A stretch of 64,000 nt of DNA from Mobula hypostoma (taxonomy: Eukaryota). Positions 1 to 64,000 of this stretch are shown here, one piece after another. Each line of letters opens with the position of its first letter. Positions within the stretch are counted from its first letter, which is position 1. A model generated the notes under the pieces. It did no database searches. It saw only the letters and a list, made by a program, of their open reading frames with translations, and was not told where the DNA came from. The stretch is from the NCBI RefSeq assembly GCF_963921235.1, contig NC_086107.1, positions 100,504,001 to 100,568,000 of the forward strand. The letters are read 5' to 3'. The position numbers and the translations under genes are program-made.

Positions 1-1247
1 GGATGTCATAGGGAGAGTGAATTGAGAAGGACCGGTAGATGTTGTGTATTTAGATTTGCAAAAGTCACATGAAAAGCCAGTGCATAAATTAAGAGCCCAA
101 GGTACTGGAAAAAATGTGTTAGCTTGGATTGAAAACTGTCTATCACATAGCAAACAAATTTGGAACAAGATTCAAAGTTTCAAAGTACAATTATTATTAA
201 AGCATGTATGCAGTATACAACCCTGAGATTCATTTTCCCACAGACAGTCACGAGCCAAAGAAAACCATGAAACCCCCAACAGGCAAAAAAAAGAACAAAT
301 CGTGCAAACGGCAAAAGTGAGCAAAAAACCCCACAGAATATAAAACACCAAACTACAAAGTAATCGAAACAGTCCAGAAATGTTCAGTTCAGCTTAATCC
401 AGCATTAACTGCAGGCTACATAGCCAGTCGCTCCAATCAAAATTGCACAAAATAACAACAAAGAAAAAGGAGCAACAGAAACCGGAAACACATCATAACA
501 TGACCCATGGAGTCTAATCACCATCTGCGTTGATTAATTGAGTCTTTGAGGGATGCAACAAGTAAAGTAACCCAGAGATCAGTTCTTAACCCTCAATTGT
601 CTATTATTTTTATTAAAGACTGGGAGGAGGAAAAAGATGCAAGGTTTTGAATTTTACTATGATGCTGAAATACTATAGGTTATGATGAGGACCTTGTGAT
701 ACTGCAGCAGATAGATTGAGTAATTGGACAAACATTTAACAAGTGGAATTTAATGTCAGGAAGTATGAGTTATGCACTTTGGTAAGAGGATTCAAAAGGC
801 AACTATTATCTAAATGGGGAGGAACAGTAAATAAGTGAAGTTCATTTCGATCAGGGGTTCCCAACCTTTTTTATGCAATGGATAAATACCATTAAGCAAG
901 GGGTCCATAGACTCCAGGCTGGGAACCCCTGATCTAGATTTTCTAATGCATGAAGCACAAAAATAGCAGCAGTTGACAAATTGTTAAGAGCACAGCTGGC
1001 ACACTGGCCTCTTATGCAAAGAGGCTAAAGTTTAAGAATAGGGAGGTTTTTGTTACATTTTTACTGGTCTTGTTGAGGTCTCACTTGGAAAACAGTGCTC
1101 AATTTTTGTCCCCTTACCTAAAACAAAAGTTTTACCCATATTGGAGAACATCGAAAGGAGAATCCCCAATCTAATTGCTGGGATGAGGGGGCTGTCCTTT
1201 CAAGAGGGGTGAGGCAATTTGGCTCTGTTTTCATTGGAATTTAGAAG
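1..1247 (+). mobile_element. Degenerate CR1-type LINE ORF2 (RT) fragment, interrupted by younger inserts; resumes near 2368
   Basis: Relic CR1 motifs: 'gtagatgttgtgtatttagattt' (VDVVYLDF), 'atgcactttggtaagagga' (MHFG), 'gaggtctcacttggaaaacagtgctcaatttttgtccc' (RPHLEYCVQFWSP-like). Same family as the CR1 at 47483-52104. Many stops. Confidence 0.7.
852..931. mobile_element. ~80-bp hAT (Charlie-like) MITE, copy 1
   Basis: TIRs CAGGGGTTCCCA...TGGGAACCCCTG; 8-bp flanks atttcgat/atctagat; related copies at 2452, 39533, 59758. Confidence 0.8.
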
Positions 1248-1424
1248 TGTTTGTATCACCTTCCTTTGAGTTTGCTCTATTTTGCACCATTCTGTTTTTT
1301 AAAAATTCTCCTCACTGTATTTATGGTTGCATTTATTATTACCATGTACACTGTTAACACTGGAAGTTTCACAGGAGCAAGGAATTTCATTGTACCCAGT
1401 GTATATGACAATAAACTAACCTGC

Positions 1425-2367
1425 CATAGTTGGATGCATCAGCAAGGGAGATGAGGCTGAGTACAGGGCTACGGTAGGAAACTTTGTCACATGGTGTGAG
1501 CAGAATTATCTGCAGCTTAATGTGAAAAAGACTAAGGAGCTGGTGGTAGACCTGAGGACAGCTAAGGTACCGGCGACCTCTGTTTCCATCCAGGGGGTCA
1601 GTGTGGACATGGTGGAGGACTACAAATACCTGGGGATACGAATTGACAATAAACTGGACTGGTCAAAGAACACTGAGGCTGTCTACAAGACGGGTCAGAG
1701 CTGTCTCTATTTCCTGAGGAGACTGAGGTCCTTTAACATCTGCCGGACGATGCTGAGGATATTCTACGAGTCTGTGGTGGCCAGTGCTATCATGTTTGCT
1801 GTTGTGTGCTGGGGCAGCAGGCTGAGGGTAGCAGACATGAACAGAATCAACAAACTCATTTGTAAGGCCCGTGGTGTTGTGGGGATGGAACTGGACTCTC
1901 TCACGGTGGTGTCTGAAAAGAGGATGCTGTCCAAGTTGCATGCCATCTTGGACAATGTCTCCCATCCATTACATTATGTACTGGGTGGGCACAGGAGTAC
2001 ATTCAGCCAGAGACTCATTCCTCTGAGATGCAGCACAGAGCGTCATAGGAAGTCATTCCTGCCTGTGGCCATCAAACTTTACAACTCCTCCCTTGGAGGG
2101 TCAGACACCCTGAGCCGATAGGCTGGTCCTGGATTTATTTCATAATTTACTGGCATAATTTACATATTACTATTTAACTATTTATTACTATTTTTTCTAT
2201 TACTATTCTATTACTATTTATTATTTCCATGACTATTACTATTTACTATTTACTAATAGTAGTATTACTATTACTATTTCTATTACTATTTATTATTTAT
2301 GGTGCAACTGTAACGAAAACCAATTTCCCCCGGGATCAATAAAGTATGACTATGACTATGACTATGA
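1425..2367 (+). mobile_element. 5'-truncated Rex1/Babar-type LINE
   Basis: ORF 1522-2121 encodes the RT C-terminal region (KKTKELVVD, YKYLG, LYFLRRLRSF); AATAAA followed by a (TATGAC)n tail; closely similar to the minus-strand copy at 15408-17290. Confidence 0.85.
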
Positions 2368-2451
2368 ATTTAAATGAGGGGTGACCTTATTCAAACATAT
2401 AAAATCCTCAGGGGACCTGGGTGGGTAGGTGTTGAGATGTTTACACTAGTG

Positions 2452-2520
2452 CAGGGTTCCCAACCTTTATATGCCATGGACCCCTACCGTTAACCATGGA
2501 TCTCCAGTTAGGAACCCCTG
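2452..2520. mobile_element. hAT MITE, copy 2
   Basis: CAGGGTTCC...GGAACCCCTG termini; 8-bp TSD cactagtg/cacttgtg. Confidence 0.75.
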
Positions 2521-3037
2521 CACTTGTGGAAGTTTCACAAACAAAGGGACGTACTGTAGCTACTACTTAAGAGCTACATAGACATTTCTTCTGTGAAATT
2601 CCTTTCCCTCAAGAATGGGCAAGGCCTTATTGTTAGATACATTTATAAGGGAGATAGTCAAATATCAGCTCAGCAGCACCTTGAATTCCTCAGGAGCCTA
2701 AAGACATTTGGCATGTCCCCTTTGGCCCTCGCCAGGTTTAATAGATGGACCAGGGAAAGCTTTCTATCCATTTGCATCACGGTTCGGTATGGCGGTTGTT
2801 CTGCCCATGACCACAAAAAAAACTGCAGAGAATTATGGACACATCTCAGCACTTCACCAGACTGTCCTTCATGGACTCTGTCACTGTTTTGGTAAACAAG
2901 TCAGACTAATCAGGGATCCCACCCACCCTAAACATTCCCCCCACCCCAATCTCACATTTGCTTCTTAGGGCCTTGCACCTTAAGGCATTTGTTTGACTTT
3001 GTTGGGTCTACGTTTTAAATGACTTGTTTGTAACTAT

Positions 3038-3896
3038 TGTTACGTACCCCGTAACTGGGTTGCCAAACCAGCAGAAATGGATCACTCAGTTGGAGTCTGG
3101 AGTACTAGAACTAAGAAAGTTTTATTAAAGAAACAAGCAACACAGTAATCGAAAGGATAATAAATGCAACAGTTCAGTGATGATAAACACATGTGCACAG
3201 AATTAAGATAACAGCATCAATCAAGCTCTATCGTTGTCTAGGGGTTAAATGACCAATTTCAAAATGACTCAAAGTTCAGTCCAGTTTGTAGTTCAGTTCG
3301 CAGTAATCGTTGCCATGGCGATGGACAAGGTGGGGGAAGAGAGACAGAGATAGAACAGGAACAACTGATCATTCAGAACAGCTTCACTCACAGACCAGCG
3401 GGATGGCTCACAAACAGCATTTGGGCGGGTCCTTGGTGATGTCACCTGAGGTCACCGACTGTGACCCCTCCTCCAGATGCGGTCGATCCTCTGCAGTGAA
3501 CCCGGCACCCAGGCAAGGGCGGACACACACCGGGTTCCCGCTGATCGTACCTTTCCACCCTGTGCGTTGTCCGGTACTTCTCATCACTCGTGAGAGGCGC
3601 ACCGCTTCCAGGGTCTCGTTACCTCGGGTGGCGTGTGTCTGTCTTAGCGAACCTGTCCCTTTTTATCCCCCTGCTGGGGTATCGCCTGTCCATCACTTCA
3701 AACAGTTCAGGGCTCAAAGGGGGGAGCCGCTCCAGACAGCTCTTCCTCCCACATCCCTTCATTACACATCTCCAGACGCTGCTCCATTGTTCCTTATCTC
3801 TCCTTCCCCTGAGGGCAGGTGGCAGACCAACTGCTGATGCCACTGATGCTAGCCCAGGCCAGCAAACATCTTAATTTTATGTGTATTCTCGTAACA
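3038..3896 (-). repeat. Gypsy 3' LTR (859 bp)
   Basis: tgttacg...cgtaaca inverted termini; matches 6976-7834 (offset 3938); minus-strand AATAAA at 3121-3126. Confidence 0.95.
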
Positions 3897-3910
3897 CTTC
3901 CCCCCTTTAA
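3897..3910 (-). promoter_or_regulatory. Polypurine tract of the Gypsy element
   Basis: Minus strand reads ttaaaggggggaag directly before the 3' LTR. Confidence 0.8.
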
Positions 3911-4068
3911 GGATTTTTACCGGGAGGTAAAAATTACAAACATGACTACATTATCTGATACATACACAATATACATCTTTAACAGTTATTTAGCTAATAC
4001 AGAGAATTTGAAGCTGTCAATACCTTGACAGACAGTCATCACATTTTCTGTTCCTTTTACACGTGTTA

Positions 4069-6876
4069 TTAATAATCCCTTAGACCAGGCTCCAACTCAG
4101 CAAACTTCATAGTGGCCAAAAACACTGATGAATTGCGACCAATGTAACCTCTCATTTGGTTTTGTCCCGGACCACAACAACAAGGGTCGTCCCATTCCGA
4201 CTCAATTTTCCCTCGCAAGGGCTTAGTAGGAGGGGGACGGGTATTGACCGCAGAGTTATTGCAAAACTTCCTGCAGTACCCCACCATCTCCAAAAGCCTT
4301 CTGAGGGCCCTCTTGTCTGTCGGGGTTGGGAGGTCAGCGATAGCCTGCACTGTAGCTTGCATCACTGCCAGCTGCCCCTGTGTCACCACAATTCCCAGGT
4401 AAGTGACATTCGCGTGGCCGAATTCATTTTTTCCAAGGTTCACTATCAAGCTGGCTTCAGACAGCCGTGTTAAATTGCCAATACACACCTCTGTGTTCAT
4501 CAGCCCTTTAGTCACTGAATTACTCAAAAAATATGGGTGTTGTTTGCTTGGCCGCCCTATTGTAACCGACATAACCCAACGTCCCAGTTCTTTGCATTTC
4601 CTCGGGACAATCAAACACATGGGTGCGAGTCGTTTAATTACTCCTTCGGGGATTAAGGGAGAGACCTTATCAGTAGACCTGGCCAAAACAATAGCCTTCT
4701 CCCATCTGACCGATCCCATCCTAATCTTTTCAAAATGGTTTTTTCCTCTTATCAAGGGGCCCCTAGCTTCATTGATTTCCACGCTAACACCGACTAGGTT
4801 TGTTAGCATATCAAAAGCCGGTGACCGTCTCAGTTCGCGTCGGTCATGATCAATAACATTTTTCCCCCTGGGCAGCCGGTAACTCTCTTTCATGATTCCA
4901 CCAACTGTTTCCTCCAGCACCGCAAAATGTCCACCGGGGGGTACCTCGTGGGCCATGTTAAAAACCTCATCCCCATAACTCTTTTGCACCACCCCCCACT
5001 CCTCATCTGCGGATGCTGTACTTGATTTCCCTTTCTTCCTTAGCACCTCCTTATCCGCACAATAGCTTGTCAAGGCTGTGTCAGAGAGAGCGGTCTCGGC
5101 CAAAACCATCAGCCCCTCGTCTCGCTCCTGCGTCTGCACAAATTCTTTCCTGGCTACTGCTACGTCCGTCCCAGCTCCCTCACTACCTCTTATCTCACTA
5201 CACCCTGTCTCATACAAGGTTGGCAGAAATGTTTCAGCCAAATTCACCATCGCGGGCGGGGCCTCCATGCTGGCAGGCTGACCCGTCAATCTCACGACTG
5301 GGAACACGATTCCTCCGGCGATGTCATTACCGAGCAAGACTTCCACGTCTTTCATCGGTAATTCGGACCTCACCCCAATCGTGACTAGTCCAGAGACCAG
5401 GTTGCTCTGTAAATGTATCTGGTGCAAAGGGACTGACTCTGTCCCTTCCCCAACACCTTTGACCTCTACCTCCCCAGTCTGGGTCTCTGAGCTAAACTCT
5501 AATACACTCTTCAGTATTAGTGACTGACACGCTCCCGTGTCTCTCCAGATCCGCACTGGAACTGGTTTTAACCTCTTTTTCACTGACACCAGTCCGGCCG
5601 AGATAAACCTCTCGCGCCCTTCCTGGACTTTTTCAGACCTGTCCTTCCCTAGCGGTTCGCTTAACAGCTCAATACAGCCATTCAAAATTTCCGCTTTTCC
5701 TTTCCCCGTCTCCTTCCTTGGGGCAAAGCACCTGGACGCAAAGTGTCCGACTTTCCCACAATTATAACAGACGACCCCAGGAGACTTCCTACCAGACTGC
5801 TCCCGGTCTACCTTATCCTTTTCACTAGTCCCCGGCTTACTTTCTGACTTTTCCGGTGGACTCTCCCCGCCGTCCTGACTACCCTTCTGGTAGCCTTTAC
5901 TCGGGGCAACCTTCATTTTATGCGTCAACGCATACTCATCCGCTAACTTAGCAGTTGCGGCTAACGTGGCTGCCTCTTTCTCATCGAGGTAGGGTCTCAT
6001 ACCCTCAGGGACACAACCTTTAAACTGCTCAATCAGAACCAGTTGCAGCAGTCTGTCATAATCCCCCTCTACCCCTTTCGAGGCGCACCAACGCTCACAA
6101 TATGTTTGCATCTCACGAGCAAACTCCAAATACGTGCGGTCCCACCGCTTCCTCGCATTCCGGAACCTCTGCCGGTATGCCTCCGGGACCAACTCATAAA
6201 TCCTGAGGATGGCCTCCTTCACCACCTCATACTTCTGGGCATCTTCCGCGGATAAGGCGGAGTAAGCTTGTTGGGCCTTCCCTTTCAGTACACTCTGAAG
6301 TAAGACAACCCACTTATCCCTCGGCCATTCCTGACTTATAGCTACTTTTTCGAAGTGGAGAAAGTACCGATCCACATCGGTATCGTCAAATGGGGGAACC
6401 AGCCTAACCTCCTGGGTCGCCCGGAACCCTCCACCTTGGTTCGGCACGAGCCCCTGCTCGGCCCTTATCTTTAACTTCTCCAGCTCAAATTCCCTTTCCC
6501 TCTGTTTCTCCTCTCTCTCCAACTGTCTGTCCCTCTCTCTCTCTTGCCTTTCTACCTCTCTCTCCTGCCTTTCTAACTGCTTCTCTTCGTGTTCTAACTG
6601 CCGTACCCGGAACTCGTGCTCGAGTCTCAGTTTTTCAAGCTGTACCTGTACCGCGTCTCCAGCAGGTTTTTCAATAGACACCTCCCCCAGCTCACCTTGG
6701 GGAAACACACCTTTAGATACATAGTGCTCTACAATAGCTCTGTGTATCTCCTCTCTCCTCATTGTCGACTTCACCTTAGCAAGATTCACCCGTTTTGCCA
6801 CAGCTATCAATTCCGATTTCCTGGCATCCTCTAATGCCTCCAAGGTCGGCGCCTTTATAAATTCCTCAACCTCCAT
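4069..6876 (-). CDS. Gypsy Gag (coiled coil, SCAN-like capsid, CCHC knuckle) - aspartic protease - vestigial integrase/RT polyprotein, 935 aa
   Basis: Uninterrupted ORF. SCAN-like YRQRFR...LIEQFKGCVP; CYNCGKVGHFASRC (5728-5769); RDTGACQSL (DTG at 5533-5541); integrase HH half AHEVPPGGH (4927-4953); RT pieces KQHPY and LTRLSEASLIVNLGKNEFG..TYLG..GYCRKF. No YxDD or DDE core is seen. Confidence 0.9.
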   Translation of the reverse strand: MEVEEFIKAPTLEALEDARKSELIAVAKRVNLAKVKSTMRREEIHRAIVEHYVSKGVFPQGELGEVSIEKPAGDAVQVQLEKLRLEHEFRVRQLEHEEKQLERQEREVERQERERDRQLEREEKQREREFELEKLKIRAEQGLVPNQGGGFRATQEVRLVPPFDDTDVDRYFLHFEKVAISQEWPRDKWVVLLQSVLKGKAQQAYSALSAEDAQKYEVVKEAILRIYELVPEAYRQRFRNARKRWDRTYLEFAREMQTYCERWCASKGVEGDYDRLLQLVLIEQFKGCVPEGMRPYLDEKEAATLAATAKLADEYALTHKMKVAPSKGYQKGSQDGGESPPEKSESKPGTSEKDKVDREQSGRKSPGVVCYNCGKVGHFASRCFAPRKETGKGKAEILNGCIELLSEPLGKDRSEKVQEGRERFISAGLVSVKKRLKPVPVRIWRDTGACQSLILKSVLEFSSETQTGEVEVKGVGEGTESVPLHQIHLQSNLVSGLVTIGVRSELPMKDVEVLLGNDIAGGIVFPVVRLTGQPASMEAPPAMVNLAETFLPTLYETGCSEIRGSEGAGTDVAVARKEFVQTQERDEGLMVLAETALSDTALTSYCADKEVLRKKGKSSTASADEEWGVVQKSYGDEVFNMAHEVPPGGHFAVLEETVGGIMKESYRLPRGKNVIDHDRRELRRSPAFDMLTNLVGVSVEINEARGPLIRGKNHFEKIRMGSVRWEKAIVLARSTDKVSPLIPEGVIKRLAPMCLIVPRKCKELGRWVMSVTIGRPSKQHPYFLSNSVTKGLMNTEVCIGNLTRLSEASLIVNLGKNEFGHANVTYLGIVVTQGQLAVMQATVQAIADLPTPTDKRALRRLLEMVGYCRKFCNNSAVNTRPPPTKPLRGKIESEWDDPCCCGPGQNQMRGYIGRNSSVFLATMKFAELEPGLRDY

Positions 6877-6952
6877 TTCTGCTGTTTGTCTTTTCTTTCT
6901 TTCGGGAATTTTAACCCAATCAATTTACTCCGTCCCAAATTTAGCGTTCAAA

Positions 6953-6971
6953 ATCGCGGACGAGAACCCCA
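6953..6971 (-). promoter_or_regulatory. Primer-binding site, imperfect tRNA-Pro-like
   Basis: Minus strand TGGGGTTCTCGTCCGCGAT, 4 nt inside the 5' LTR; resembles the tRNA-Pro PBS TGGGGGCTCGTCCGGGAT. Confidence 0.65.
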
Positions 6972-6975
6972 CTTA

Positions 6976-7834
6976 TGTTACGTACCCCGTAACTGGGTTG
7001 CCAAACCAGCAGAAATGGATCACTCAGTTGGAGTCTGGAGTACTAGAACTAAGAAAGTTTTATTAAAGAAACAAGCAACACAGTAATCGAAAGGATAATA
7101 AATGCAACAGTTCAGTGATGATAAACACATGTGCACAGAATTAAGATAACAGCATCAATCAAGCTCTATCGTTGTCTAGGGGTTAAATGACCAATTTCAA
7201 AATGACTCAAAGTTCAGTCCAGTTTGTAGTTCAGTTCGCAGTAATCGTTGCCATGGCGATGGACAAGGTGGGGGAAGAGAGACAGAGATAGAACAGGAAC
7301 AACTGATCATTCAGAACAGCTTCACTCACAGACCAGCGGGATGGCTCACAAACAGCATTTGGGCGGGTCCTTGGTGATGTCACCTGAGGTCACCGACTGT
7401 GACCCCTCCTCCAGATGCGGTCGATCCTCTGCAGTGAACCCGGCACCCAGGCAAGGGCGGACACACACCGGGTTCCCGCTGATCGTACCTTTCCACCCTG
7501 TGCGTTGTCCGGTACTTCTCATCACTCGTGAGAGGCGCACCGCTTCCAGGGTCTCGTTACCTCGGGTGGCGTGTGTCTGTCTTAGCGAACCTGTCCCTTT
7601 TTATCCCCCTGCTGGGGTATCGCCTGTCCATCACTTCAAACAGTTCAGGGCTCAAAGGGGGGAGCCGCTCCAGACAGCTCTTCCTCCCACATCCCTTCAT
7701 TACACATCTCCAGACGCTGCTCCATTGTTCCTTATCTCTCCTTCCCCTGAGGGCAGGTGGCAGACCAACTGCTGATGCCACTGATGCTAGCCCAGGCCAG
7801 CAAACATCTTAATTTTATGTGTATTCTCGTAACA
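6976..7834 (-). repeat. Gypsy 5' LTR (859 bp)
   Basis: Matches 3038-3896; adjacent to the PBS. Confidence 0.95.
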
Positions 7835-8416
7835 CTATTTTCTAGTTAAAGTTAAAGGTTGATAATTATGTTGCAGTATAACAAAGGTAAATCCGTTGTC
7901 TATGGTATATCACGGCATGCGATGACGTCACCTCCGGTTTCGCCGCGTCTTGGTTCAGAGAAGGTGTGAAGGTGGGTGCCATGCGTGCGGCATGATGGTG
8001 AAGAGCTCTGTTTCTATCCACAAAGAAACATTATAGAAGCAACGCCAAAGTTCACAAGAATGTATTTGAAGTAAAAATATTAACGCGGTTTCTGTTAAGG
8101 AAGTGGCGTTCCGGCTTTTCAATTTCAAATGCGGGGTGGGCTCGGGCCCGGCAGCGGTTTGACGGGACCCCCTTCGCCTGCTACTTGAGGTGGCTGGAGA
8201 CACTCGCTAAAAGAAGAGAGCGCGCGTGGTCTCCAGAATGAAACAGAAAGCTGTATATGTTTGTATTTTTTTATCAACAGTTTTCACCATACGATGTTAA
8301 TGTGGAAGAGTGAACAGTAAATGATTAACCTTACTACGACTCTGTCTTCATTGGCTCCGGTTTAACTTGGTGTTTAGTCAGAGTTTCAACACACTGCACG
8401 AGAACACTACAGTGAA

Positions 8417-11092
8417 ATGGCGAAATCATTAGACGCTTTGACAAGTGGCATGATGGCTTTGCGATCAAGCATCAAGTCGCTTGCACTCAGTGTCAAGAGC
8501 AGTAGGACGTCGACAAGTGTGGCTGCCCTCGCAAGAGCTAAAGCAGAAGCCGCCAAGGTGCGAGCGTCATACGCTAACCAAGAAGCAAAACTGAAAATGG
8601 AAGAAGCTGCTAGGGAAGCGGAAAACCAGAAGGAAAAGGTTGCCAGAGAAGCGGAAAACTAGTTGGAAAAGGCAAGGATAGATACAGAGTTAGAAGTGCT
8701 GACGCTACAACGAGAAGCTGATGTGGCCGCGGTGGAAGCACAAGTGTTGGAAAACGCTGAAGAAATGCACGTTCTAGAAAAAACAGGAAAATCTATGTCA
8801 GAAAGGGCCAAATTGGAACGCACCAGCAAATATGTCCAATCTCAAATTGACCGACAGATTCATTCTCTCTCTCCATACTTGCCTGTTGGCGTCCCATCTC
8901 ATGTGAAATCACAGGGAAGCTTCGTTGCATCGCGTCCACCTGGGGAAGACAACTCACAACTGCAACCTCGCCACAAACTCAATATGAAAGGGCTGACTAC
9001 GAATACTTCCTGACACCAAACTTAACAGATCCGGCGAGATCAGGGACAAAAGGCAGAAGTCAGAACATCAGATCCCATCATGAACGTACACGCTCAGTCA
9101 TATGTCCCCCAACATATTCCCCCAGCTAGCACGCCACCTGCAGCAGAACCCTTGGCACAGTATTTAGCATGACGAGACCTTGTCAATTCAGGACTGTACC
9201 AGTTTGATGATAAGGCTGAAAATTACTGTGCGTGGTACTCCTCATTCACCAGTGCCACCGGTGGAGTCCAGCTCTCAGCAACCCAGGAGTTGGACTTTAT
9301 GACTAAATGGCTGGGAAAGGAATCAAGTGAACAGGTGAAACGCATACACTCAGTGTATGTCAACAACCCCAAGCTGGCCTTACACAAAGCATGGGAGAGA
9401 CTTCGGGACTGCTATGCGGCCCCTGAAATTATTGAGAGGGTGCTATTTCAATGGCTGGACAATTTTCCTAGGGTGTCAGCCAAGGACTACACTAAATTAC
9501 GTGAACTCAGAGATTTACTCATGGAGATTCAAGGTGCTAAAGAAGACGCCTATTTAACTGGCCTGTCGTATCTGGATACCTCACGCGGTGTTGGACCAAT
9601 TGTGGCTGCAGGAAAGATGGGTGTCAATTGGCTCAGAGTACAAGGAAGAGAATGGTTGTTGATTCCCTCCCTTTGAGTATTTTAGTAGATTTGTGTGCAA
9701 GGAGGCGAAGAGGCAAAATGACCCTAGCTTCATGAATCAAGGCAGCACCACAACTCACACCAACCCAGTCAAACCCACTTCGAACAATTTTGTCATCAGT
9801 AACCCGTCTCAGTGCATAAAACTGAAGTCTCCGCAATCAACGATGACCCTAGCAAGAATTGTCCATTGCACAACAAACACCACCCCCTCAAAAAATGCAG
9901 AATGTTTCGAAACAAATCCTTTGATGAAAGAAAGGTCCTTCTCAAGGCAAAAAGAATATGTTTTAAGTGCTGTTCCTCTACCTCCCACCTCGCTAAAGAG
10001 TGTACATTCCCCGTAAAGTGCTCAGAACGTAACAGCACTAATCACGATGGAGCCATGCATCCCAGCCTGTCACCGCAAACTGCCAAGCTCCCACAAGAGG
10101 ATGGCGGGGAGAGAGAGCATTACTCTGATACAACAATTGTCAGCTCGAGCTGCACAAAAGTTTGCAGTCCAGGTCAGTCGAGCCATTCGTGCTCAAAGAT
10201 CTGCCTCACTAAGGTATACCCTAAGGAAGCCAAAGACAAGGCCATCAAAACCTATGTAATTCTGGACGACCAGAGCAACCGCTCACTAGTGAAACCAGAG
10301 TTCTTCAAGTTGTTCAGCCTAAAGGGTAATCCACTCCCATACTACCTCAGAACTTGCTCTGGTGTCGCAGAAACATATGGCAGGAAGGCAGAAGGCTTCC
10401 AGCTCGAGTCGCTGGATGGCAAAGTCGTCATCAGTCTCCCTGCACTTTTAGAGTGCAATGAGATCTTAAATAACCGATCCGAGATTCCGACACCAAGCGC
10501 AGTGCTACACCAGCCCCATTTCCACCACATCCCAGAACTGGATCCGGAAGCAGAAATACTCCTGCTACTTGGAAGAGACATTCTTAGGGTGCACAAAGTC
10601 AGGCAGCAGGTCTATGGACCACACAACGCCCCCTTCACCCAAAGTCTGGATCTGGGCTGGGTGGTGATAGGAGAGGTGTGCCCTGGCAACGTACACAAAC
10701 CGACAGTTAACACGCTCAAGACTAACGTACCAGAGAGAGGCCACCATTTAATTTCTCAGCCCTCCACAAGTGTTATGTGTATCAAGGAAGCACAACAAAG
10801 GCACGAGCATAGTAAAGTAACTGAGAAGACACTGGGACAGTCAGTCTTCGCTCAAACTAAGCACAATAATAAACTTGCTCCATCGGTGGAAGACGCCATC
10901 TTCTTAAAAATAACGGACACAAAGGTTTTTCAGAGATGAAGCAAACAACTGGGTCGTCCCACTACTATTCAGAGAACCATGCCAGCGCTTACCAAACAAC
11001 AAAGAGCAGGCAGTCAACCGGTTCACATCTTTACAACGAACCCTGAAAAGGAAACCTGAGACCAGTTACAGAGGTCGTTCTACTTCTACTTA
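8417..11092 (+). pseudogene. Disrupted BEL/Pao gag-protease-(RT start)-(integrase C-terminal tail)
   Basis: ORF pieces at 8417, 8663, 9290, 9693 and 9812. Coiled coil ARAKAEAAK; zinc knuckles CPLHNKHHPLKKC and CFKCCSSTSHLAKEC; BEL protease YVILDDQSNRS; RT start LPNNKEQAVNR..LKRKPE joined to terminal RPVTEVVLLL. Stops and frameshifts throughout. Confidence 0.85.
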
Positions 11093-11689
11093 AAGACTGA
11101 TCTAGAGACTAAAGTTCTATACCATGTTTATAGTGACCTTACAAATGTCAGGCGGGGAGTGAGTTGCCCTTAAGGCATTTGTTTGACTTTGTTGGGTCTA
11201 TGTTTTAAATGATTTGTTTGTAACTATTTTCTAGTTAAAGTTAAAGGTTGATAATTATGTTACAGTATAACAAAGGTAAATCCATTGTCTATGGTGTATC
11301 GCGGCATGCGATGACGTCACCTCCGGTTTCGCCGCGTCTAATGTAACTCTGGTTCGGGAAGGTGTGAAGGCGGGTGTCATGCGTGCGGCATGATCGTGAA
11401 GAGCTCCGTTTCCACCCACAAAGAAACATTATAGAAGCAACGCCGTAAGTTCACAAGAATGCATTTGAAGTAAAAATATTAACGCCGTTTTTGTTAAGGA
11501 AGCGGCGGTTGGGGCGGCGTGCGTGTCGGCTTTTCAATTTCAAGTTTGGGTTGAGTTCGAGCCCGGCGGCGGTTTGAAGCAACCTCCTCATTCCGTACTC
11601 GGGTCGGTCGGCCGGAGACACTCGCTGAAAGAAGAGGGAGGGAGGGAGGGAGAGGGAGGAGGAGAGAGAGAGAGAGAGGGAGAGAGAGA

Positions 11690-12067
11690 GAGAACACGAG
11701 ATAGAGAGAGCATGAGCGCGCCATCGGAGAGTATTACAGAAAAGGAAAATATAAAACGTACGTCACCCCAGACTACACTAAAGTGTACCCCTGCCTAATA
11801 GGGATCAAAAATAATGACAGTGTTGCTCGCTGCACTGTTTGCAACAGTGACTTTTCTATTGCCCATGGTGGGTTAAGACTGTAAAAGACATGTTGAGGTG
11901 AGTTTAACAGGTGTCATTCGTTCATTAGCATAGCTAACGTTATTTAAACTAGCTGGCCAGCTGCTAAGGAGCTACTCTATTGCAGACATCCCACCTCTCC
12001 CGGGAGTCTCCCGCAAATTGATGATGCTACCTCCCTGAAATGAATTTTTTGCAGGGTGGGATGTCTG
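11690..12067. mobile_element. Right half of a non-autonomous TIR DNA transposon (same family as 22200-22873)
   Basis: Closely matches ~22490-22873 ('aaaatataaaacgta...cgtcaccccagacta...GGGATGTCTG'); left terminus absent. Confidence 0.8.
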
Positions 12068-12185
12068 CATCTTCCCCCTTCTTTTCCAGTCCTGAAGAAG
12101 TGTCTCCGCCAGAAATGTTGACAGTTCATTCAATTCCATAGATACTGCCCGACCTGCTGAGTTCCTCCAGCATTTTGTGTTTCTT
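12068..12185 (+). mobile_element. Penelope-like terminal-repeat fragment with degenerate hammerhead motif
   Basis: cagtcCTGAAGAagtgtctccgccaGAAATgttgac...gacctgctgagttcctccagcattttgtgt; same family as the copies at 18380, 35248 and 62173. Confidence 0.65.
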
Positions 12186-12364
12186 TGGATGGTGTGCAAG
12201 ATAGGTTTTTAACTGTACCCCAGTACTTGTGACAATAGTAAACCAATTTGCCAATTTAATTCACTAGTTTATTTTGAATGATCAAGGAATTGAACTGGCA
12301 CAGAAGAGAGATTGAGTCCAGCATAGATCAGCCATGATCATAATTGATGGTGGGGCTTGAGAGA

Positions 12365-14536
12365 CAGGGGCGGTGCTAAGATGGTGCTAGCTGGTGCTAT
12401 AGCCCCAGCAGAAATTGCAATAGCACCAGCGTAGCACCACCAAGAAATTAACTGAAATTTCACATACAAATTGCAGCTGCTTTGCTTTCTCTGTATAGTT
12501 TTGAATACAGCTTGTTTCTCCAGTTGATCTAATTAAACAGCCTCCCAATTACCATAGCACCCATGCAGCAATAAAGTTAGAAACTCTATAAGATCCACTC
12601 TACACTTCTGCTTATTCGTTCATTGTCAATGTCTTGCCGATGCTGCCCTGAGATCAGTTAAGCTGATCTAAGATCACTTAAGGTGATGATGTCACTCACT
12701 CTCACTCACGTGAGAGATTGATGGTGTACATCCAGGTGCAGATCCATGGTCTCGCGAGACTATTGGATGCCCTACACACACACACATTGTGCTTTTACAA
12801 GCTAGCGTCGGCCTGGCACGTGCATTATCTTGGCCGGCATGAAAAATGGATGGATTCCTAGTGAGAAAATGACTTCATCCAGAGGAATCAGTGGCGTCTC
12901 AACCTGGGCCTGTCTTAATTGAAAGTGACATGCAGAAAGAAGTAAGTGGGGATGAGGACGACAGCAGTTCATCGAAGGAGTGTGAGGGCGAAACTGAGGA
13001 ACAAGAAATGGAGCGGGATTCGGAAGAGAACTTGGATGAAGTTGCTCTTAGTGCGAGTGGAATACTGTTAGCAATGTTAGCCAGCAGCCTGAGGAAGGAC
13101 CCCGTCAGTCAGCATTGGAAAAACTACCCTTCGCTGCTCTCAACAGTTTGGCAATCAGCAAAGGAGTTTTATTCGTGGCTGGTTTGACTGACTGGAATAT
13201 TCGATTACGAAAGATACTACGTTCTGCTTCGCATGCAGGCCTTTCCTGTGTGGAGGACATGGGTTCCATTCTGAGTCTACCTTTACTGTCACCGGTTACC
13301 GCAACTGGCGGAAAGCTACAACGGCTTTCAAAACTCACCATGTAAGTGCAGCGCTAATGTTAGCTATGGAGGCATGGGCCGAATTCAAATTGAGAAAACA
13401 AGACGATTCAAGATTGGGAAATATGTTCAACAAAGGACTTGCAAAGATTGTCCAAAAAATCGTGAGTATATGAGAGCAGTGGTTGAGTCTCTAGCAAGAA
13501 CAGACAATGAATGACACAGTGGAATTTCTAGCTCCAATGAGACCCTACCGCAATGCATTTATAGATTTATACAAACTAATCTGCATATCACTGACTCTAC
13601 CTGTGACATCTGCCTCATGCAAACGGAGTTTCTCTTGCCTCAGATGCCTCAAAAACTACCTGAGGAATAGCAGCGGCGATGCTGGGAACAGCAATGGCCC
13701 TGTTGGCCATAAACAGCCGGAGGACCAAAGCACCTGACATCCGGAAAATCATTGATGCTTTCGCCACCAATCACAACAACAGATGGATTGTGCTTCTCTG
13801 AAAACATCAACGGTGAGTGCAGTTGATTTAAAAAAAATTTGGGCCAAGACTAATGCTGATTATTATTATTGTTATTATTATTATTATTATTATTTTGTGG
13901 TGGATACCCCATAGTCCTTATGTTTCCTGCAAATCCTAAACTATTACATTTACTACTATTAAGCCTACTGGTTTTGCTTAGACTTCCAAGTGGTGATTCT
14001 GTTGATATTTGTTTTAAATTCAGTAGCCGAATTAATTGAGGTATTGCATGGTCAGAGCATGATTTGTTCAACTCCTGGTGAAGCCTTGCATCTGTTATTT
14101 TCCTTATTTGACTTTAATAACGGTGTGTCTTTTGGCATTTTCTGTCTATGTAATGCGAATAGCAGTGGATATTATGGGTTAGTGTTGAGATTTTCAGTTG
14201 AAAAGTACGCATTTGACGCTGATAGTGAGACTGGTGCGTGATTGACGTTGTGCGCTGTGGGTCAGATGCTCTGTTGCTCTGTTTGTTTATGCTCTGTGTA
14301 GCCCGGGTTGTCTCTGATGCTGTGACACTGTCCAGAGTTCACTTCTATATTATATTTATCAATTGCTGTTGCTTATGAATCAACAGAGGCATTTATAATG
14401 CTTGAAACTGACTTTTGAACACCACGCGTCTGGCCTTGTGAATACATTTACCATGTAGCACATCCCTCAGCACCATCACTGAATAATTCAGCCCCACTGT
14501 GGCACCAGCAAGAAAAAATCTCTGGCGCCGCTACTG
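12365..14536 (+). mobile_element. Internally deleted hAT transposon (Tip100/ZMYM1-like)
   Basis: Imperfect TIRs CAGGGGCGGTGC / GCGCCGCTACTG; perfect 8-bp TSD ttgagaga; TTF-type zinc-finger relic (LEYSITKDTTFCFAC, ~13190) and hAT dimerisation motif LPVTSASCKRSFSCL..LKNYLRNS (13507-13737). Confidence 0.9.
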
Positions 14537-14696
14537 TTGAGAGACCAAGTGTCCTATCCCTGTGCCTACTATACTATGTGTTCTTTGATTACTAAACTTA
14601 CTTATTCAATATTAATTTAACATTAGGAACAGGAATAGGTTAATTGGCATATTGAGCCTGTTCTTTCATTCACCAGACTATAGTTGCCTGATTGCC

Positions 14697-15120
14697 ACTG
14701 AGGCCTGACACGGCCATTCTGGCAGAAACCTCAAAGGAGGTGGCTTGGGAAGACCAGCTTGAGGTGGTGTCTGAGAGTAAGAAAGCCAAATATGGGGAGC
14801 TAATAGAGCAGTGCCAGAGACAGGGGTGGAGGATGCTGTAGAGGTCTTGCTGCCTGCTTGCTCTGCAGAACCTACTTTTTCCTTGGCATTACAGGGGTGA
14901 CAAAGAGAGGAGTTATCAGGACCGTCACAGAGGCTGCTGGGTGTGTCTCCAGATGGCTACGGACCAAGAGCTGTGGCCTATGGACTAATGCTGCTGGGAG
15001 ACAAGCCAGAGTCTGATCGACCCAGGCTGGGTCACCTAGGCAAGGGTGTCTGAATTTGAAAGATCCACAACACCCGATGACCCCAGGTTACATCACTGAT
15101 GATTCGACCACCACATCCTG
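14697..15120 (+). mobile_element. 3' fragment of a Hero-like non-LTR retrotransposon (restriction-like endonuclease)
   Basis: Relic translation LRPD..., (P)WE..LE...ESKKAKYGEL..QC.RQGW, followed by a 3' UTR of the kind seen in Hero elements. Degenerate. Confidence 0.6.
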
Positions 15121-15407
15121 GGATATATCTCATCGCCTCCTGTCTCAGTTTCACTTTCCTGCACTATTTTCACTTTTTTAAAATTCTCCTACGCTTATTT
15201 ATTTCTGCTTTGATTGAACTCACTGATCCACCATAGCTCAACAGTGTGGAGAGTTATAAAAGATCACCAACTTTTGAGTGAAAACTTTTCTTAACTCAAT
15301 CCTAAATGGCCTACCCTCAATGGACTGTAATCTGTAATTTTGGATTCTTCATCCAGTGAAACATCATCCCTGCTCTCACCTGTTGTGTCATGTAGGTATT
15401 TTGTAAC

Positions 15408-17290
15408 CATAGTCATAGTCATACTTTATTGATCCTGGGGGAAATTGGATTTTGATGCAGTTGCACCATAAATAATAAATAGTAATAGAACCATAAATAG
15501 TTAAATAGTAATAGGTAAATTACGCCAGTAAATTATGAAATAAGTCCAGGACCAGCCTATCGGCTCAGGGTGTCTGACCCTCCAAGGGAGGAGTTGTAAA
15601 ATTTGATGGCCATAGGCAGGAATGACTTCCTATGACGCTCTGTGTTGCATCTCGGTGGAATGAGTCTCTGGCTGAATGTACTCCTGTGCCCACCCAGTAC
15701 ATAATGTAGTGGATGGGAGACATTGACCAAGATGGCATGCAACTTAGACAGCATCCTCTTTTCAAACACCACCGTGAGAGAGTCCAGTTCCATCCCCACA
15801 ACATCATGGGCCTTACAAATGAGTTTGTTGATTCTGTTGGTGTCTGCTACCCTCAGCCTGCTGCCCCAGCACACAACAGCAAACATGATAGCACTGGCCA
15901 CCACAGACTCGTAGAACATCCTCAGCATTGTCTGGCAGATGTTAAAGGACTTCAGTCTCCTCAGGAAATAGAGATGGCTCTGACCTTTCTTGTAGACAGC
16001 CTCAGTGTTCTTTGACCAGTCCAGTTTATTGTCAATTCGTATCTCTAGGTATTTGTAATCCTCCACCATGTCCACACTGACCCCCCTGGATGGAAACAGG
16101 GGTCACCGGTACCTTAGCTGTCCTCAGGTCTACCACCAGCTCCTCAGTCTTTTTCACATTAAGCTGCAGATAATTCTGCTCACACCATGTGACAAAGTTT
16201 CCTACCGTAGCCCTGTACTCAACCTCATCTCCCTTGCTGATGCATCCAACTATGGCAGAATCATCCGAAAACTTCTGAAGATGACAAGACTCTGTGCAGT
16301 AGTTGAAGTCTGAGGTGTAAATGGTGAAGAGAAAGGGAGACAAGACAGTCCCCTGTGGAGCCCCGGTGCTGCTGGTCACTCTGTTGGACACACAGTGTTG
16401 CAAGCACACGTACTGTGGTCTGCCAGTCAGGTAATCAAGAATCCATGATACCAGGGGAGCATCCACCTGCATCGCTGTCAGCTTCTCCCCCAGCAGAGCA
16501 GGGCAGATGGTGTTGAACGCACTGGAGAAGTCAAAAAACGTGACCCTCACAGTGCTCGCTGGCTTGTCCAGGTGGGCGTAAACACAGTTCAGCAGGTAGA
16601 CGATGGCATCCTCAACTCCTAGTCGGGGCTGGTAGGTGAATTGGAGGAGATCTAAGTGTGGCCTGACCATAGGCCAGAGCAGCTCCAGAACAAGTCTCTC
16701 CAGGGTCTTCATGATGTGGGAGGTCAATGCCACCGGTCTGTAGTCATTGAGGCCGCTGGGGCGTGGCGTCTTCGGCACAGGGACGAGGCAGGACGTCTTC
16801 CACAGCACAGGAACCCTCCGGAGCCTCAGGCTCATGTTGAATACATGGCGAAGTACTCCACATAGCTGAGGGGCACAGGCTTTGAGCACCCTGGTACTGA
16901 CACCATCCGGTCCTGCAGCCTTGCTTGGGTTGAGATGTTTCAGCTGTCTTCTCACCTGTTCAGCTGTGAAGCTCACCGTGGTGGTTTTGTGTGGGGAAGG
17001 GGTATAGTCATGAGAGCAGGGTGGGGGGCTGTGAGGAGGGGTAGGAGGGGAGAGTGGAATATGTGTTGGTTGGGGGCCGACAACAGATGGCTCATGTGGG
17101 GGATGGGCAGGGGCCACAATGTCAAATCTGTTAAAGAACAGGTTAAGTTTGTTGGCCCTATCCATACTGCCTTCAGCTCCTCTGTTGCTGGTTTGCCAAA
17201 ACCCAGTGATGGCCCTCATCCCCCTCCAGACCTCTCTCATGTTGTTCCGCTGGAGTTTCCACTCAAGCTTCTTCCTGTACCTGTCTTCAA
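15408..17290 (-). mobile_element. 5'-truncated Rex1/Babar-type LINE with RT domain and one frameshift
   Basis: ORFs 16032-17339 (KAAGPDG, NDYRPVALTS, FFDFSSAFNTI, GAPQGTVLSP, KFSDD) and 15557-16075; (TATGAC)n tail at 15408; 6-C run near 16081 versus 5 G in the plus-strand copy. Confidence 0.9.
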
Positions 17291-18379
17291 TGAGACTACC
17301 ATTGTTAAGGATCTCTTGCATAAGTACAGGCAAGCCCATTTTTAGTTATGCTCTTATCACTAACATCATCCCATTATATTATCAATGATCCCACTGATCA
17401 TTTGTTATTTCTGTCACTGATTTCTTGAATTAGTATTACTAGCCCCATTGTTAAACAGCCTTTTGATTTAGACTGCATACCTAGATCATTATTAAATATT
17501 TCAGCTTACTGAGGTTAACAATGTTAACAATTGCTTAAATAGGCAGAGTTAGGCCATTGTAACTGATCTCTTTTATTTCCAAAGGCAGTACATTATCAAT
17601 GGTCCCTTCAGTTATTGAAACCATCGCAATGATAACGTCCATCTCAGTAACTCCCACTAATCAATAAAGGAAGCAAGCTGAATGCATATCAAAAACATCT
17701 ACAAGTCGAACTTGGAAATGAATATAAAATTCAGGAAACTCCCACAAATGCTAGAGGAACCCAGCAGATCAGGCAGTGTCTATGGAGGGAAATGAACTGT
17801 CCACATTTCGAACTGAGATCCTTCATCGGGACTCAGTTCCGGAAACTTTTAGCAGGCTGAGGAGAAGCTAAATAACCTTCAGGGCTTCACACCTGATGAA
17901 AAATGTCGTACTTGAACTGTGTTCCTCTCTACACAGAAGCTGTCTGACCTGTTAGAGTATCAAAGAAAATGAGTTGAAGTTGACTAATTCTGAACAGACC
18001 AATGGCCATAATAATAGTTTTAATTTCTTTTCTGTTCTCCTCTATTAGTTTATGTTGTATTATCTTAAAGTAAAATATTTGTTTCACACTCTAATCATAA
18101 CATGTTTGAAGATTCTTTATTGATCATCTGTGGCACTGTTTGTTATTTTTTCTATTCCATTAAGTACATTCTCATTCACTTCTAAATCATTTATTTTATT
18201 TACTTTCATTTACAATTAATCACTCTGATTTGTAACTCTCCATTTTTTTTCGATTACTACTTTTAAATACAAAATATTTTCAGCTTAATTTCCAAATGGA
18301 ATTCAGCAGTCTCAATTTCCTTATTGGGCTAGAAACTGATCTATAAAATGGAAACAACATTTCTCAGTCTCGATTCAAT

Positions 18380-18594
18380 ACCATGCACACAATGCACTGG
18401 AAGAGCTCAGCAGGTCAGGCAGAATCTATGGTTGGGGATAAATGGTCGACGTTTCAGGCCGAGAGCCTTCATCAGGACCCGAAATATTGACAGTTTATTC
18501 CCATCCATAGATGGTGTCTGACCTGCTGAGTGCCTCCAGCGCATTGTGTGTATTGCTTCAGATTTCCAGCATCTGCACTACCTCTTGTGTCTTT
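18380..18594. mobile_element. Penelope-derived short palindromic element
   Basis: Inverted arms ~18386-18455 and ~18481-18550; flanked by the direct repeat gattcaat (18372-18379, 18595-18602). Confidence 0.7.
18444..18479 (-). ncRNA. Minimal type I hammerhead ribozyme motif
   Basis: Minus strand GGTC-CTGATGA-AGGC-tctcg-GCCT-GAAAC-GTC^GACC: intact core, 4-bp stems I and II, loop-less palindromic stem III (ACGT). Confidence 0.75.
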
Positions 18595-19394
18595 GATTCA
18601 ATGCAGTATCTTTAGTCCCGTTGATTCTGGGTAGTTAAAAATTCCCCCAAGAGTAGCGTCCTATTTTTTTTATTCATTGGCTCATGAATTGTAAGAGAAA
18701 ATGGTAGATTAGCAGTGATTTCCATTGTAAATTCATATCAGACCTGCAAAGTTAGCAGTAATTGAAATGGTCATACAAAAACTGCCTCCAGTTCTGAGAT
18801 GTGAGTTCTATTGCTTTATGGATATTGAATGATCATATGAAAGTTCTAGCATTTTCTATCTTTATTGCCATTCCCTTTTCAAATATTTTCTTTAATTAAC
18901 TTGGAAATGTTATTTTCCAAAAATAGAAATAGAAATATTACATTGCAGCAATAACTGGAAACTGTAAAAAGATAACACATGACAAATATCATATACAATG
19001 TCCAAATTTGCAGAAGCTTTCATAAAGGTCAGGTAAGTAACCAGAAGAAACGTTTAAGTTTAAACAGTGCCTTTCACAACTTTAGAAAAGCACTTTTATA
19101 CCAGTGGAATATTCACTACTACCTATGAACTGTGCAATTATATTTTTAGATACGAAACTGTACCGTGCACTCAGCTGAGGATGAAGCATTACTGCTGGCT
19201 TTAACTGAGGTATTCAGTTCTAAGGTTCCAATACATAGCTTTGTAAAACTATACCTCCATTCTGAAGAAAATTTCAGCTTTTTGTTGCATTTTATTCCAG
19301 TAATAATTTTAATATTTGCAAAAGGAAATGCTTCATGGAGAAGCCAAGCCATCTCTTTAACTACAAACATGCTTTTACTTGGCAGTTCTTTTTA

Positions 19395-19840
19395 GCAGAA
19401 TTCTGGTTACCCCATTATAAAAAGGATGTTGAGGCTTTGCAGAGGGCACAGAAGAGATTTACCAGGAAGCTGCTTGGTTTAGGGGGCAGATACTGTCACG
19501 GGAGGCTGGATAAACTTGTGTTGTTTTCTCTGGAGTGTTGGAAGGTGAGGTTTATAAGATTGTGAGAGGCATAGATAGTGCAGACAGGGAGTATCTGTTT
19601 CCCCGGGTTGAAATGTCTAATACCAGAGGGCATATATTGAAGATGACGGGGAAAGTTCAAGGGGGATATGAGGGGCAAGTTTGGATAGGTACAAGGGTAT
19701 AAGGAAGATGGAAGGATATGGACATTGTGTAGGTAGGAGGGATTCGTTTTTGGACACTTTCCATTTGCTTTTTAGCTGGTTTGGCATAATAATGTGGGCC
19801 ATATAGACCGTTCCTGTGCTGTACTGTTCTATGTTCTGTG
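19395..19840 (+). mobile_element. CR1 LINE 3' fragment
   Basis: FWLPHYKKDVEALQRAQKRFTR; ends in a (gttcta/t)n-type tail. Confidence 0.75.
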
Positions 19841-20219
19841 TTTTAATTCAGCAACCCCACAAACAGCCTGGGACTTGGCGTGTGCACATAACATTCTCTC
19901 TCAGTGTAATGCAGGGAGTATTATCTTACTGCCTACTCACTCATCTATTAACAAATTCCACCTGTCAGGCTCTAAAGCGAGTACTCATGTGTTTCACTGA
20001 ATTCTCTCAGATTTACCACTGCTACAAGCTGAGCAACCCATCTCCTGCAACCCACAAACACTGCCAATTTTCACACATGATGGCCCTGTCAGAGAAACTG
20101 TGTGGCGCAGTACTCAGTGACACGCTTCCCTCTCGCAGCACAAGGCTGTGCACAAAAAGGGCACAAAACCTCTGCAAAGGAAAATGATCAAGTCAAGTAA
20201 GTGGGCGAAACAGAGTCCG

Positions 20220-20748
20220 AGTCAGAATCAGAATCAGGTTTATTATCACCGGCGTGTGTCGTGAAATTTGTTAACTTAGCAGCAGCAGTTCAATGCAATA
20301 CATAATATAGAGGAAAAAAAATCAATCAATCAATCAATTACAGTATACAGTATGTATATTGAATAGGTTAAAAATCAGAAATAATATGTATTTAAAAAGT
20401 GAGGTAGCGTCCAAGGGTGAAATCTCCATTTAGGAATCGGATGGCGGAGGGGAAGAAGCTGTTTCTGAATTATTGAGTGTGTGCCTTCAGGCTTCTGTAC
20501 CTCCTCCCTGATGGTAACAAGGAGAAAAAGGCATGCCCTGGGTGCTGGGGGTCCTTAATAGTGGATGCTGCCTTTCTGAGACACGAGTCACTTGAAGATG
20601 TCCTGGGTACTTTGCAGGCTAGTACCCAAGATGGACCCGACTAAATTTACAACCCTCTGCAGCGTCTTTCAGTCTTGTGCAGTAGCCCTTCCCTCCATAC
20701 CAGACAGTGATACAGCCTGTCAGAATGCTGTCCACGATACATCTATAG
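20220..20748 (-). mobile_element. Rex1/Babar-type LINE 3' fragment with (TCTGAT)n tail
   Basis: Starts agtcagaatcagaatcaggtttatt; homologous to 30307-30895, 29535-30165 and 23680-23980. Confidence 0.7.
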
Positions 20749-21959
20749 AAGATAAGTTATCCTCCTTGGTACAAAGAATAGGAAAGCAGTATTTTATTTA
20801 GATAGTGCGCTCATACAAGCATATGAATTAGAAGGGGGAAAAACCCATTGAGCCATTGAGGCTGCTCTGCCCATTCAATAGTATGCTTAAGTTGAGTTGT
20901 TCTCCAATCTTGGTAATTTACTTGCAAAAATATTTCATCGCCACCTTATTCAGTAAGATCATAGTTGACACTGTGTAAACCCAACAATATATTCCTACCA
21001 CTCCTTAGAAACCTCCAGCCCCTGAGTTTATCAAGCATCTTTCTACCTTTGTCTTAATAATCTTCAAAGGTTCACTTTCATTACCCTTTGAGGAAGAAAA
21101 GACAAGGGACCTCAGAAGTTCAGTCAATGATCCTGGGGTCACGATTGACCACTGGGTAGAGGCAGTCTTGCAATTAGTGGATGCAATGGGCTGTTCAGTG
21201 TTGATATTATAATTACTAAAACAGAACATTATTGTTCATTGTTTGTGTAATCAAACAAATACCAAGGTAGGGAATGTATGCTTCACAGATAAGGTAATGG
21301 AAGCTGAGCCATACTAGCCAGATCCCTCTGCGCTTCAACCATTTAAGATTCACTAAATCACTGTTTCGTTTTTCTTGCCAAAAGAACTACTTCTCAATTG
21401 CCATTTTTTTTACACATTGGCAGACTAATATGCCTTATTATTATTGAGGCTCCTATGACAGTCAATCAACCTTAGTTGGCAGGCCTATTGTAGGCAGACC
21501 TGGTAGTACCAAAATCCTGAAGCAGGTACCCGAATTTGAATTCTGTCATGGCAAGACATTTCCAGGGAAAAAGATGTTTCAAGAATATTTTTAAAGTCTT
21601 CTTAGGACAAATCTTCCCCAACTCGTGGGAACTCTTGGCCTGTGACCACTCAAAATAGAGAAGGAGCATACAGAGGTCAAAGGAGCACAGCACAATGGGC
21701 ATCTGACAACTCAAACAGCCTGCACTGACCCATAGAGCACCACCTGCCCCATCTGTGGCGGAATATGCAGTCTGCACAGTTCTTCCACCACCTCTGAACC
21801 CACAGAACTGGAGTGAAGGCCATTTGTTAAGTCTCAAGGATCTGCCTCCGGACAAACTGGTGGGCAAAATGGGAATACAGGCGTCCCTGGGTTCCATCCT
21901 TGAGAGCTGATTTCTATAGTTACTTGCCTGTCTGCCTATTTGTCTAGCTATCTATCTAG

Positions 21960-22895
21960 ATCGCAGAAATGGCCCTTCAAGCCGCGTCACCCAGCTCTCC
22001 CGCAGTCTAATCTGAGCCTAATCACAGGACAACTCACAATGACTAACTAATCTACCCACCAGAATGTCTTCGGACTGTGGGAGGAAACCGGGGCACCCGG
22101 AGGAAATCTGTGCAGTCATGGGGAAGATGTACAAACTCCTTACAGGCAGTGGCGGGAATTGAACCCAGGTCACCTATACTGCAAAGCGTTGTGCTAACCC
22201 AGACATCCCACCTCTGCTGGAAGTCCCGGGAGTCTCCCGCATATTAATAGTGGCTCCTTGATGCCCGCAAATTATATACAATATCCTGGAAATCAATTTT
22301 TTTGAGAGCGAGAGAGCGTGACAGCAAGAGAGCGCGCGAGAGAGAGAGCAAGAGAGTGCGAGAGAGGGAGCGCGGCCATGAGAGAGAGAGCAAGAGAACG
22401 CGAGAGAGTGAGAGAGCATGTGAGAGAGACAGCGAGCAAGAGAGAGCATGCGAGAGAGAGAGAGAGAGAGCGAGAGCAAGAGAGTGACCACGAGATAGAG
22501 AGAGAGCGTGAGAGAGAGCGAGAGTGCGCCATGGGAGAGTATTCCAAAAAAAGAAAATATAAAACGTATGTCACCCCAGACTACCCTAAAGTGTACCCCT
22601 GCTGATAGGGATCAAAAATAATGACAGTGTTGCTCACTGCACTGTTTGCAACAGACTTTTCTATTGCCCATGGTGGGTTAAGACTGTAAAAGACATGTTG
22701 AGGTGAGTTTAACAGGTGTCATGCGTTCAGTAGCATAGCTAACATTATTTAAGCTAACTGGCTAGCTGCTAAGGAGCTACTCTTGCGGACATCTCACCTC
22801 TCCCAGAAGTTCTGGGAGTCTCCCGCAAATTGATGGTGCTACCTCCCTGAGTTTTTGCAGGGGGGGATGTCTGCTAAACACTACACTACCAAGCC
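21960..22895 (-). mobile_element. tRNA-derived V/HE1-like SINE interrupted by a TIR element
   Basis: V-domain 'ggactgtgggaggaaaccgg..cacccggagg', B-box gggaattgaaccc, and an A-box (rc ggtagtgtagtg..tagc) split at 22200. Confidence 0.7.
22200..22873. mobile_element. Non-autonomous TIR DNA transposon (hAT-like) with internal GA-rich microsatellite
   Basis: Termini CAGACATCCCACC / GGGGGGATGTCTG; subterminal repeats of gggagtctcccgca; flanks ctaacc/ctaaac. Confidence 0.8.
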
Positions 22896-23167
22896 ACCCA
22901 TACCCATATCACTTTACACATGCTGTAATTCTTGCATTTTATTCAATATTCATCCTAATAATACCCATAATTAAGCTAACGGAATATAGAATATATCCAA
23001 TCATTAATGAATGCCACAAAACGAAGTTATTACTAAGTTGAAAAATGTTTTAAAATGTATGGGAGAATTCATGTAAAGCTGGGTTTCCATAACTGAGCTA
23101 TCTTAGTGGTTATAGTTAAAATGGTTCTGTACAAACTTTGCCCAATTACATTTTACTACCCTTAGTT

Positions 23168-23260
23168 TTTATTGAGCAAATAATGCTTTATACTAGCTGA
23201 CCTTTGTGCTGAGTCTCAATGTGTTATCTCGGAAGGAAAGCTTTCAGATGACATATAAAA
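23168..23260 (+). promoter_or_regulatory. GUCY2C proximal promoter: CDX-type TTTATTG (23168-23174), HNF4 DR1 TGACCTTTGTGCT (23198-23210), GATA TTATCT (23224-23229), TATA box TATAAAA (23254-23260)
   Basis: Motifs read directly, 90-185 bp upstream of the ATG. Mammalian GUCY2C is known to be driven by proximal CDX2 and HNF4 sites. Confidence 0.65.
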
Positions 23261-23350
23261 TGTACCTCATAGCCCTGCTTCCTGTATACTGTTGAAAGTT
23301 AATCACCATAGAGAACGACAATTGGAGTGTCTTAACAACAGAGCAGAAAA

Positions 23351-23552
23351 ATGAAGCGAGTGCTTAGTTTCTTGCTGTGGGCCATAATCGCCATCCGAGG
23401 ACATTTTTCCAAGAATCCCTATTCAAAGTGCACGGATAAATTGTTTACGATTAATGTGGTTCTATTGAATGATTCTTCCTCTCCTTGGACCTTGAATGAT
23501 GTAATTCCATGTATAAAGCAGGGAATTGAATCTATAAATAAGGACCTACAAG
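23351..23552 (+). CDS. GUCY2C: Guanylyl cyclase C (guanylin/heat-stable enterotoxin receptor) coding exon 1
   Basis: MKRVLSFLLWAIIAIRG signal peptide ...CTDKLFTINVVLL...KQGIESINKDLQ; donor AG|gtaaga; 202 nt, phase 1. Confidence 0.85.
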
Positions 23553-24719
23553 GTAAGATCCATGTGTTGATTTGTTTCTACTGTCTGTGTTACGGAGAGG
23601 GTACAGAGCCACTGGGGAAGGTGCAGAAAGAAGATTTATATGATAAGAGTACTAAGAGGTGGAATAGAGAGCAGAACTTCTCTGCCCTCTTCTCATTGTT
23701 ACCATCAAGAAGGAAGTACCGGAGCCTGAAGGCACACACACTCTACAATTCAGGAACAGCTTCTTCCCCTCTACTATCCTATTTCTGAATGGACATTGAA
23801 CCCACGAGCACTACCTCACTACTTTTTTATTTTTGTTTTTGCACTTCTTATTTAATTTAACTATTATATATATGTTGTAGTTCACAGCTTTTTAAAAATA
23901 TTATCATGTATTGCATTGTGCTGCTAAATTAACAAATTTCACAACATATGCCAGTGATATTAAACCTGATTCTGATTCTGACTTGATAAAAACCCTTAAA
24001 GTTATCGAAATGTTTGATATGGTACATGTGGATATGTTTTCATTTATGTGAGAAATTTGAACTAGCTGTCAAGTATATAAACTCATTGCTATTAAATACA
24101 AATTCAGGGTGGAAAACGCTATTGAGAATTAAGAAATTCTTAAGTATACGATGATTAATCCAAACACATGAATGCATTTACACAGGAGACTGCAAGGTAA
24201 TGAGGGAGAAAGAAAAATTGATCTGATGAGATGATAAATGAGTTTTCCAGTGTACCTTAAAGTGCAGGCTTTGGAAAGTAAGACTGGGTGTATATTGTTT
24301 CATTAAGTCCATCTGTAGTTAATAGTCAATGCTAATCATTCTTACAGATAAATCCTTGCAGATTGTCATTTTGATGAAGCTTTGGTGAAGTTTTGGGTAA
24401 GAGCTAAACAAGGTACCTTGAATGGGGACTTCCTTTGTAATTGTAACTGTTTCCAACAGCAGTCAATTAAATTCATCCGTTTGAGTGGATAAAGAGAGAG
24501 GAAGAGAAAACACAGGTTTTTAACTGTGGAGTGTGGCAGTTTGAGAGTGGGGGCTTCAGTTAGCAGGGTCTGTGGCATCTTCTCAACATTGACATTTGGT
24601 TAGACAGTGTGGCATTGATGTCAGTCAGGTCAGTATTTGGTAATCATTTTCATATTTTACAGTTCATATAAAGTGTGAAAGCAGATTCGATTGTGTTTTA
24701 AGGGGACATTTTAAAATCA

Positions 24720-26650
24720 AAAATCAGAATCAGGTTTAATATCACCAGTATATGTCACAAAATTTGTTGTCTTTGTGGCAGCAGTACAATACAATACATG
24801 ATAATAAGGAAAAATGTGAATTACAATAAATATATATATTTAAATTAAATAAGGAGTGCAAAAGTAAAAATAAAAAAGTAGTGAGGTAGTGCTCATGAGT
24901 TCAATGTCCATTCAGAAATCGGATGGCAGAGGGGATTAGATTAGATTATGAGGACACGCAGTCCTCTTTTATTGTCATTTAGTAATGCATGCATTAAGAA
25001 ATGATACAATATTCCTCTGGTGTGATATCACAGAAACACAGGACAGACCAAGACTGAAAAACTAACAAAAACCACACAATTATAACATATAGTTACAACA
25101 GTGCAACAATACTATAACTCAATGAAGAACAGGCCATGGGCACAGTAAAAAAGTTCGAAGTCTCTCGGAAGCCCCACATCTCACGCAGATGGGAGAAGGA
25201 AGAAAACTCTCCCTGCCATGCCCGACCACAGTCCGACTCTGAGTTGTCCGAAAACTTCGAGCTCCGATCAGCCCTCCAACACCGAGTACCGAGCACCATC
25301 TCTGTCGAATGCTTTGACCCCAGCCTCGGTCACCAGCAGCAGGCAAAGCCAGGGATTTTGGGGCCTTCCCTTCAGAGATTCTCGATCACACAGTAGCAGC
25401 AGCAGCGAACCGGGTATTTCAGAAATTTCTCCAGATGTTCCTCTGTGCTTCTCACGTCTGTCGCCATCAAATCAGAATTGTGCACGGCATCCTACTTACA
25501 AATACGATATCATTTCACCGGAGAACTGTGCGGTGAAGCTGTTCTTGAATCACTGAGTGTGTGCCTTCAGGCTCCTGTACCTCCTTCCTGACGGTAGCAA
25601 TGAAAACAAGGCATGACCTGGGTGAGGGGCACTCTTAATGATGGTTGTTGCCCTTTTCAGGCATCGCTCCTTGACGAGATCCTGGATACTAGTGTCCATG
25701 ATGGAGCTGACTAAGTTTACAACTTTCTGCAGCTTATTTCAATCCTGTGCAGTAACCCGCCCCCCCCCCAATACCAGATGGTAATACAGCCAGTTGGAAA
25801 GCTCTTCATAGTACATCTGCAGAAATTTGCAAGTGTGTTTGGTGACATACCAAATCTCCTCAAACTCTGAACGAGATATAGCCATTGTCGTGCCTTCTTT
25901 GTAGCTGCATCAATATGTTGGGTCTGGGATAGATCCTCAGAGATATTGACACCCAGGAACTTGAAATTGCTCACTTTTTCCACTTCTGATCCCTCTATGA
26001 GTACAGATGTGTGTTCCCTCGACAGACCCTTTCTGAAGTCAACAATCAGAGCTTTGGTCTTTCTGACGTTGAGTCCAAGGTTGTTACTGCAACGCGACTC
26101 AACTAGCTGATATATCTTGCTCCTATATGCCCTCTTGTCACCCTCTGAAATTCTGCCAACAATAGTTGTATCGCTGTAGCAACAGAGTCATGGGTGTAGA
26201 GAGAGCAGAGAAGTGGACTTAGTACACATCCCAGAGGTGCACCAGTGTTGATTATCAGTGAGGTGGAGATGTTATTAATAATCCGCACAGATCATGGTCT
26301 TCCAGTTAGGAAGTTGAGGATCCAGTTGCAGAGGGAGGTACAGGCCCAGGTTCTAGAGCTTTTTGATCAGAGCTGTGGGAATGATTGTGTTAAATGCTGA
26401 GCTGTAGTCAATAAGCAGCATCCTGACATAGGTATTTGTATTGTCCAGGTGATCTAAGGCCACGTGAAGAGCCAATGAGATCACATCTGCCATTGACCTA
26501 TTGTGACAATTGGCAAATTGCAATGGGTCCAGGTCCTTACTGAGACCGGAGTTAATTCTAGCCACAACCAACCTCTCAAAACACTTCATCACCATTTAGA
26601 TGTGAATGCTATTGGATGATAGTTGTTAAGGCAGCTCACCCTGTGCTTAG
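24720..26650 (-). mobile_element. Degenerate Rex1/Babar-type LINE with a nested ~600-bp insert (~24935-25535, (TAATC)n tail)
   Basis: ORF pieces MKCFERLV...[27 protein letters not shown]; host sequence 'ggcagagggg|aagctgttc' is split by the insert. Confidence 0.75.
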
Positions 26651-27039
26651 TCCCCTGGCTCTACTCACTTTACATTTATGGCTGTGCGGCTAAGCACAGC
26701 TCCAATGTCATATTCAAGTTTGCTGACGACGTCACTGTTGGCTGAATCAAAGCTAACATATAGGAGGGAGATTGAAAATCTGGCTGGATGTCTGCCACAA
26801 CAACAACTTCTTTCTTACTCAATGTCAGCAAGACCAAGGAGCTGATTATTGACTTCAGGAGGAGGAAACCAGAGGTTCATGAGCCAGTCCTCATCAGGGA
26901 TCAGAGGTGGAAAGGGTCAGCAACTTTAAATTTCTCAGTGTTATCATTTTGGAGGACCTACATAATCATTAATAAAGTCAATTTTTGAGAAATAAAACTC
27001 ACATAACTATTTTTCTTTGTTGAAAAAAGGTGGGAGTGA

Positions 27040-28600
27040 ATAGATCTCTGAGGAATCCTGTCAGAAACAAAATACTGTAATGAATATCCCTCATCTGTAT
27101 TCATTAAAGAAAAGGACATTTCAGTTCCTCAAATAATTGGAGGTATTAGATATCATGGTGGGCTTAATGGTGGCTAAATTTTCTGGTCCTGATGAGATAT
27201 ATCCCTGACTACTATTGAAGCAATGCAGAAGATTTTTGGGGCCCTGACAGATATTTATATTTTTGTGGCCATAGGCAGGGTGCCAGATGACTTGAGGGCA
27301 TTAAATGTGGTCTCTTTATTCAAGAGGGATAGCGGGGATAAGCCAGGTAATTATAGTTCTGTGAGTCTAACATTGACAGTGAGGAAGTTTTGCGACTAAG
27401 AATTCTGAGGGACAGGATTAATTTACATTTGCAAAGGTGGTAATCAACCAGAGAGAGTCAGCATGGTTTTCCAGGAAGAGATCCTGTCTGATTAACTTGA
27501 CTGAAGTTTTGAAAGGTAACAAAATGTATTGATGTAAGCAATATGGACTATGGAGACTTGGACTTCAGTCAGACCTTTTACGAGATTTCTCTTGGGAAAC
27601 TCATTCAAAAGGTTAAAGCCCATGGTTCCAGGGTTAGGATCAAAAACTGGCTTGATAACAGGAGACAAAAGGCGATAGTTAAAGTTCATACTTGCAATTG
27701 AAGACCCATGATTGTTGGTGTACCAGAGGTATTGGTGCTGTGACCTGAGAGTTTTTATAAGCTTAATAATTTTGTTATGGATGCAAGGTGTCTGTGAAGA
27801 ATAAAAATTTCAGGTTGTACACTGTATACATTCTCTAATATTAAATGGAACTATTGAAGAACCAGCTCAGATTGGAGGTGAGAGCTGATTTTACACTCTC
27901 TGTGGTCTTAACTCCTCTCTCCAGGGCACTGGAGCCTTTCGTTGTTCCATTGTTTGGTCAATTTAAACGCCAGCCCGGATAGACTGAAAAGACAGGGTGT
28001 TGGGTGGGATGAGAGCCAATTCTCTCGTTCTTCGCGATGGTCATCTCCATGCGCTGAGGCTATGAAGACTGCCTTGGCTGCTGTGCTCCATGTTCGCTAA
28101 TATGATAAGTGAGGCTTTGGGCCTGCTCTGGGCTGCTCTGGGGTTTCAGATCTGAGGGCTCAATTTTGGTCCGGAATGCTGCTGCTCATTTCCTTTGTTT
28201 GCACGATTTGTATTTTTTATATATCTTTCTCTTGCGCATTGAGTGTTGGTCTTTTGTTTTTATTTTTATTCTTTTTTTTTCTATGATTGGGTTCTTTTGG
28301 GTTTCTTGCTTTGTGTCTACCCGTGAGCAAGTAAATCTCAAAGTTGTATAATTTATACATTCCTTGATAGTAAATGTACTTCAATCTCGAATCTTGAAGA
28401 GAAGTGGTAAGTAAGTTTGTAGATGACACGAAAATAGGTGTTGTTGATATGGTGATCTTATGCTACAGGATGAAATTGATCAATTGATAAGATGGGAAAA
28501 CAACCACAGGAATTTAATCCTGAGAAGTGTGAAGTGAGGTACTTTGGAATTCTAATAGGAGTCGAACATGCATAATGAGTAGCAAAGCTCTAGGGAAATC
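27040..28600 (+). mobile_element. Old CR1 ORF2 fragments with a nested insert
   Basis: Relics GPDEIYP, NVVSLFKR..PGNY, QHGF..RSCL, KFVDDTK. Confidence 0.6.
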
Positions 28601-30895
28601 AAAGTTCAAAGTAAATTTATTATCAAGGTACATATATGTCACCATATACAACCCTGAGATTCATTTTCTTGCCAGCATACCCAATAAATCCATAATAGAA
28701 TAATAACCATAATAGAATCGATGAAAGACCGCACCAACTAGGGCATTTGACCAGTGTGCAAAAGACAATAAACTCAGCAAATACAAAAAGAAAGAAACAA
28801 TAATAATATTAAGTAAATCAGTAATAAGCATCGAGAACATGAGATGAAGAGTCCTTGAAAGTGAGTCCATAGGTTGTGGGAACTTTTCAGTCATGGAGCA
28901 AGTGAAGTTGAATGAAATTATCTCCTTTGGTTCAAGAGCCTGATGGTTGAGGGGTAACAACTGCTCCTGAACCTGGTGGTGTGAGTTCTGAAGCTCCTGT
29001 GCCTTTTTCCTGATGGCAGCAGCTAGAAGAGAGCATGTCCTGGGTGGTGGAGGTCCCTGATGATGGATGCTGCTTTCCTGCACATCTACAATGCTTTGCG
29101 TAGATGTGTCAATGGTGGGGAGGGCTTTACCTGTGATGGACAGGGCAGTATTCACTACCTTTTGTAGGATTTTCGGTTCAAGGGCATTGGTATTTCCATA
29201 CCAGGCTGTGTTGCAACAAGTCAAAATACTCTCCACCACTCATCTATAGAAGTCTGTTAAAGTTTAAATGTTGTCCTGGATCTTTGCAAACAACAAAGAA
29301 AGTTGAGGTGCTGCTGTGCTTTCTTTGTAATTGTACTTATGTGCTGGGGCCCACCAGGACAAGTTATCTGAAATAATAACACCAAGGAAATCAAAGTTGC
29401 TTACCCTCTCCACCTCTTATTTTAACTTAACTATTTAATGGATATATACTTCCTGTAATTCAGTTTTTATTCTATATTTATTTATCATGAATTTCATTGT
29501 ACTGCTGCCATAAAGTTAATGAATTTCATGACATATGAAGGCAAGACAACGTCTATACTTTATTAGGAGTTTGAAGAGATTTGGTATGTCAACAAAAGCA
29601 TTCAAAAACTTCTATAAATGTAGTGTGGAGAGCATTCTAACAGGCTGCATCACTGTCTGGTATTGGGGTGGGGGGGGTGCTACTGCACAGGACCAAAAGA
29701 AGCTGCGGGGGGTTGTAAATTTAGTCAGCTCCATCTTGGGTACTAGCCCACAAAGTACCCGGGACATCTTCAAGGAGCGGTGTCTCGGAAAGGCAGCGTC
29801 CATTATTAAGGACCTCCAGTACCCTTTTCTCACTGTTACCATCAGGTAGGAAGTACAGAAGCCTGAAGGTACACGCTCAGCGATTCAAGAACAGCTTCTT
29901 CCCCTCTGCCATCCGATTTCTAAATGGACATTGAACCCTTGAACACCACCTCACTTTTTAAATATATATTATTTCTGTTTTTGCAAGATTTTTAATCTAT
30001 CCAATATATATATATGCTAATTGATTTATTTATTTTTACTTTTTTTTTCTTCTATATTGTGAATTTGAACTTCTGCTGCTAAGTTAACAAATTTCACGAC
30101 ACATGCCAGAGATAACGAACCTGATTCTGATTCTGATATGCTAGTGATATTAAATCTGATTCTGAAATTTGGCTATAATTGTTATCATAGTTACCGCCTT
30201 ATCAACCTGGGGTGTTTCCTTGACTGAAAACCTGTAACCTCTAATTCTCCCTAGTTTCATGTTCACATTGCTGACTTAACTGGATTTCCTCATTTTACTC
30301 CACAATTCAGAATCAGAATCAGGTTTATTATCACTGGCGTGTGTCGTGAAATTTATTAACTTAGCAGCAGCAGTTCAATGCAATACATAATCTAGAAAAT
30401 AAAAAAATAAATGAACAAGTACATATATTGAATAGATTTTTTAAAAAAACATGCAAAAACAGAAATACCGTATATTTTTTTAAAAAGTGAGGTAGTGTCC
30501 AAAGATTCAATGTCCATTTGGGAATTGGTTGGCAGAGGGGAAGAAGCTGTTCCTGAATCACTGAGTGTGTGCCTTCAGGCTTCTGTACCTCCTACTTGAT
30601 GGTAACAGTGAGAAAAGGGCATGCCCTGGGTGCTGGAGGTCCTTAATAGTGGACGCAGCCTTTCTGAGACACCGCACGCTAAAGATATCCTGAATACTTT
30701 GTTGTCTAGTACCCAAGATGGAGCCGACTAAATTTACAACCCTCTGCAGCTTCTTTCGGTCCTGTGCAGTAGCCCTTCCATACCAGACAGTGATGCAGCC
30801 TGTCAGAATGCTCTCCACGGTACAACTGTAGAAGTTTTTGAGTGTATTTGTTGACATACCAAATCTTTTCAAACTCCTAATGAAGTATAGCCGCT
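28600..30895. mobile_element. Cluster of Rex1/Babar-type LINE 3' fragments in both orientations
   Basis: ORFs 28661-29239 (-), 29535-29849 (+) and 30558-30872 (-) all carry ESILT.C...WY motifs; (TCTGAT)n tails. Confidence 0.75.
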
Positions 30896-31419
30896 GAGAG
30901 GATTAGAGGAACAATCTGGGGAGAGGCTAGTAGACCAGGTTCACCGACTGTTGCTCAAATCATCATTAGGAGGCATCTGCTGATGAAAGGGATGGATGGC
31001 CAATGATCCCTGTGGGGAACTCGGTGATACCTCAGCAGACAGCACAGAACAAGGCCAAAGTTTGGTGGACGTCCGCCTACAGCCACCCAGCCAACCCCAG
31101 GTTAGGGACTGCTGAAAACCTTTCTGTTCTTTTGGAAGATCTGAGCCTCGGGATTAGGCAGCTCCATAAAATCTGCCTCACAGCCTTCCTTGTTCTTGGG
31201 ATGCGACGTTTGCAAGCCAGTGTGGGAAGCTAGGGAAGGGCGAGTTGGAGCGTGTAGTGATAGAAAGACATGGCTGAAGACTGATTAAGTGGTCTTCACC
31301 CCAAGGGAGACTACTTGATGGCATGAATGATCTTTATCACCTCAGGACTAGTAACCTACTGACTCTTGGTTTGGGTTTTTACAGGAAAAAAAAATCCTTT
31401 TGGAAGGAATGATATATTT

Positions 31420-31675
31420 ATTTAGAGAAACAGTGCAGAACAGATCTTCTGGAACCGCCCACCCGGATTAACATTAGCCTAATCATAGGACAATTTGCAA
31501 TGACCAATTAACCTACTAACCAGTACGTCTTTGGACTGTGGGAGGAAACCAGATCACCCGGAGGAAACTGATGCCATCACGGGGAGAACGTTCAAATTCC
31601 TTACAAACGGTGCCAGAATTGAACTCCGAACCCCAGAATGCTGTGAGCTGTAATAGCGTCAGCTACGCTACTGAA
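31420..31675 (-). mobile_element. V/HE1-like tRNA SINE
   Basis: ctttggactgtgggaggaaacc..cacccggagg..gaattgaactc; same family as 21960 and ~35670. Confidence 0.65.
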
Positions 31676-31739
31676 TCACCAACTTTAGGGAGAGCAAAGC
31701 TAAGTCAATATGTAACTAACAACTGTATTTGTATTTCAG

Positions 31740-31852
31740 GTTATAATGTCACCGTAAATGCATCGTATGAAGGTTTTGACACAACATCCTTTTCGTCCAA
31801 AGGATGCTCCACAAGCGCCTGTGGAGGACTGATGAAGCTTCAGAAATTATTT
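31740..31852 (+). CDS. GUCY2C: GUCY2C exon 2
   Basis: tttcag|GYNVTVNASYEGFDTTSFSSKGCSTSACGGLMKLQKLF|gtaagt; resembles mammalian GLNVTVNA...CRSSTCEGL; 113 nt. Confidence 0.9.
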
Positions 31853-33903
31853 GTAAGTATGCGAGTCAGACAAATATGTGTAGTTCAGGTTCAAGTTTAT
31901 TGTCATTTGACTGTATATGTATACAACCAAATGAAACAATGTTCCTCCGGACCATGGTACACCCACAAGACATATATCACACATATGCATAAAGCAAAAT
32001 ATTGCCATAAATAAGGGGAAAATGTAATTCAAAATGAATGTAGTGTGCAGAACAGGTAATCAATACAGTAAACAGCTCACTGTCCTGGTGATGAGACCTC
32101 AGTGAGGCAGGTTATTCATTAGTGTCACAGCCCGAGGAAATAAGCTGTTTGCCAGTATTAGCCCTGATGCTCCTGTACCTTCTTCCTGATGGTAGTGGGT
32201 CAAAGAGATTGTGGGATGGGTGGTAGGGATCCTCAACAATGCTTCAATCCCTTTGTCTACAATGCACCAAGTAAATGCAACAAATAGGGGGAGGGAGACC
32301 CCAGTGATCCTCCTGGTGGGTTTCACTATCCTCCGTAGGATCTTGTGGTCCAAAGCTTCGCAGCTTCCGTACCACACAATGATGCAGCCGGACAGGATGC
32401 TCTCTGTGGAAAGTTGTTAGATGGGGGGAAGGGTGGTGGGACCCTTATGTGCCTCAGTCTCCCCAGACACTACTGCGCCTTCTTGACTAATGAGGGGATG
32501 CTGTGGGTCCAGGTTAGGCACACCAAGGAACTTTGTGGTCTTCACTTTTTCCACAGTAGAGCCATTGATGTGCAATTGAGAGTGATCAACCAGCACCTTC
32601 CTGAAGTCTACAATCATCTCTTTTGTCTTGTCCACGTTGAGGCTCTTTTTATTCAGTCAACTACAGAACCTAACAGTAGTTAGCAACCACATGGTAGCTG
32701 CTTCCACATACCCCTGGCAACCTTTCACCACAGTACCAAAATGCATGGTAACTTATTACATTACAATTAAGTTTCATCCATCAGGTAGAGTCCCAGGCTG
32801 GACTGGTGAGTTTAGGTTTGTTGGAATAAACCCAAGTTAATCCACTTGACCTGTTCTGCTCCACTGAGTGCATTAATAACTGAAGGGTTTGTAGATTAAT
32901 ACCACAGATATTTTCTTTCTGGGCTGTTTATTTGCACCTTCCTCCATTTTCCTGAGGAAGTGCGTCAAGTTTGGAGTACTTTCACAGCTCAGAAAATTCT
33001 CATCCTTATGGCTATCCCTCATATGTGAGACTCAACGGTGAACACCAATAGAATGGTTGAACTAGGGTATTATAACATCTGAAAACACTCCAGAGAACAA
33101 GGTGTTTCATGCCCTTGGAATAAAGATAGGGTTATTACTCTAGGTTGGGATACAAAGGGCTGGAAAGCCAGCCTTTCACTGCATCACAGGATGTGAAATT
33201 CAGGAATATCCAATTCTGTTTTATTCCTCCCTCCTCAGTGCCACTCTTCAAAGAGGCTTTTACAGGGTTAGTTTCACCGGCAGCTTCTGGCGACTGATGA
33301 ACATTGTACATATCAGCCAGTTATTTCCTCTCACAACGTGACCATGAATTGGTTACTCCTTTTTTCTCTCTGACCTCGCGCTCTTGTGGCCAAGATGCGC
33401 TGCTCTCTCATAGTTATGGATGTATAGAAAATACAGCATCGGCAATGTCCTAATTCTCATCAAAGGCTGACTTAATAAAGACTTGCAATGTAAGATGATA
33501 TCAAACATATTAACCAACTCTTTTGTTAAAAGGAAGAAATCAGATTGAGAACAATGTATTTGCCTTGGGAGTGGAAGATTACTGGTGGTGAAAGTTAGCA
33601 ACCTAGCTTCAGTAAAAGCTTCACCCATTCTGAATTGCATGTAGACTGCAAGACAGAAACAGACCTTTGCCTGTCTCTGTACCCAACACAAATATTTTTT
33701 CTCCTCTCTTCATGGGAGAGGCAGAATGATGCAGCTATTAGAGCCGCTACCTCACAGCACTGAAGACCTAGGTCCAAACCACACCTCGGGTGTTTACATA
33801 TTCTTCCCGTGACTGTGTGACCTAGGGACTTTGGATAACTGCCACGTGCCAAAGGTGTGTGGCTTCTTAGGGCAATGGCCACTGTAAATTACCCCTAGTG
33901 TGT

Positions 33904-34306
33904 TCATTCATTATGTGCCATGTTGTAAGATGTGGGCGGTCATGGTCTTGACCGTGGTTGTTCTTGGCATATTTTTCCACAGAAGTGGTTTGCCATTGCC
34001 GCCTTCTGGGCAGTGTCTTTAAATCACGGGTGACCCCAGCCTTTATCAATACTCTTCAGAGATTGTCCTCCTGGTGTGGGTGGTCATATCACCAGGTCTT
34101 GTGATATGCACCGGCTGCTCACACGACTGTCCATCACTTGCTCCCATGGCTTCATGTGACCCTGATTTGGGGGGGGGGGCGGGGTGTGTGTGGGGGATGG
34201 GGATAAGCCGGTGCTACATCTTGCCCAAGGGTGACCTGCAGGCTACTGGAGGGAAGGAGTGCCTTACACCTCCTTTGGTAGAGACGTACCTCCACCCCGT
34301 TACCAT
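33904..34306 (-). mobile_element. RTE-mobilised SINE-like element inserted in a V-SINE
   Basis: 10-bp TSD cctagtgtgt (33894-33903, 34307-34316); BovB/Sauria-type motif gaagtggtttgccattgcc; 3' tail shared with the RTE at ~45700. Confidence 0.7.
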
Positions 34307-34617
34307 CCTAGTGTGTAGGTGGGTAATAGAAACTGGGCACAGTTGATAAGCATGTGGTGAGATTAGAAAACAGCATTGATGAATGACTGATGGTTCTCAT
34401 GGACAGTGACAAGAAGGGCATGTTTCCAAGCTGTATCTTTCAATATTTGGGTATTTTCCTGTTCCTTTCTCCCTGTTCTTCGTGTTAAATGATTATTTTA
34501 CGTTGTTCAACAGTATCCCAAAAATTGAAGTGCCTACCCAGTGAATGGAAAACTGGGAGTGTACCCATTGAGACCGATAGATTCTGATCTTAATTTTCTT
34601 TTTAATCCTGGATCTAG

Positions 34618-34685
34618 AAGGACGATAACTTGGGCTGTGCAGTTGTGGGTCTCACATGTACCTATGCGACCTTTCAAATTGTCTC
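34618..34685 (+). CDS. GUCY2C: GUCY2C exon 3
   Basis: ctag|KDDNLGCAVVGLTCTYATFQIV(S)|gtaagt; resembles MGCVLIGPSCTYSTFQ; 68 nt (65 if the second AG is used). Confidence 0.9.
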
Positions 34686-35247
34686 GTAAGTCTCTACCTC
34701 CTATAAATGTGAGTTCCTTTCAATAACGAACCAGAAGATGCACCCTGATATTTTCATTGCAGGTGATCATGGTGATTTACTTTGAGTGTGTGTGTGTGTG
34801 AGAGAGAGAGAGATATGATGTTCTCCAGGTTTTGTTCCTTCTCTGTGTGTTAAAGATGGCACATTGCTCAGTTGGCCTTGTTCAGAAGACTGTAAAGGAT
34901 GGCAATATGTCAAGATACACAGCCTGGCACCTTCATTCCTGAAGGATGGTGTGTAGTAAATGAATGGCTTGTATTGATAGAAAAAGATGAAGAGAGTACA
35001 GAAACTGAAAAGCCTGTGGTTCTTCTACACTAATCTTAGAAAGTGGAAGAACAAATTTGGAAAGCAGACTTAGATGAAAGCGTGTGGGATCATGGGTTTT
35101 ATAAACATGGGAGTATACACAAAGAAATCTTTTGGCTAAAACTTTGTTAATGATTGGCTGGTCTTGAGTTGAAGTATTGTAACCAATGCTGGACACCAAC
35201 ATCAGGAAGAACTTCAAAAGGTTTTATATACAGCAGATATAGCATAA

Positions 35248-35381
35248 ATATGAGAAAGTCTGCAGATGCTGGAAATCCAAAGCAACACACATAAAATACT
35301 GGAGGAACTCTGCAGGCCAGGCAGCATCAATGGACAAGAGTAAACAGTCAACGTTTTTGTCTGAGACCCTTTTTCAGGACT
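35248..35381 (-). mobile_element. Penelope-like terminal-repeat fragment, hammerhead motif degenerate
   Basis: ctgcagatgctggaaatcc...ctggaggaactctgcaggccaggcagcatc...cagtcaacgttt..gagacccttttcaggact. Confidence 0.65.
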
Positions 35382-36129
35382 CATTCCAAAAATATTAGAA
35401 GAGGTCCAGACAAGCTTTACTGAAATGGTACCAAAGACACGGGACTTCTACAGAGTGACTGCGGAAACTAAGCTTGTCATTGGTGCACAGAAAGTTAAGG
35501 AAATGCTTGTTGGAGGTTTTTAAAGTTAGAACAAAATTTTAATAAAATGTCTCCGGGGACAGGTGGATCAATAACTTATGACATATACTTCAGATACATG
35601 GGAAAAAAATTAGACACAAATGATTTAGTAATCTGATGGGTCTTTTTGTGATTTTTATTTTATTTTATTAAGAACAGGCCTTTCCAGCCCTTCAAGCTGC
35701 AATCCCCCGATTTAACTCTAGTTTAATCACGGGATAATTTACAATGACCAATTAACCTACCAAACGGTATACCTTTGGAATGTGGGAGGAAACCCCATGG
35801 GGAGAACGCACAAACTCCTTAGAGACAGCGGTGATGTGGCATGCAAATCGAAAGTGGGATAACTTCCAAATTGTATTTGATGGAGAAAACTTTGCAGAGC
35901 TGTAGACACAGTAGAGTTTCTTCTTCAATGGACTGAATGGATGCCAAGTCTGATACTAAGCGCCATTTTCATCATTATGGAAAGTACCTCCTTCATATCA
36001 TTTACATCATTATGGGAAGTACCTCCTCAAGTCACTCGGTCTGCTACTGTCTGATGGAGAAAACAAATCAATTGAGACTCCTCGCTGGTATTTTCCTTTG
36101 TTAGCTGCTGACTTATATGAAAGAGGCTC

Positions 36130-37520
36130 GAACTGAATTATTTCTTACATCCTTCACATACATGCGTAAAAGTCTTTATGTTATGTCTCCATCTAAATGT
36201 GCAATCATAGTAATTTATAATAAATAGAACAGTGAATGTACTATAGAGTACACTCAAATCAGCGTGAGTTCATCAGTCTGATGGCCTAGCGGAGGAAGCT
36301 GTCCCAGAGCCTGTTGGTCCTGGCTTTTATACTGTGCTACTGCTTCCCGGATGGTAGCAGCTGGAATAGATTGTGGCTGGGATGACTTGGGTCCCCAGTG
36401 ATCCTTCGGGCCCTTTTTATACACCTGTCACTGTAAATGTCCTGAACATGGGAAGTTCACAACTACAGATGCGCCGGGCTGTCTGCACCACTCTCTGCAG
36501 AGACCTACGATGAAGGAAGGTACAGTTCCCATACCAGGCAGTGATGCAACCGGTCAGGATGCTCTCAATCGTGCCCCTGTAGAAGTTCTTAGGATTAGGG
36601 GGCCCATACCAAACTTCCTCAACCACCTGAGGTGAAAGAGGCACTGTTGTACCTTTTTCACCACACAACTGGTGTGTACAGACCATGTGAGATCATCGGT
36701 GATGTGTATGCCGAGGAACTTGAAGCTGTTTACCCTCTCAACCCCAGATCCATCGATGTCAATAGGGGTTAGCTTGTCTCTATTCCTCCTGTAATCCACA
36801 ACCAGCTCCTTTGTTTTTGCGACATTGAGAGAGAGGTTGTTTTCTTGACACCACTGTGTCAGAGAGATGACTTCTTCCTTGTAGGGCACCTCTCTATAGT
36901 TTGAGATAAGGCCAATCAATGTAGTGTCATTGGCAAATTTAATTAGCAGATTAGAGCTGTGGGTGGCGATACAGCCATGGGTATACAGGGAGTAAAGGAG
37001 GGGACTCAGTACTCAGCCCTGAGGGGCTCCTGTATTGAGAGTCAGAGGGTTGGAGGTGAGGGAGCCCACTCTTACAACCTGCTGGCGATCTGACAGGAAG
37101 TCCAGGATCCAGCTGCACAAGGCAGGGCCAGGGCCAGGGCCGAGGTCTCTGAGCTTCTTGTTGAACCTCGATGGAACTATGGTGTTGAATGCTGAACTGT
37201 CGTCCAAGAACAGCATCCTCACACAAGAATCCTTCTTCTCCAGATGTGTAAGGACGGTATGTAGAGCAGTGGCTAATGTGTCGTCTGTCGATCGGTTATG
37301 TTGGTAGGCGGATTGTAGGAGATACAGTTTGGGTGGTAGCAAGCTGCAGATGTAATCCTTGACCAGCCTCTCAAAGCATTTTCTTATTATTGAGGTGAGT
37401 CCGACAGGACGCCAGTCGTTCAGGTATGTTACCTTGGTCTTTTTTGGTACAGGGACAATGGTGGATAATTTGAAGCAGGAGGGCACTCTACACTGGGAGA
37501 AGGAAAGATTAAAAATATCA
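36130..37520 (-). mobile_element. 5'-truncated Rex1/Babar-type LINE (RT fragments)
   Basis: ORFs 37013-37552 (NDWRPVGLTS, DSSAFNTI, TGAPQG), 36554-36919 (KTKELVVDY, FKFLG) and 36417-36686. Confidence 0.8.
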
Positions 37521-37917
37521 GCTATTAGCCCATCAACAAATCCCCTGACCACTTAGATGAGATATGGTTAAGGAATATTATTAATAACTTCAAGAACAAC
37601 TACAAAACTTGCAAATACAAATGCATATTTAACCTTTTAAGACCTCCACAGGAGAGCTTGTGAACTAAATTTGACACAAATTCCGTAAAAAGGTGCTGAG
37701 GCTTGTAACCCAAATTTAATCAAAGAGATAGATTTTAAAGAGCCTCTTCAATAAAAGAGAAGTGAAAAGACTGACTGATACAATCATAAGTTTCCAGACC
37801 AGAGGTCCATGGCAGCAAAGTGGAATGTTCAAGAGTTCAGAATTGGTTAAAACAGGAAAAAGAGACAAAAATGTTAAATAAATAGTAATATTATCATAAA
37901 CTTACTTTTTTTGACAG

Positions 37918-38130
37918 TCTGGATACATTTTTGGACATCCCTATGATATCTGCAGGAAGCTTTGGGTTATCCTGTGACTACAAGCCCAACTTGACCAGGA
38001 TCCTGCCCACAGCTAGGAAGATCTCCAGGTTTTTCCTAAAGCTCTGGAGTTACCAAGGCACCGGGAAGGAACATAAGTGGAATTCAGCTTACATCTACAA
38101 GAAAGATATAACCTCAGAGTCCTGTTTCTG
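37918..38130 (+). CDS. GUCY2C: GUCY2C exon 4
   Basis: gacag|LDTFLDIPMISAGSFGLSCDYKPNLTRILPTARK...SESCF(W)|gtgggt; PMISAGSFGLSCDYK is diagnostic of GC-C; 213 nt. Confidence 0.95.
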
Positions 38131-38888
38131 GTGGGTTATTTTTTATCTGTTCCACCTCAGCATAAAGTTCTGTGTTGCAAACTATTGTCTTGAAATGGAA
38201 CACACCCAGAGATCTGAGCGGCTACAAACCTGAGACTTCACTGCAGTTCATCACCGTGAATAAGGGCTCCTAGTTTGATGGGCCTTTTGAACTTTAGCTA
38301 AAAGTCTTCCCTTTCCTCATGTTACAATAGGGTTCTGTTCCTGAGAACGCTTTATAACGTGAACAGTTTGCAACCTAGATATGTCACCATCCAGCAATAT
38401 TGTTAAATAAATTTATAGGGTAACCAAGCAATGTGTAGCTAAACCAGGGCATTTAACTCAACCATTAAGATTTCTCTGCTAGGTGCAATGTTGTTGCCAC
38501 AAACCGGGTCCCCACATGGCAGATGATGCCTGCAGCCCTGCAGCAGCAGGCAAATTCGTCCTACCAGTCTCCCAAATAGTCATTTGTATATAAAGGCTGT
38601 CCATAACTTGGGTGTTTGTAACCTGGGGAGAACTTGCAGATAAATATAGTAATTGTAACAATTGTGTATACAGCCCTCATAAAATTATTATTGCAATATT
38701 ATGATATACATCAATATTGCAATAATCAGTGTTGATGCAATAGTAATGGCCATACTTCAGAAAGTAACTTTTTAGCTTTGATGCCTCAAGGTTTAATGAT
38801 GTTGTTGTTGTTGTGTGTGTGTTCATTCTTTCTTTTGTTATGTGTTTTAATATAAATCGTTTATAAAGGATTGTGTCTGTGATTTTAG

Positions 38889-39010
38889 GTACATTAATGC
38901 TTTGGAAGCTGGATCAGCTGAATTCGCCATGGGTTTAGAGGTTAATGAAGTCATTCGGGACCTAAATAAATTTAAGGAGATAGTGCATGACCCAAAAAGG
39001 AAGAGTAACT
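38889..39010 (+). CDS. GUCY2C: GUCY2C exon 5
   Basis: tttag|YINALEAGSAEFAMGLEVNEVIRDLNKFKEIVHDPKRKSN|gtgagt; resembles WYLNALEA...RKSN; 122 nt. Confidence 0.95.
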
Positions 39011-39532
39011 GTGAGTCTCATGCCTTTGCTTCAGTTGGTGTTGCTTATATAAAATATTCCGTATCATAAGACTGAAGAAATGTCATGAGCAGAACTGAAA
39101 TACACATCTCAGTGTGCTTTATTTTTCATCCAGTATCTTGGCCTCCTTTCATTAAGGCCTCTATACCTTCATCAAGTTGAAATAAACTCATTTCATGAAA
39201 AGCAAAAGCCTACCAATCCCATCCATTGATAAGTCTAAACTCAACCCTTTCCACAGTCTCTGTCCATCTACCATATTTGTACTCTGTTTGCATCTTTAAA
39301 TCCAACCAATTAGCTGCTCAGCACATCTTACCTTTTGCCTTTAACAAATCCTTTCATCCCACTTGGGCATACCCTTGACTCAAACCTAACTACCTTCTGG
39401 TTTTGTTCGTCAATCTCACCTGTCTTCTCATGATAAGTCTCAATTCCACCTATCTTCCATCTTCCTATTCCTTCTATCTGCTTTCTGACTGTAATCCTGA
39501 GCCCAATTGCCCTAGCCCTTATCTCTCTAAAC

Positions 39533-39613
39533 CAGGGTTTTTTCAACCTTTTTGATGCCATGGACCAATACAATTAAGCAAGGGGTCTGTTAATGCCAAG
39601 TTGGGAAATGCTG
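39533..39613. mobile_element. hAT MITE, copy 3
   Basis: Same internal sequence as 852-931; perfect 8-bp TSD ctctaaac. Confidence 0.75.
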
Positions 39614-40249
39614 CTCTAAACTTTTCTTATTCAAGTACATATCTAAATGTCTTTCGTACACTGTAATTGTACTCACCTCTATCACGTCCTCTGACAGCTT
39701 GTTCCATACATCTACCACCTTCTGTGTGGAAAAAAGTGCCCCTCAGTTCCACTTCAAATATTTCCACCTGTATTTCTTCATCTACAGTTGTCAGCTTCTC
39801 TATCTGTTCCCTCCTCTCCACCATGTCTGCCTCCTCTTAAATGTATTATTAAACACTGCACATTTTATATTTTCACTGTTGTTTGGGCAAGGATTTTTTT
39901 TCAATTAATTCATTGGTAGATTTTATCTCATATTGATTGCTTCCAATAAACATCTCCCCACAAATGGAAACAATTTTGTGCCCTGTTTACCAACGCCCCT
40001 CAGCTTTCTTCAGGAGAAAGGTGATGCATGCCATTCAACAGTCAATTGTCCAGATGTTTTGTCTTTGACTCACCTCTAAGACATTGTTCCATCAGTATTT
40101 CATTTTGAACATCCAAGTTATAAATGCTAAAGTTCCGATAAAAGTTCTTGGCTCTCGAATGGCCCGTCTGAATGTTTCTGAAAATGTGTGATGCCATCAA
40201 TAAACTCCCTGCCCACTTTTTGCACCATACCCTTAGTTATAGACTTTCT

Positions 40250-40470
40250 AGCCAGAGGAAGCAGGTTCTTTTGGAATCTTCCATGTTTTAGTTGATTTTT
40301 CTGGTTGTGGTTTTCAGGCCATTTTCACGTTGTTTGTGGGAGCATGCTCTCAGCATGTTTTCTGCAGTATTTCTGCTTTACAATGACGATTACATTTCAA
40401 GAGTACTTTTCTGCTGTGAAGTGTTTTGGGATATTCAAAAGGCAGTATATCAGTGCGATTTTCTCTTTGC
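40250..40470 (+). mobile_element. Ancient Deu-domain SINE (SacSINE1/AmnSINE1-like) 3' relic
   Basis: 'gttgtttgtgggagcatgct...tacatttcaagagtact...ctgtgaagtgttttgggat...aaggcagtatat' resembles the DeuSINE 3' half as recalled. Confidence 0.5.
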
Positions 40471-40554
40471 ATTTTGATGGTTTCACTTCTGCCTATAGAG
40501 GAGACGAATTTTCCAGTGACTTGCTCACACTATGTAATCATAAGGACACAAGAA

Positions 40555-41390
40555 ATCATAATCAGGTTAAAATACTTGCATACTGTATGTTGTGAAATTT
40601 GTTGTTATGCAGCAGCAATACATTGCAATGTATAATAAAAAACTGTAATTTACAGTAGGTATTTATATTTTAAAAATTAAATCAAATAAATAATGCAGAA
40701 GAAAGTAGCGAGGTGGTGTTCAATGTCTATTCAGAAATCTGATGGCAGTGGGAAAGAAACTATTCCTGAATTGTTGAGTGTGTGCCTGATGGTAGCAATG
40801 AGAAAATTGAATGTCCTGGGTGATGGGGGTCCTTATTGATGGATGCTGCCTTTTTGAGACATTGCTCCTTGAAGATGTCCTGGATGTTGGAGAGACTAGT
40901 GCTCATATTGGAGCTGACTGAATTCACAACACTTTGCAGCTTATTTTGATCCTGTGCAGTGGATTTCTTCTCCCCTCCCCCCTCCATACCAGGCAGTGAG
41001 GCAGCCAGTTAGAATGCTCTCCATGGTATATCCGTAGAAACTTACCAGTGTCCATGGTGTCATACCAAATCTAAAACTCCTAATGAAATATAGCTGCTCT
41101 TGTGCCTTATTTGTAACTGTATCAATACTTGGGCCCAGGACAGATCCTCAGAGGTGTTGACACCCTGGAACTTAAAACTTCTCACCCTCTCTACTTCTGA
41201 TCCCTTGATGAGGACTGATGTGTGTTCCCTCCTCTTACCCTTTCTGAAGTCCACAATCAACTCTTTTGTCTTACTGACGTTGAGTGCAGGGTTTTTGCTG
41301 TGACACCACTCAACTAGCTGATCTATCTTGCTCCTGTTCGCCTTCTCGTCACCTTCTGAAATTCTGTCAACAATAGTTGTGTCATCAATA
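40555..41390 (-). mobile_element. Rex1/Babar-type LINE fragment
   Basis: DDTTIV..ISEGDE...NVSKTKELIVDF...FKFQG; KKAASINKDPHHPGH. Confidence 0.7.
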
Positions 41391-42394
41391 GTCGTGAAAT
41401 CAAAACGGGAGTACACTATCTGAATCCTTGAACCTGTTAGCTGGTAAAATGTGCTTGGAAAAAAGGAATAGAGAACTTTTGGTAAATTTAGATTAAGGAA
41501 AGGCAAGGAGGAGACTGGAAAGGAGCATAAACACAAAGATGGATCAATTTTTATGCAATGTATCTTATTTTTTATTGATGAAAGGTGATAGCCTAGCAAT
41601 GTTCCAGTCTATGGCTCCGATGCTGATTACAATCAACAATTGGAGTAAAGAAATACTATAATTCATAAACATTTGAGTAATAAGTTCTGACTCTAAAAGA
41701 GCAAAAGCATAATGCTGAGCCTGTGGCTTAGTTGTTGGCTCTCCAGTCAGAGGAAGCAGATTCTCAAAATCTTCTCTGTCAATCCTTCACAGAATTTTGC
41801 ATATCTCAATGAGACTGTTCTAAACTCTGTGGCATATACAGAATGTCACTCAGTTGCAATCACTGCCTGAAAACTCCAAAATGTGTCATTTGTCGCTCCA
41901 GTATTTCTCAGTTGAGTATCCACCATTATATTAGCTGAGATTCTACTTCCACTACTCTTATTGTCACTCTCTTTGGCATATAGGTCCAAAGATCCCTGAA
42001 GGTGACAACACAGATAGATAGGGTGGTGAAGAGGGCAACTGGGTGCTTACTTTCATTATCCGGGACATAGTAGAGGGAGCTCCTGGTACTATATAAAGTA
42101 TCGGAATACAATGTACATTTATGTTTGCCACAAGTGATTGGACTGGAGAGAATGTGGCGGAAATTGGAATTGGTTCATTATTGTCACTTGTAATTATGGA
42201 TGGTAAAAACCTTGTCTTGTGTACTGTTTGGACAAATCAACTCATTGTAGAGTGCTTTGAAGTTGGACAATAACGGAATGCAGAACAAAGTGGAATACAG
42301 ATTCATTTATTTCTCACACGTACATCGAGACATCACTTATGTTAACAGCCAACACAACCTAAGGATGAGCTGGGGCAGCCCGCGAGTGTCGCTT

Positions 42395-42712
42395 CACATT
42401 CCTGCACCAATACAGCATGCCCACACATTCCCGCACCAACACAGAATGCCCACACATTCCCGCACCAACACAGCATGCCCACACATTCCTGCACCAACAC
42501 AGAATGCCCACAATGCATGCCTACACATTCCTGCACCAACACAGAATGCCCACAATGCATGCCCACACATTCCCGCACCAACACAGCATGCCCACACATT
42601 CCTGCACCAACACAGCATGCCCACACATTCCTGCACCAACACAGAATGCCCACAATGCATGCACACACATTCCTGCACCAACACAGAATGCCCACAATTC
42701 CTGCGCCAACGC
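42395..42712. repeat. Minisatellite, ~29-bp unit CACATTCC(T/C)GCACCAACACAG(C/A)ATGCCCA, about 10 copies with longer variants
   Basis: Tandem repetition visible directly; produces the repetitive ORFs in all frames. Confidence 0.9.
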
Positions 42713-45694
42713 AGCTGAACAACAAAAGCAACAGCAACCACAATAACACAACAGCAAAACAAGCTCCTTTCCCACCCTAAGTCACACATACAGACAGGCC
42801 TCCAACCCCAGGACAGGTATCTCCAGGTTTCTGACCACCAGTCCTTGGCTCTGGACTCTCAGACTCACAGACATTGGTCCTCTGACCACCAGTCCCTGGT
42901 GCAGATTCACAGACTTCCAACCTCTGGATATGCCAACCCATGGGACTTTGGCCTCAAACTCTGGTCTTTCTTGCAGTCAAGCAGAGCATTTGCCATACCA
43001 AGCCAGGGTGCACCCAGATAAGATGGCTTTCTATGATGCATTGATTAAAAATTGATTATGGTTGAAGGATCATGCCCAATTTCTTTTGCCTCCTGAGAAA
43101 GTAAAGGTGTTGGTGAGTTTTCGTGTCCCTGGTACCAACATGACTGGACCAGGATAGGCTACATGTGATGTTCACTTCTAGGTTTTTAAAGCTTTCAACC
43201 CTCTCGATCTCAGCACCGTTGATGTAGATAGGGGTTCGTGCACTGCCCCCTTCCTAAAGTCAGTGACCAGGTCTTTTGTTTTGCTGACATTGAGCTAAAA
43301 GTTGTCTTGACACCATGTTACTAAGCTCTCTACCTCTTTCCTGTACTTGGACTCATGCTTATTTGCAACACAGCCCACTGCAACGGCATCATCCACAAAC
43401 TAGTAGATGGGGTTAGGGCGGAATCTGCCCACGCAATCATGCCTGTACGGGGGCAGTAGAGAAGGGGGTAGAGGATGCAATCTTGCAGAGCATCAGTGCA
43501 GAGAATAATTGTGATAGAGGCATTGCTGCCTAAACTTACTGATTACAGTCTGTTGGTCAGGAAGTCAAGGATCTAGTGGTAGAGGGAGAAGCTGACTCCT
43601 TAGTCTCGTGTTTTCTCTGAATTACAGTACAGAAGATGGAGCTGTAATCAATAAACAAAAGTCTAATGTGGGATGCTCCACGTTAATGTGTCCAGATGCT
43701 CTAGAGATGAGTGTACCACAATGGAGATGGCTTCTGCTGTAGACCTGTTTTGGGGATAGACAAACTGCAGTGGGTCAAGGTTGGCTGGGAGGATGGAGCA
43801 TTGTGTTCAGACTCTCCAGGATGTTCATAATGTTGGAATGTTTCTGTTGTGAGCAGAGACGGGACCTGATAGTGGTAAACTAAATCATGAAACACACACA
43901 GGGAGTATGTTGATAGTAAGAGGCATCTCTCCATTGCAGAGGTGTTAAAGGCTATAGGTTTAAGGTGAGGAGTAAGAAGTTTCTCAGAGATTTAAGGAAG
44001 GGTTTCTTTCACTTCCTCCAAGAGGTTCACAACCTTGTTGTAGGGTGTGGAGACTTGTGTGCCTCAATATACTATGTTGGCCAGAGTCAAGGCCTTGTAC
44101 TTTGGCTCTTGGTAGGATCACCCATCCCAGACAGGTCAAAGGATGGAGGCCAGACTAAGAGTGGTCCACTGGTCCTCCAGGTTTGGTGGTTCAGCTCAGG
44201 GCCAACAACCCTGACTGATCAAAAAAATATTGTTGTGGAAACAGCCATGAGGATTTCTTCTATGTGGCCAAGGACAGATGGAGATGGAGGACTTTCATTG
44301 CTGCCCTAAACGCCAGTGGCGTAACAGACAATTAATAAAAAATAATAATTTTTTTCACTTAGGCGATAATTGAAATTTAGGAGAAGCTGTTCAAGAAAGT
44401 GGGAGATCTGAGACTCTCTCAATATTTAAGAAGCATCTGGACAAACACTTGAATTAGCATTGAATTGTAGACTGCAGATCATGTGCTGGTAAATGGAAAT
44501 ACTGGAGGCAGGTTCTTGATGGTCACTAAAGCCATGGTGGATCAAAGGGTCTATTTCTATGCTCTATGACAATATATGATTTTATAATACTCAGCATGCC
44601 TCCTGCTCTACCTAATCTTTGCCAATAATGATTCGAGATGACCTGTACTTCATCTCCAGATGATTGTTCACAAAACTGAAGTAGTCATGTTGACGTCCTG
44701 TCGAAAGACTGGTCAAAGCCCACTAACTTCAATTGTAAAACATCTTACAAAGTTTTTCATGTTTGTAAGTATTTGCCGCATAAGTTCAGCTTTCATTTTA
44801 ATTTTTGTGGGTTTTTTTCAGGCTCTAAGCTTATTGAGTGTGTCTGGATTGTTTGGGTTAGTTCAGCTAGTAGATTTATTTACTCAGTTTATTTAGGTAG
44901 TTATGTTGTTTGGATTGACTTGGGCAATAAAACTTTACAACTTTGATGACTTTTGACTCGGGTGTGTTGCGCCTCACCCAGCACGTTGTGTAATCTTTAA
45001 CCAAATGTTAATGCTCATCTCCGTAATTGTCAGAGTCTGAGGTAATGACACCTTATTGTACTCCTTGCTGTTTCTCATGCATGGACTCGTACTGGGCCAG
45101 CAGTAACTACTCTAACAATGGAGACAGGGTTAGAATAATACATGCCAGCCATCACAAATTGCTATTATTACATATTACCACGAATTACCTATTATTACAG
45201 ATGTGATAACATTTTAAAAAGTATAACATATCTTGGCAGAGTCCGCCTGGCATTATGGAAAGGGAATCATCTTTAACACATTAGCAGTCTTTGAGAATGT
45301 AATTAGCAGGATAGTGAGTATAGTTTATTTAGACTTTATTTAGACCTTTGATTGCTAACCATCTAAAATTTATTGCACAAGATAATAGTTCATGGTGTTG
45401 AGATTGATATATTAGCTGGGACTGAGTATTGGCTAACATGCAGAAAACAAAGAGGTAAACAGATAATTTTTCAATTGGTAATATCTAACTTGTGTTTCAG
45501 GGATCAATAGGTGGTACATTTAATGTCAGAGAAATATATTATAGTTACTTAGAATCTATAGTAATTACTCAGATAAAGGAATTTTAACTTTGTTGCTGAA
45601 ACAAAGGCAGATGGGAAAAAAGTTGCAAGGGGGATACGGTGTATCAGGAAAGAAATGTATAGACAGATATAATGAGGAGAAATGCAAGGGTATC

Positions 45695-46112
45695 CATCAT
45701 CATCACCATTATGGGCCATGTTGTATGACATGAGTGATCACGGTCGTCCATCTGAGAAGTTATAATAAGCTCTTCAAAACTTGTGCCTGTCCAGCCCTTG
45801 ATGTAACTCATGAATCTCACGCGCTGTCAACTGCGACTTTTTCTTCCATCAGTTTTTCCCGTTGTGCAAGTTGTTCGAGCTTCTTTTTCCTCAGGACGTG
45901 TCCCAGAAATTCCAGCTGCCGTTTGCAGATTGATGGTATCAGCTCTCTTCTTATTCCTGCTCTTTGCCATACTTCCTCATTAGTCACTCTGTCCTTCCAT
46001 AACGTTCTCATTATTCTTCTCAAAAACCTCATTTCTACTGCTTCAAGACTTCCCTCATTTTGCTTTGATGTTGTCCTGCATTCACATCCATACTTTAGTG
46101 TGAGCTCTCCCT
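45695..46112 (-). mobile_element. RTE-clade LINE 3' fragment
   Basis: EAVEMRFLRRIMRTLWKDRVTNEEVWQR...RQLEFLGHVLRK; (GAT)n tail. Confidence 0.8.
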
Positions 46113-47482
46113 AAATCAGAGTATTAAATTTTGTGAAGCTGTTACATGTTGGTGTTCACAGAGATCTACTGTGCACAGAAACAGAAATTTTGCAAGAATA
46201 TATGGATAAAAATTCATAGAATGAGGGAATTGTCTATATAAAATAGATTGAGCAAGGTGGGTCTACTCTCAAATTCAGAGGTTTTAGAGGGTTCTTTGCA
46301 GGTAAGATTGCATGAATCACAGAAAAATTACATCATAAAACCGTAAGATATAGGAGCAGAATTAGGTCATTTGGCCCATTGAGTCTGCTCTGCCATTTTA
46401 TCGTGGCTAATCCAAAATTTTCCTCTCAGCCACAATCTCCTGCCTTCTCCCTGTGTCCCTTCATGTCTTGAACAATCAAGAATCTATCAACCTCTGCCTT
46501 AAATATACATAAAGACTTGGTCTCCACTGCTGCCTGTGGCAAAGATTTCCACAGATTCGCCACTCTCTGGCTGTAAAAATTCTTCCTCATCTCCTATCTA
46601 AGGCTCAGTTCTGAGGCAATATCCTCTGGTCTAAGACTCTCCCACCATAAGCAACATCCTTTCCGCACCCACTCTAGCAAGGCCTGTCACCGTTCGATAG
46701 GTTTTAATTTAGCTCACTGAATAAGTTCTGCAAAAGTGTGGTCTACTGCCTGGAACCCAGCAAAATCTTTCCTCCCAAGATCTTATTAGCACCCTTCTGA
46801 ACACTACAGTTGAATCTGCCTCTCCTGCAATGGCATTGTAGTTAACACTCAAATCACCGACTGTGTTTAATTAAAACCTTTCGGCTTACGTTGTCTTTCA
46901 TTTTTTTTTGTCAAATACTTTTATTCCTTTAGTTCTTGACCCTTCCACCAATGGAACAGTCTTGTCCGTCTTTATTGAAACATTCTGTGATCTTAAGTAT
47001 CTTGGGTGCTCAACTGACCTCCTCTGTTCCAAGTAGAATAACCTCTGCTTATCTGGTCTGTCCAGATGACAAATAACTTTATCATGGAATTATTTCAGTC
47101 CAACGCCTCTGCACCCTTTTTTAAGGTCCTCACATATTTCCTAAACTTTGGTTCCCAGAAATGGCCACCATCCCCCAGATGTAATTGAACCAATGTGCTT
47201 ACTGCTGTCTAGTGTGTGGCCTGCACTGAGTAGTAGGTGCATTCACCCAGCCCAAATCGTTAGGGAACGTGTTAAGTGGATGTCGTGCATAGATGATGTT
47301 ACCCCGGTAGGAAGCATCACGTCTTGGTATGGCAAAAGCTCTGCCTGTGACGGCAAGAATTGGCAGAGATTTGTGGATACACCTCAGCAGATCACAAAAA
47401 CCAGCCTTCCCTCCACAGACCCTGTCTACACTTCTCCCTGCCTCAGCAAGCAGCCAACATAATCAAAGACCAACCCCACACC

Positions 47483-50400
47483 AGGCTTGATGACCTGCAG
47501 CTTATTAGGGAAAGTGAACAGGAGATAGGTAGGAGCTACAAGGGGTTAGTCACCCCGAGGCTGCAGGAATTAGGCAAGTGGGTGACGGTCAGGGAAGAGA
47601 TGGGAAGAGCTCAGATAGTAGAGAGCACCCCTGTGGATATCCCCCTCAGTAACCGTTACCTCATTTGGATGCTGTTAAGGGGGGTGACCTGACAGAGGAT
47701 GACCATGGCGATTGGGTCTCTGGCACTGAGACTGGTTCAGTGGTGCAGAAGGGAGAGAAGAAGATGAGGAATGTGGTAGTCACAGGAGATGCCATAGTGA
47801 GGGGAACAGACAGGAGGTTCTGATAGAGATACCTGCATGATTGTTGCCTCCCAGGTGCCAGGGTATGGGATGTCTTGGGGTGTAGAGTATTCTGAAGGGA
47901 GAGGGTGAACAGACAGAAGTCTTGATACACATTGGTAGCAATGACATTGGTAGAAAAAGGGAGGAGGGCCTGAAGAGAGAATTCAGGGAGTTGGGTAGGA
48001 AGCTGAAAAGCAGGACCTCCAGGGTAGTAATCTCAGGATTGCTGCCTTATGCCACGTGCTAACGAGTGTAAGAATAGCATGATCAGGCATATCAATGCGT
48101 GGCTGAGAGACTAGTATAGGAGGCAGGGCTTCAGGTTCCTGGATCATTGGGGTCTCTTCTGGGGGAGGTACGACCTGTACAAAAAGGACAGGTTACACCT
48201 GAACCCAAAGGGGTCCAATATCCTGATAGGCAGGTTTAATAGAGCTGTTCAGGAGGGCTTAAACTAATTTGGCAGGGAGAGGGAAACCAGAGTGATAGGG
48301 CTGTGGAAGGGGAAAACAGAAATAAATCAAAGATAGTGTTCAACACAGATGATAGAAAGGACAGGCAGGAGATGAGGCACAATCACAGCTAGTGGGATGA
48401 GCTACAGGCAATAGAGGCATGGTGCAGTTAAAACAGAAAGCAACAAATACTGGACTGAAAGTGCTATATCTGAATGCATGCAGCATAAGAAATAAATTGG
48501 ACAATCTTGAAATTCAGCATCAGATTGGCAAGTATGAGGTTGTGGCCATCTCTGAAACTTGGCTAAAGGATGGTTGCCATTGGGAGCTGAACATCCAAGG
48601 ATATACGGTGTATCAGAAAGATAGGTTAGTAGGCAGAGGGGGTGGTGTGGCCCTGTGTATAATAAATAATATTAAATCATTAGAAAGGGATAACATAGGA
48701 TCGGAAGGTGTAAAGTCTGTATGGGTTGAGTTAAGAAATGGCAAGGGTAAAAGGACCCTAATGGCAGTTGTATACAGGCCTCCAAACAGTAGCTGGGATG
48801 TGGATTACAAATTACAGCAGGAGATAGAAAAGGCATGTCAGAAGGGCAATGTCATGATAATCGTTGGGGATTTTAACACGAAAGTGTATTGGGAAAACCA
48901 CGCCAGTACTGGACCTCAGGAGAAGGAATTTATAGAATGTCTAAGGGATGACGTTTTAGAACAGCTTGTTGTTGAGCCCAGTAGGGGATCGGCTGTACTG
49001 GATTGGGTGTTGTGTAAAGATCTGGAGGTGATAAGAGAGCTTAAGGTTAAGGAACCCTTAGGGAACAGTGATCACAATATGATCGAGTTCACTTTGAAAA
49101 TTGAGAAGAAGAAACTAAATTCAGTGTTTCAGTGGAATAAAGGAAATTACAATGGCATGAGAGGGGATCTGGCCAAGGTTGACTGGGAAGAGACACTAGA
49201 AGGAAGGACAGCAGACCAGCAATGGCTGGAGTTTCTGCGAAAAATGAGGGAAGTGCAAGACAGATATTCCAAATAAGAAGAAATTTTTGAATGATAGGAC
49301 ACTACCATGGCTGACAAGAAAAGTCAGTGCTAAAGTAAAAGCAAAAGAGAGGGCATACAAGGAAGCCAAAGCTAGTCGGAAGATAGAGGATTGGGGAGCT
49401 TATAAAATCTTGCAGAAGGAAACTAAGAAGGTCATTAGGAAGGAAAAGATGAATTATGAAAGGAAGCTGGCGACTAATATCGAATGAGATACTAAAAGCT
49501 TTTTTAAGTATATAAAGGGTAAAAGAGAGTTGAGGGTAGATATAGGACCAATAGAAAATGATGCTGGAGATATTGTAATAAGGGGTGCAGAGATGGCAAA
49601 GGAACTGAATGCATATTTTGCATTAGTCTTCACATCTGCAGTATACCGCACATTCAAGAGTGTCAGGGAAGTGAAGTATGTGCAGTGAAAATTATGACTG
49701 AGAAGATGCTCAGGAAGCTTAATGGTCTGAGGGTGGATAAATCTCCTGGACCTGATGGAATACACCCTTGGATTCTGAAGGAAGTAGTTGGGGAGATTGT
49801 GGAGGCATTAACAATGCTCTTTCAAGAATCGACAGGTTCTGGCATTGTACTAGATGACTGAAAAATTGCAAAAGTTACTCCTCTATTTAAGAAGGGTGAG
49901 AGGAAGCAGAAAGGAAACTATAGACCTGTTAGCCTGACACTAGTGGTTGGGAAGTTGTTGGAATCGATTGTTAGGGATGAGATTACAGAGTACCTGGAGG
50001 CACATGACAAGATGGGCCAAAGCCAGCATGGTTTCCTGAAAGGAAAATCCTGCCTGACTGACCTACTGCAATTCTTTGTGGAAATTACAAGTAGGGTAGA
50101 CAAAGGAGATGCAGTAGATGTGGTGTACTTGGATTTTCAGGCCTTTGATAAGGGGCCACACATTAGGCTGCTTAGCAAGATAAGGTTCCATGGAATTACA
50201 GGGAAGTTACTAGCATGGGTGGGAATTGGCTGATCGGCAGAAAACAGAGAGTGGGAATAAAGGGATCCTATTCTGGCTGGCTGCTGGTTACCAGTGGAGT
50301 TCCACAGGGGTTGGTGTTGGGACCACTGCTTTTTTACGATGTATGTCAATGGTTTGGACTATGGGGTGAATGGATTTGTAGCTAAGTTTGCCGATGATAC

Positions 50401-52104
50401 AAAGATAGGTGGAGGAGCGGGTAATTTTGAGGAAACAGAGAGCCTGCAGAGAGACTTAGATAGTTTAGGGGAATGGGCAAAGAAGTGGCAAATGAAATAC
50501 AATGGTGAAAAGCGTATGGTCATGCACTTTGGTGGAAGAAATAAACGGGCTGTTACATACCCCGTAACTGGGTTGCCAAACCAGCAGAAATGGAATGCTC
50601 GTTGAAGTCTGGATTACTAGGAACTAATAAAGTTTTATTAAAGACATAAGTAGTACAGTACTCTAATCGTAAGAATATCAATGTAACAGGTTAGCAATGA
50701 TAATACACACATATACACAGAAATAGGGTAATAGGAATCAACCAAGCTGTATCGCAGTCTAGGGGTAAAATGATCAGTCTTAAGTGAAGCAGAATTCAAT
50801 TCAGTTTAGTGCAGTTCGCAGTAATCGCTGTTGTACCGTTGGAGAGAGCGAGAGAGAGAGAGATGCAATTTGGTTCAGGCAGACCTTTGATGTCTTCTAA
50901 TCCCCGCCGACTGTGACCCCTCCGTTCCGGATACGATCGTTCTTCCGTGGTGAACCCGGCACCCAGGCAAGGGCAGACACACACCCCAGGTTCCCACCGA
51001 TCGTACCTTTACACCCTGTGAGCCTCTGGTTGGTTCCCGCGAACCGGACCTCCAAACTCCCACCACTTGTGGGGGTACACTGCTCTTTTCAGGGTCTCGT
51101 GGTGTGTTGCATGCCTTAGCAAACCTGCTCTTTTTATCCCCCTGCTGGGGTATCACCTGTCCATCAAACTTCAAACAGTTCAGGTTTAAAGCAACCGGTC
51201 TGTCAATATTCTGAATTGTGATTCTTTTCCGTTAACCCCTCTCTTCTCTCTTATTAGCATTTTGAATGTTTCTCCATTGTCTTTCTTATCTCTCTCATTA
51301 GCATCAATGGTCCGATAGCTTTGCTTGGCGTCACAGGGCAGACTATTATTTAGGTGGGGAGAGAATCCAAAATGCAAAGATGCAAAGGGACTCGGGAGTC
51401 CTTGTGCAGGATACCCTAAAGTTTAACCTCCAGGTTGAGTCGGTGATGAAGAAGGCAAATGCAATGTTGGTATTCTTTTCTAGAGGTATAGAATATAAGA
51501 GCCGGGATGTGATGTTGAGGCTCTATAAGGCACTCATGAGACCACAGTTGGAGTATTGTGTGCAATTTTGGGCTCCTTATTTTAGAAAGGATATACTGAC
51601 ATTGGAGAGGGTTCAGAGAAGATTCATAAGAATGATTCCAGAAATGAAAGGGTTACTGTATGAGGAACGTCTGGCAGCTCTTGGGCTGTATTCCCTGGAG
51701 TTAAGGAGAATGAGGGGGAATCTCACAGAAATATTTCAAATGTTAAAAGGCCTGAACAGATTAGATATGGCAAAGTTATTTCCCATGGTAGGGGAGTCCA
51801 GGACAAGAGGGCATGACTTCAGGATTGAAGGACTTCAATTTAGAACAGAGATGCGGAGAAATTACTTTTGTCAGAGGGTAATAAATCTGTGGAATTTGTT
51901 GCTATGAGCGGCTATGGAGGCCAATAACTAGGTGCATTTAAGGCAGAGATAGATAGGTTCTTGATTAGCCAGGGCACCAAAGGGTATGGGGAGAAGGCAG
52001 GGGAGTAGGGATGACTAGAAAAATTGGATCAGCCCATGATTGAATGGTGGGGCAGACTTGATGGGCAGTATGGCCTAATTCTGCTCCTATATCTTATGGT
52101 CTTA
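47483..52104 (+). mobile_element. Near-full-length CR1 LINE (partial ORF1 esterase, ORF2 APE endonuclease + RT), disrupted, containing a solo LTR
   Basis: ORF1 relic GDAIVRGTD..CCLPGARV; APE ORF 48419-49276 (YLNACSI, SETW, GGGVA, YRPP, GDFN, SDH); RT QHGF..KSCLT, YLDF, KFADDTK, RPQLEYCVQFW; tail tcttatggtctta. Confidence 0.92.
50551..51335 (-). mobile_element. Solo LTR (785 bp) related to the Gypsy LTRs at 3038/6976
   Basis: Begins tgttacataccccgtaactgggttgccaaaccagcagaaatgg and ends cgtcaca; 4-bp TSD GGGC; the uninterrupted CR1 site 'aaacgggcagact' is visible at ~57138. Confidence 0.92.
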
Positions 52105-52434
52105 TTCTCACGTCTCCCCCGACCCTTTGAGCAGAAGATAGAAAAACCAGAAAACCTGTACAACTGGGCTCAAGTTCAGTTTCTATTCCACTTTTATAAA
52201 ACTGTTCAATAGTTCTCTGGTATGTAAAGATGGACTCTTGACCTCAGAATCTACCTCATTATGTCCTTGCACCTTATTATCTACCTGCACTGCAATTTCT
52301 TTGCAACTATAACATATTAATCTCCATTCTGTTATTGCTTTCCTTGTACTCTCTCAATGCATTGTTATAAGAATGAACTGTATGGATGATATGCAAGACA
52401 TGTTTTTCACATATTCTGTTAGATGTGACAATAA

Positions 52435-54385
52435 TGAGACCATAAGACACTGAAGCAGCTTTAGGCCACTCAGCCCATCGAGTCTGCTCTGCCATCCTAG
52501 CATGGCTGAATTATTTTCCCTCTCAATCCCATTCTCCTGCCTTCTCGCCGTAACCTTTAACGCACTGACTAACCCATAATCTATCAACCTTTGCTTTAAA
52601 AATACTCAATGACTTGGCTTCCACAGCCCTCCGTGGCAATGGATTTCACAGATTCACCACCCCCTGCTAAAGAAGTTCCTTCTCATCTCTGTTCTAAATG
52701 GACTTCCCTCTATTCTGAGGCTGTTCCCTCTGGCCCTAGACTCCCTCTTCGCCCCCCCCCCCCGCCATAAGGAACATCCTCTCCACATCCACTCCGTCCA
52801 GGCCTTTCAATATTCAGTAGGTTTCAGTGAGATGGCCCCTCACTCTTCTAAACTCCAGTGAGTACAGGATCACAGCTGTCAATGCTCCTCATATGTTAAC
52901 CCTTTAATTCCTGGAATCATTCTTGTGAACCTCCTCTGGCCATTCTCCAATATCAGCACATCTTTTCTTAGGTAAGGAGACCCAAACTGCTCAACATACC
53001 ACAAGTGTGGTCTGACCAATGCCTTATAAAGCCTCAGTACCACATTCTTGCTCTTATATGCTAGTGCTCTCAAAATGAATGGTAACATTGGATTTACCTT
53101 CCTTACCACCAACTCATCCTGCAAATTAACCTTTGGAGAATTCTGCATAAAGGCTTCCAGGTGCCTTTGCACTTTTTTTAAAATTTTCTCCCCCATTTAA
53201 AAATAGTTTACACCTTTATTCCTTCTACCAAAGTGCATAACCATACATTTCCTGACACCATATTCCATCTGCCACCTCTGTACCCATTCTTCCAATCTGT
53301 CCAAGTCCTTCTGCCGATTCCCTGCTTCCTCAACACTACCTGCCCCTCCACCTACCTTTGTAACATCTGCAAACTTGCCCACAAGCCATCAATTCCATCA
53401 TCTAAATTGTTGACATATAACTTGAAAAGAAGTGGTCCAACCCCAGTGAAGCACCACTTGTCATTAGCAGCTAACCAGAACAGGCCTTCTTTCCTCTGAC
53501 TCTTTGCCTCCTACCAGTCAGCCAATCTTCTATCCATACTAGCATCTCTCCTGTAGCACCACGGGCTCCTATCCTGTTAAGCAGCTCACGTGCAGCACCT
53601 TGTCAAAGTCCTCCTGAAAATCCAAGTAAACAACATCCACTGACTTTCCTTTGTCTATCCTGTCCGCGATTTCTTCGAAGAATTCCATAAGATTTCTCAG
53701 GCAAGATTTCCCCTTAAGGAAACCATGCCAACTTTGGCCTGCTTTATCAAATGCCTCTAAGTACCCTGAAACCCCATAATGGACTCCAACTTCTTCCCAG
53801 CCACTGGAATCAGGCTAACATGGCTATAAGTTCCTTTCTTCTGCCTGCCCGTCCCTTCTAGAAGAATGGAATGACATTTGCAAATTTCCAGTCCTCCAAA
53901 CCATTCCAGAATATCCTGACTCTTGAAAGATCGTTACTAATGTCTCCGCTAGCTCTTTAGCTACCTATTTTAGAACCCTGTGGTGCAGTTCATCAGGTTC
54001 AGATGACTTATCTACCTTCAGACCTTCAGGTTCCGAAGCACTTTCTTAATAATAGTAACTACACTCAGTTCTGTCCCCTGACACTATTGAATTTCTGGCG
54101 TAATGCTATAGTCTTCCACAGTGAAGACTGGCGCAAAATACTTAGTAAGTTCACGCACCATTTCTTTGTCCCCCCTCCATTACTACCTCTCCAGCGTCAT
54201 TTTCCAACAGTCCAATATTCACTCTCATCTCTCTTCTACCTTTTACTTATCCGAAAAAGCTTTTGGTATCCTCTTTGATATTTTTGGCTAGCTTACCTTC
54301 ATAATTTCATCTTTCCTCTCCTTATATTTTTTTAAAAGTTGCCTTCTGTTGGTTTTTAAAAGCTTCGCAATCTTCCAGTAAACCA
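52435..54385 (-). mobile_element. 5'-truncated degenerate CR1 LINE
   Basis: KFADVTKVGG..MVMHFGRRN; LYKALVRPHL..QRRFTRMIPG; tail at 52435. Confidence 0.85.
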
Positions 54386-54689
54386 ATTCACCTTGGCAGC
54401 TGAAAGTACAGCGAGCAATAATGCATTGATTAAAATTTGAGACAATTTGAGAGAGTGCAAAGATCAGGTAGTGGGTAAGAGGATTTAAGGAGGCGACAGA
54501 GAGCGGGAAGGGTGAAGTGTTGCAAATACTTTGTAAACATAGATGAATTTTTTTAGTACTGGCATATTGCCAACATTTGTAACCCAGCATAGTTGTGACA
54601 TTTGAAGCATTAGGAGATGGGAAACTGCTGTCTCCGATCTGCATGTGAGACCAGCAGATCCTGTGTAAACTGTGTTTGATTGAATGTGT

Positions 54690-55461
54690 CAATTCCTCAG
54701 GTAGAGACGGATGTGATCCACTGGGGCAGAATTTATTCCAGCATATCTGAGCAAGCTACGAGGCAGGAAGAATCACAGTGTAAACCTGAGCAACCTCTCA
54801 CATCACATTCACACACACAGCTCTCATTACAAGGTAGTTAAAGTGACCTCAGGTATTTGGGGACCTCACAGCGTTGCATTGGTAAAACAACATTTGTTTT
54901 TTTTTATTGAATTAAATTGTACGTCTGCTCATTATTACTCAACAAGCTTTGGCTTTTCAAGATTTTGCCACCCTGGTTATAAACACTCCCTGTCTGGGAG
55001 AGGAGTACCTCTCTGTGTTTGTCTCCTACTCTACCTTTACTGGTGCTCAGCAAGATTCTGTCCCTAATTGCACTAATTTACTGTCATTAAAACAAGGTTC
55101 AGAGGCTGATTAATTTTTATCACGGCCTAGTCAATTCGCCTGGCAGTCAATGTGATTGCTGTATTTGTGCCTTATATGCATGAGCAAGATTTAGAATTTT
55201 GATCTTTATAGAACAGCCAAGAAGTTATTTTTTTTCTGTGAAAGTCATTAAAGCCATGAAACGTTCTCTGACATGACTTCCTTGCCTTGTTAGGAGCCTC
55301 CCATGCCTGACAACTACCTTGTAATGAGAGCTGTGTGTGTGAATGTGATGTGAGAGGTTGCTCAGGTTTACACTGTGATTCTTCCTGCCTCGTAGCTTGC
55401 TCAGATATGCTGGAATAAATTCTGCCCCAGTGGATCACATCCGTCTCTACCTGAGGAATTG
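54690..55461. repeat. Perfect 150-bp inverted repeat (54690-54839 / 55312-55461), 472-bp spacer
   Basis: Base-by-base reverse-complement identity over 150 bp; no TSD. Confidence 0.95.
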
Positions 55462-55800
55462 TAGGTTTAAATTCCATTCGACAGATGAACACAAGCCAGG
55501 CTGATGTTCTCAGACACGATACCTTTTGTTAGGATGTGTCACTGAAACCCTGTCAGATTTATTGCCGAATGGAAGAGCTTCCAAGAGAAGCACAAGTTGT
55601 TTTCCACTTTCTTGGCCAATATTTATCTTTTAATCAGCATTTTAAAAATCTAGTCATAACAGTATTACTGTTTGTGGAACTTTGCTGTGCTTAAGTTTGT
55701 GTTTTGCAAGTTATAGTAGAACTTCAAAACGTAGTTAGCGGCAACTTGCTTTGGTATTTTATACGTAATTGAAGGTACAAATGCCAAGTCTTTCTTTCTT
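55430..55800 (+). mobile_element. Ancient Deu-domain SINE relic
   Basis: 'cttggccaatatttatc...ctgtttgtggaactttgctgtgc...caagtctttctttc' resembles SacSINE1/AmnSINE1 as recalled. Confidence 0.55.
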
Positions 55801-56907
55801 CCCCTAACTTCATCATTGTTGTAATTTGCTGATGTCCTGAAGGCCTAGCAGCTGCCAGTGTGCTCGTGGAGGCAATCGCGAATGCTGTAATTGGTGCCAC
55901 AAGCGGATTAAACATTTCTTGTGCTAATATTACAAGCCAGTGCAGCAGTTCTCCAGAAGTTCCATCACAGAGTACTGATCCAAAGGCTAATGCTTTCTTC
56001 AGAGCAGGGAAGCTCAAAGTTCAAAGTAAATTTATTATCCAAGTACATATATGTAACCACATATCACCCTGAGATTCATTTGCTTGAGCTCAATGGAATA
56101 TTTCATAAGGATAAACAATTTTCAGTCATTTTAAGGTAATTAGCAAAACAAAACAGAAGGATATAAAGATTTTTATTGTGTTATAATCTCATAGACATGT
56201 ATGTGGTGGCGAGGTTCAGGCCCAGAGTGTATCAAAGTGACAGGGCCTGGATTCTAGTGTGGGGAATGACCCAATGTTCGGACAGTTTAAACACTGGGCC
56301 AAATGGACTGAAAAGGCAGGGCGTTGGGACTGGAGGCGAGGGTCGGGCTGATTCTGCTGGTTGCTCGGTGACATTTGCTCCACTCTCTGTGGCACTGAGG
56401 CTGAGGATGTGAGCCTACTCCAGGCTTCGCGTCTATGGACTCACTTCCATTCTGAACGCTGTTACTTGCTTTTATTGTTTGCATGATTTGTGAGTTTTTT
56501 TTCTCTCCCTCTCTGCGCATTGAGTGTTTGTTGGTCCTTTTTAAATGGGTTCTTTCAGGTTTCTCGTGGCTGCCTGTAAGGAGACGAATCTCAAGGTTGT
56601 ATAACTTATACATACTTGGATAATAAATGTACTTTAAACTTTATTCATCTGAAAAGTACCTGAAGGATGAAAACTTGCAGAACTGTTGAGAAAGCAATAG
56701 TTTTCTGTTGACTAGACCCTCAGATTTGTGTGATTTTCCTAAAACTCTCAACCCCTCCAACTTGTATTCCACTTTAAAGACCCCAAAATGCCTACATCAC
56801 TGGTTGCTCATCCTAATATCTCCATCACTAATAGTGTACTTTTATATTCTCACCTCACTAGTTTGCTCTGTTTTTGCACTACTTAATTTTTTTTTATTTC
56901 TTACAAG

Positions 56908-57910
56908 CGTTGGTGTTCGGACTGCTGATTTTTACGATGTATGTCAATGATTTGGACTATGGGATTAATGGATTTGTGGCTAAATTTGTTGATGATACAA
57001 AGATAGGTGCAGGAGCGGGTAGTGTTGAGGAAACAGAGAGCCTGCAGAGAGACTTAGATAGTTCAGGGGAATGGGCAAAGAAGTGGCGGTTGAAATAAAA
57101 TGTTGGAAAGTGGGTCATGCACTTTGGTGGAAGAAATAAACGGGCAGACTATTATTTAGATGAGGAGAGAATTTAAATTGCAGAGATGCAAAGGGACTTG
57201 GGAGTCCTTGTGCAGGATACCCTAAAGGTTAACTTCCAGGCTGAGTCAGTGGTGAAGAAGCCGAATGCAATGTTGACATTCAGTTCTAGAGGTATAGAAT
57301 ATAAGAGCAAGGATGTGATGTTGGGGCTTATAAGAAACTCGTGAGGCCACTCTTGGAATATTGTGTGCAGTTTTGGCCTCCTTATTTTAGAAAGGATATA
57401 CTGACATTAGAGAGGGTTCAGAGAAGATTCACAAGAATGATTCCAGGAATGAAAGGGTTACCGTATGAAGAAGGTCTGGCAGCTCTTGGGCTGTATTCCC
57501 TGGAGTTCAGGAGAATGAGGGGTGATCTCATTGAAACATTTCAAATGTTAAAAGACCTGAACAGATTAGATATGGCAAAGTTATTTCCCATTGTAGGGGA
57601 GTCTAGGACAAGAGGGCTTGACTTCGGGATTGAAGGATGTCCATTTAGAACAGAGATGCGGAGAAATTACTTTAGCCAGAGGGTGGTAAATCCATGGAAT
57701 TTGTTGCCATGAGTGGCTGTGGAGGCCAAGTCACTGGGTATATTTAAGGCAGAGATTGATAAGTTCTCGATCAGCCGTGGCATCAAAGGGTATGGGGAGA
57801 AAGGAGGGGAGTGGGGATGATTGGAAAAATTGGATCAGCCCACGATTGAATGGTGGAGCAGATTTGATGGGCCAAATGGCCTACTTCTACTCCTATATCT
57901 TATGGTCTTA
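56908..57910 (+). mobile_element. 5'-truncated CR1 LINE, same subfamily as 47483-52104
   Basis: KFVDDTKIG; RPLLEYCVQFW...; tail tcttatggtctta. Confidence 0.9.
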
Positions 57911-58354
57911 TTGCAATTTAGAGTAGTTTTTTGATGTACTTCACTATACTGCTGCTTCAAAGTAACAAAATTTCACAACATATGTCAATGGTAATAAACT
58001 GGTTTCTGATTCATAGTCTCATGTAAAGTGCTTTGTAATATTTTACCTCACTAAAGTTTTATTTTCTTCCTGCATTGCAATCCTTCTATAAGACCACAAA
58101 CGGTATCCTTGTGGTAAACCTGGCACACTTCCATGTCATAAATGACTACGTTATCCCTTCAGCATGCTACTGTCTAATGGCTTTGACTGGTCTGAGTTGC
58201 TTAGTCTTGTCTGAAATTACAGTTTCTTGGAATAAAGATGGCAGAGACCGTTGCGAAAACGAACGTATAGCCACACTTTTCCATTGATTACACTGGAATG
58301 GAGTGCGGATGTCATGCTGGAGTTAAAAAAGCGGGGCTCTTTGGCTGCATGGTA

Positions 58355-58680
58355 CTGAAGAGGTAGCCAGCAGAACCACTGCCTCACAGCGGCAGAGACG
58401 TTGGTTCAACCCTGACCTCCGTGAATTTTGCACACTCTCCCGGTGACTGCATGAGCTTCTTCTGGAGGCTCTGGTTTCTTCCTCTCTCCCCGGGATGTGC
58501 AGGCTGCTAGGACAATTGGCCAATATAAATGGTCCCCAGTGAGTGAATGAATGGCAGAATCTGCAAGGAGTTGATGAGAACGTGTAAAAACTAAAATAAG
58601 GGATTAATGTGGGATTAGCGGGTTTAGCATGGATTCATTGGGCCAAAGGGTCTTTTTCCATATTGTGTGTCTATGTGACT
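58355..58680 (+). mobile_element. V/HE1-like tRNA SINE
   Basis: gcctcacagcggcagagac..ggttcaaccctgacctcc..ttgcacactctcccggtgactgc..ggtttcttcc. Confidence 0.6.
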
Positions 58681-58806
58681 AAGGTGAGGTGATGGAGTGC
58701 GATAAAACTATGGCTCAGTCCGCCAAGCGAAGGTGGGAAAACTGGAGGGAGAGGGGAACTTTGCGAATGAAGAACATTAACTGAACTGCCTGTTTCTTAC
58801 TCACAG

Positions 58807-58903
58807 TGATCATTCTGTGTGGAACGAACAGTGACATTCAGACATTAGTTGGTGACACTAAATTGGATGAAGATATTGTCATCATTCTGCTGAACCTGTT
58901 CAA
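58807..58903 (+). CDS. GUCY2C: GUCY2C exon 6
   Basis: cacag|(L)IILCGTNSDIQTLVGDTKLDEDIVIILLNLF(N)|gtgagt; resembles VIIMCG...EDIVIILVDLFN; 97 nt. Confidence 0.92.
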
Positions 58904-59757
58904 GTGAGTGCTTTGACTTGGATTTTTGTTTTTTTCCAGCAGTTATTCTCACTGACCAATAGATGGCAGTACTGGATTACTTTTCATATTTGCTGTTGGA
59001 CCCAGGGCAGATAGATTATGGATAAGATGTGAAATTCTCTCTACATTTGTGCTTTCCTTGAGCATGAATTCATTGAAAAACTCAAATATTTGTGTGATGC
59101 CAAAATAACATACACATTATACAGACAATGGCTCACAAATAAAAAACACTGGAAAAAGCTCAGGTCAGACAGAGATTACAAAGTCATCAGAATTAACATT
59201 CAGATCTTCAGAATGAAGGACACTTGATTTGAAACCTTAACTCTACTTCTCTTTTCTTTGATACTGTTTGATTTGCCGAGAACTTCTAGTATTTTCTGCT
59301 TTATCACTTATTTCCAGTTTCTGCAGTTTTTATTCGATATTCCATCAAAATTAGGCCTTCCAACTCCACAATCACAAATTGCTACTCTATACCGTCTCTT
59401 ATAGTCCCTTACACAGGAGTAATCTGTAAGTGCAAGTTTCTAATGCTGTTTTTTTAATAGATGCAGAAACTTGGTTTGCCCAATTAAAAACTAAGTGATA
59501 TAAGGCTACACAGAAACTGATCTGACATTGAGCCAGAATGAATCAAACCTCCCCGTGGGACATAATCTCACTCAAATTCACTTGCTAATTTCATATGACT
59601 CTCACTGCACAAGCTGTCCCTCTCCTGACACTGCCATCTCACCAATACAATATCCTTTGGTTGGGGATAAAAATTATCCAATTTCTCCCTTGAATGTTCT
59701 CATCAATTTAACTTTCACAGGCCTCTTGGGATTCCACAAGGTTTGTATGATGTAGAT

Positions 59758-59838
59758 CAGGGGTTCCCACCCTTTTTTATGCCATGGACCCTCTACCATT
59801 AACTGAGGTGTCTGTGGACCCCAGGTTGGGAACTCCTG
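59758..59838. mobile_element. hAT MITE, copy 4
   Basis: CAGGGGTTCCCA...TGGGAACTCCTG. Confidence 0.75.
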
Positions 59839-60527
59839 CAGTAGGTGAAGCAATTTCTACTTATCTCAGTCCTAAATGGCTAGGCCATCACAACCTTCTA
59901 TAAATCCACCTTCACAGTGTGTTGCTTCAGGAAGGCTAATAGTATCATCGATGATACTGTCACCTTGGTACCTTTTCTCTCTTCTACCCTCTAGAAGATA
60001 CAAGAGCTTGAATGCTTGGTTGACTGGACTTCTGAACCACACATCTCTTGTTACCTTATTAGAGTTAGCCTGGCCTCTACCTTTTGATCTGTTTGGCATG
60101 GGTGACCCTACCAAGAGCCAAAGCTCTCTGGGTCATTGAGGTACACAAGCCTCCAAACCATGATAAGGTTATGGTTCTCTTTATGTTAAATCCGTGAGTG
60201 TGATGTGCACACTAGACCATTGCAATGGTACCAATGAAGAAGTGGCATCTTTACCGTCTTTGTTTTTTTTTAACTACAAATTGTGACAATGACTCACTCA
60301 TTGTTTAGATGAACTTGATTTCAATTAGCACTTTCTTTAACAATCAGTCAATTGTCCAATTGTCAAATGAGAGATACGAGTCTTCAACGTTGTGCCATCC
60401 TCCCAAGACATCTGTATGTTAATTCACTATCAAAAACATGATGGCATTGGGTCAGTGATCGGGAGGATGGGTGGTGAGATGTTAATAATGTCTTTCTCAC
60501 TATTCTTCCCACTCATCTTTCTGATAG

Positions 60528-60624
60528 CCACAGCTATTCACTCAATGGTGACTCAATGGACTACATGAAGCAAGTACTGGTGGTCACCCTGCTTCCTTCA
60601 CAAGGGATCAATGACAGCCAGAGG
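60528..60624 (+). CDS. GUCY2C: GUCY2C exon 7
   Basis: gatag|HSYSLNGDSMDYMKQVLVVTLLPSQGINDSQR|gtaaga; resembles DYMKNVLVLTL; 97 nt, phase 2 to phase 0. Confidence 0.88.
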
Positions 60625-60625
60625 G

Positions 60626-60675
60626 TAAGACCATAAGATACAGGAGCAGAATTAGGCCCTTTTGGCTCATTGAGT
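60626..60675 (-). mobile_element. 50-bp CR1 3'-terminal fragment at the exon 7 donor
   Basis: taagaccataagatacaggagcagaattaggcc matches, with one mismatch, the reverse complement of the CR1 3' end at ~52072-52104; also matches ~46340. Confidence 0.85.
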
Positions 60676-62172
60676 AAGGAGTAAATCTCCAGGAATAGAT
60701 TGGATTAAGATTCTGCGTTCTTACTGTAAATTACCAAGCCCTTAAGAGAAGAGCAGGCTGATGCCTCTCCCTATCACACTGAATTGAGTTTTTGGCCTCT
60801 TTAGAGATCCTGATTCCCTCGTCCATCCTTTAGTGCCTTATTCAAATAGCAAATCGTACATTTATGAGAAACAATGAGTGGCAGTTCATATGTAAAATCA
60901 TAAAACTTGTGAGCGCATTGGAGGTGGCCAGCTCATTGTGCTTTTGCTTATGTTAGGCCCTCAGTTGCCATTTCCTCTTCCCTTCCTATTTACTTGCCCT
61001 TTGAATGAGTATTTGAACTAGTATACAATATACTCCTTGTATCCTAGTGCAAATACTGTACTTATTCAAATATCTGTTAAGTAGGTACAGTCTCTTTGAC
61101 CATCAATGTATTGCAGCAGGTTGGGGAGGGTGTCAAAGCTTAAGATGGTTGATTAGGTTGCCAATGAAGTGGACTGCTTTGTTTTTGGACAGTGTAAGGC
61201 TTTTTGAGAGTTGTTCAAACTGTATTGTTTCAGGTGAATGGAAGCTATACCATCACACTTGCAACTTGTTCCCTGTTGTGGTAGAAATAGTTAAAACTAG
61301 TGTCTGATGGGATACTTGACCATTCTGGAGCAGCTGGGCTTAAGACTGTTGATGCATGTTGAGAATAACCTTGGATGATAAGCACAGTACCAGGAACTCC
61401 TTATTAATTAGATACTAGGCCCCTGGAACCAGGACAAAGGATGTCTCTGGGTGTAAATTATGAGTCCTGATACCAAGAATGTTAGACTTGCACTGAGGGT
61501 TAATTGACATCTCTTTTAAACGATTGATCATACACTGACCATGGGATGCCAAACAAAAGTTATGTGAAGTTGTTTGTCTTGCTGTATAAATATGAGCTTT
61601 GTACAACCTAAAAATCAGAGTTCTGGTGGTGATGGAGACTGCTGCAGACTCTCCATGATATTATGTTAATAAACTCTTAAAATAAAACTGGAAGTCACTC
61701 TGGTGATCTTAGTTAGTGATTCCACAACACTTGTAGATGGTGGGCAGACCTTGGGTCATCAGGAGACACTCTCGCTCAGCAGGATATCCAACCTCTGATC
61801 TACTCTTTTACTTTGGTTTCATCTAACTGGTCCATTTGAATTTCTGGTCATGGAAATTTGCTATGACAATATTGAATATCAAGCAGAGGTCAGCAGATGC
61901 TCTCTTGTTAGAGATAGTCACCACCAGCACTTTTCTTGCCTGAATATTATGGTTTCTTATTTGTCCATGGATGAGTGTTGTCCAGATTTTATACAGACAT
62001 CAGGTGCATTATTTGTTGAGGCATTTTAAATGGATTTAAACATTAAAAGTTGTACAACATCCCCAATTCTAACCTTATGAGAATGGGAATGTGGGGTTTG
62101 AATAATGCATGATGTAGTTCTTGTTGCACTTTCCTCTGCTGGCTGTTTGTTCTCAAAATATAATCTGATTCA

Positions 62173-62710
62173 TCAAAGTTGCTGGTGAACGCAGCAGGCC
62201 AGGCAGCATCTCTAGGAAGAGGTACAGTCAACGTTTCAGGCCGAGACCCTTCGTCCGGACTAACTGAAGGAAGAGTTAGTAAGAGATTTGAAAGTGGGAG
62301 GGTGAGGGGGAGATCCAAAATGATAGGAGAAGACGGGGGGGGGGGGATGGAGCCAAGAGCTGGACAGGTGATTGACAAAAGGGATATGAGAGGATCACGG
62401 GTCAGGAGGCCCAGGGAGAAAGAAAAGGGGGGGGGAACCCAGAGGATGGGCAAGGGGTATAGTCAGAGGGACACAGGGAGAAAAAGGAGAATGAGAGAAA
62501 GAATGTGTGTATATAAATAACGGATGGGGTACGACGGGGAGGTGGGGCATTAGCGGAAGTTAGAGAAGTCAATGTTCATGCCATCAGGTCTCGGCCTGAA
62601 ACGTTGACTGTACTTCCTCCTAGAGATGCTGCCTGGCCTGCTGCGTTCACCAGCAACTTTGATGTGTGTTGCTTGAATTTCCAGCATCTGCAGCATTCCT
62701 TGTGTTTGCG
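62173..62710 (-). mobile_element. 5'-truncated Penelope-like element with inverted terminal copy
   Basis: 16-bp TSD aatataat(c/t)tgattca (62157-62172, 62711-62726); 78-bp inverted arms 62171-62248 / 62587-62664; ORF C-terminus PDGMNIDFSNFR*; hammerhead-like motif. Confidence 0.8.
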
Positions 62711-62762
62711 AATATAATTTGATTCACTGGGATCTCCACTTTAAAAACTGAATCTGTTTCAG

Positions 62763-62898
62763 AACATGAGTGACTACGTCAGGGGCTATTCCGAAGCCGT
62801 TAATCTCTTTGGATCTGTTCTCAACAAGTTCCTGAAGAGGAATCAGACCCCAACACGGGACGACTTCCGGCGAAATTTTCGTAATACTTCTTTCCCAG
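62763..62898 (+). CDS. GUCY2C: GUCY2C exon 8 (gene continues beyond the window)
   Basis: tttcag|NMSDYVRGYSEAVNLFGSVLNKFLKRNQTPTRDDFRRNFRNTSFP(G)|gtaatt; resembles LLFGHMLKIFL...FRNLTFEG; 136 nt. Confidence 0.9.
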
Positions 62899-63189
62899 GT
62901 AATTACAGATTGTCCCTACGCTGAAAGGAAAGGTAGTGGATGGAGACAGGATAATGGATGAAAAGAAGACAGGTAGAGAGGAAGAAGGGAACACAGACAC
63001 GTGTGGGAATGAAAAGAAGGGAGACCAAGGATCTGACTTAATACAGCACAGAAGGCCATTTGGCTCAATGTGAACTTCCAGCAGAACAACCCCATCAACC
63101 CCATTCCTCCCTGTCCTGTAGCTCTGCAACTTATTCTCTCTTACATGTTCATCAAACTCTCCTTTCATTAATTCTGTCGTTTACCGACA

Positions 63190-63620
63190 TTACTACGGCC
63201 CATTACAGCCCTGGCGTTTAGTAGACCAATGAAGGTCCTCCATCTCTGTCCGTGGCCATTATTGTGCCCCAGGTGTGGTTCAGGGTCCTCATTTCTGCCT
63301 CTACGGTACGGCGCCAAGTTGTCTTTGGTCTCCCATGTTTCCTCCACCCTTCAGGGGTCCAATGGATCGCTGCCTTGATGTTGGAGTTGGCCTCCCTTCT
63401 CATCACGTGTCCAATTCATCTCCTGTGTTTCCTCATGATGATTGTGGGCATGTCCTCTTGGTGACACTGAAGGAACAGGGTGTTTGGAGATCTTTCTTGG
63501 CCAGAAAATATGGAGGTTCCTGGTGTGAAATAACAACAGCTCGGCAAGGTCACTTTCTGTCAAGCACTGGCATTCTGTCCCCTACAGAAGTGTGGACAGA
63601 ACACTGCTCTGGCACTCTAC
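63190..63620 (-). mobile_element. RTE-clade LINE 3' fragment
   Basis: KAAIHWTPEGWRKHGRPKTTWRRTVEAE; HIFWPRKIS. Confidence 0.75.
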
Positions 63621-63629
63621 TAGAGTGAG

Positions 63630-64000
63630 ATAGGACATCTGGTTGAGTGATGGCACTAAAACAACTTCTTGACTTCAGGAAGGAGAAGGAGGGCTAATAT
63701 ACACTAGTCTACATTGGGGAATCGGCGGTGGAGTCAGCAGCTTTAAATTAATGGGTGTTAACATATCAGATGGCCGGTCCTGGGCCCAGCACATGAATAC
63801 AATAGTCAGGAAAGCATGCCAGCTTCTTTATTTTCTTAGGAGGTTAAGGATGATCGGTTTATCAGAGAATTCGCCAACAAGCTTCTACAAATGTACTGTT
63901 GAAAATATCCTGACTGGTTGCATCATGGTCTGGTACGGCAACTCAAATACAGGACCATAAGAAGCTGGGTTCCTTAAAGTTGTTATAGCCCATGGGGGGG
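63630..64000 (+). mobile_element. Rex1/Babar-type LINE fragment
   Basis: GVNISD..SW..H...RKACQLLYFLRRL...ENILTGCIMVWYGN. Confidence 0.7.

Follow-up and report, generated by a model that had tools for sequence, protein, structure and literature searches.

The window analysed here (64,000 nucleotides of the Mobula hypostoma contig NC_086107.1, positions 100,504,001 to 100,568,000) carries an LTR retrotransposon with a single open reading frame (ORF) that passes from an intact Gag and protease into a long tail of Pol debris. It seems somewhat probable that this element belongs to a semi-autonomous family of Gmr1-like Ty3/gypsy elements that has persisted for long in mobulid rays and is still mobile, and in which selection acts on read-through of the tail (for mRNA survival or co-translational packaging) and not on the tail protein. 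The sequence comparisons suggest that the long ORF is selected for its openness more than for its protein, with an erosion series that can be traced. Helper-dependent Gag-protease retrotransposons are already known, mostly from plants; what is new is a natural experiment in a vertebrate, where a long coding stretch drifts near-neutrally as protein yet keeps its frame, and where fossil stages of the process survive in two species.

A young insertion of a Gmr1-like element

The analysis of the LTRs and of the target site duplication delimits a Gmr1-like LTR element on the minus strand at 3038-7834. Its 5' LTR (6976..7834, minus strand) and 3' LTR (3038..3896, minus strand) are 859 bp long each and show no mismatch; they have TG...CA termini with inverted ends of 7 bp. 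The duplicated target site, CTAT, flanks the element on the left (3034..3037) and on the right (7835..7838; no strand is assigned to either), so that both the identical LTRs and the intact duplication of the original prediction are borne out. The element interrupts one of the two copies of an older direct repeat, whose uninterrupted copy lies at 11164-11636. CTAT occurs only once in this second copy of the host repeat (near 11224), which thus represents the empty site. The insertion is young and new copies are being made. A polypurine tract adjoins the 3' LTR (3897..3908, minus strand), and a primer-binding site, which we take to be tRNA-Pro-like with an imperfect match, is located 4 nt inward of the 5' LTR (6951..6971, minus strand). 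The TG...CA termini, short target duplication, primer-binding site and polypurine tract of Gmr1-like elements are therefore all present.

The ORF has the 935 codons that had been announced (4069..6876, minus strand; 935 aa), and the features that follow are all encoded on the same strand. Gag contains an E/R/Q-rich coiled-coil repeat whose length differs between copies (6455..6655), a SCAN-like capsid C-terminal domain (aa 231-320, 5917..6186; Pfam PF02023, E = 1.1e-12, 48 bits against a cut-off of 27) and a CCHC zinc knuckle (aa 369-383, 5728..5772; zf-CCHC, PF00098, E = 4.6e-6). The aspartic protease (aa ~421-535, 5272..5616) has its DTG at 5533-5541 and, though without a Pfam match, retains 28 of the 33 conserved reference columns. 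SCAN and zf-CCHC are the only domains above the Pfam cut-off in the 935-aa ORF; RT, integrase and RNase H had no match above it, and the Pfam check proposed with the original prediction thus revealed no complete RT/IN core. Capsid, zinc knuckle and protease are conserved as in 52 full-length Gmr1-like references, which agrees with the earlier view of an intact Gag and protease. An AlphaFold2 model based on a 10-row family alignment was uninformative (mean pLDDT 31.5, the capsid itself being unresolved).

Gmr1-like Ty3/gypsy elements are described as having the order PR-IN-RT-RH and a SCAN-like capsid (bioRxiv 10.1101/2025.03.03.638093; PMC4592553), and SCAN as a mark of Gmr elements (PMC4131045). 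The ORF follows the order PR-IN-RT-RNase H, being collinear with P0013, a reference in which every domain lies within one ORF, and with a 57-sequence profile. The nearest full-length matches all carry SCAN, IN and RT. The proposed Gmr1-like assignment is thus supported by both the capsid and the domain order.

Anatomy of the Pol relic

The tail corresponds to collinear Pol debris over ~390 aa from the end of the protease; its description as in-frame pieces of Pol holds, but the ~350 aa attributed to it was too short. The 57-sequence profile, built from full-length relatives, picks up residues 2-542, 565-664 and 802-899. All pieces are on the minus strand. The first one, placed by the profile and the P0013 alignment, comprises the PR-IN linker and the integrase N-terminus (aa 544-679, 4839..5247), where two histidines are retained and two cysteines are gone. 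It is followed by the integrase C-terminal end, the IN-RT linker and the RT start (aa 680-782, 4531..4838); the first two of these had not been recognized previously. Scored alone, residues 676-785 of the 935-aa protein reach an iE of 0.15, and the placement of residues 680-782 was made via the older stage P0136 (profile iE = 3e-14), with 51 of the 57 references agreeing on the spot. Next come an RT palm piece with a substituted YxDD position (aa 783-803, 4468..4530) and the least decayed relic, an RT primer-grip/thumb piece (aa 804-899, 4180..4467; profile iE = 6e-28), whose region 802-879 matches solved RT structures in the PDB (best E = 3e-4). The last translated piece belongs to RNase H (aa 900-924, 4105..4179) and has a substituted catalytic position; its sequence match alone is weak (E = 0.12), its assignment being supported by its collinear position. 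After residue 924 there is a frameshift, then 11 unrelated codons. A C-terminal relic of RNase H (4023..4103, minus strand; tblastn with P0013, E = 0.12) lies in a different frame and mostly beyond the ORF stop; it spans ~27 codons, contains one stop and is not translated as RNase H. The predicted succession of integrase N-terminus, RT start, RT thumb and RNase H is thus recovered against the full-length relatives. The RNase H relic had been placed past the stop, which is mostly true of this final relic but not of the translated piece.

Compared with P0013, three large deletions account for the loss of the integrase core, of most of RT and of the start of RNase H. They remove ~288 residues after the integrase N-terminal piece (the whole catalytic core), 128 residues preceding the RT palm piece, which is also followed by a deletion of 18 residues, and 87 residues preceding the translated RNase H piece. 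The catalytic cores had been reported as missing altogether. This holds for the triad of integrase, for the first aspartate of RT and for the first two catalytic residues of RNase H, all of which fall in deletions, but the YxDD position (798-801) and the last RNase H position (about 912-914) are present and substituted. An autonomous element would have undamaged active sites in integrase (DDE), RT and RNase H; these are lacking, and the three enzymes are catalytically dead. A complete RT/IN hidden in another frame was ruled out (0 profile matches in the 5 other frames). An ESM Atlas search with the tail returned only RT/RNase H look-alikes scoring below 0.9, to be taken as a lead only.

A multicopy family and its erosion stages

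The closest proteins are from M. hypostoma itself (80-96% identical, 9 of 83 matches). Among the 29 Mobula relatives aligned, P0117 being left out, 11 have the same C-terminus as the 935-aa protein (10 from M. hypostoma and 1 from M. birostris) and 18 end early, 14 of them inside the tail and 4 before it; these relatives are RefSeq gene models, biased towards long ORFs. Older stages were found in both Mobula species. The tails of P0132-P0135 are 75-82% identical to that of the 935-aa protein. For P0136 the identity falls to 52%; this protein is still recognized as Integrase_H2C2 and RVT_1 and already shows the deletions in integrase and RT, apparently also the third one, but several of the small deletions are absent. 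The split of the two sequenced mobulids has been placed at about 20 Mya, and the M. hypostoma assembly is Nanopore-based (10.64898/2026.10.27.761883).

Public runs lead to the same picture. One DNA run yielded 19,206 contigs on the 3.1-kb interior (their summed depth does not equal copy number), and all or nearly all interior bins were covered in three organisms. Contigs of organism C span the RT and RNase H junctions (records 9-11) and, judging from distances, also the integrase junction; record 11 carries a 1-nt deletion besides. A metagenome scan gave 22 pattern matches, with no relative among them. The expectation of a multicopy family with shared deletion junctions is confirmed by the 11 of 29 relatives and by the contigs that bridge the junctions, and the family has been amplified in its deleted form, as semi-autonomous Gag/protease LTR elements are. 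A single decayed copy is thereby rejected, and neither of the findings that would have spoken against the original prediction (a complete RT/IN core or a single copy) applies. A domesticated host gene was also considered and rejected. No description of the family was found in the literature searched, whose scope excluded most subscription journals and Repbase/Dfam, so that the family may be catalogued already.

Amino-acid constraint and the open frame

Judging from sequence comparisons, Gag and protease are under purifying selection and the amino acids of the tail change at near-neutral rates and with near-neutral spectra. Relative to the mutual identity of the 52 references, the capsid retains 1.01 and the protease 0.96 of the normal identity; the translated relic pieces keep 0.68, 0.51, 0.52, 0.57, 0.85 (thumb), 0.58 and 0.42. 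For variants inherited by two or more relatives, the mean BLOSUM score is +0.24 in Gag-protease (66 variants, 478 sites) but falls to -0.26 among the 93 variants at 381 sites of the tail (p = 0.022); neutral change would give about -0.30 to -0.46 (-0.35 to -0.46 for the tail). Private variants, used as an internal control, are neutral in both regions alike. In a small, tool-chosen subset (37 ORF variants among 40 of 316 rows), the 25 tail variants are 17 non-synonymous, 8 synonymous and 0 stop, for a neutral expectation of about 17:7:1, and the Gag-protease variants are 6 non-synonymous and 6 synonymous. The element thus combines the intact, constrained Gag and protease of a semi-autonomous element with the absence of a working RT/IN. 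The original prediction had also suggested selection on the relic tail. That the tail is selected for its protein finds no support: its inherited substitutions match the neutral expectation, and five of the seven translated pieces (0.42-0.58) have decayed about as much as the untranslated RNase H relic (0.51).

The frame has nevertheless stayed open beyond what chance would allow. Not one of the 11 well-supported length changes of the tail shifts the frame (chance 6e-6, or 5e-5 if the 3'-terminal frameshift is included as a twelfth event). They consist of the 3 large deletions relative to P0013 and 8 smaller ones relative to P0012, P0136, P0134 and P0005, and each needed clear flanks on both sides to be counted; two one-residue insertions and one two-residue gap, which may correspond to alignment noise or to compensated frameshifts, were not counted. 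The tail has 0 in-frame stops, the other two frames 30 and 31. It differs from P0136 at 146 of 350 residues, and the polarised sites assign 31 changes to the branch of the 3038-7834 copy versus 8 to the other branch. Between 3.9 and 7.6 stops were expected since P0136 and 0 are seen (P = 0.02-0.0005). The sole frameshift of this copy is the one at the extreme 3' end. In the read data, none of the indels reaching 5% inside the ORF is frameshifting in DNA runs X1 and X9 (12 of 13 rows), for 161 and 250 substitution sites respectively, and a 170-nt 3' untranslated stretch has 1-nt indels at two places.

Some annotated copies depart from this pattern. A frameshift near aa 833 is common to P0004/P0005 and another near aa 712 to P0006/P0137; neither occurs at 5% in X1. 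They may mean that truncated variants sometimes amplify, or they may be recurrent or assembly errors. In two Hemitrygon gene models (P0015 and P0019), known from their proteins only, Gag-protease is followed in frame by a decayed second copy of Gag-protease (E = 4e-15 and 9e-9 to that of the window). This second copy is open in both models, which are 64% identical to each other over it, and would fit a read-through requirement that is blind to content.

Possible explanations for the open frame

Several scenarios may explain this combination. Selection for read-through, which we tend to favor, would work as follows. The element's own Gag would package its RNA, RT and IN being supplied by an autonomous Gmr1-like relative. 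The Pol relic is eroded by deletions that keep the frame, with near-neutral drift of its amino acids, and the target of selection would be the passage of ribosomes to near the old stop; the tail itself would probably be cleaved off by the protease and discarded. Measured to the sole poly(A)-type signal, a hexamer in the 3' LTR at about 3121-3126, the predicted 3' UTR is ~1 kb for an open copy and up to ~2.1 kb for a copy with a stop after the protease. Retroviral RNA with a long 3' UTR is reported to be subject to nonsense-mediated decay (NMD; PMC2925335). An early-stop copy, having a longer 3' UTR, could then perform less well, either as an mRNA exposed to NMD-type decay or as a template to be packaged co-translationally, and would for that reason found fewer new copies. 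Of the roles previously considered for the tail, mRNA stability or packaging therefore fits best, whereas helper recruitment has a weak hint in the RT thumb. Yet several observations run against selection for read-through: two frameshifts are each common to two annotated loci, 18 of the 29 relatives end early, as ageing copies would, the thumb piece is less decayed, the gene models that represent the relatives are biased towards ORFs, the 3' UTRs of open and early-stop copies differ only modestly in length and the Hemitrygon case comes from proteins alone.

The search for the helper gave 20 longer proteins among 7984 candidates, the best being 36-40% identical, and no autonomous partner. In the profile library, 2 of 1058 matches were below 1e-30, both from the family itself; among 10 of the best matches to the RT thumb, the two that had a name belonged to a shrimp and a sea cucumber, and none to a ray. 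The ray proteins P0011 and P0012 have integrase parts, both being partial.

Alternatively, the RT primer-grip/thumb (aa 804-879) could persist as a handle for nucleic-acid binding or dimerisation, by which the helper RT or the primer-template is brought into the particle, the rest of the tail being an in-frame spacer. This would account for a frame that is open to about aa 880 and for the shift allowed at 924. The 76 residues keep 0.85 of the normal identity, versus 0.42-0.68 in the other pieces, and 24 of 33 conserved columns versus 22 of 52 elsewhere (p = 0.008); 10 of 50 informative sites changed versus 36 of 88 elsewhere (p = 0.015, post hoc), and the thumb differs less from all 5 older stages (0.11-0.32 versus 0.17-0.45; p < 0.05 in 2 of 5). 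Nevertheless, the segment was picked post hoc and the scan-corrected p is 0.31-0.84, its substitutions show no clear conservative bias (mean BLOSUM -0.55 to +0.12) and the frameshift common to P0004/P0005 cuts it in half. Its slower decay might also result from recombination with helper RNA or from an RNA element. A thumb handle thus appears unlikely.

Another possibility is that the tail DNA is kept for RNA signals (packaging, dimerisation or spacing), the open frame being largely the product of bottlenecks and ascertainment, with few masters and ORF-containing copies examined. The neutral drift of the tail amino acids, the existence of shared frameshifts and the ORF-biased annotation of the relatives are compatible with it, the finding itself having been chosen for its ORF. 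Yet bottlenecks have no power to make 11 successive length changes in-frame or to erase 4-8 expected stops, and the reads, which are free of annotation bias, show no common frameshift in the ORF and do show 1-nt indels in the 3' untranslated stretch. The non-autonomous Angela elements of wheat, moreover, are described as amplifying with many stops and frameshifts (PMC9744471), so that decay in frame, as in the Mobula tail, is not the default. We therefore regard this explanation as rather improbable.

The Hemitrygon models could be combined with the thumb handle in a broader scenario, in which rays would have repeatedly evolved semi-autonomous Gmr1-like parasites needing a long translated filler after Gag-protease, made up of Pol debris with a selected RT-thumb handle in Mobula and of a decayed Gag-protease duplicate in Hemitrygon. 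It would amount to a separate mode of parasitism, in which obligatory read-through is combined with a minimal RT decoy; this generalization is quite speculative and on balance doubtful. Gag-derived restriction factors are known. An action of the fusion protein on the helper or the host (e.g. as a dominant-negative partner in the capsid, biasing mixed particles in favor of this family or holding the autonomous element in check) would be congruent with the purifying selection on Gag-protease and with an abundant family whose close full-length partner was not found, but it leaves the open tail unexplained and the dispersed young copies with identical LTRs argue for selfish spread rather than for a fixed host gene, which makes it very unlikely.

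If selection for read-through is correct, the family would allow selection on translation to be told apart from selection on the encoded protein in a mobile element, and its naturally occurring open and truncated copies could be used to test how NMD or co-translational packaging contributes to the success of retrotransposons. The family also cautions against taking a long ORF free of stops as evidence enough of a functional protein, and its copies are misnamed as host genes in RefSeq.

Comparison with known systems

The element resembles described Gmr1-like elements in its SCAN-like capsid, PR-IN-RT-RH order, LTRs, primer-binding site and polypurine tract, and in the use of one long ORF (as in P0013). 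It differs from them in its dead integrase, RT and RNase H and in the length of its ORF (935 aa versus about 1500-1690 aa).

Semi-autonomous Gag/protease elements have been reported in plants, including RLG_Sabrina_SA and WHAM (PMC9744471), TR-GAG and sugar-beet families (PMC13570524). They share with the Mobula family an intact Gag-protease, a non-working RT/IN, high copy number and a long dependence on helpers. Partly decayed POL domains are mentioned for 15 of 115 families in the sugar-beet survey (PMC13570524), but Pol debris in frame with Gag-protease is not known to us from these plant families. In contrast, the Mobula family has ~390 residues from four Pol regions in one ORF and a visible erosion series. 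Its in-frame IN, RT and RNase H remnants also set it apart from a strict TR-GAG, which codes for Gag/protease alone.

Rous sarcoma virus (RSV) faces the comparable problem of a stop that lies long before the poly(A) site of its LTR transcript, but there an RNA element shields the early stop (PMC2925335), whereas the Mobula family would avoid having an early stop.

The closest analogue is the mouse IAP 1-delta-1 element. In both cases in-frame internal deletion produced a gag-pol fusion ORF; IAP 1-delta-1 needs proteins in trans, has been very successful, and its translation product is reported to help in cis (PMC6466679, PMC7411935). It nevertheless belongs to a retroviral lineage and results from one 1.9-kb deletion that also cuts into Gag (PMC6466679, PMC7411935), whereas the Mobula element has kept Gag-protease whole through at least 11 length changes and its relic has drifted far.

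Genomic context of the element

The Gmr1-like element, a minus-strand Ty3/gypsy LTR retrotransposon, is nested in a direct repeat that predates it (2973-11636) and interrupts one of the two arms. The arm that it splits (2973-3037 and 7835-8218) matches the other one (11164-11636) at 83-95%. The space between both arms holds broken gag-like ORFs (8663-10939), presumably BEL/Pao-like according to their motifs; their sole Pfam match is to DUF1759 (E = 0.097). A degenerate relative of the element LTR, matching it at 74-79% and sharing its terminal motif, is found at 50551-51184 and has no coding sequence nearby; most likely, this is a solo LTR left by an old insertion of the same family. The window also contains many broken LINE fragments (1522-2121, 15557-17345, 36554-37552, 48401-51907 and 57305-57712), which we take from their motifs to be Rex1/L2/CR1-like, and a tandem repeat (42251-42858) that yields overlapping low-complexity ORFs on both strands. 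An additional ORF (23336-23788) starts with a signal-peptide-like stretch and resembles the first exon of a receptor guanylyl cyclase; it had no match in Pfam.

Relatives of the element among database proteins

Four RefSeq models named after host genes (MACC1, phosphatidylserine decarboxylase, UBE2G2 and PPM1Lb; P0002, P0010, P0111 and P0116) are made up wholly or mostly of the element ORF and represent either misannotations or LTR-driven chimeric models. Another database protein, P0103, carries SCAN and Integrase_H2C2 together with Pfam families of the BEL/Pao type; it could be a chimera that joins elements nested in one another, similar to the nesting observed in the window. The E/R/Q-rich coiled coil of Gag (6455-6655) differs in length by tens of residues from copy to copy. 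In the Hemitrygon akajei gene models P0015 and P0019, the reading frame of Gag-protease continues into another, decayed Gag-protease copy, of which only the start is present in P0021. These three models possibly correspond to a non-autonomous family that parallels the one in Mobula but differs in its filler tail, the in-frame stretch after Gag-protease, which consists of Pol debris in Mobula.

What the first reader, a model, noticed from the sequence alone, without database searches (positions are those of the whole stretch)
18372..18602. Intact minimal hammerhead ribozyme inside a palindromic Penelope-derived mini-element
Seen: the minus strand 18444-18479 has the full CUGAUGA/GAAA core, a GUC cleavage triplet, 4-bp stems I and II, and a loop-less palindromic stem III (ACGU). 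It sits at the centre of a ~165-nt hairpin flanked by an 8-bp direct repeat. Established: Penelope-like elements carry such minimal type I hammerheads, thought to cleave as dimers. Decayed relatives occur at ~12090, ~17745-17960, ~35250, ~59150-59330 and 62173. Inference: a high-copy, non-coding, ribozyme-bearing mobile family (retrozyme/SINE-like) mobilised by a Penelope RT.
Basis: partly seen in the sequence, partly recalled or inferred. Interest (0 to 1): 0.7.

Follow-up and report, generated by a model that had tools for sequence, protein, structure and literature searches.

The report
Stump-sized palindromic Penelope insertion with hammerhead
The ribozyme motif is really there, but it is the known minimal hammerhead of a Penelope-like jumping gene, left in an old, doubly truncated insertion whose own hairpin is predicted to bury it, so this looks like an ordinary relic rather than a new ribozyme-driven mobile family.

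Summary
Observation confirmed: a minimal type I hammerhead (minus strand 18479-18444; only descriptor hit in the window, 0 of 300 shuffles), a 171-176-nt hairpin and an 8-bp target-site duplication. The element is a tail-less inverted arm plus a direct arm with a 39-nt tail, the published layout of Penelope-like insertions. A younger copy at 62.2-62.7 kb has the same layout with a 416-nt inverted arm. The family is very abundant: 12,600-15,600 contigs per DNA run in three organisms. The locus is old: arms are 78% alike and it is shared by organisms 7-9% diverged. The palindrome centres differ from copy to copy, so a separate retrozyme/SINE with fixed ends is not supported. 'Intact' overstates it: four stem positions differ from the family, the G10.1-C11.1 register is lost, and one stem-I base comes from the inversion junction. 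The hairpin sequesters the core (stems I and II pairing probability about 0), and no working partner lies in tandem. No cleavage assay was run. One lead remains: 8 of 10 arm 5' ends lie in or at the hammerhead. The scan noted this family before, in this genome and another. Interest 0.17.

The parts
18372..18379 (+). Left target-site duplication (8 bp, AT-rich; 10 bp with one mismatch)
18380..18478 (-). Inverted, tail-less arm: 5'-truncated pLTR 3' end; its 5' end is the last 3 bases of native stem I
   Evidence: loose ends behind 18478 show the native upstream letters differ from this locus (table 7)
18444..18479 (-). Minimal type I hammerhead motif: stem I 18479-18476/18447-18444, CUGAUGA 18475-18469, stem II 18468-18465/18459-18456, GAAA 18455-18452, ACGU loop-less stem III 18452-18449, predicted cut after 18448
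   Evidence: differs from family letters at 18479, 18465, 18456 and 18444 (tables 3 and 7)
18478..18478 (.). Inversion junction; one base fits both arms
   Evidence: read
18478..18555 (+). Direct arm: 5'-truncated inside the 3' strand of stem II, so no hammerhead; both CpGs of the stem III region decayed
18556..18594 (+). Penelope 'tail' (39 nt), present on this arm only
   Evidence: aligns with the tail of the 62.6 kb copy; depth of paralogous contigs ends at about 18595 (table 2)
18595..18602 (+). Right target-site duplication
62157..62726 (+). Younger relative with the same layout: 16-bp duplication (62157-62172, 62711-62726), 416-nt tail-less inverted arm with a core-mutated hammerhead and the last codons of a frame ending PDGMNIDFSNFR-stop, direct arm from stem II (76 of 78 identical to the other arm), tail
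35251..35389 (-). Single-arm relative with tail, 5' end about 10 nt upstream of the core; core broken (G8, G12); candidate 11-bp duplication
12068..12187 (+). Single tail-less arm with polypyrimidine run upstream; core bases intact, stem II and palindromic stem III broken
17730..17981 (.). Older inverted pair: minus-strand arm with hammerhead broken at U4, about 55-nt spacer, decayed plus-strand arm with internal deletion
59135..59330 (.). Very old palindromic relative; hammerhead remnant on the tailed plus-strand arm

Best explanation
This is one old insertion of an endonuclease-containing Penelope-like element (PLE), reduced to two short cDNA stumps of the element's terminal repeat (pLTR). 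SHOWN HERE: the layout is duplication / tail-less inverted arm / junction / direct arm / tail / duplication; the hammerhead is part of the family's pLTR; the locus predates the split of organisms A, D and I. FROM THE LITERATURE: PLE protein nicks both strands of AT-rich DNA and starts reverse transcription at two neighbouring internal sites of uncleaved RNA, 30-40 nt apart, which defines the tail. INFERRED: one cDNA primed at the outer site (with tail) stopped in stem II, one primed at the inner site on the other strand stopped at stem I, and the two were joined head to head and repaired, leaving a palindrome and an 8-bp duplication. Fold-back self-priming is an alternative route to the same product. 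The hammerhead is a passenger. Its core survived about 10-15% drift by chance, and in an RNA through the locus the long hairpin would hold GAAA and GUC in a helix, so it most likely does not cleave.
For: Layout matches 'inverted 5'-truncated copy + tail at one end + TSD' (PMC8557442 passages; PMC3846280 passages; PMC11167929 parts 1-2). The same layout with a 416-nt inverted arm and a 16-bp duplication occurs at 62.2-62.7 kb. Inner junctions differ among the 6 window loci and among 4 paralogous contigs of run X19 whose junction letters are readable (table 5c; 12 rows shown, 41 not shown). 269, 167 and 58 records in X1, X13 and X22 leave the alignment at 18478 and continue with mixed, mostly native upstream sequence (agreement 0.40-0.48); 301, 284, 332 and 44 records extend the tailed arm into an uninverted hammerhead (table 7). 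Family letters differ from this copy at 18465 (97% of depth) and 18444 (80%) in X1 (table 3). Arm identity 61 of 78. Flanks join the element in organisms D and I, which differ by 30 of 416 and 35 of 407 letters (table 8). In the 215-nt RNA, all 8 stem I and II pairs have probability 0.00; forcing them costs 9.1 kcal/mol; a double hammerhead of two molecules lies 18.5 kcal/mol above two hairpins. Nearest same-strand hammerhead (17.8 kb) is broken at U4. None of the 10 arms starts at the cut site (read), in line with uncleaved RNA being the template.
Against: No full-length parent element or RT frame was found; PLE identity rests on the motif, the layout and a 12-residue frame end that I recognise from memory as a GIY-YIG C-terminus (too short to search). 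The sample of junctions is small and the contig data are biased: unitigs break inside the repeat, and even the locus's own centre is not listed. The 59.2 kb copy has a junction close to this one, and one contig of organism D (18386-18527, 27 differences) crosses the same centre. 8 of 10 arm 5' ends fall in or at the hammerhead, which plain random truncation does not explain. Nearest-neighbour folding ignores tertiary contacts, co-transcriptional folding and protein help.
Confidence: 0.8

Rival explanations
1. One reading: a non-autonomous palindromic mini-element that is transcribed and reinserted as a unit (SINE/retrozyme-like), with the hammerhead processing its RNA.
For: Very high copy number (15,639, 12,619 and 13,943 contigs laid). 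Similar centre in the 59.2 kb copy and in one organism-D contig (table 8). Putatively non-autonomous PLE derivatives are published (PMC8557442 passage; bioRxiv 10.64898/2026.07.22.740005). Family sequence occurs in 1,972 contigs of a run guessed to be RNA.
Against: Junctions differ among window copies and readable paralogues; the tail is on opposite arms relative to the hammerhead at 18.4 and 59.2 kb. Among the 32 longest pieces listed (8 per run) only 1 crosses the centre. No tandem organisation. The hairpin blocks the ribozyme fold. A cut at GUC would remove one arm from the other, so the palindrome could not be copied from a cleaved RNA (inference).
Confidence: 0.09
2. The locus began as a longer inverted PLE insertion like the 62 kb copy and lost its middle later by deletion between the inverted arms.
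For: Long inverted repeats are deletion-prone (general knowledge); microhomology-mediated deletions in Penelope copies are reported (PMC3846280 passages). The 62 kb copy shows the longer form exists.
Against: Only one base of overlap at the junction. The junction falls at the same boundary as single-arm copies that have no partner arm (35.4 kb), which points to an event during insertion.
Confidence: 0.07
3. This copy has been kept by selection as a working ribozyme or regulatory hairpin for the host gene region.
For: Only copy of 6 passing the full descriptor; stem II re-paired in a new register and stem I has a G-C pair in place of the family's A-U. Locus retained in three organisms.
Against: Four differences in 36 nt equal the drift of the rest of the arm (11 of 77 against window majority). 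With thousands of copies many intact cores are expected (P 0.17-0.31 per copy). The G10.1-C11.1 pair and bulged base conserved in min-HHRs are lost. Candidate exons nearby are on the plus strand, opposite to the motif (unverified). The orthologous centres could not be read.
Confidence: 0.04

Closest known systems
Minimal hammerheads (min-HHR) in the pLTRs of metazoan Penelope-like elements (Cervera and De la Pena 2014, PMC4209133)
   Same: Type I, 4-5 bp stem I, no stem III beyond a palindromic 15.2-16.2; thousands of dispersed single motifs from truncated PLEs; pairs on opposite strands 100-700 bp apart already noted. The family letters give a bulged base after A9 and G10.1-C11.1 as described.
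   Different: Stem II is short (4 bp). This copy has drifted to A10.1-U11.1 without a bulge. Chondrichthyans are not named in the parts read (1-2 of 4).
EN+ PLE insertions with inverted pLTR, tail and TSD (Arkhipova et al. 2013, PMC3846280; Craig et al. 2021, PMC8557442; Frangieh et al. 2024, PMC11167929)
   Same: Inverted 5'-truncated copy at the 5' end, 30-40 bp tail at one end, 8-10 bp duplication, AT-rich target, template not cut by the hammerhead.
   Different: Here both arms are under 120 nt, so the whole insert is a 215-bp near-perfect palindrome with no ORF; such stumps are extremely abundant in this lineage.
Non-LTR (animal) retrozymes (bioRxiv 10.64898/2026.07.22.740005; Cervera and De la Pena 2020 seen as search listing only)
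   Same: Non-coding, type I hammerhead, derived from PLE pLTRs; reported in one chondrichthyan genome.
   Different: Defined by head-to-tail tandem units each with a hammerhead. This locus is head-to-head, with one hammerhead and PLE insertion hallmarks.

Membership tests
PLE min-HHR | CUGANGA and GAAA boxes, NUH triplet, stems I and II | tested here: met
PLE min-HHR | Palindromic, loop-less or tiny stem III | tested here: met
   ACGU
PLE min-HHR | Bulged base after A9 and G10.1-C11.1 pair | tested here: not met
   Met by the family letters, not by this copy (18465 and 18456 changed; tables 3, 7)
PLE min-HHR | Lies in the pLTR of a PLE | tested here: inconclusive
   62 kb relative links the motif to a 330-nt upstream region and a frame end recalled as GIY-YIG C-terminus; no RT frame found
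PLE min-HHR | Self-cleavage as a dimer | not testable with these tools
   Folding predicts the active fold is disfavoured in this context
EN+ Penelope-like insertion | 5'-truncated copy with adjacent inverted 5'-truncated copy | tested here: met
EN+ Penelope-like insertion | 30-40 bp tail at one end only | tested here: met
   39 nt at 18556-18594
EN+ Penelope-like insertion | Target-site duplication in AT-rich DNA | tested here: met
   8 bp. Empty site not seen: both relatives laid carry the insertion
EN+ Penelope-like insertion | Parent ORF with telomerase-like RT and GIY-YIG endonuclease | not testable with these tools
   No genome held; none of the 38 frames of 120 aa or more was recognised by eye as a PLE ORF; collection scans gave no relative
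Non-LTR retrozyme | Two or more head-to-tail units, each with a complete hammerhead | tested here: not met
   One motif, arms head to head; next same-strand motif 600 nt away is broken
Non-LTR retrozyme | Circular RNA intermediate | not testable with these tools
   Only contigs of runs guessed to be RNA were offered
SINE/MITE-like non-autonomous family | Copies share both ends and internal structure | tested here: not met
   3' ends shared, 5' ends and centres differ among 6 window loci and readable paralogues; small, biased sample

The most novel reading that the evidence does not exclude
The stumps are not randomly truncated. A short, hammerhead-bounded RNA segment of about 100-140 nt, whose 5' edge is an acceptor-like AG|UC in stem I (polypyrimidine run and a TACTAAC upstream in the 62 kb copy), is the preferred template. 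Internal priming near the 5' end of spliced or protein-bound PLE RNA would then mass-produce SINE-sized, hammerhead-carrying copies without a separate SINE gene, with the mirror arm built at each insertion. That would tie splicing or the ribozyme fold to where Penelope reverse transcription stops.
Probability: 0.15. Interest if true: 0.5.

Novelty: new member of a known kind. Interest (0 to 1): 0.17.

Why it matters
As a locus it matters little: it is a fossil. The family is a large natural record of Penelope insertion products, and the positions of 5' ends and inversion junctions across thousands of copies could discriminate twin priming from fold-back priming and test whether the hammerhead or the pLTR intron shapes the template, questions left open in PMC11167929 and PMC3846280.

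Tried and rejected
Rfam scan of the window: 7 weak matches, none a hammerhead. Exact-motif scans for more copies: viral contigs 0 in 2 scans, metagenome contigs 0 in 2 scans, genome contigs 1 match, inside a bacterial coding region with no further likeness, dropped as chance. One search used a wrong spacer length and gave 0; replaced by the descriptor scan. No RNA holder listed for the stretch; run X22 covered 13 of 29 bins, all within or at the edges of the element, and none of the unique flanks, which is no evidence on expression; 'places where many molecules begin or end' gave none, and contigs cannot show RNA ends. Summed depths were not used as copy numbers. Most 'skip' joints in table 5 start or end next to private mismatches of this copy and were treated as alignment breaks, not junctions. 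In-cis rescue was considered by eye: the antisense arm can pair with GAAAC-GUCGAC like a long stem III, but leaves only 7 nt for stem I, which cannot pair; rejected. Short hidden inverted arms upstream of the 35 kb and 17.8 kb motifs: no convincing match. Host-gene identification: Pfam on 5 short frames gave nothing significant, PDB search 0. Lunse et al. on dimer cleavage was not held; seen only as a reference in PMC6765202. Searches for print on this lineage: Penelope + elasmobranch + hammerhead ribozyme 0 papers; Penelope + stingray + transposable elements + genome 0; one search listed 11 papers, none on this family by title; the library lacks most subscription journals and Repbase/Dfam entries, and supplements of the bioRxiv preprint could not be seen. 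Sequence look-up in earlier findings: nothing.

Full report
OBSERVATION. The minus strand from 18479 to 18444 holds a complete minimal type I hammerhead motif: stem I GGUC/GACC, CUGAUGA, stem II AGGC/GCCU, GAAA, a loop-less ACGU stem III and a GUC triplet. A descriptor needing both boxes, stems I and II of at least 4 bp and a palindromic stem III finds it as the only hit on either strand, and 0 of 300 dinucleotide shuffles give any hit. Rfam does not see it. It lies at the apex of an inverted repeat with arms 18383-18458 and 18478-18553 (61 of 78 identical; fold z = -9.2). The 8-bp direct repeat is at 18372-18379 and 18595-18602. A profile built from 8 arms of the window finds 9 arms at 6 loci (those 8 match by construction); a tenth, at 59.1 kb, is weak.

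ANATOMY. The insert is 215 bp and is not symmetric. The minus-strand arm carries the whole hammerhead and ends without a tail. The plus-strand arm starts inside the 3' strand of stem II and carries 39 more bases (18556-18594) that align with the tail of the copy at 62.6 kb. That copy has the same order of parts: a 16-bp duplication, a tail-less inverted arm of 416 nt, a direct arm starting in stem II and 76 of 78 identical to its partner, and a tail. Its long arm begins with a frame ending PDGMNIDFSNFR-stop, which I recognise from memory as the end of a Penelope GIY-YIG domain; it is too short to search. The other relatives differ again: single arms at 12.1 and 35.3 kb, an inverted pair with a 55-nt spacer at 17.8 kb, and a very old palindrome at 59.2 kb in which the hammerhead remnant is on the tailed arm.

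FAMILY AND AGE. No genome is held and five collection scans gave no relative. Laying four public runs on 18230-18770 at 80% likeness placed 15,639, 12,619 and 13,943 contigs from DNA or untyped runs of organisms A, D and I, and 1,972 from a run guessed to be RNA; depth is confined to 18382-18595. Contigs are not loci, but the family is clearly in the thousands or more. In D and I single contigs join both unique flanks to the element, with 30 of 416 and 35 of 407 other letters, so the insertion predates those splits; the centre is not resolved in them. That the host is a cartilaginous fish is my recall of the repeat and is also said in earlier AI notes; I did not test it.

HOW INTACT IS IT? Family letters differ from this copy at 18465 (97% of depth in X1) and 18444 (80%) (table 3; 71 rows not shown). 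Loose-end consensus shows C where this copy has T at 18456 in two of four runs, and native upstream letters that give stem I as CAGUC/GACUG (table 7). So the family has a 5-bp stem I, a bulged A and GGGU/GCCC with G10.1-C11.1, as described for min-HHRs (PMC4209133, parts 1-2 of 4 read). This copy has four differences in 36 nt, has re-paired stem II as A-U first, and takes its outer stem-I G from the other arm. That is the drift rate of the rest of the arm (11 of 77). The 11 invariant core bases survive in 2 of 6 arms that span the motif, against 0.17-0.31 per copy expected at 10-15% drift. There is no sign of excess conservation, but the sample is small.

WOULD IT CUT? In the 215-nt RNA the 8 pairs of stems I and II have probability 0.00, GAAA and the triplet region sit in the long helix, forcing the hammerhead stems costs 9.1 kcal/mol, and a two-molecule double hammerhead is 18.5 kcal/mol above two hairpins. 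The 44-nt core alone folds no better than shuffles (z = -0.89). The only other same-strand motif within 1 kb is broken at U4. Published min-HHRs are inactive as monomers and weak as dimers; the anole PLE ribozyme needs protein, is dispensable for insertion in vitro, and uncleaved RNA is the main template (PMC11167929, parts 1-2 of 4); 8 of 9 Xenopus retrozyme dimers did not cleave (bioRxiv 10.64898/2026.07.22.740005, parts 1-3 of 5). These are predictions and analogies, not an assay.

SEPARATE FAMILY OR STUMP? The inverted 5'-truncated copy, the one-sided 30-40 bp tail and the duplication are the standard PLE insertion (passages of PMC8557442, PMC3846280, PMC8969392, PMC2377424), and two internal RT starts explain the tail. 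A unit that replicates as a palindrome should share its centre. Instead the window loci differ, and four X19 contigs with readable junction letters join the arms at four different places (table 5c; 12 of 53 rows shown). 269 records in X1 leave the alignment at 18478 with mixed, mostly native sequence, and 301 extend the tailed arm into an uninverted hammerhead (table 7). Against this: the 59.2 kb copy has a similar centre, 1 of the 32 listed pieces (organism D) crosses the same centre, and unitigs break inside repeats, so spanning pieces are under-counted. I put the ordinary reading at 0.8 and the separate family at 0.09.

WHAT REMAINS OPEN. Read by eye, 8 of 10 arms in the window have their 5' end in or within about 12 nt of the hammerhead core, none at the cut site; the exceptions are at about -22 and -325. 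Several ends, and two of the four X19 junctions, fall at AG|TC in stem I, which follows a polypyrimidine run and, at 62.27 kb, a TACTAAC. In Drosophila virilis the Penelope intron ends at the 5' side of helix I. Splicing, an RT block at the ribozyme fold, or CAG microhomology could each cause this; short arms are also harder to detect, and the X19 rows are biased by the query. This is the most novel reading left (probability 0.15).

PRIOR NOTES. After stating my reading I looked at earlier findings: one on another genome reached the same conclusion for similar palindromes, and 44 notes on this genome match 'hammerhead Penelope', of which 8 were shown. They are unchecked AI notes and were not used as support.

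VERDICT. Real motif, known kind, old and probably inert copy; new member of a known kind; interest 0.17.

Noticed in passing
window 62262-62290 (minus strand); 12068-12090: TACTAAC, a polypyrimidine run and YAG lie directly upstream of stem I, like a spliceosomal acceptor; the 12.1 kb copy and the loose-end consensus show the same pyrimidine run and CAG. No clear donor seen in the 62 kb arm.
   Followed up: partly
window 35381-35389 and 17834-17846 (minus strand): Two different copies share GGAA(C)TGAG immediately before TCC of stem I, unlike the native pyrimidine run; could be another subfamily or the end of a spliced-on exon.
   Followed up: partly
table 5c, run X13, joint 18478 to 18445: A contig of organism D (depth 66 against about 6 for flanks) appears to repeat the hammerhead head to tail as a 34-35-nt unit, which would place two cores in tandem; the kind of joint is not stated.
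   Followed up: no
window 18372-18379 and 62157-62172: Both target-site duplications contain GATTCA; two cases only, but in line with the ATT preference reported for the anole PLE endonuclease.
   Followed up: no
window 62225-62262: The youngest copy already has U4G in the core and a GUU triplet shared by both arms, so its template RNA may itself have been a mutated copy.
   Followed up: no
window 13147-13341, 17585-17667, 19001-19033, 19150-19209, 23351-23552 (plus strand): Candidate host exons; the last looks from memory like the first exon of a receptor guanylyl cyclase. Pfam and PDB searches gave nothing. All lie opposite to the hammerhead strand.
   Followed up: partly
window 54690-55461 and 29822-30619: Other long inverted repeats (150 nt 100% complementary; 148 nt 89%), not related to this family by the searches run; probably other mobile elements.
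   Followed up: no
window 3307-7775, 9173-10939, 15557-17345, 48401-51907: LTR-retrotransposon gag-like and LINE RT-like frames, labelled from memory; the 12.1 kb copy abuts the end of another repeat that recurs at 22.2-22.9 kb.
   Followed up: no
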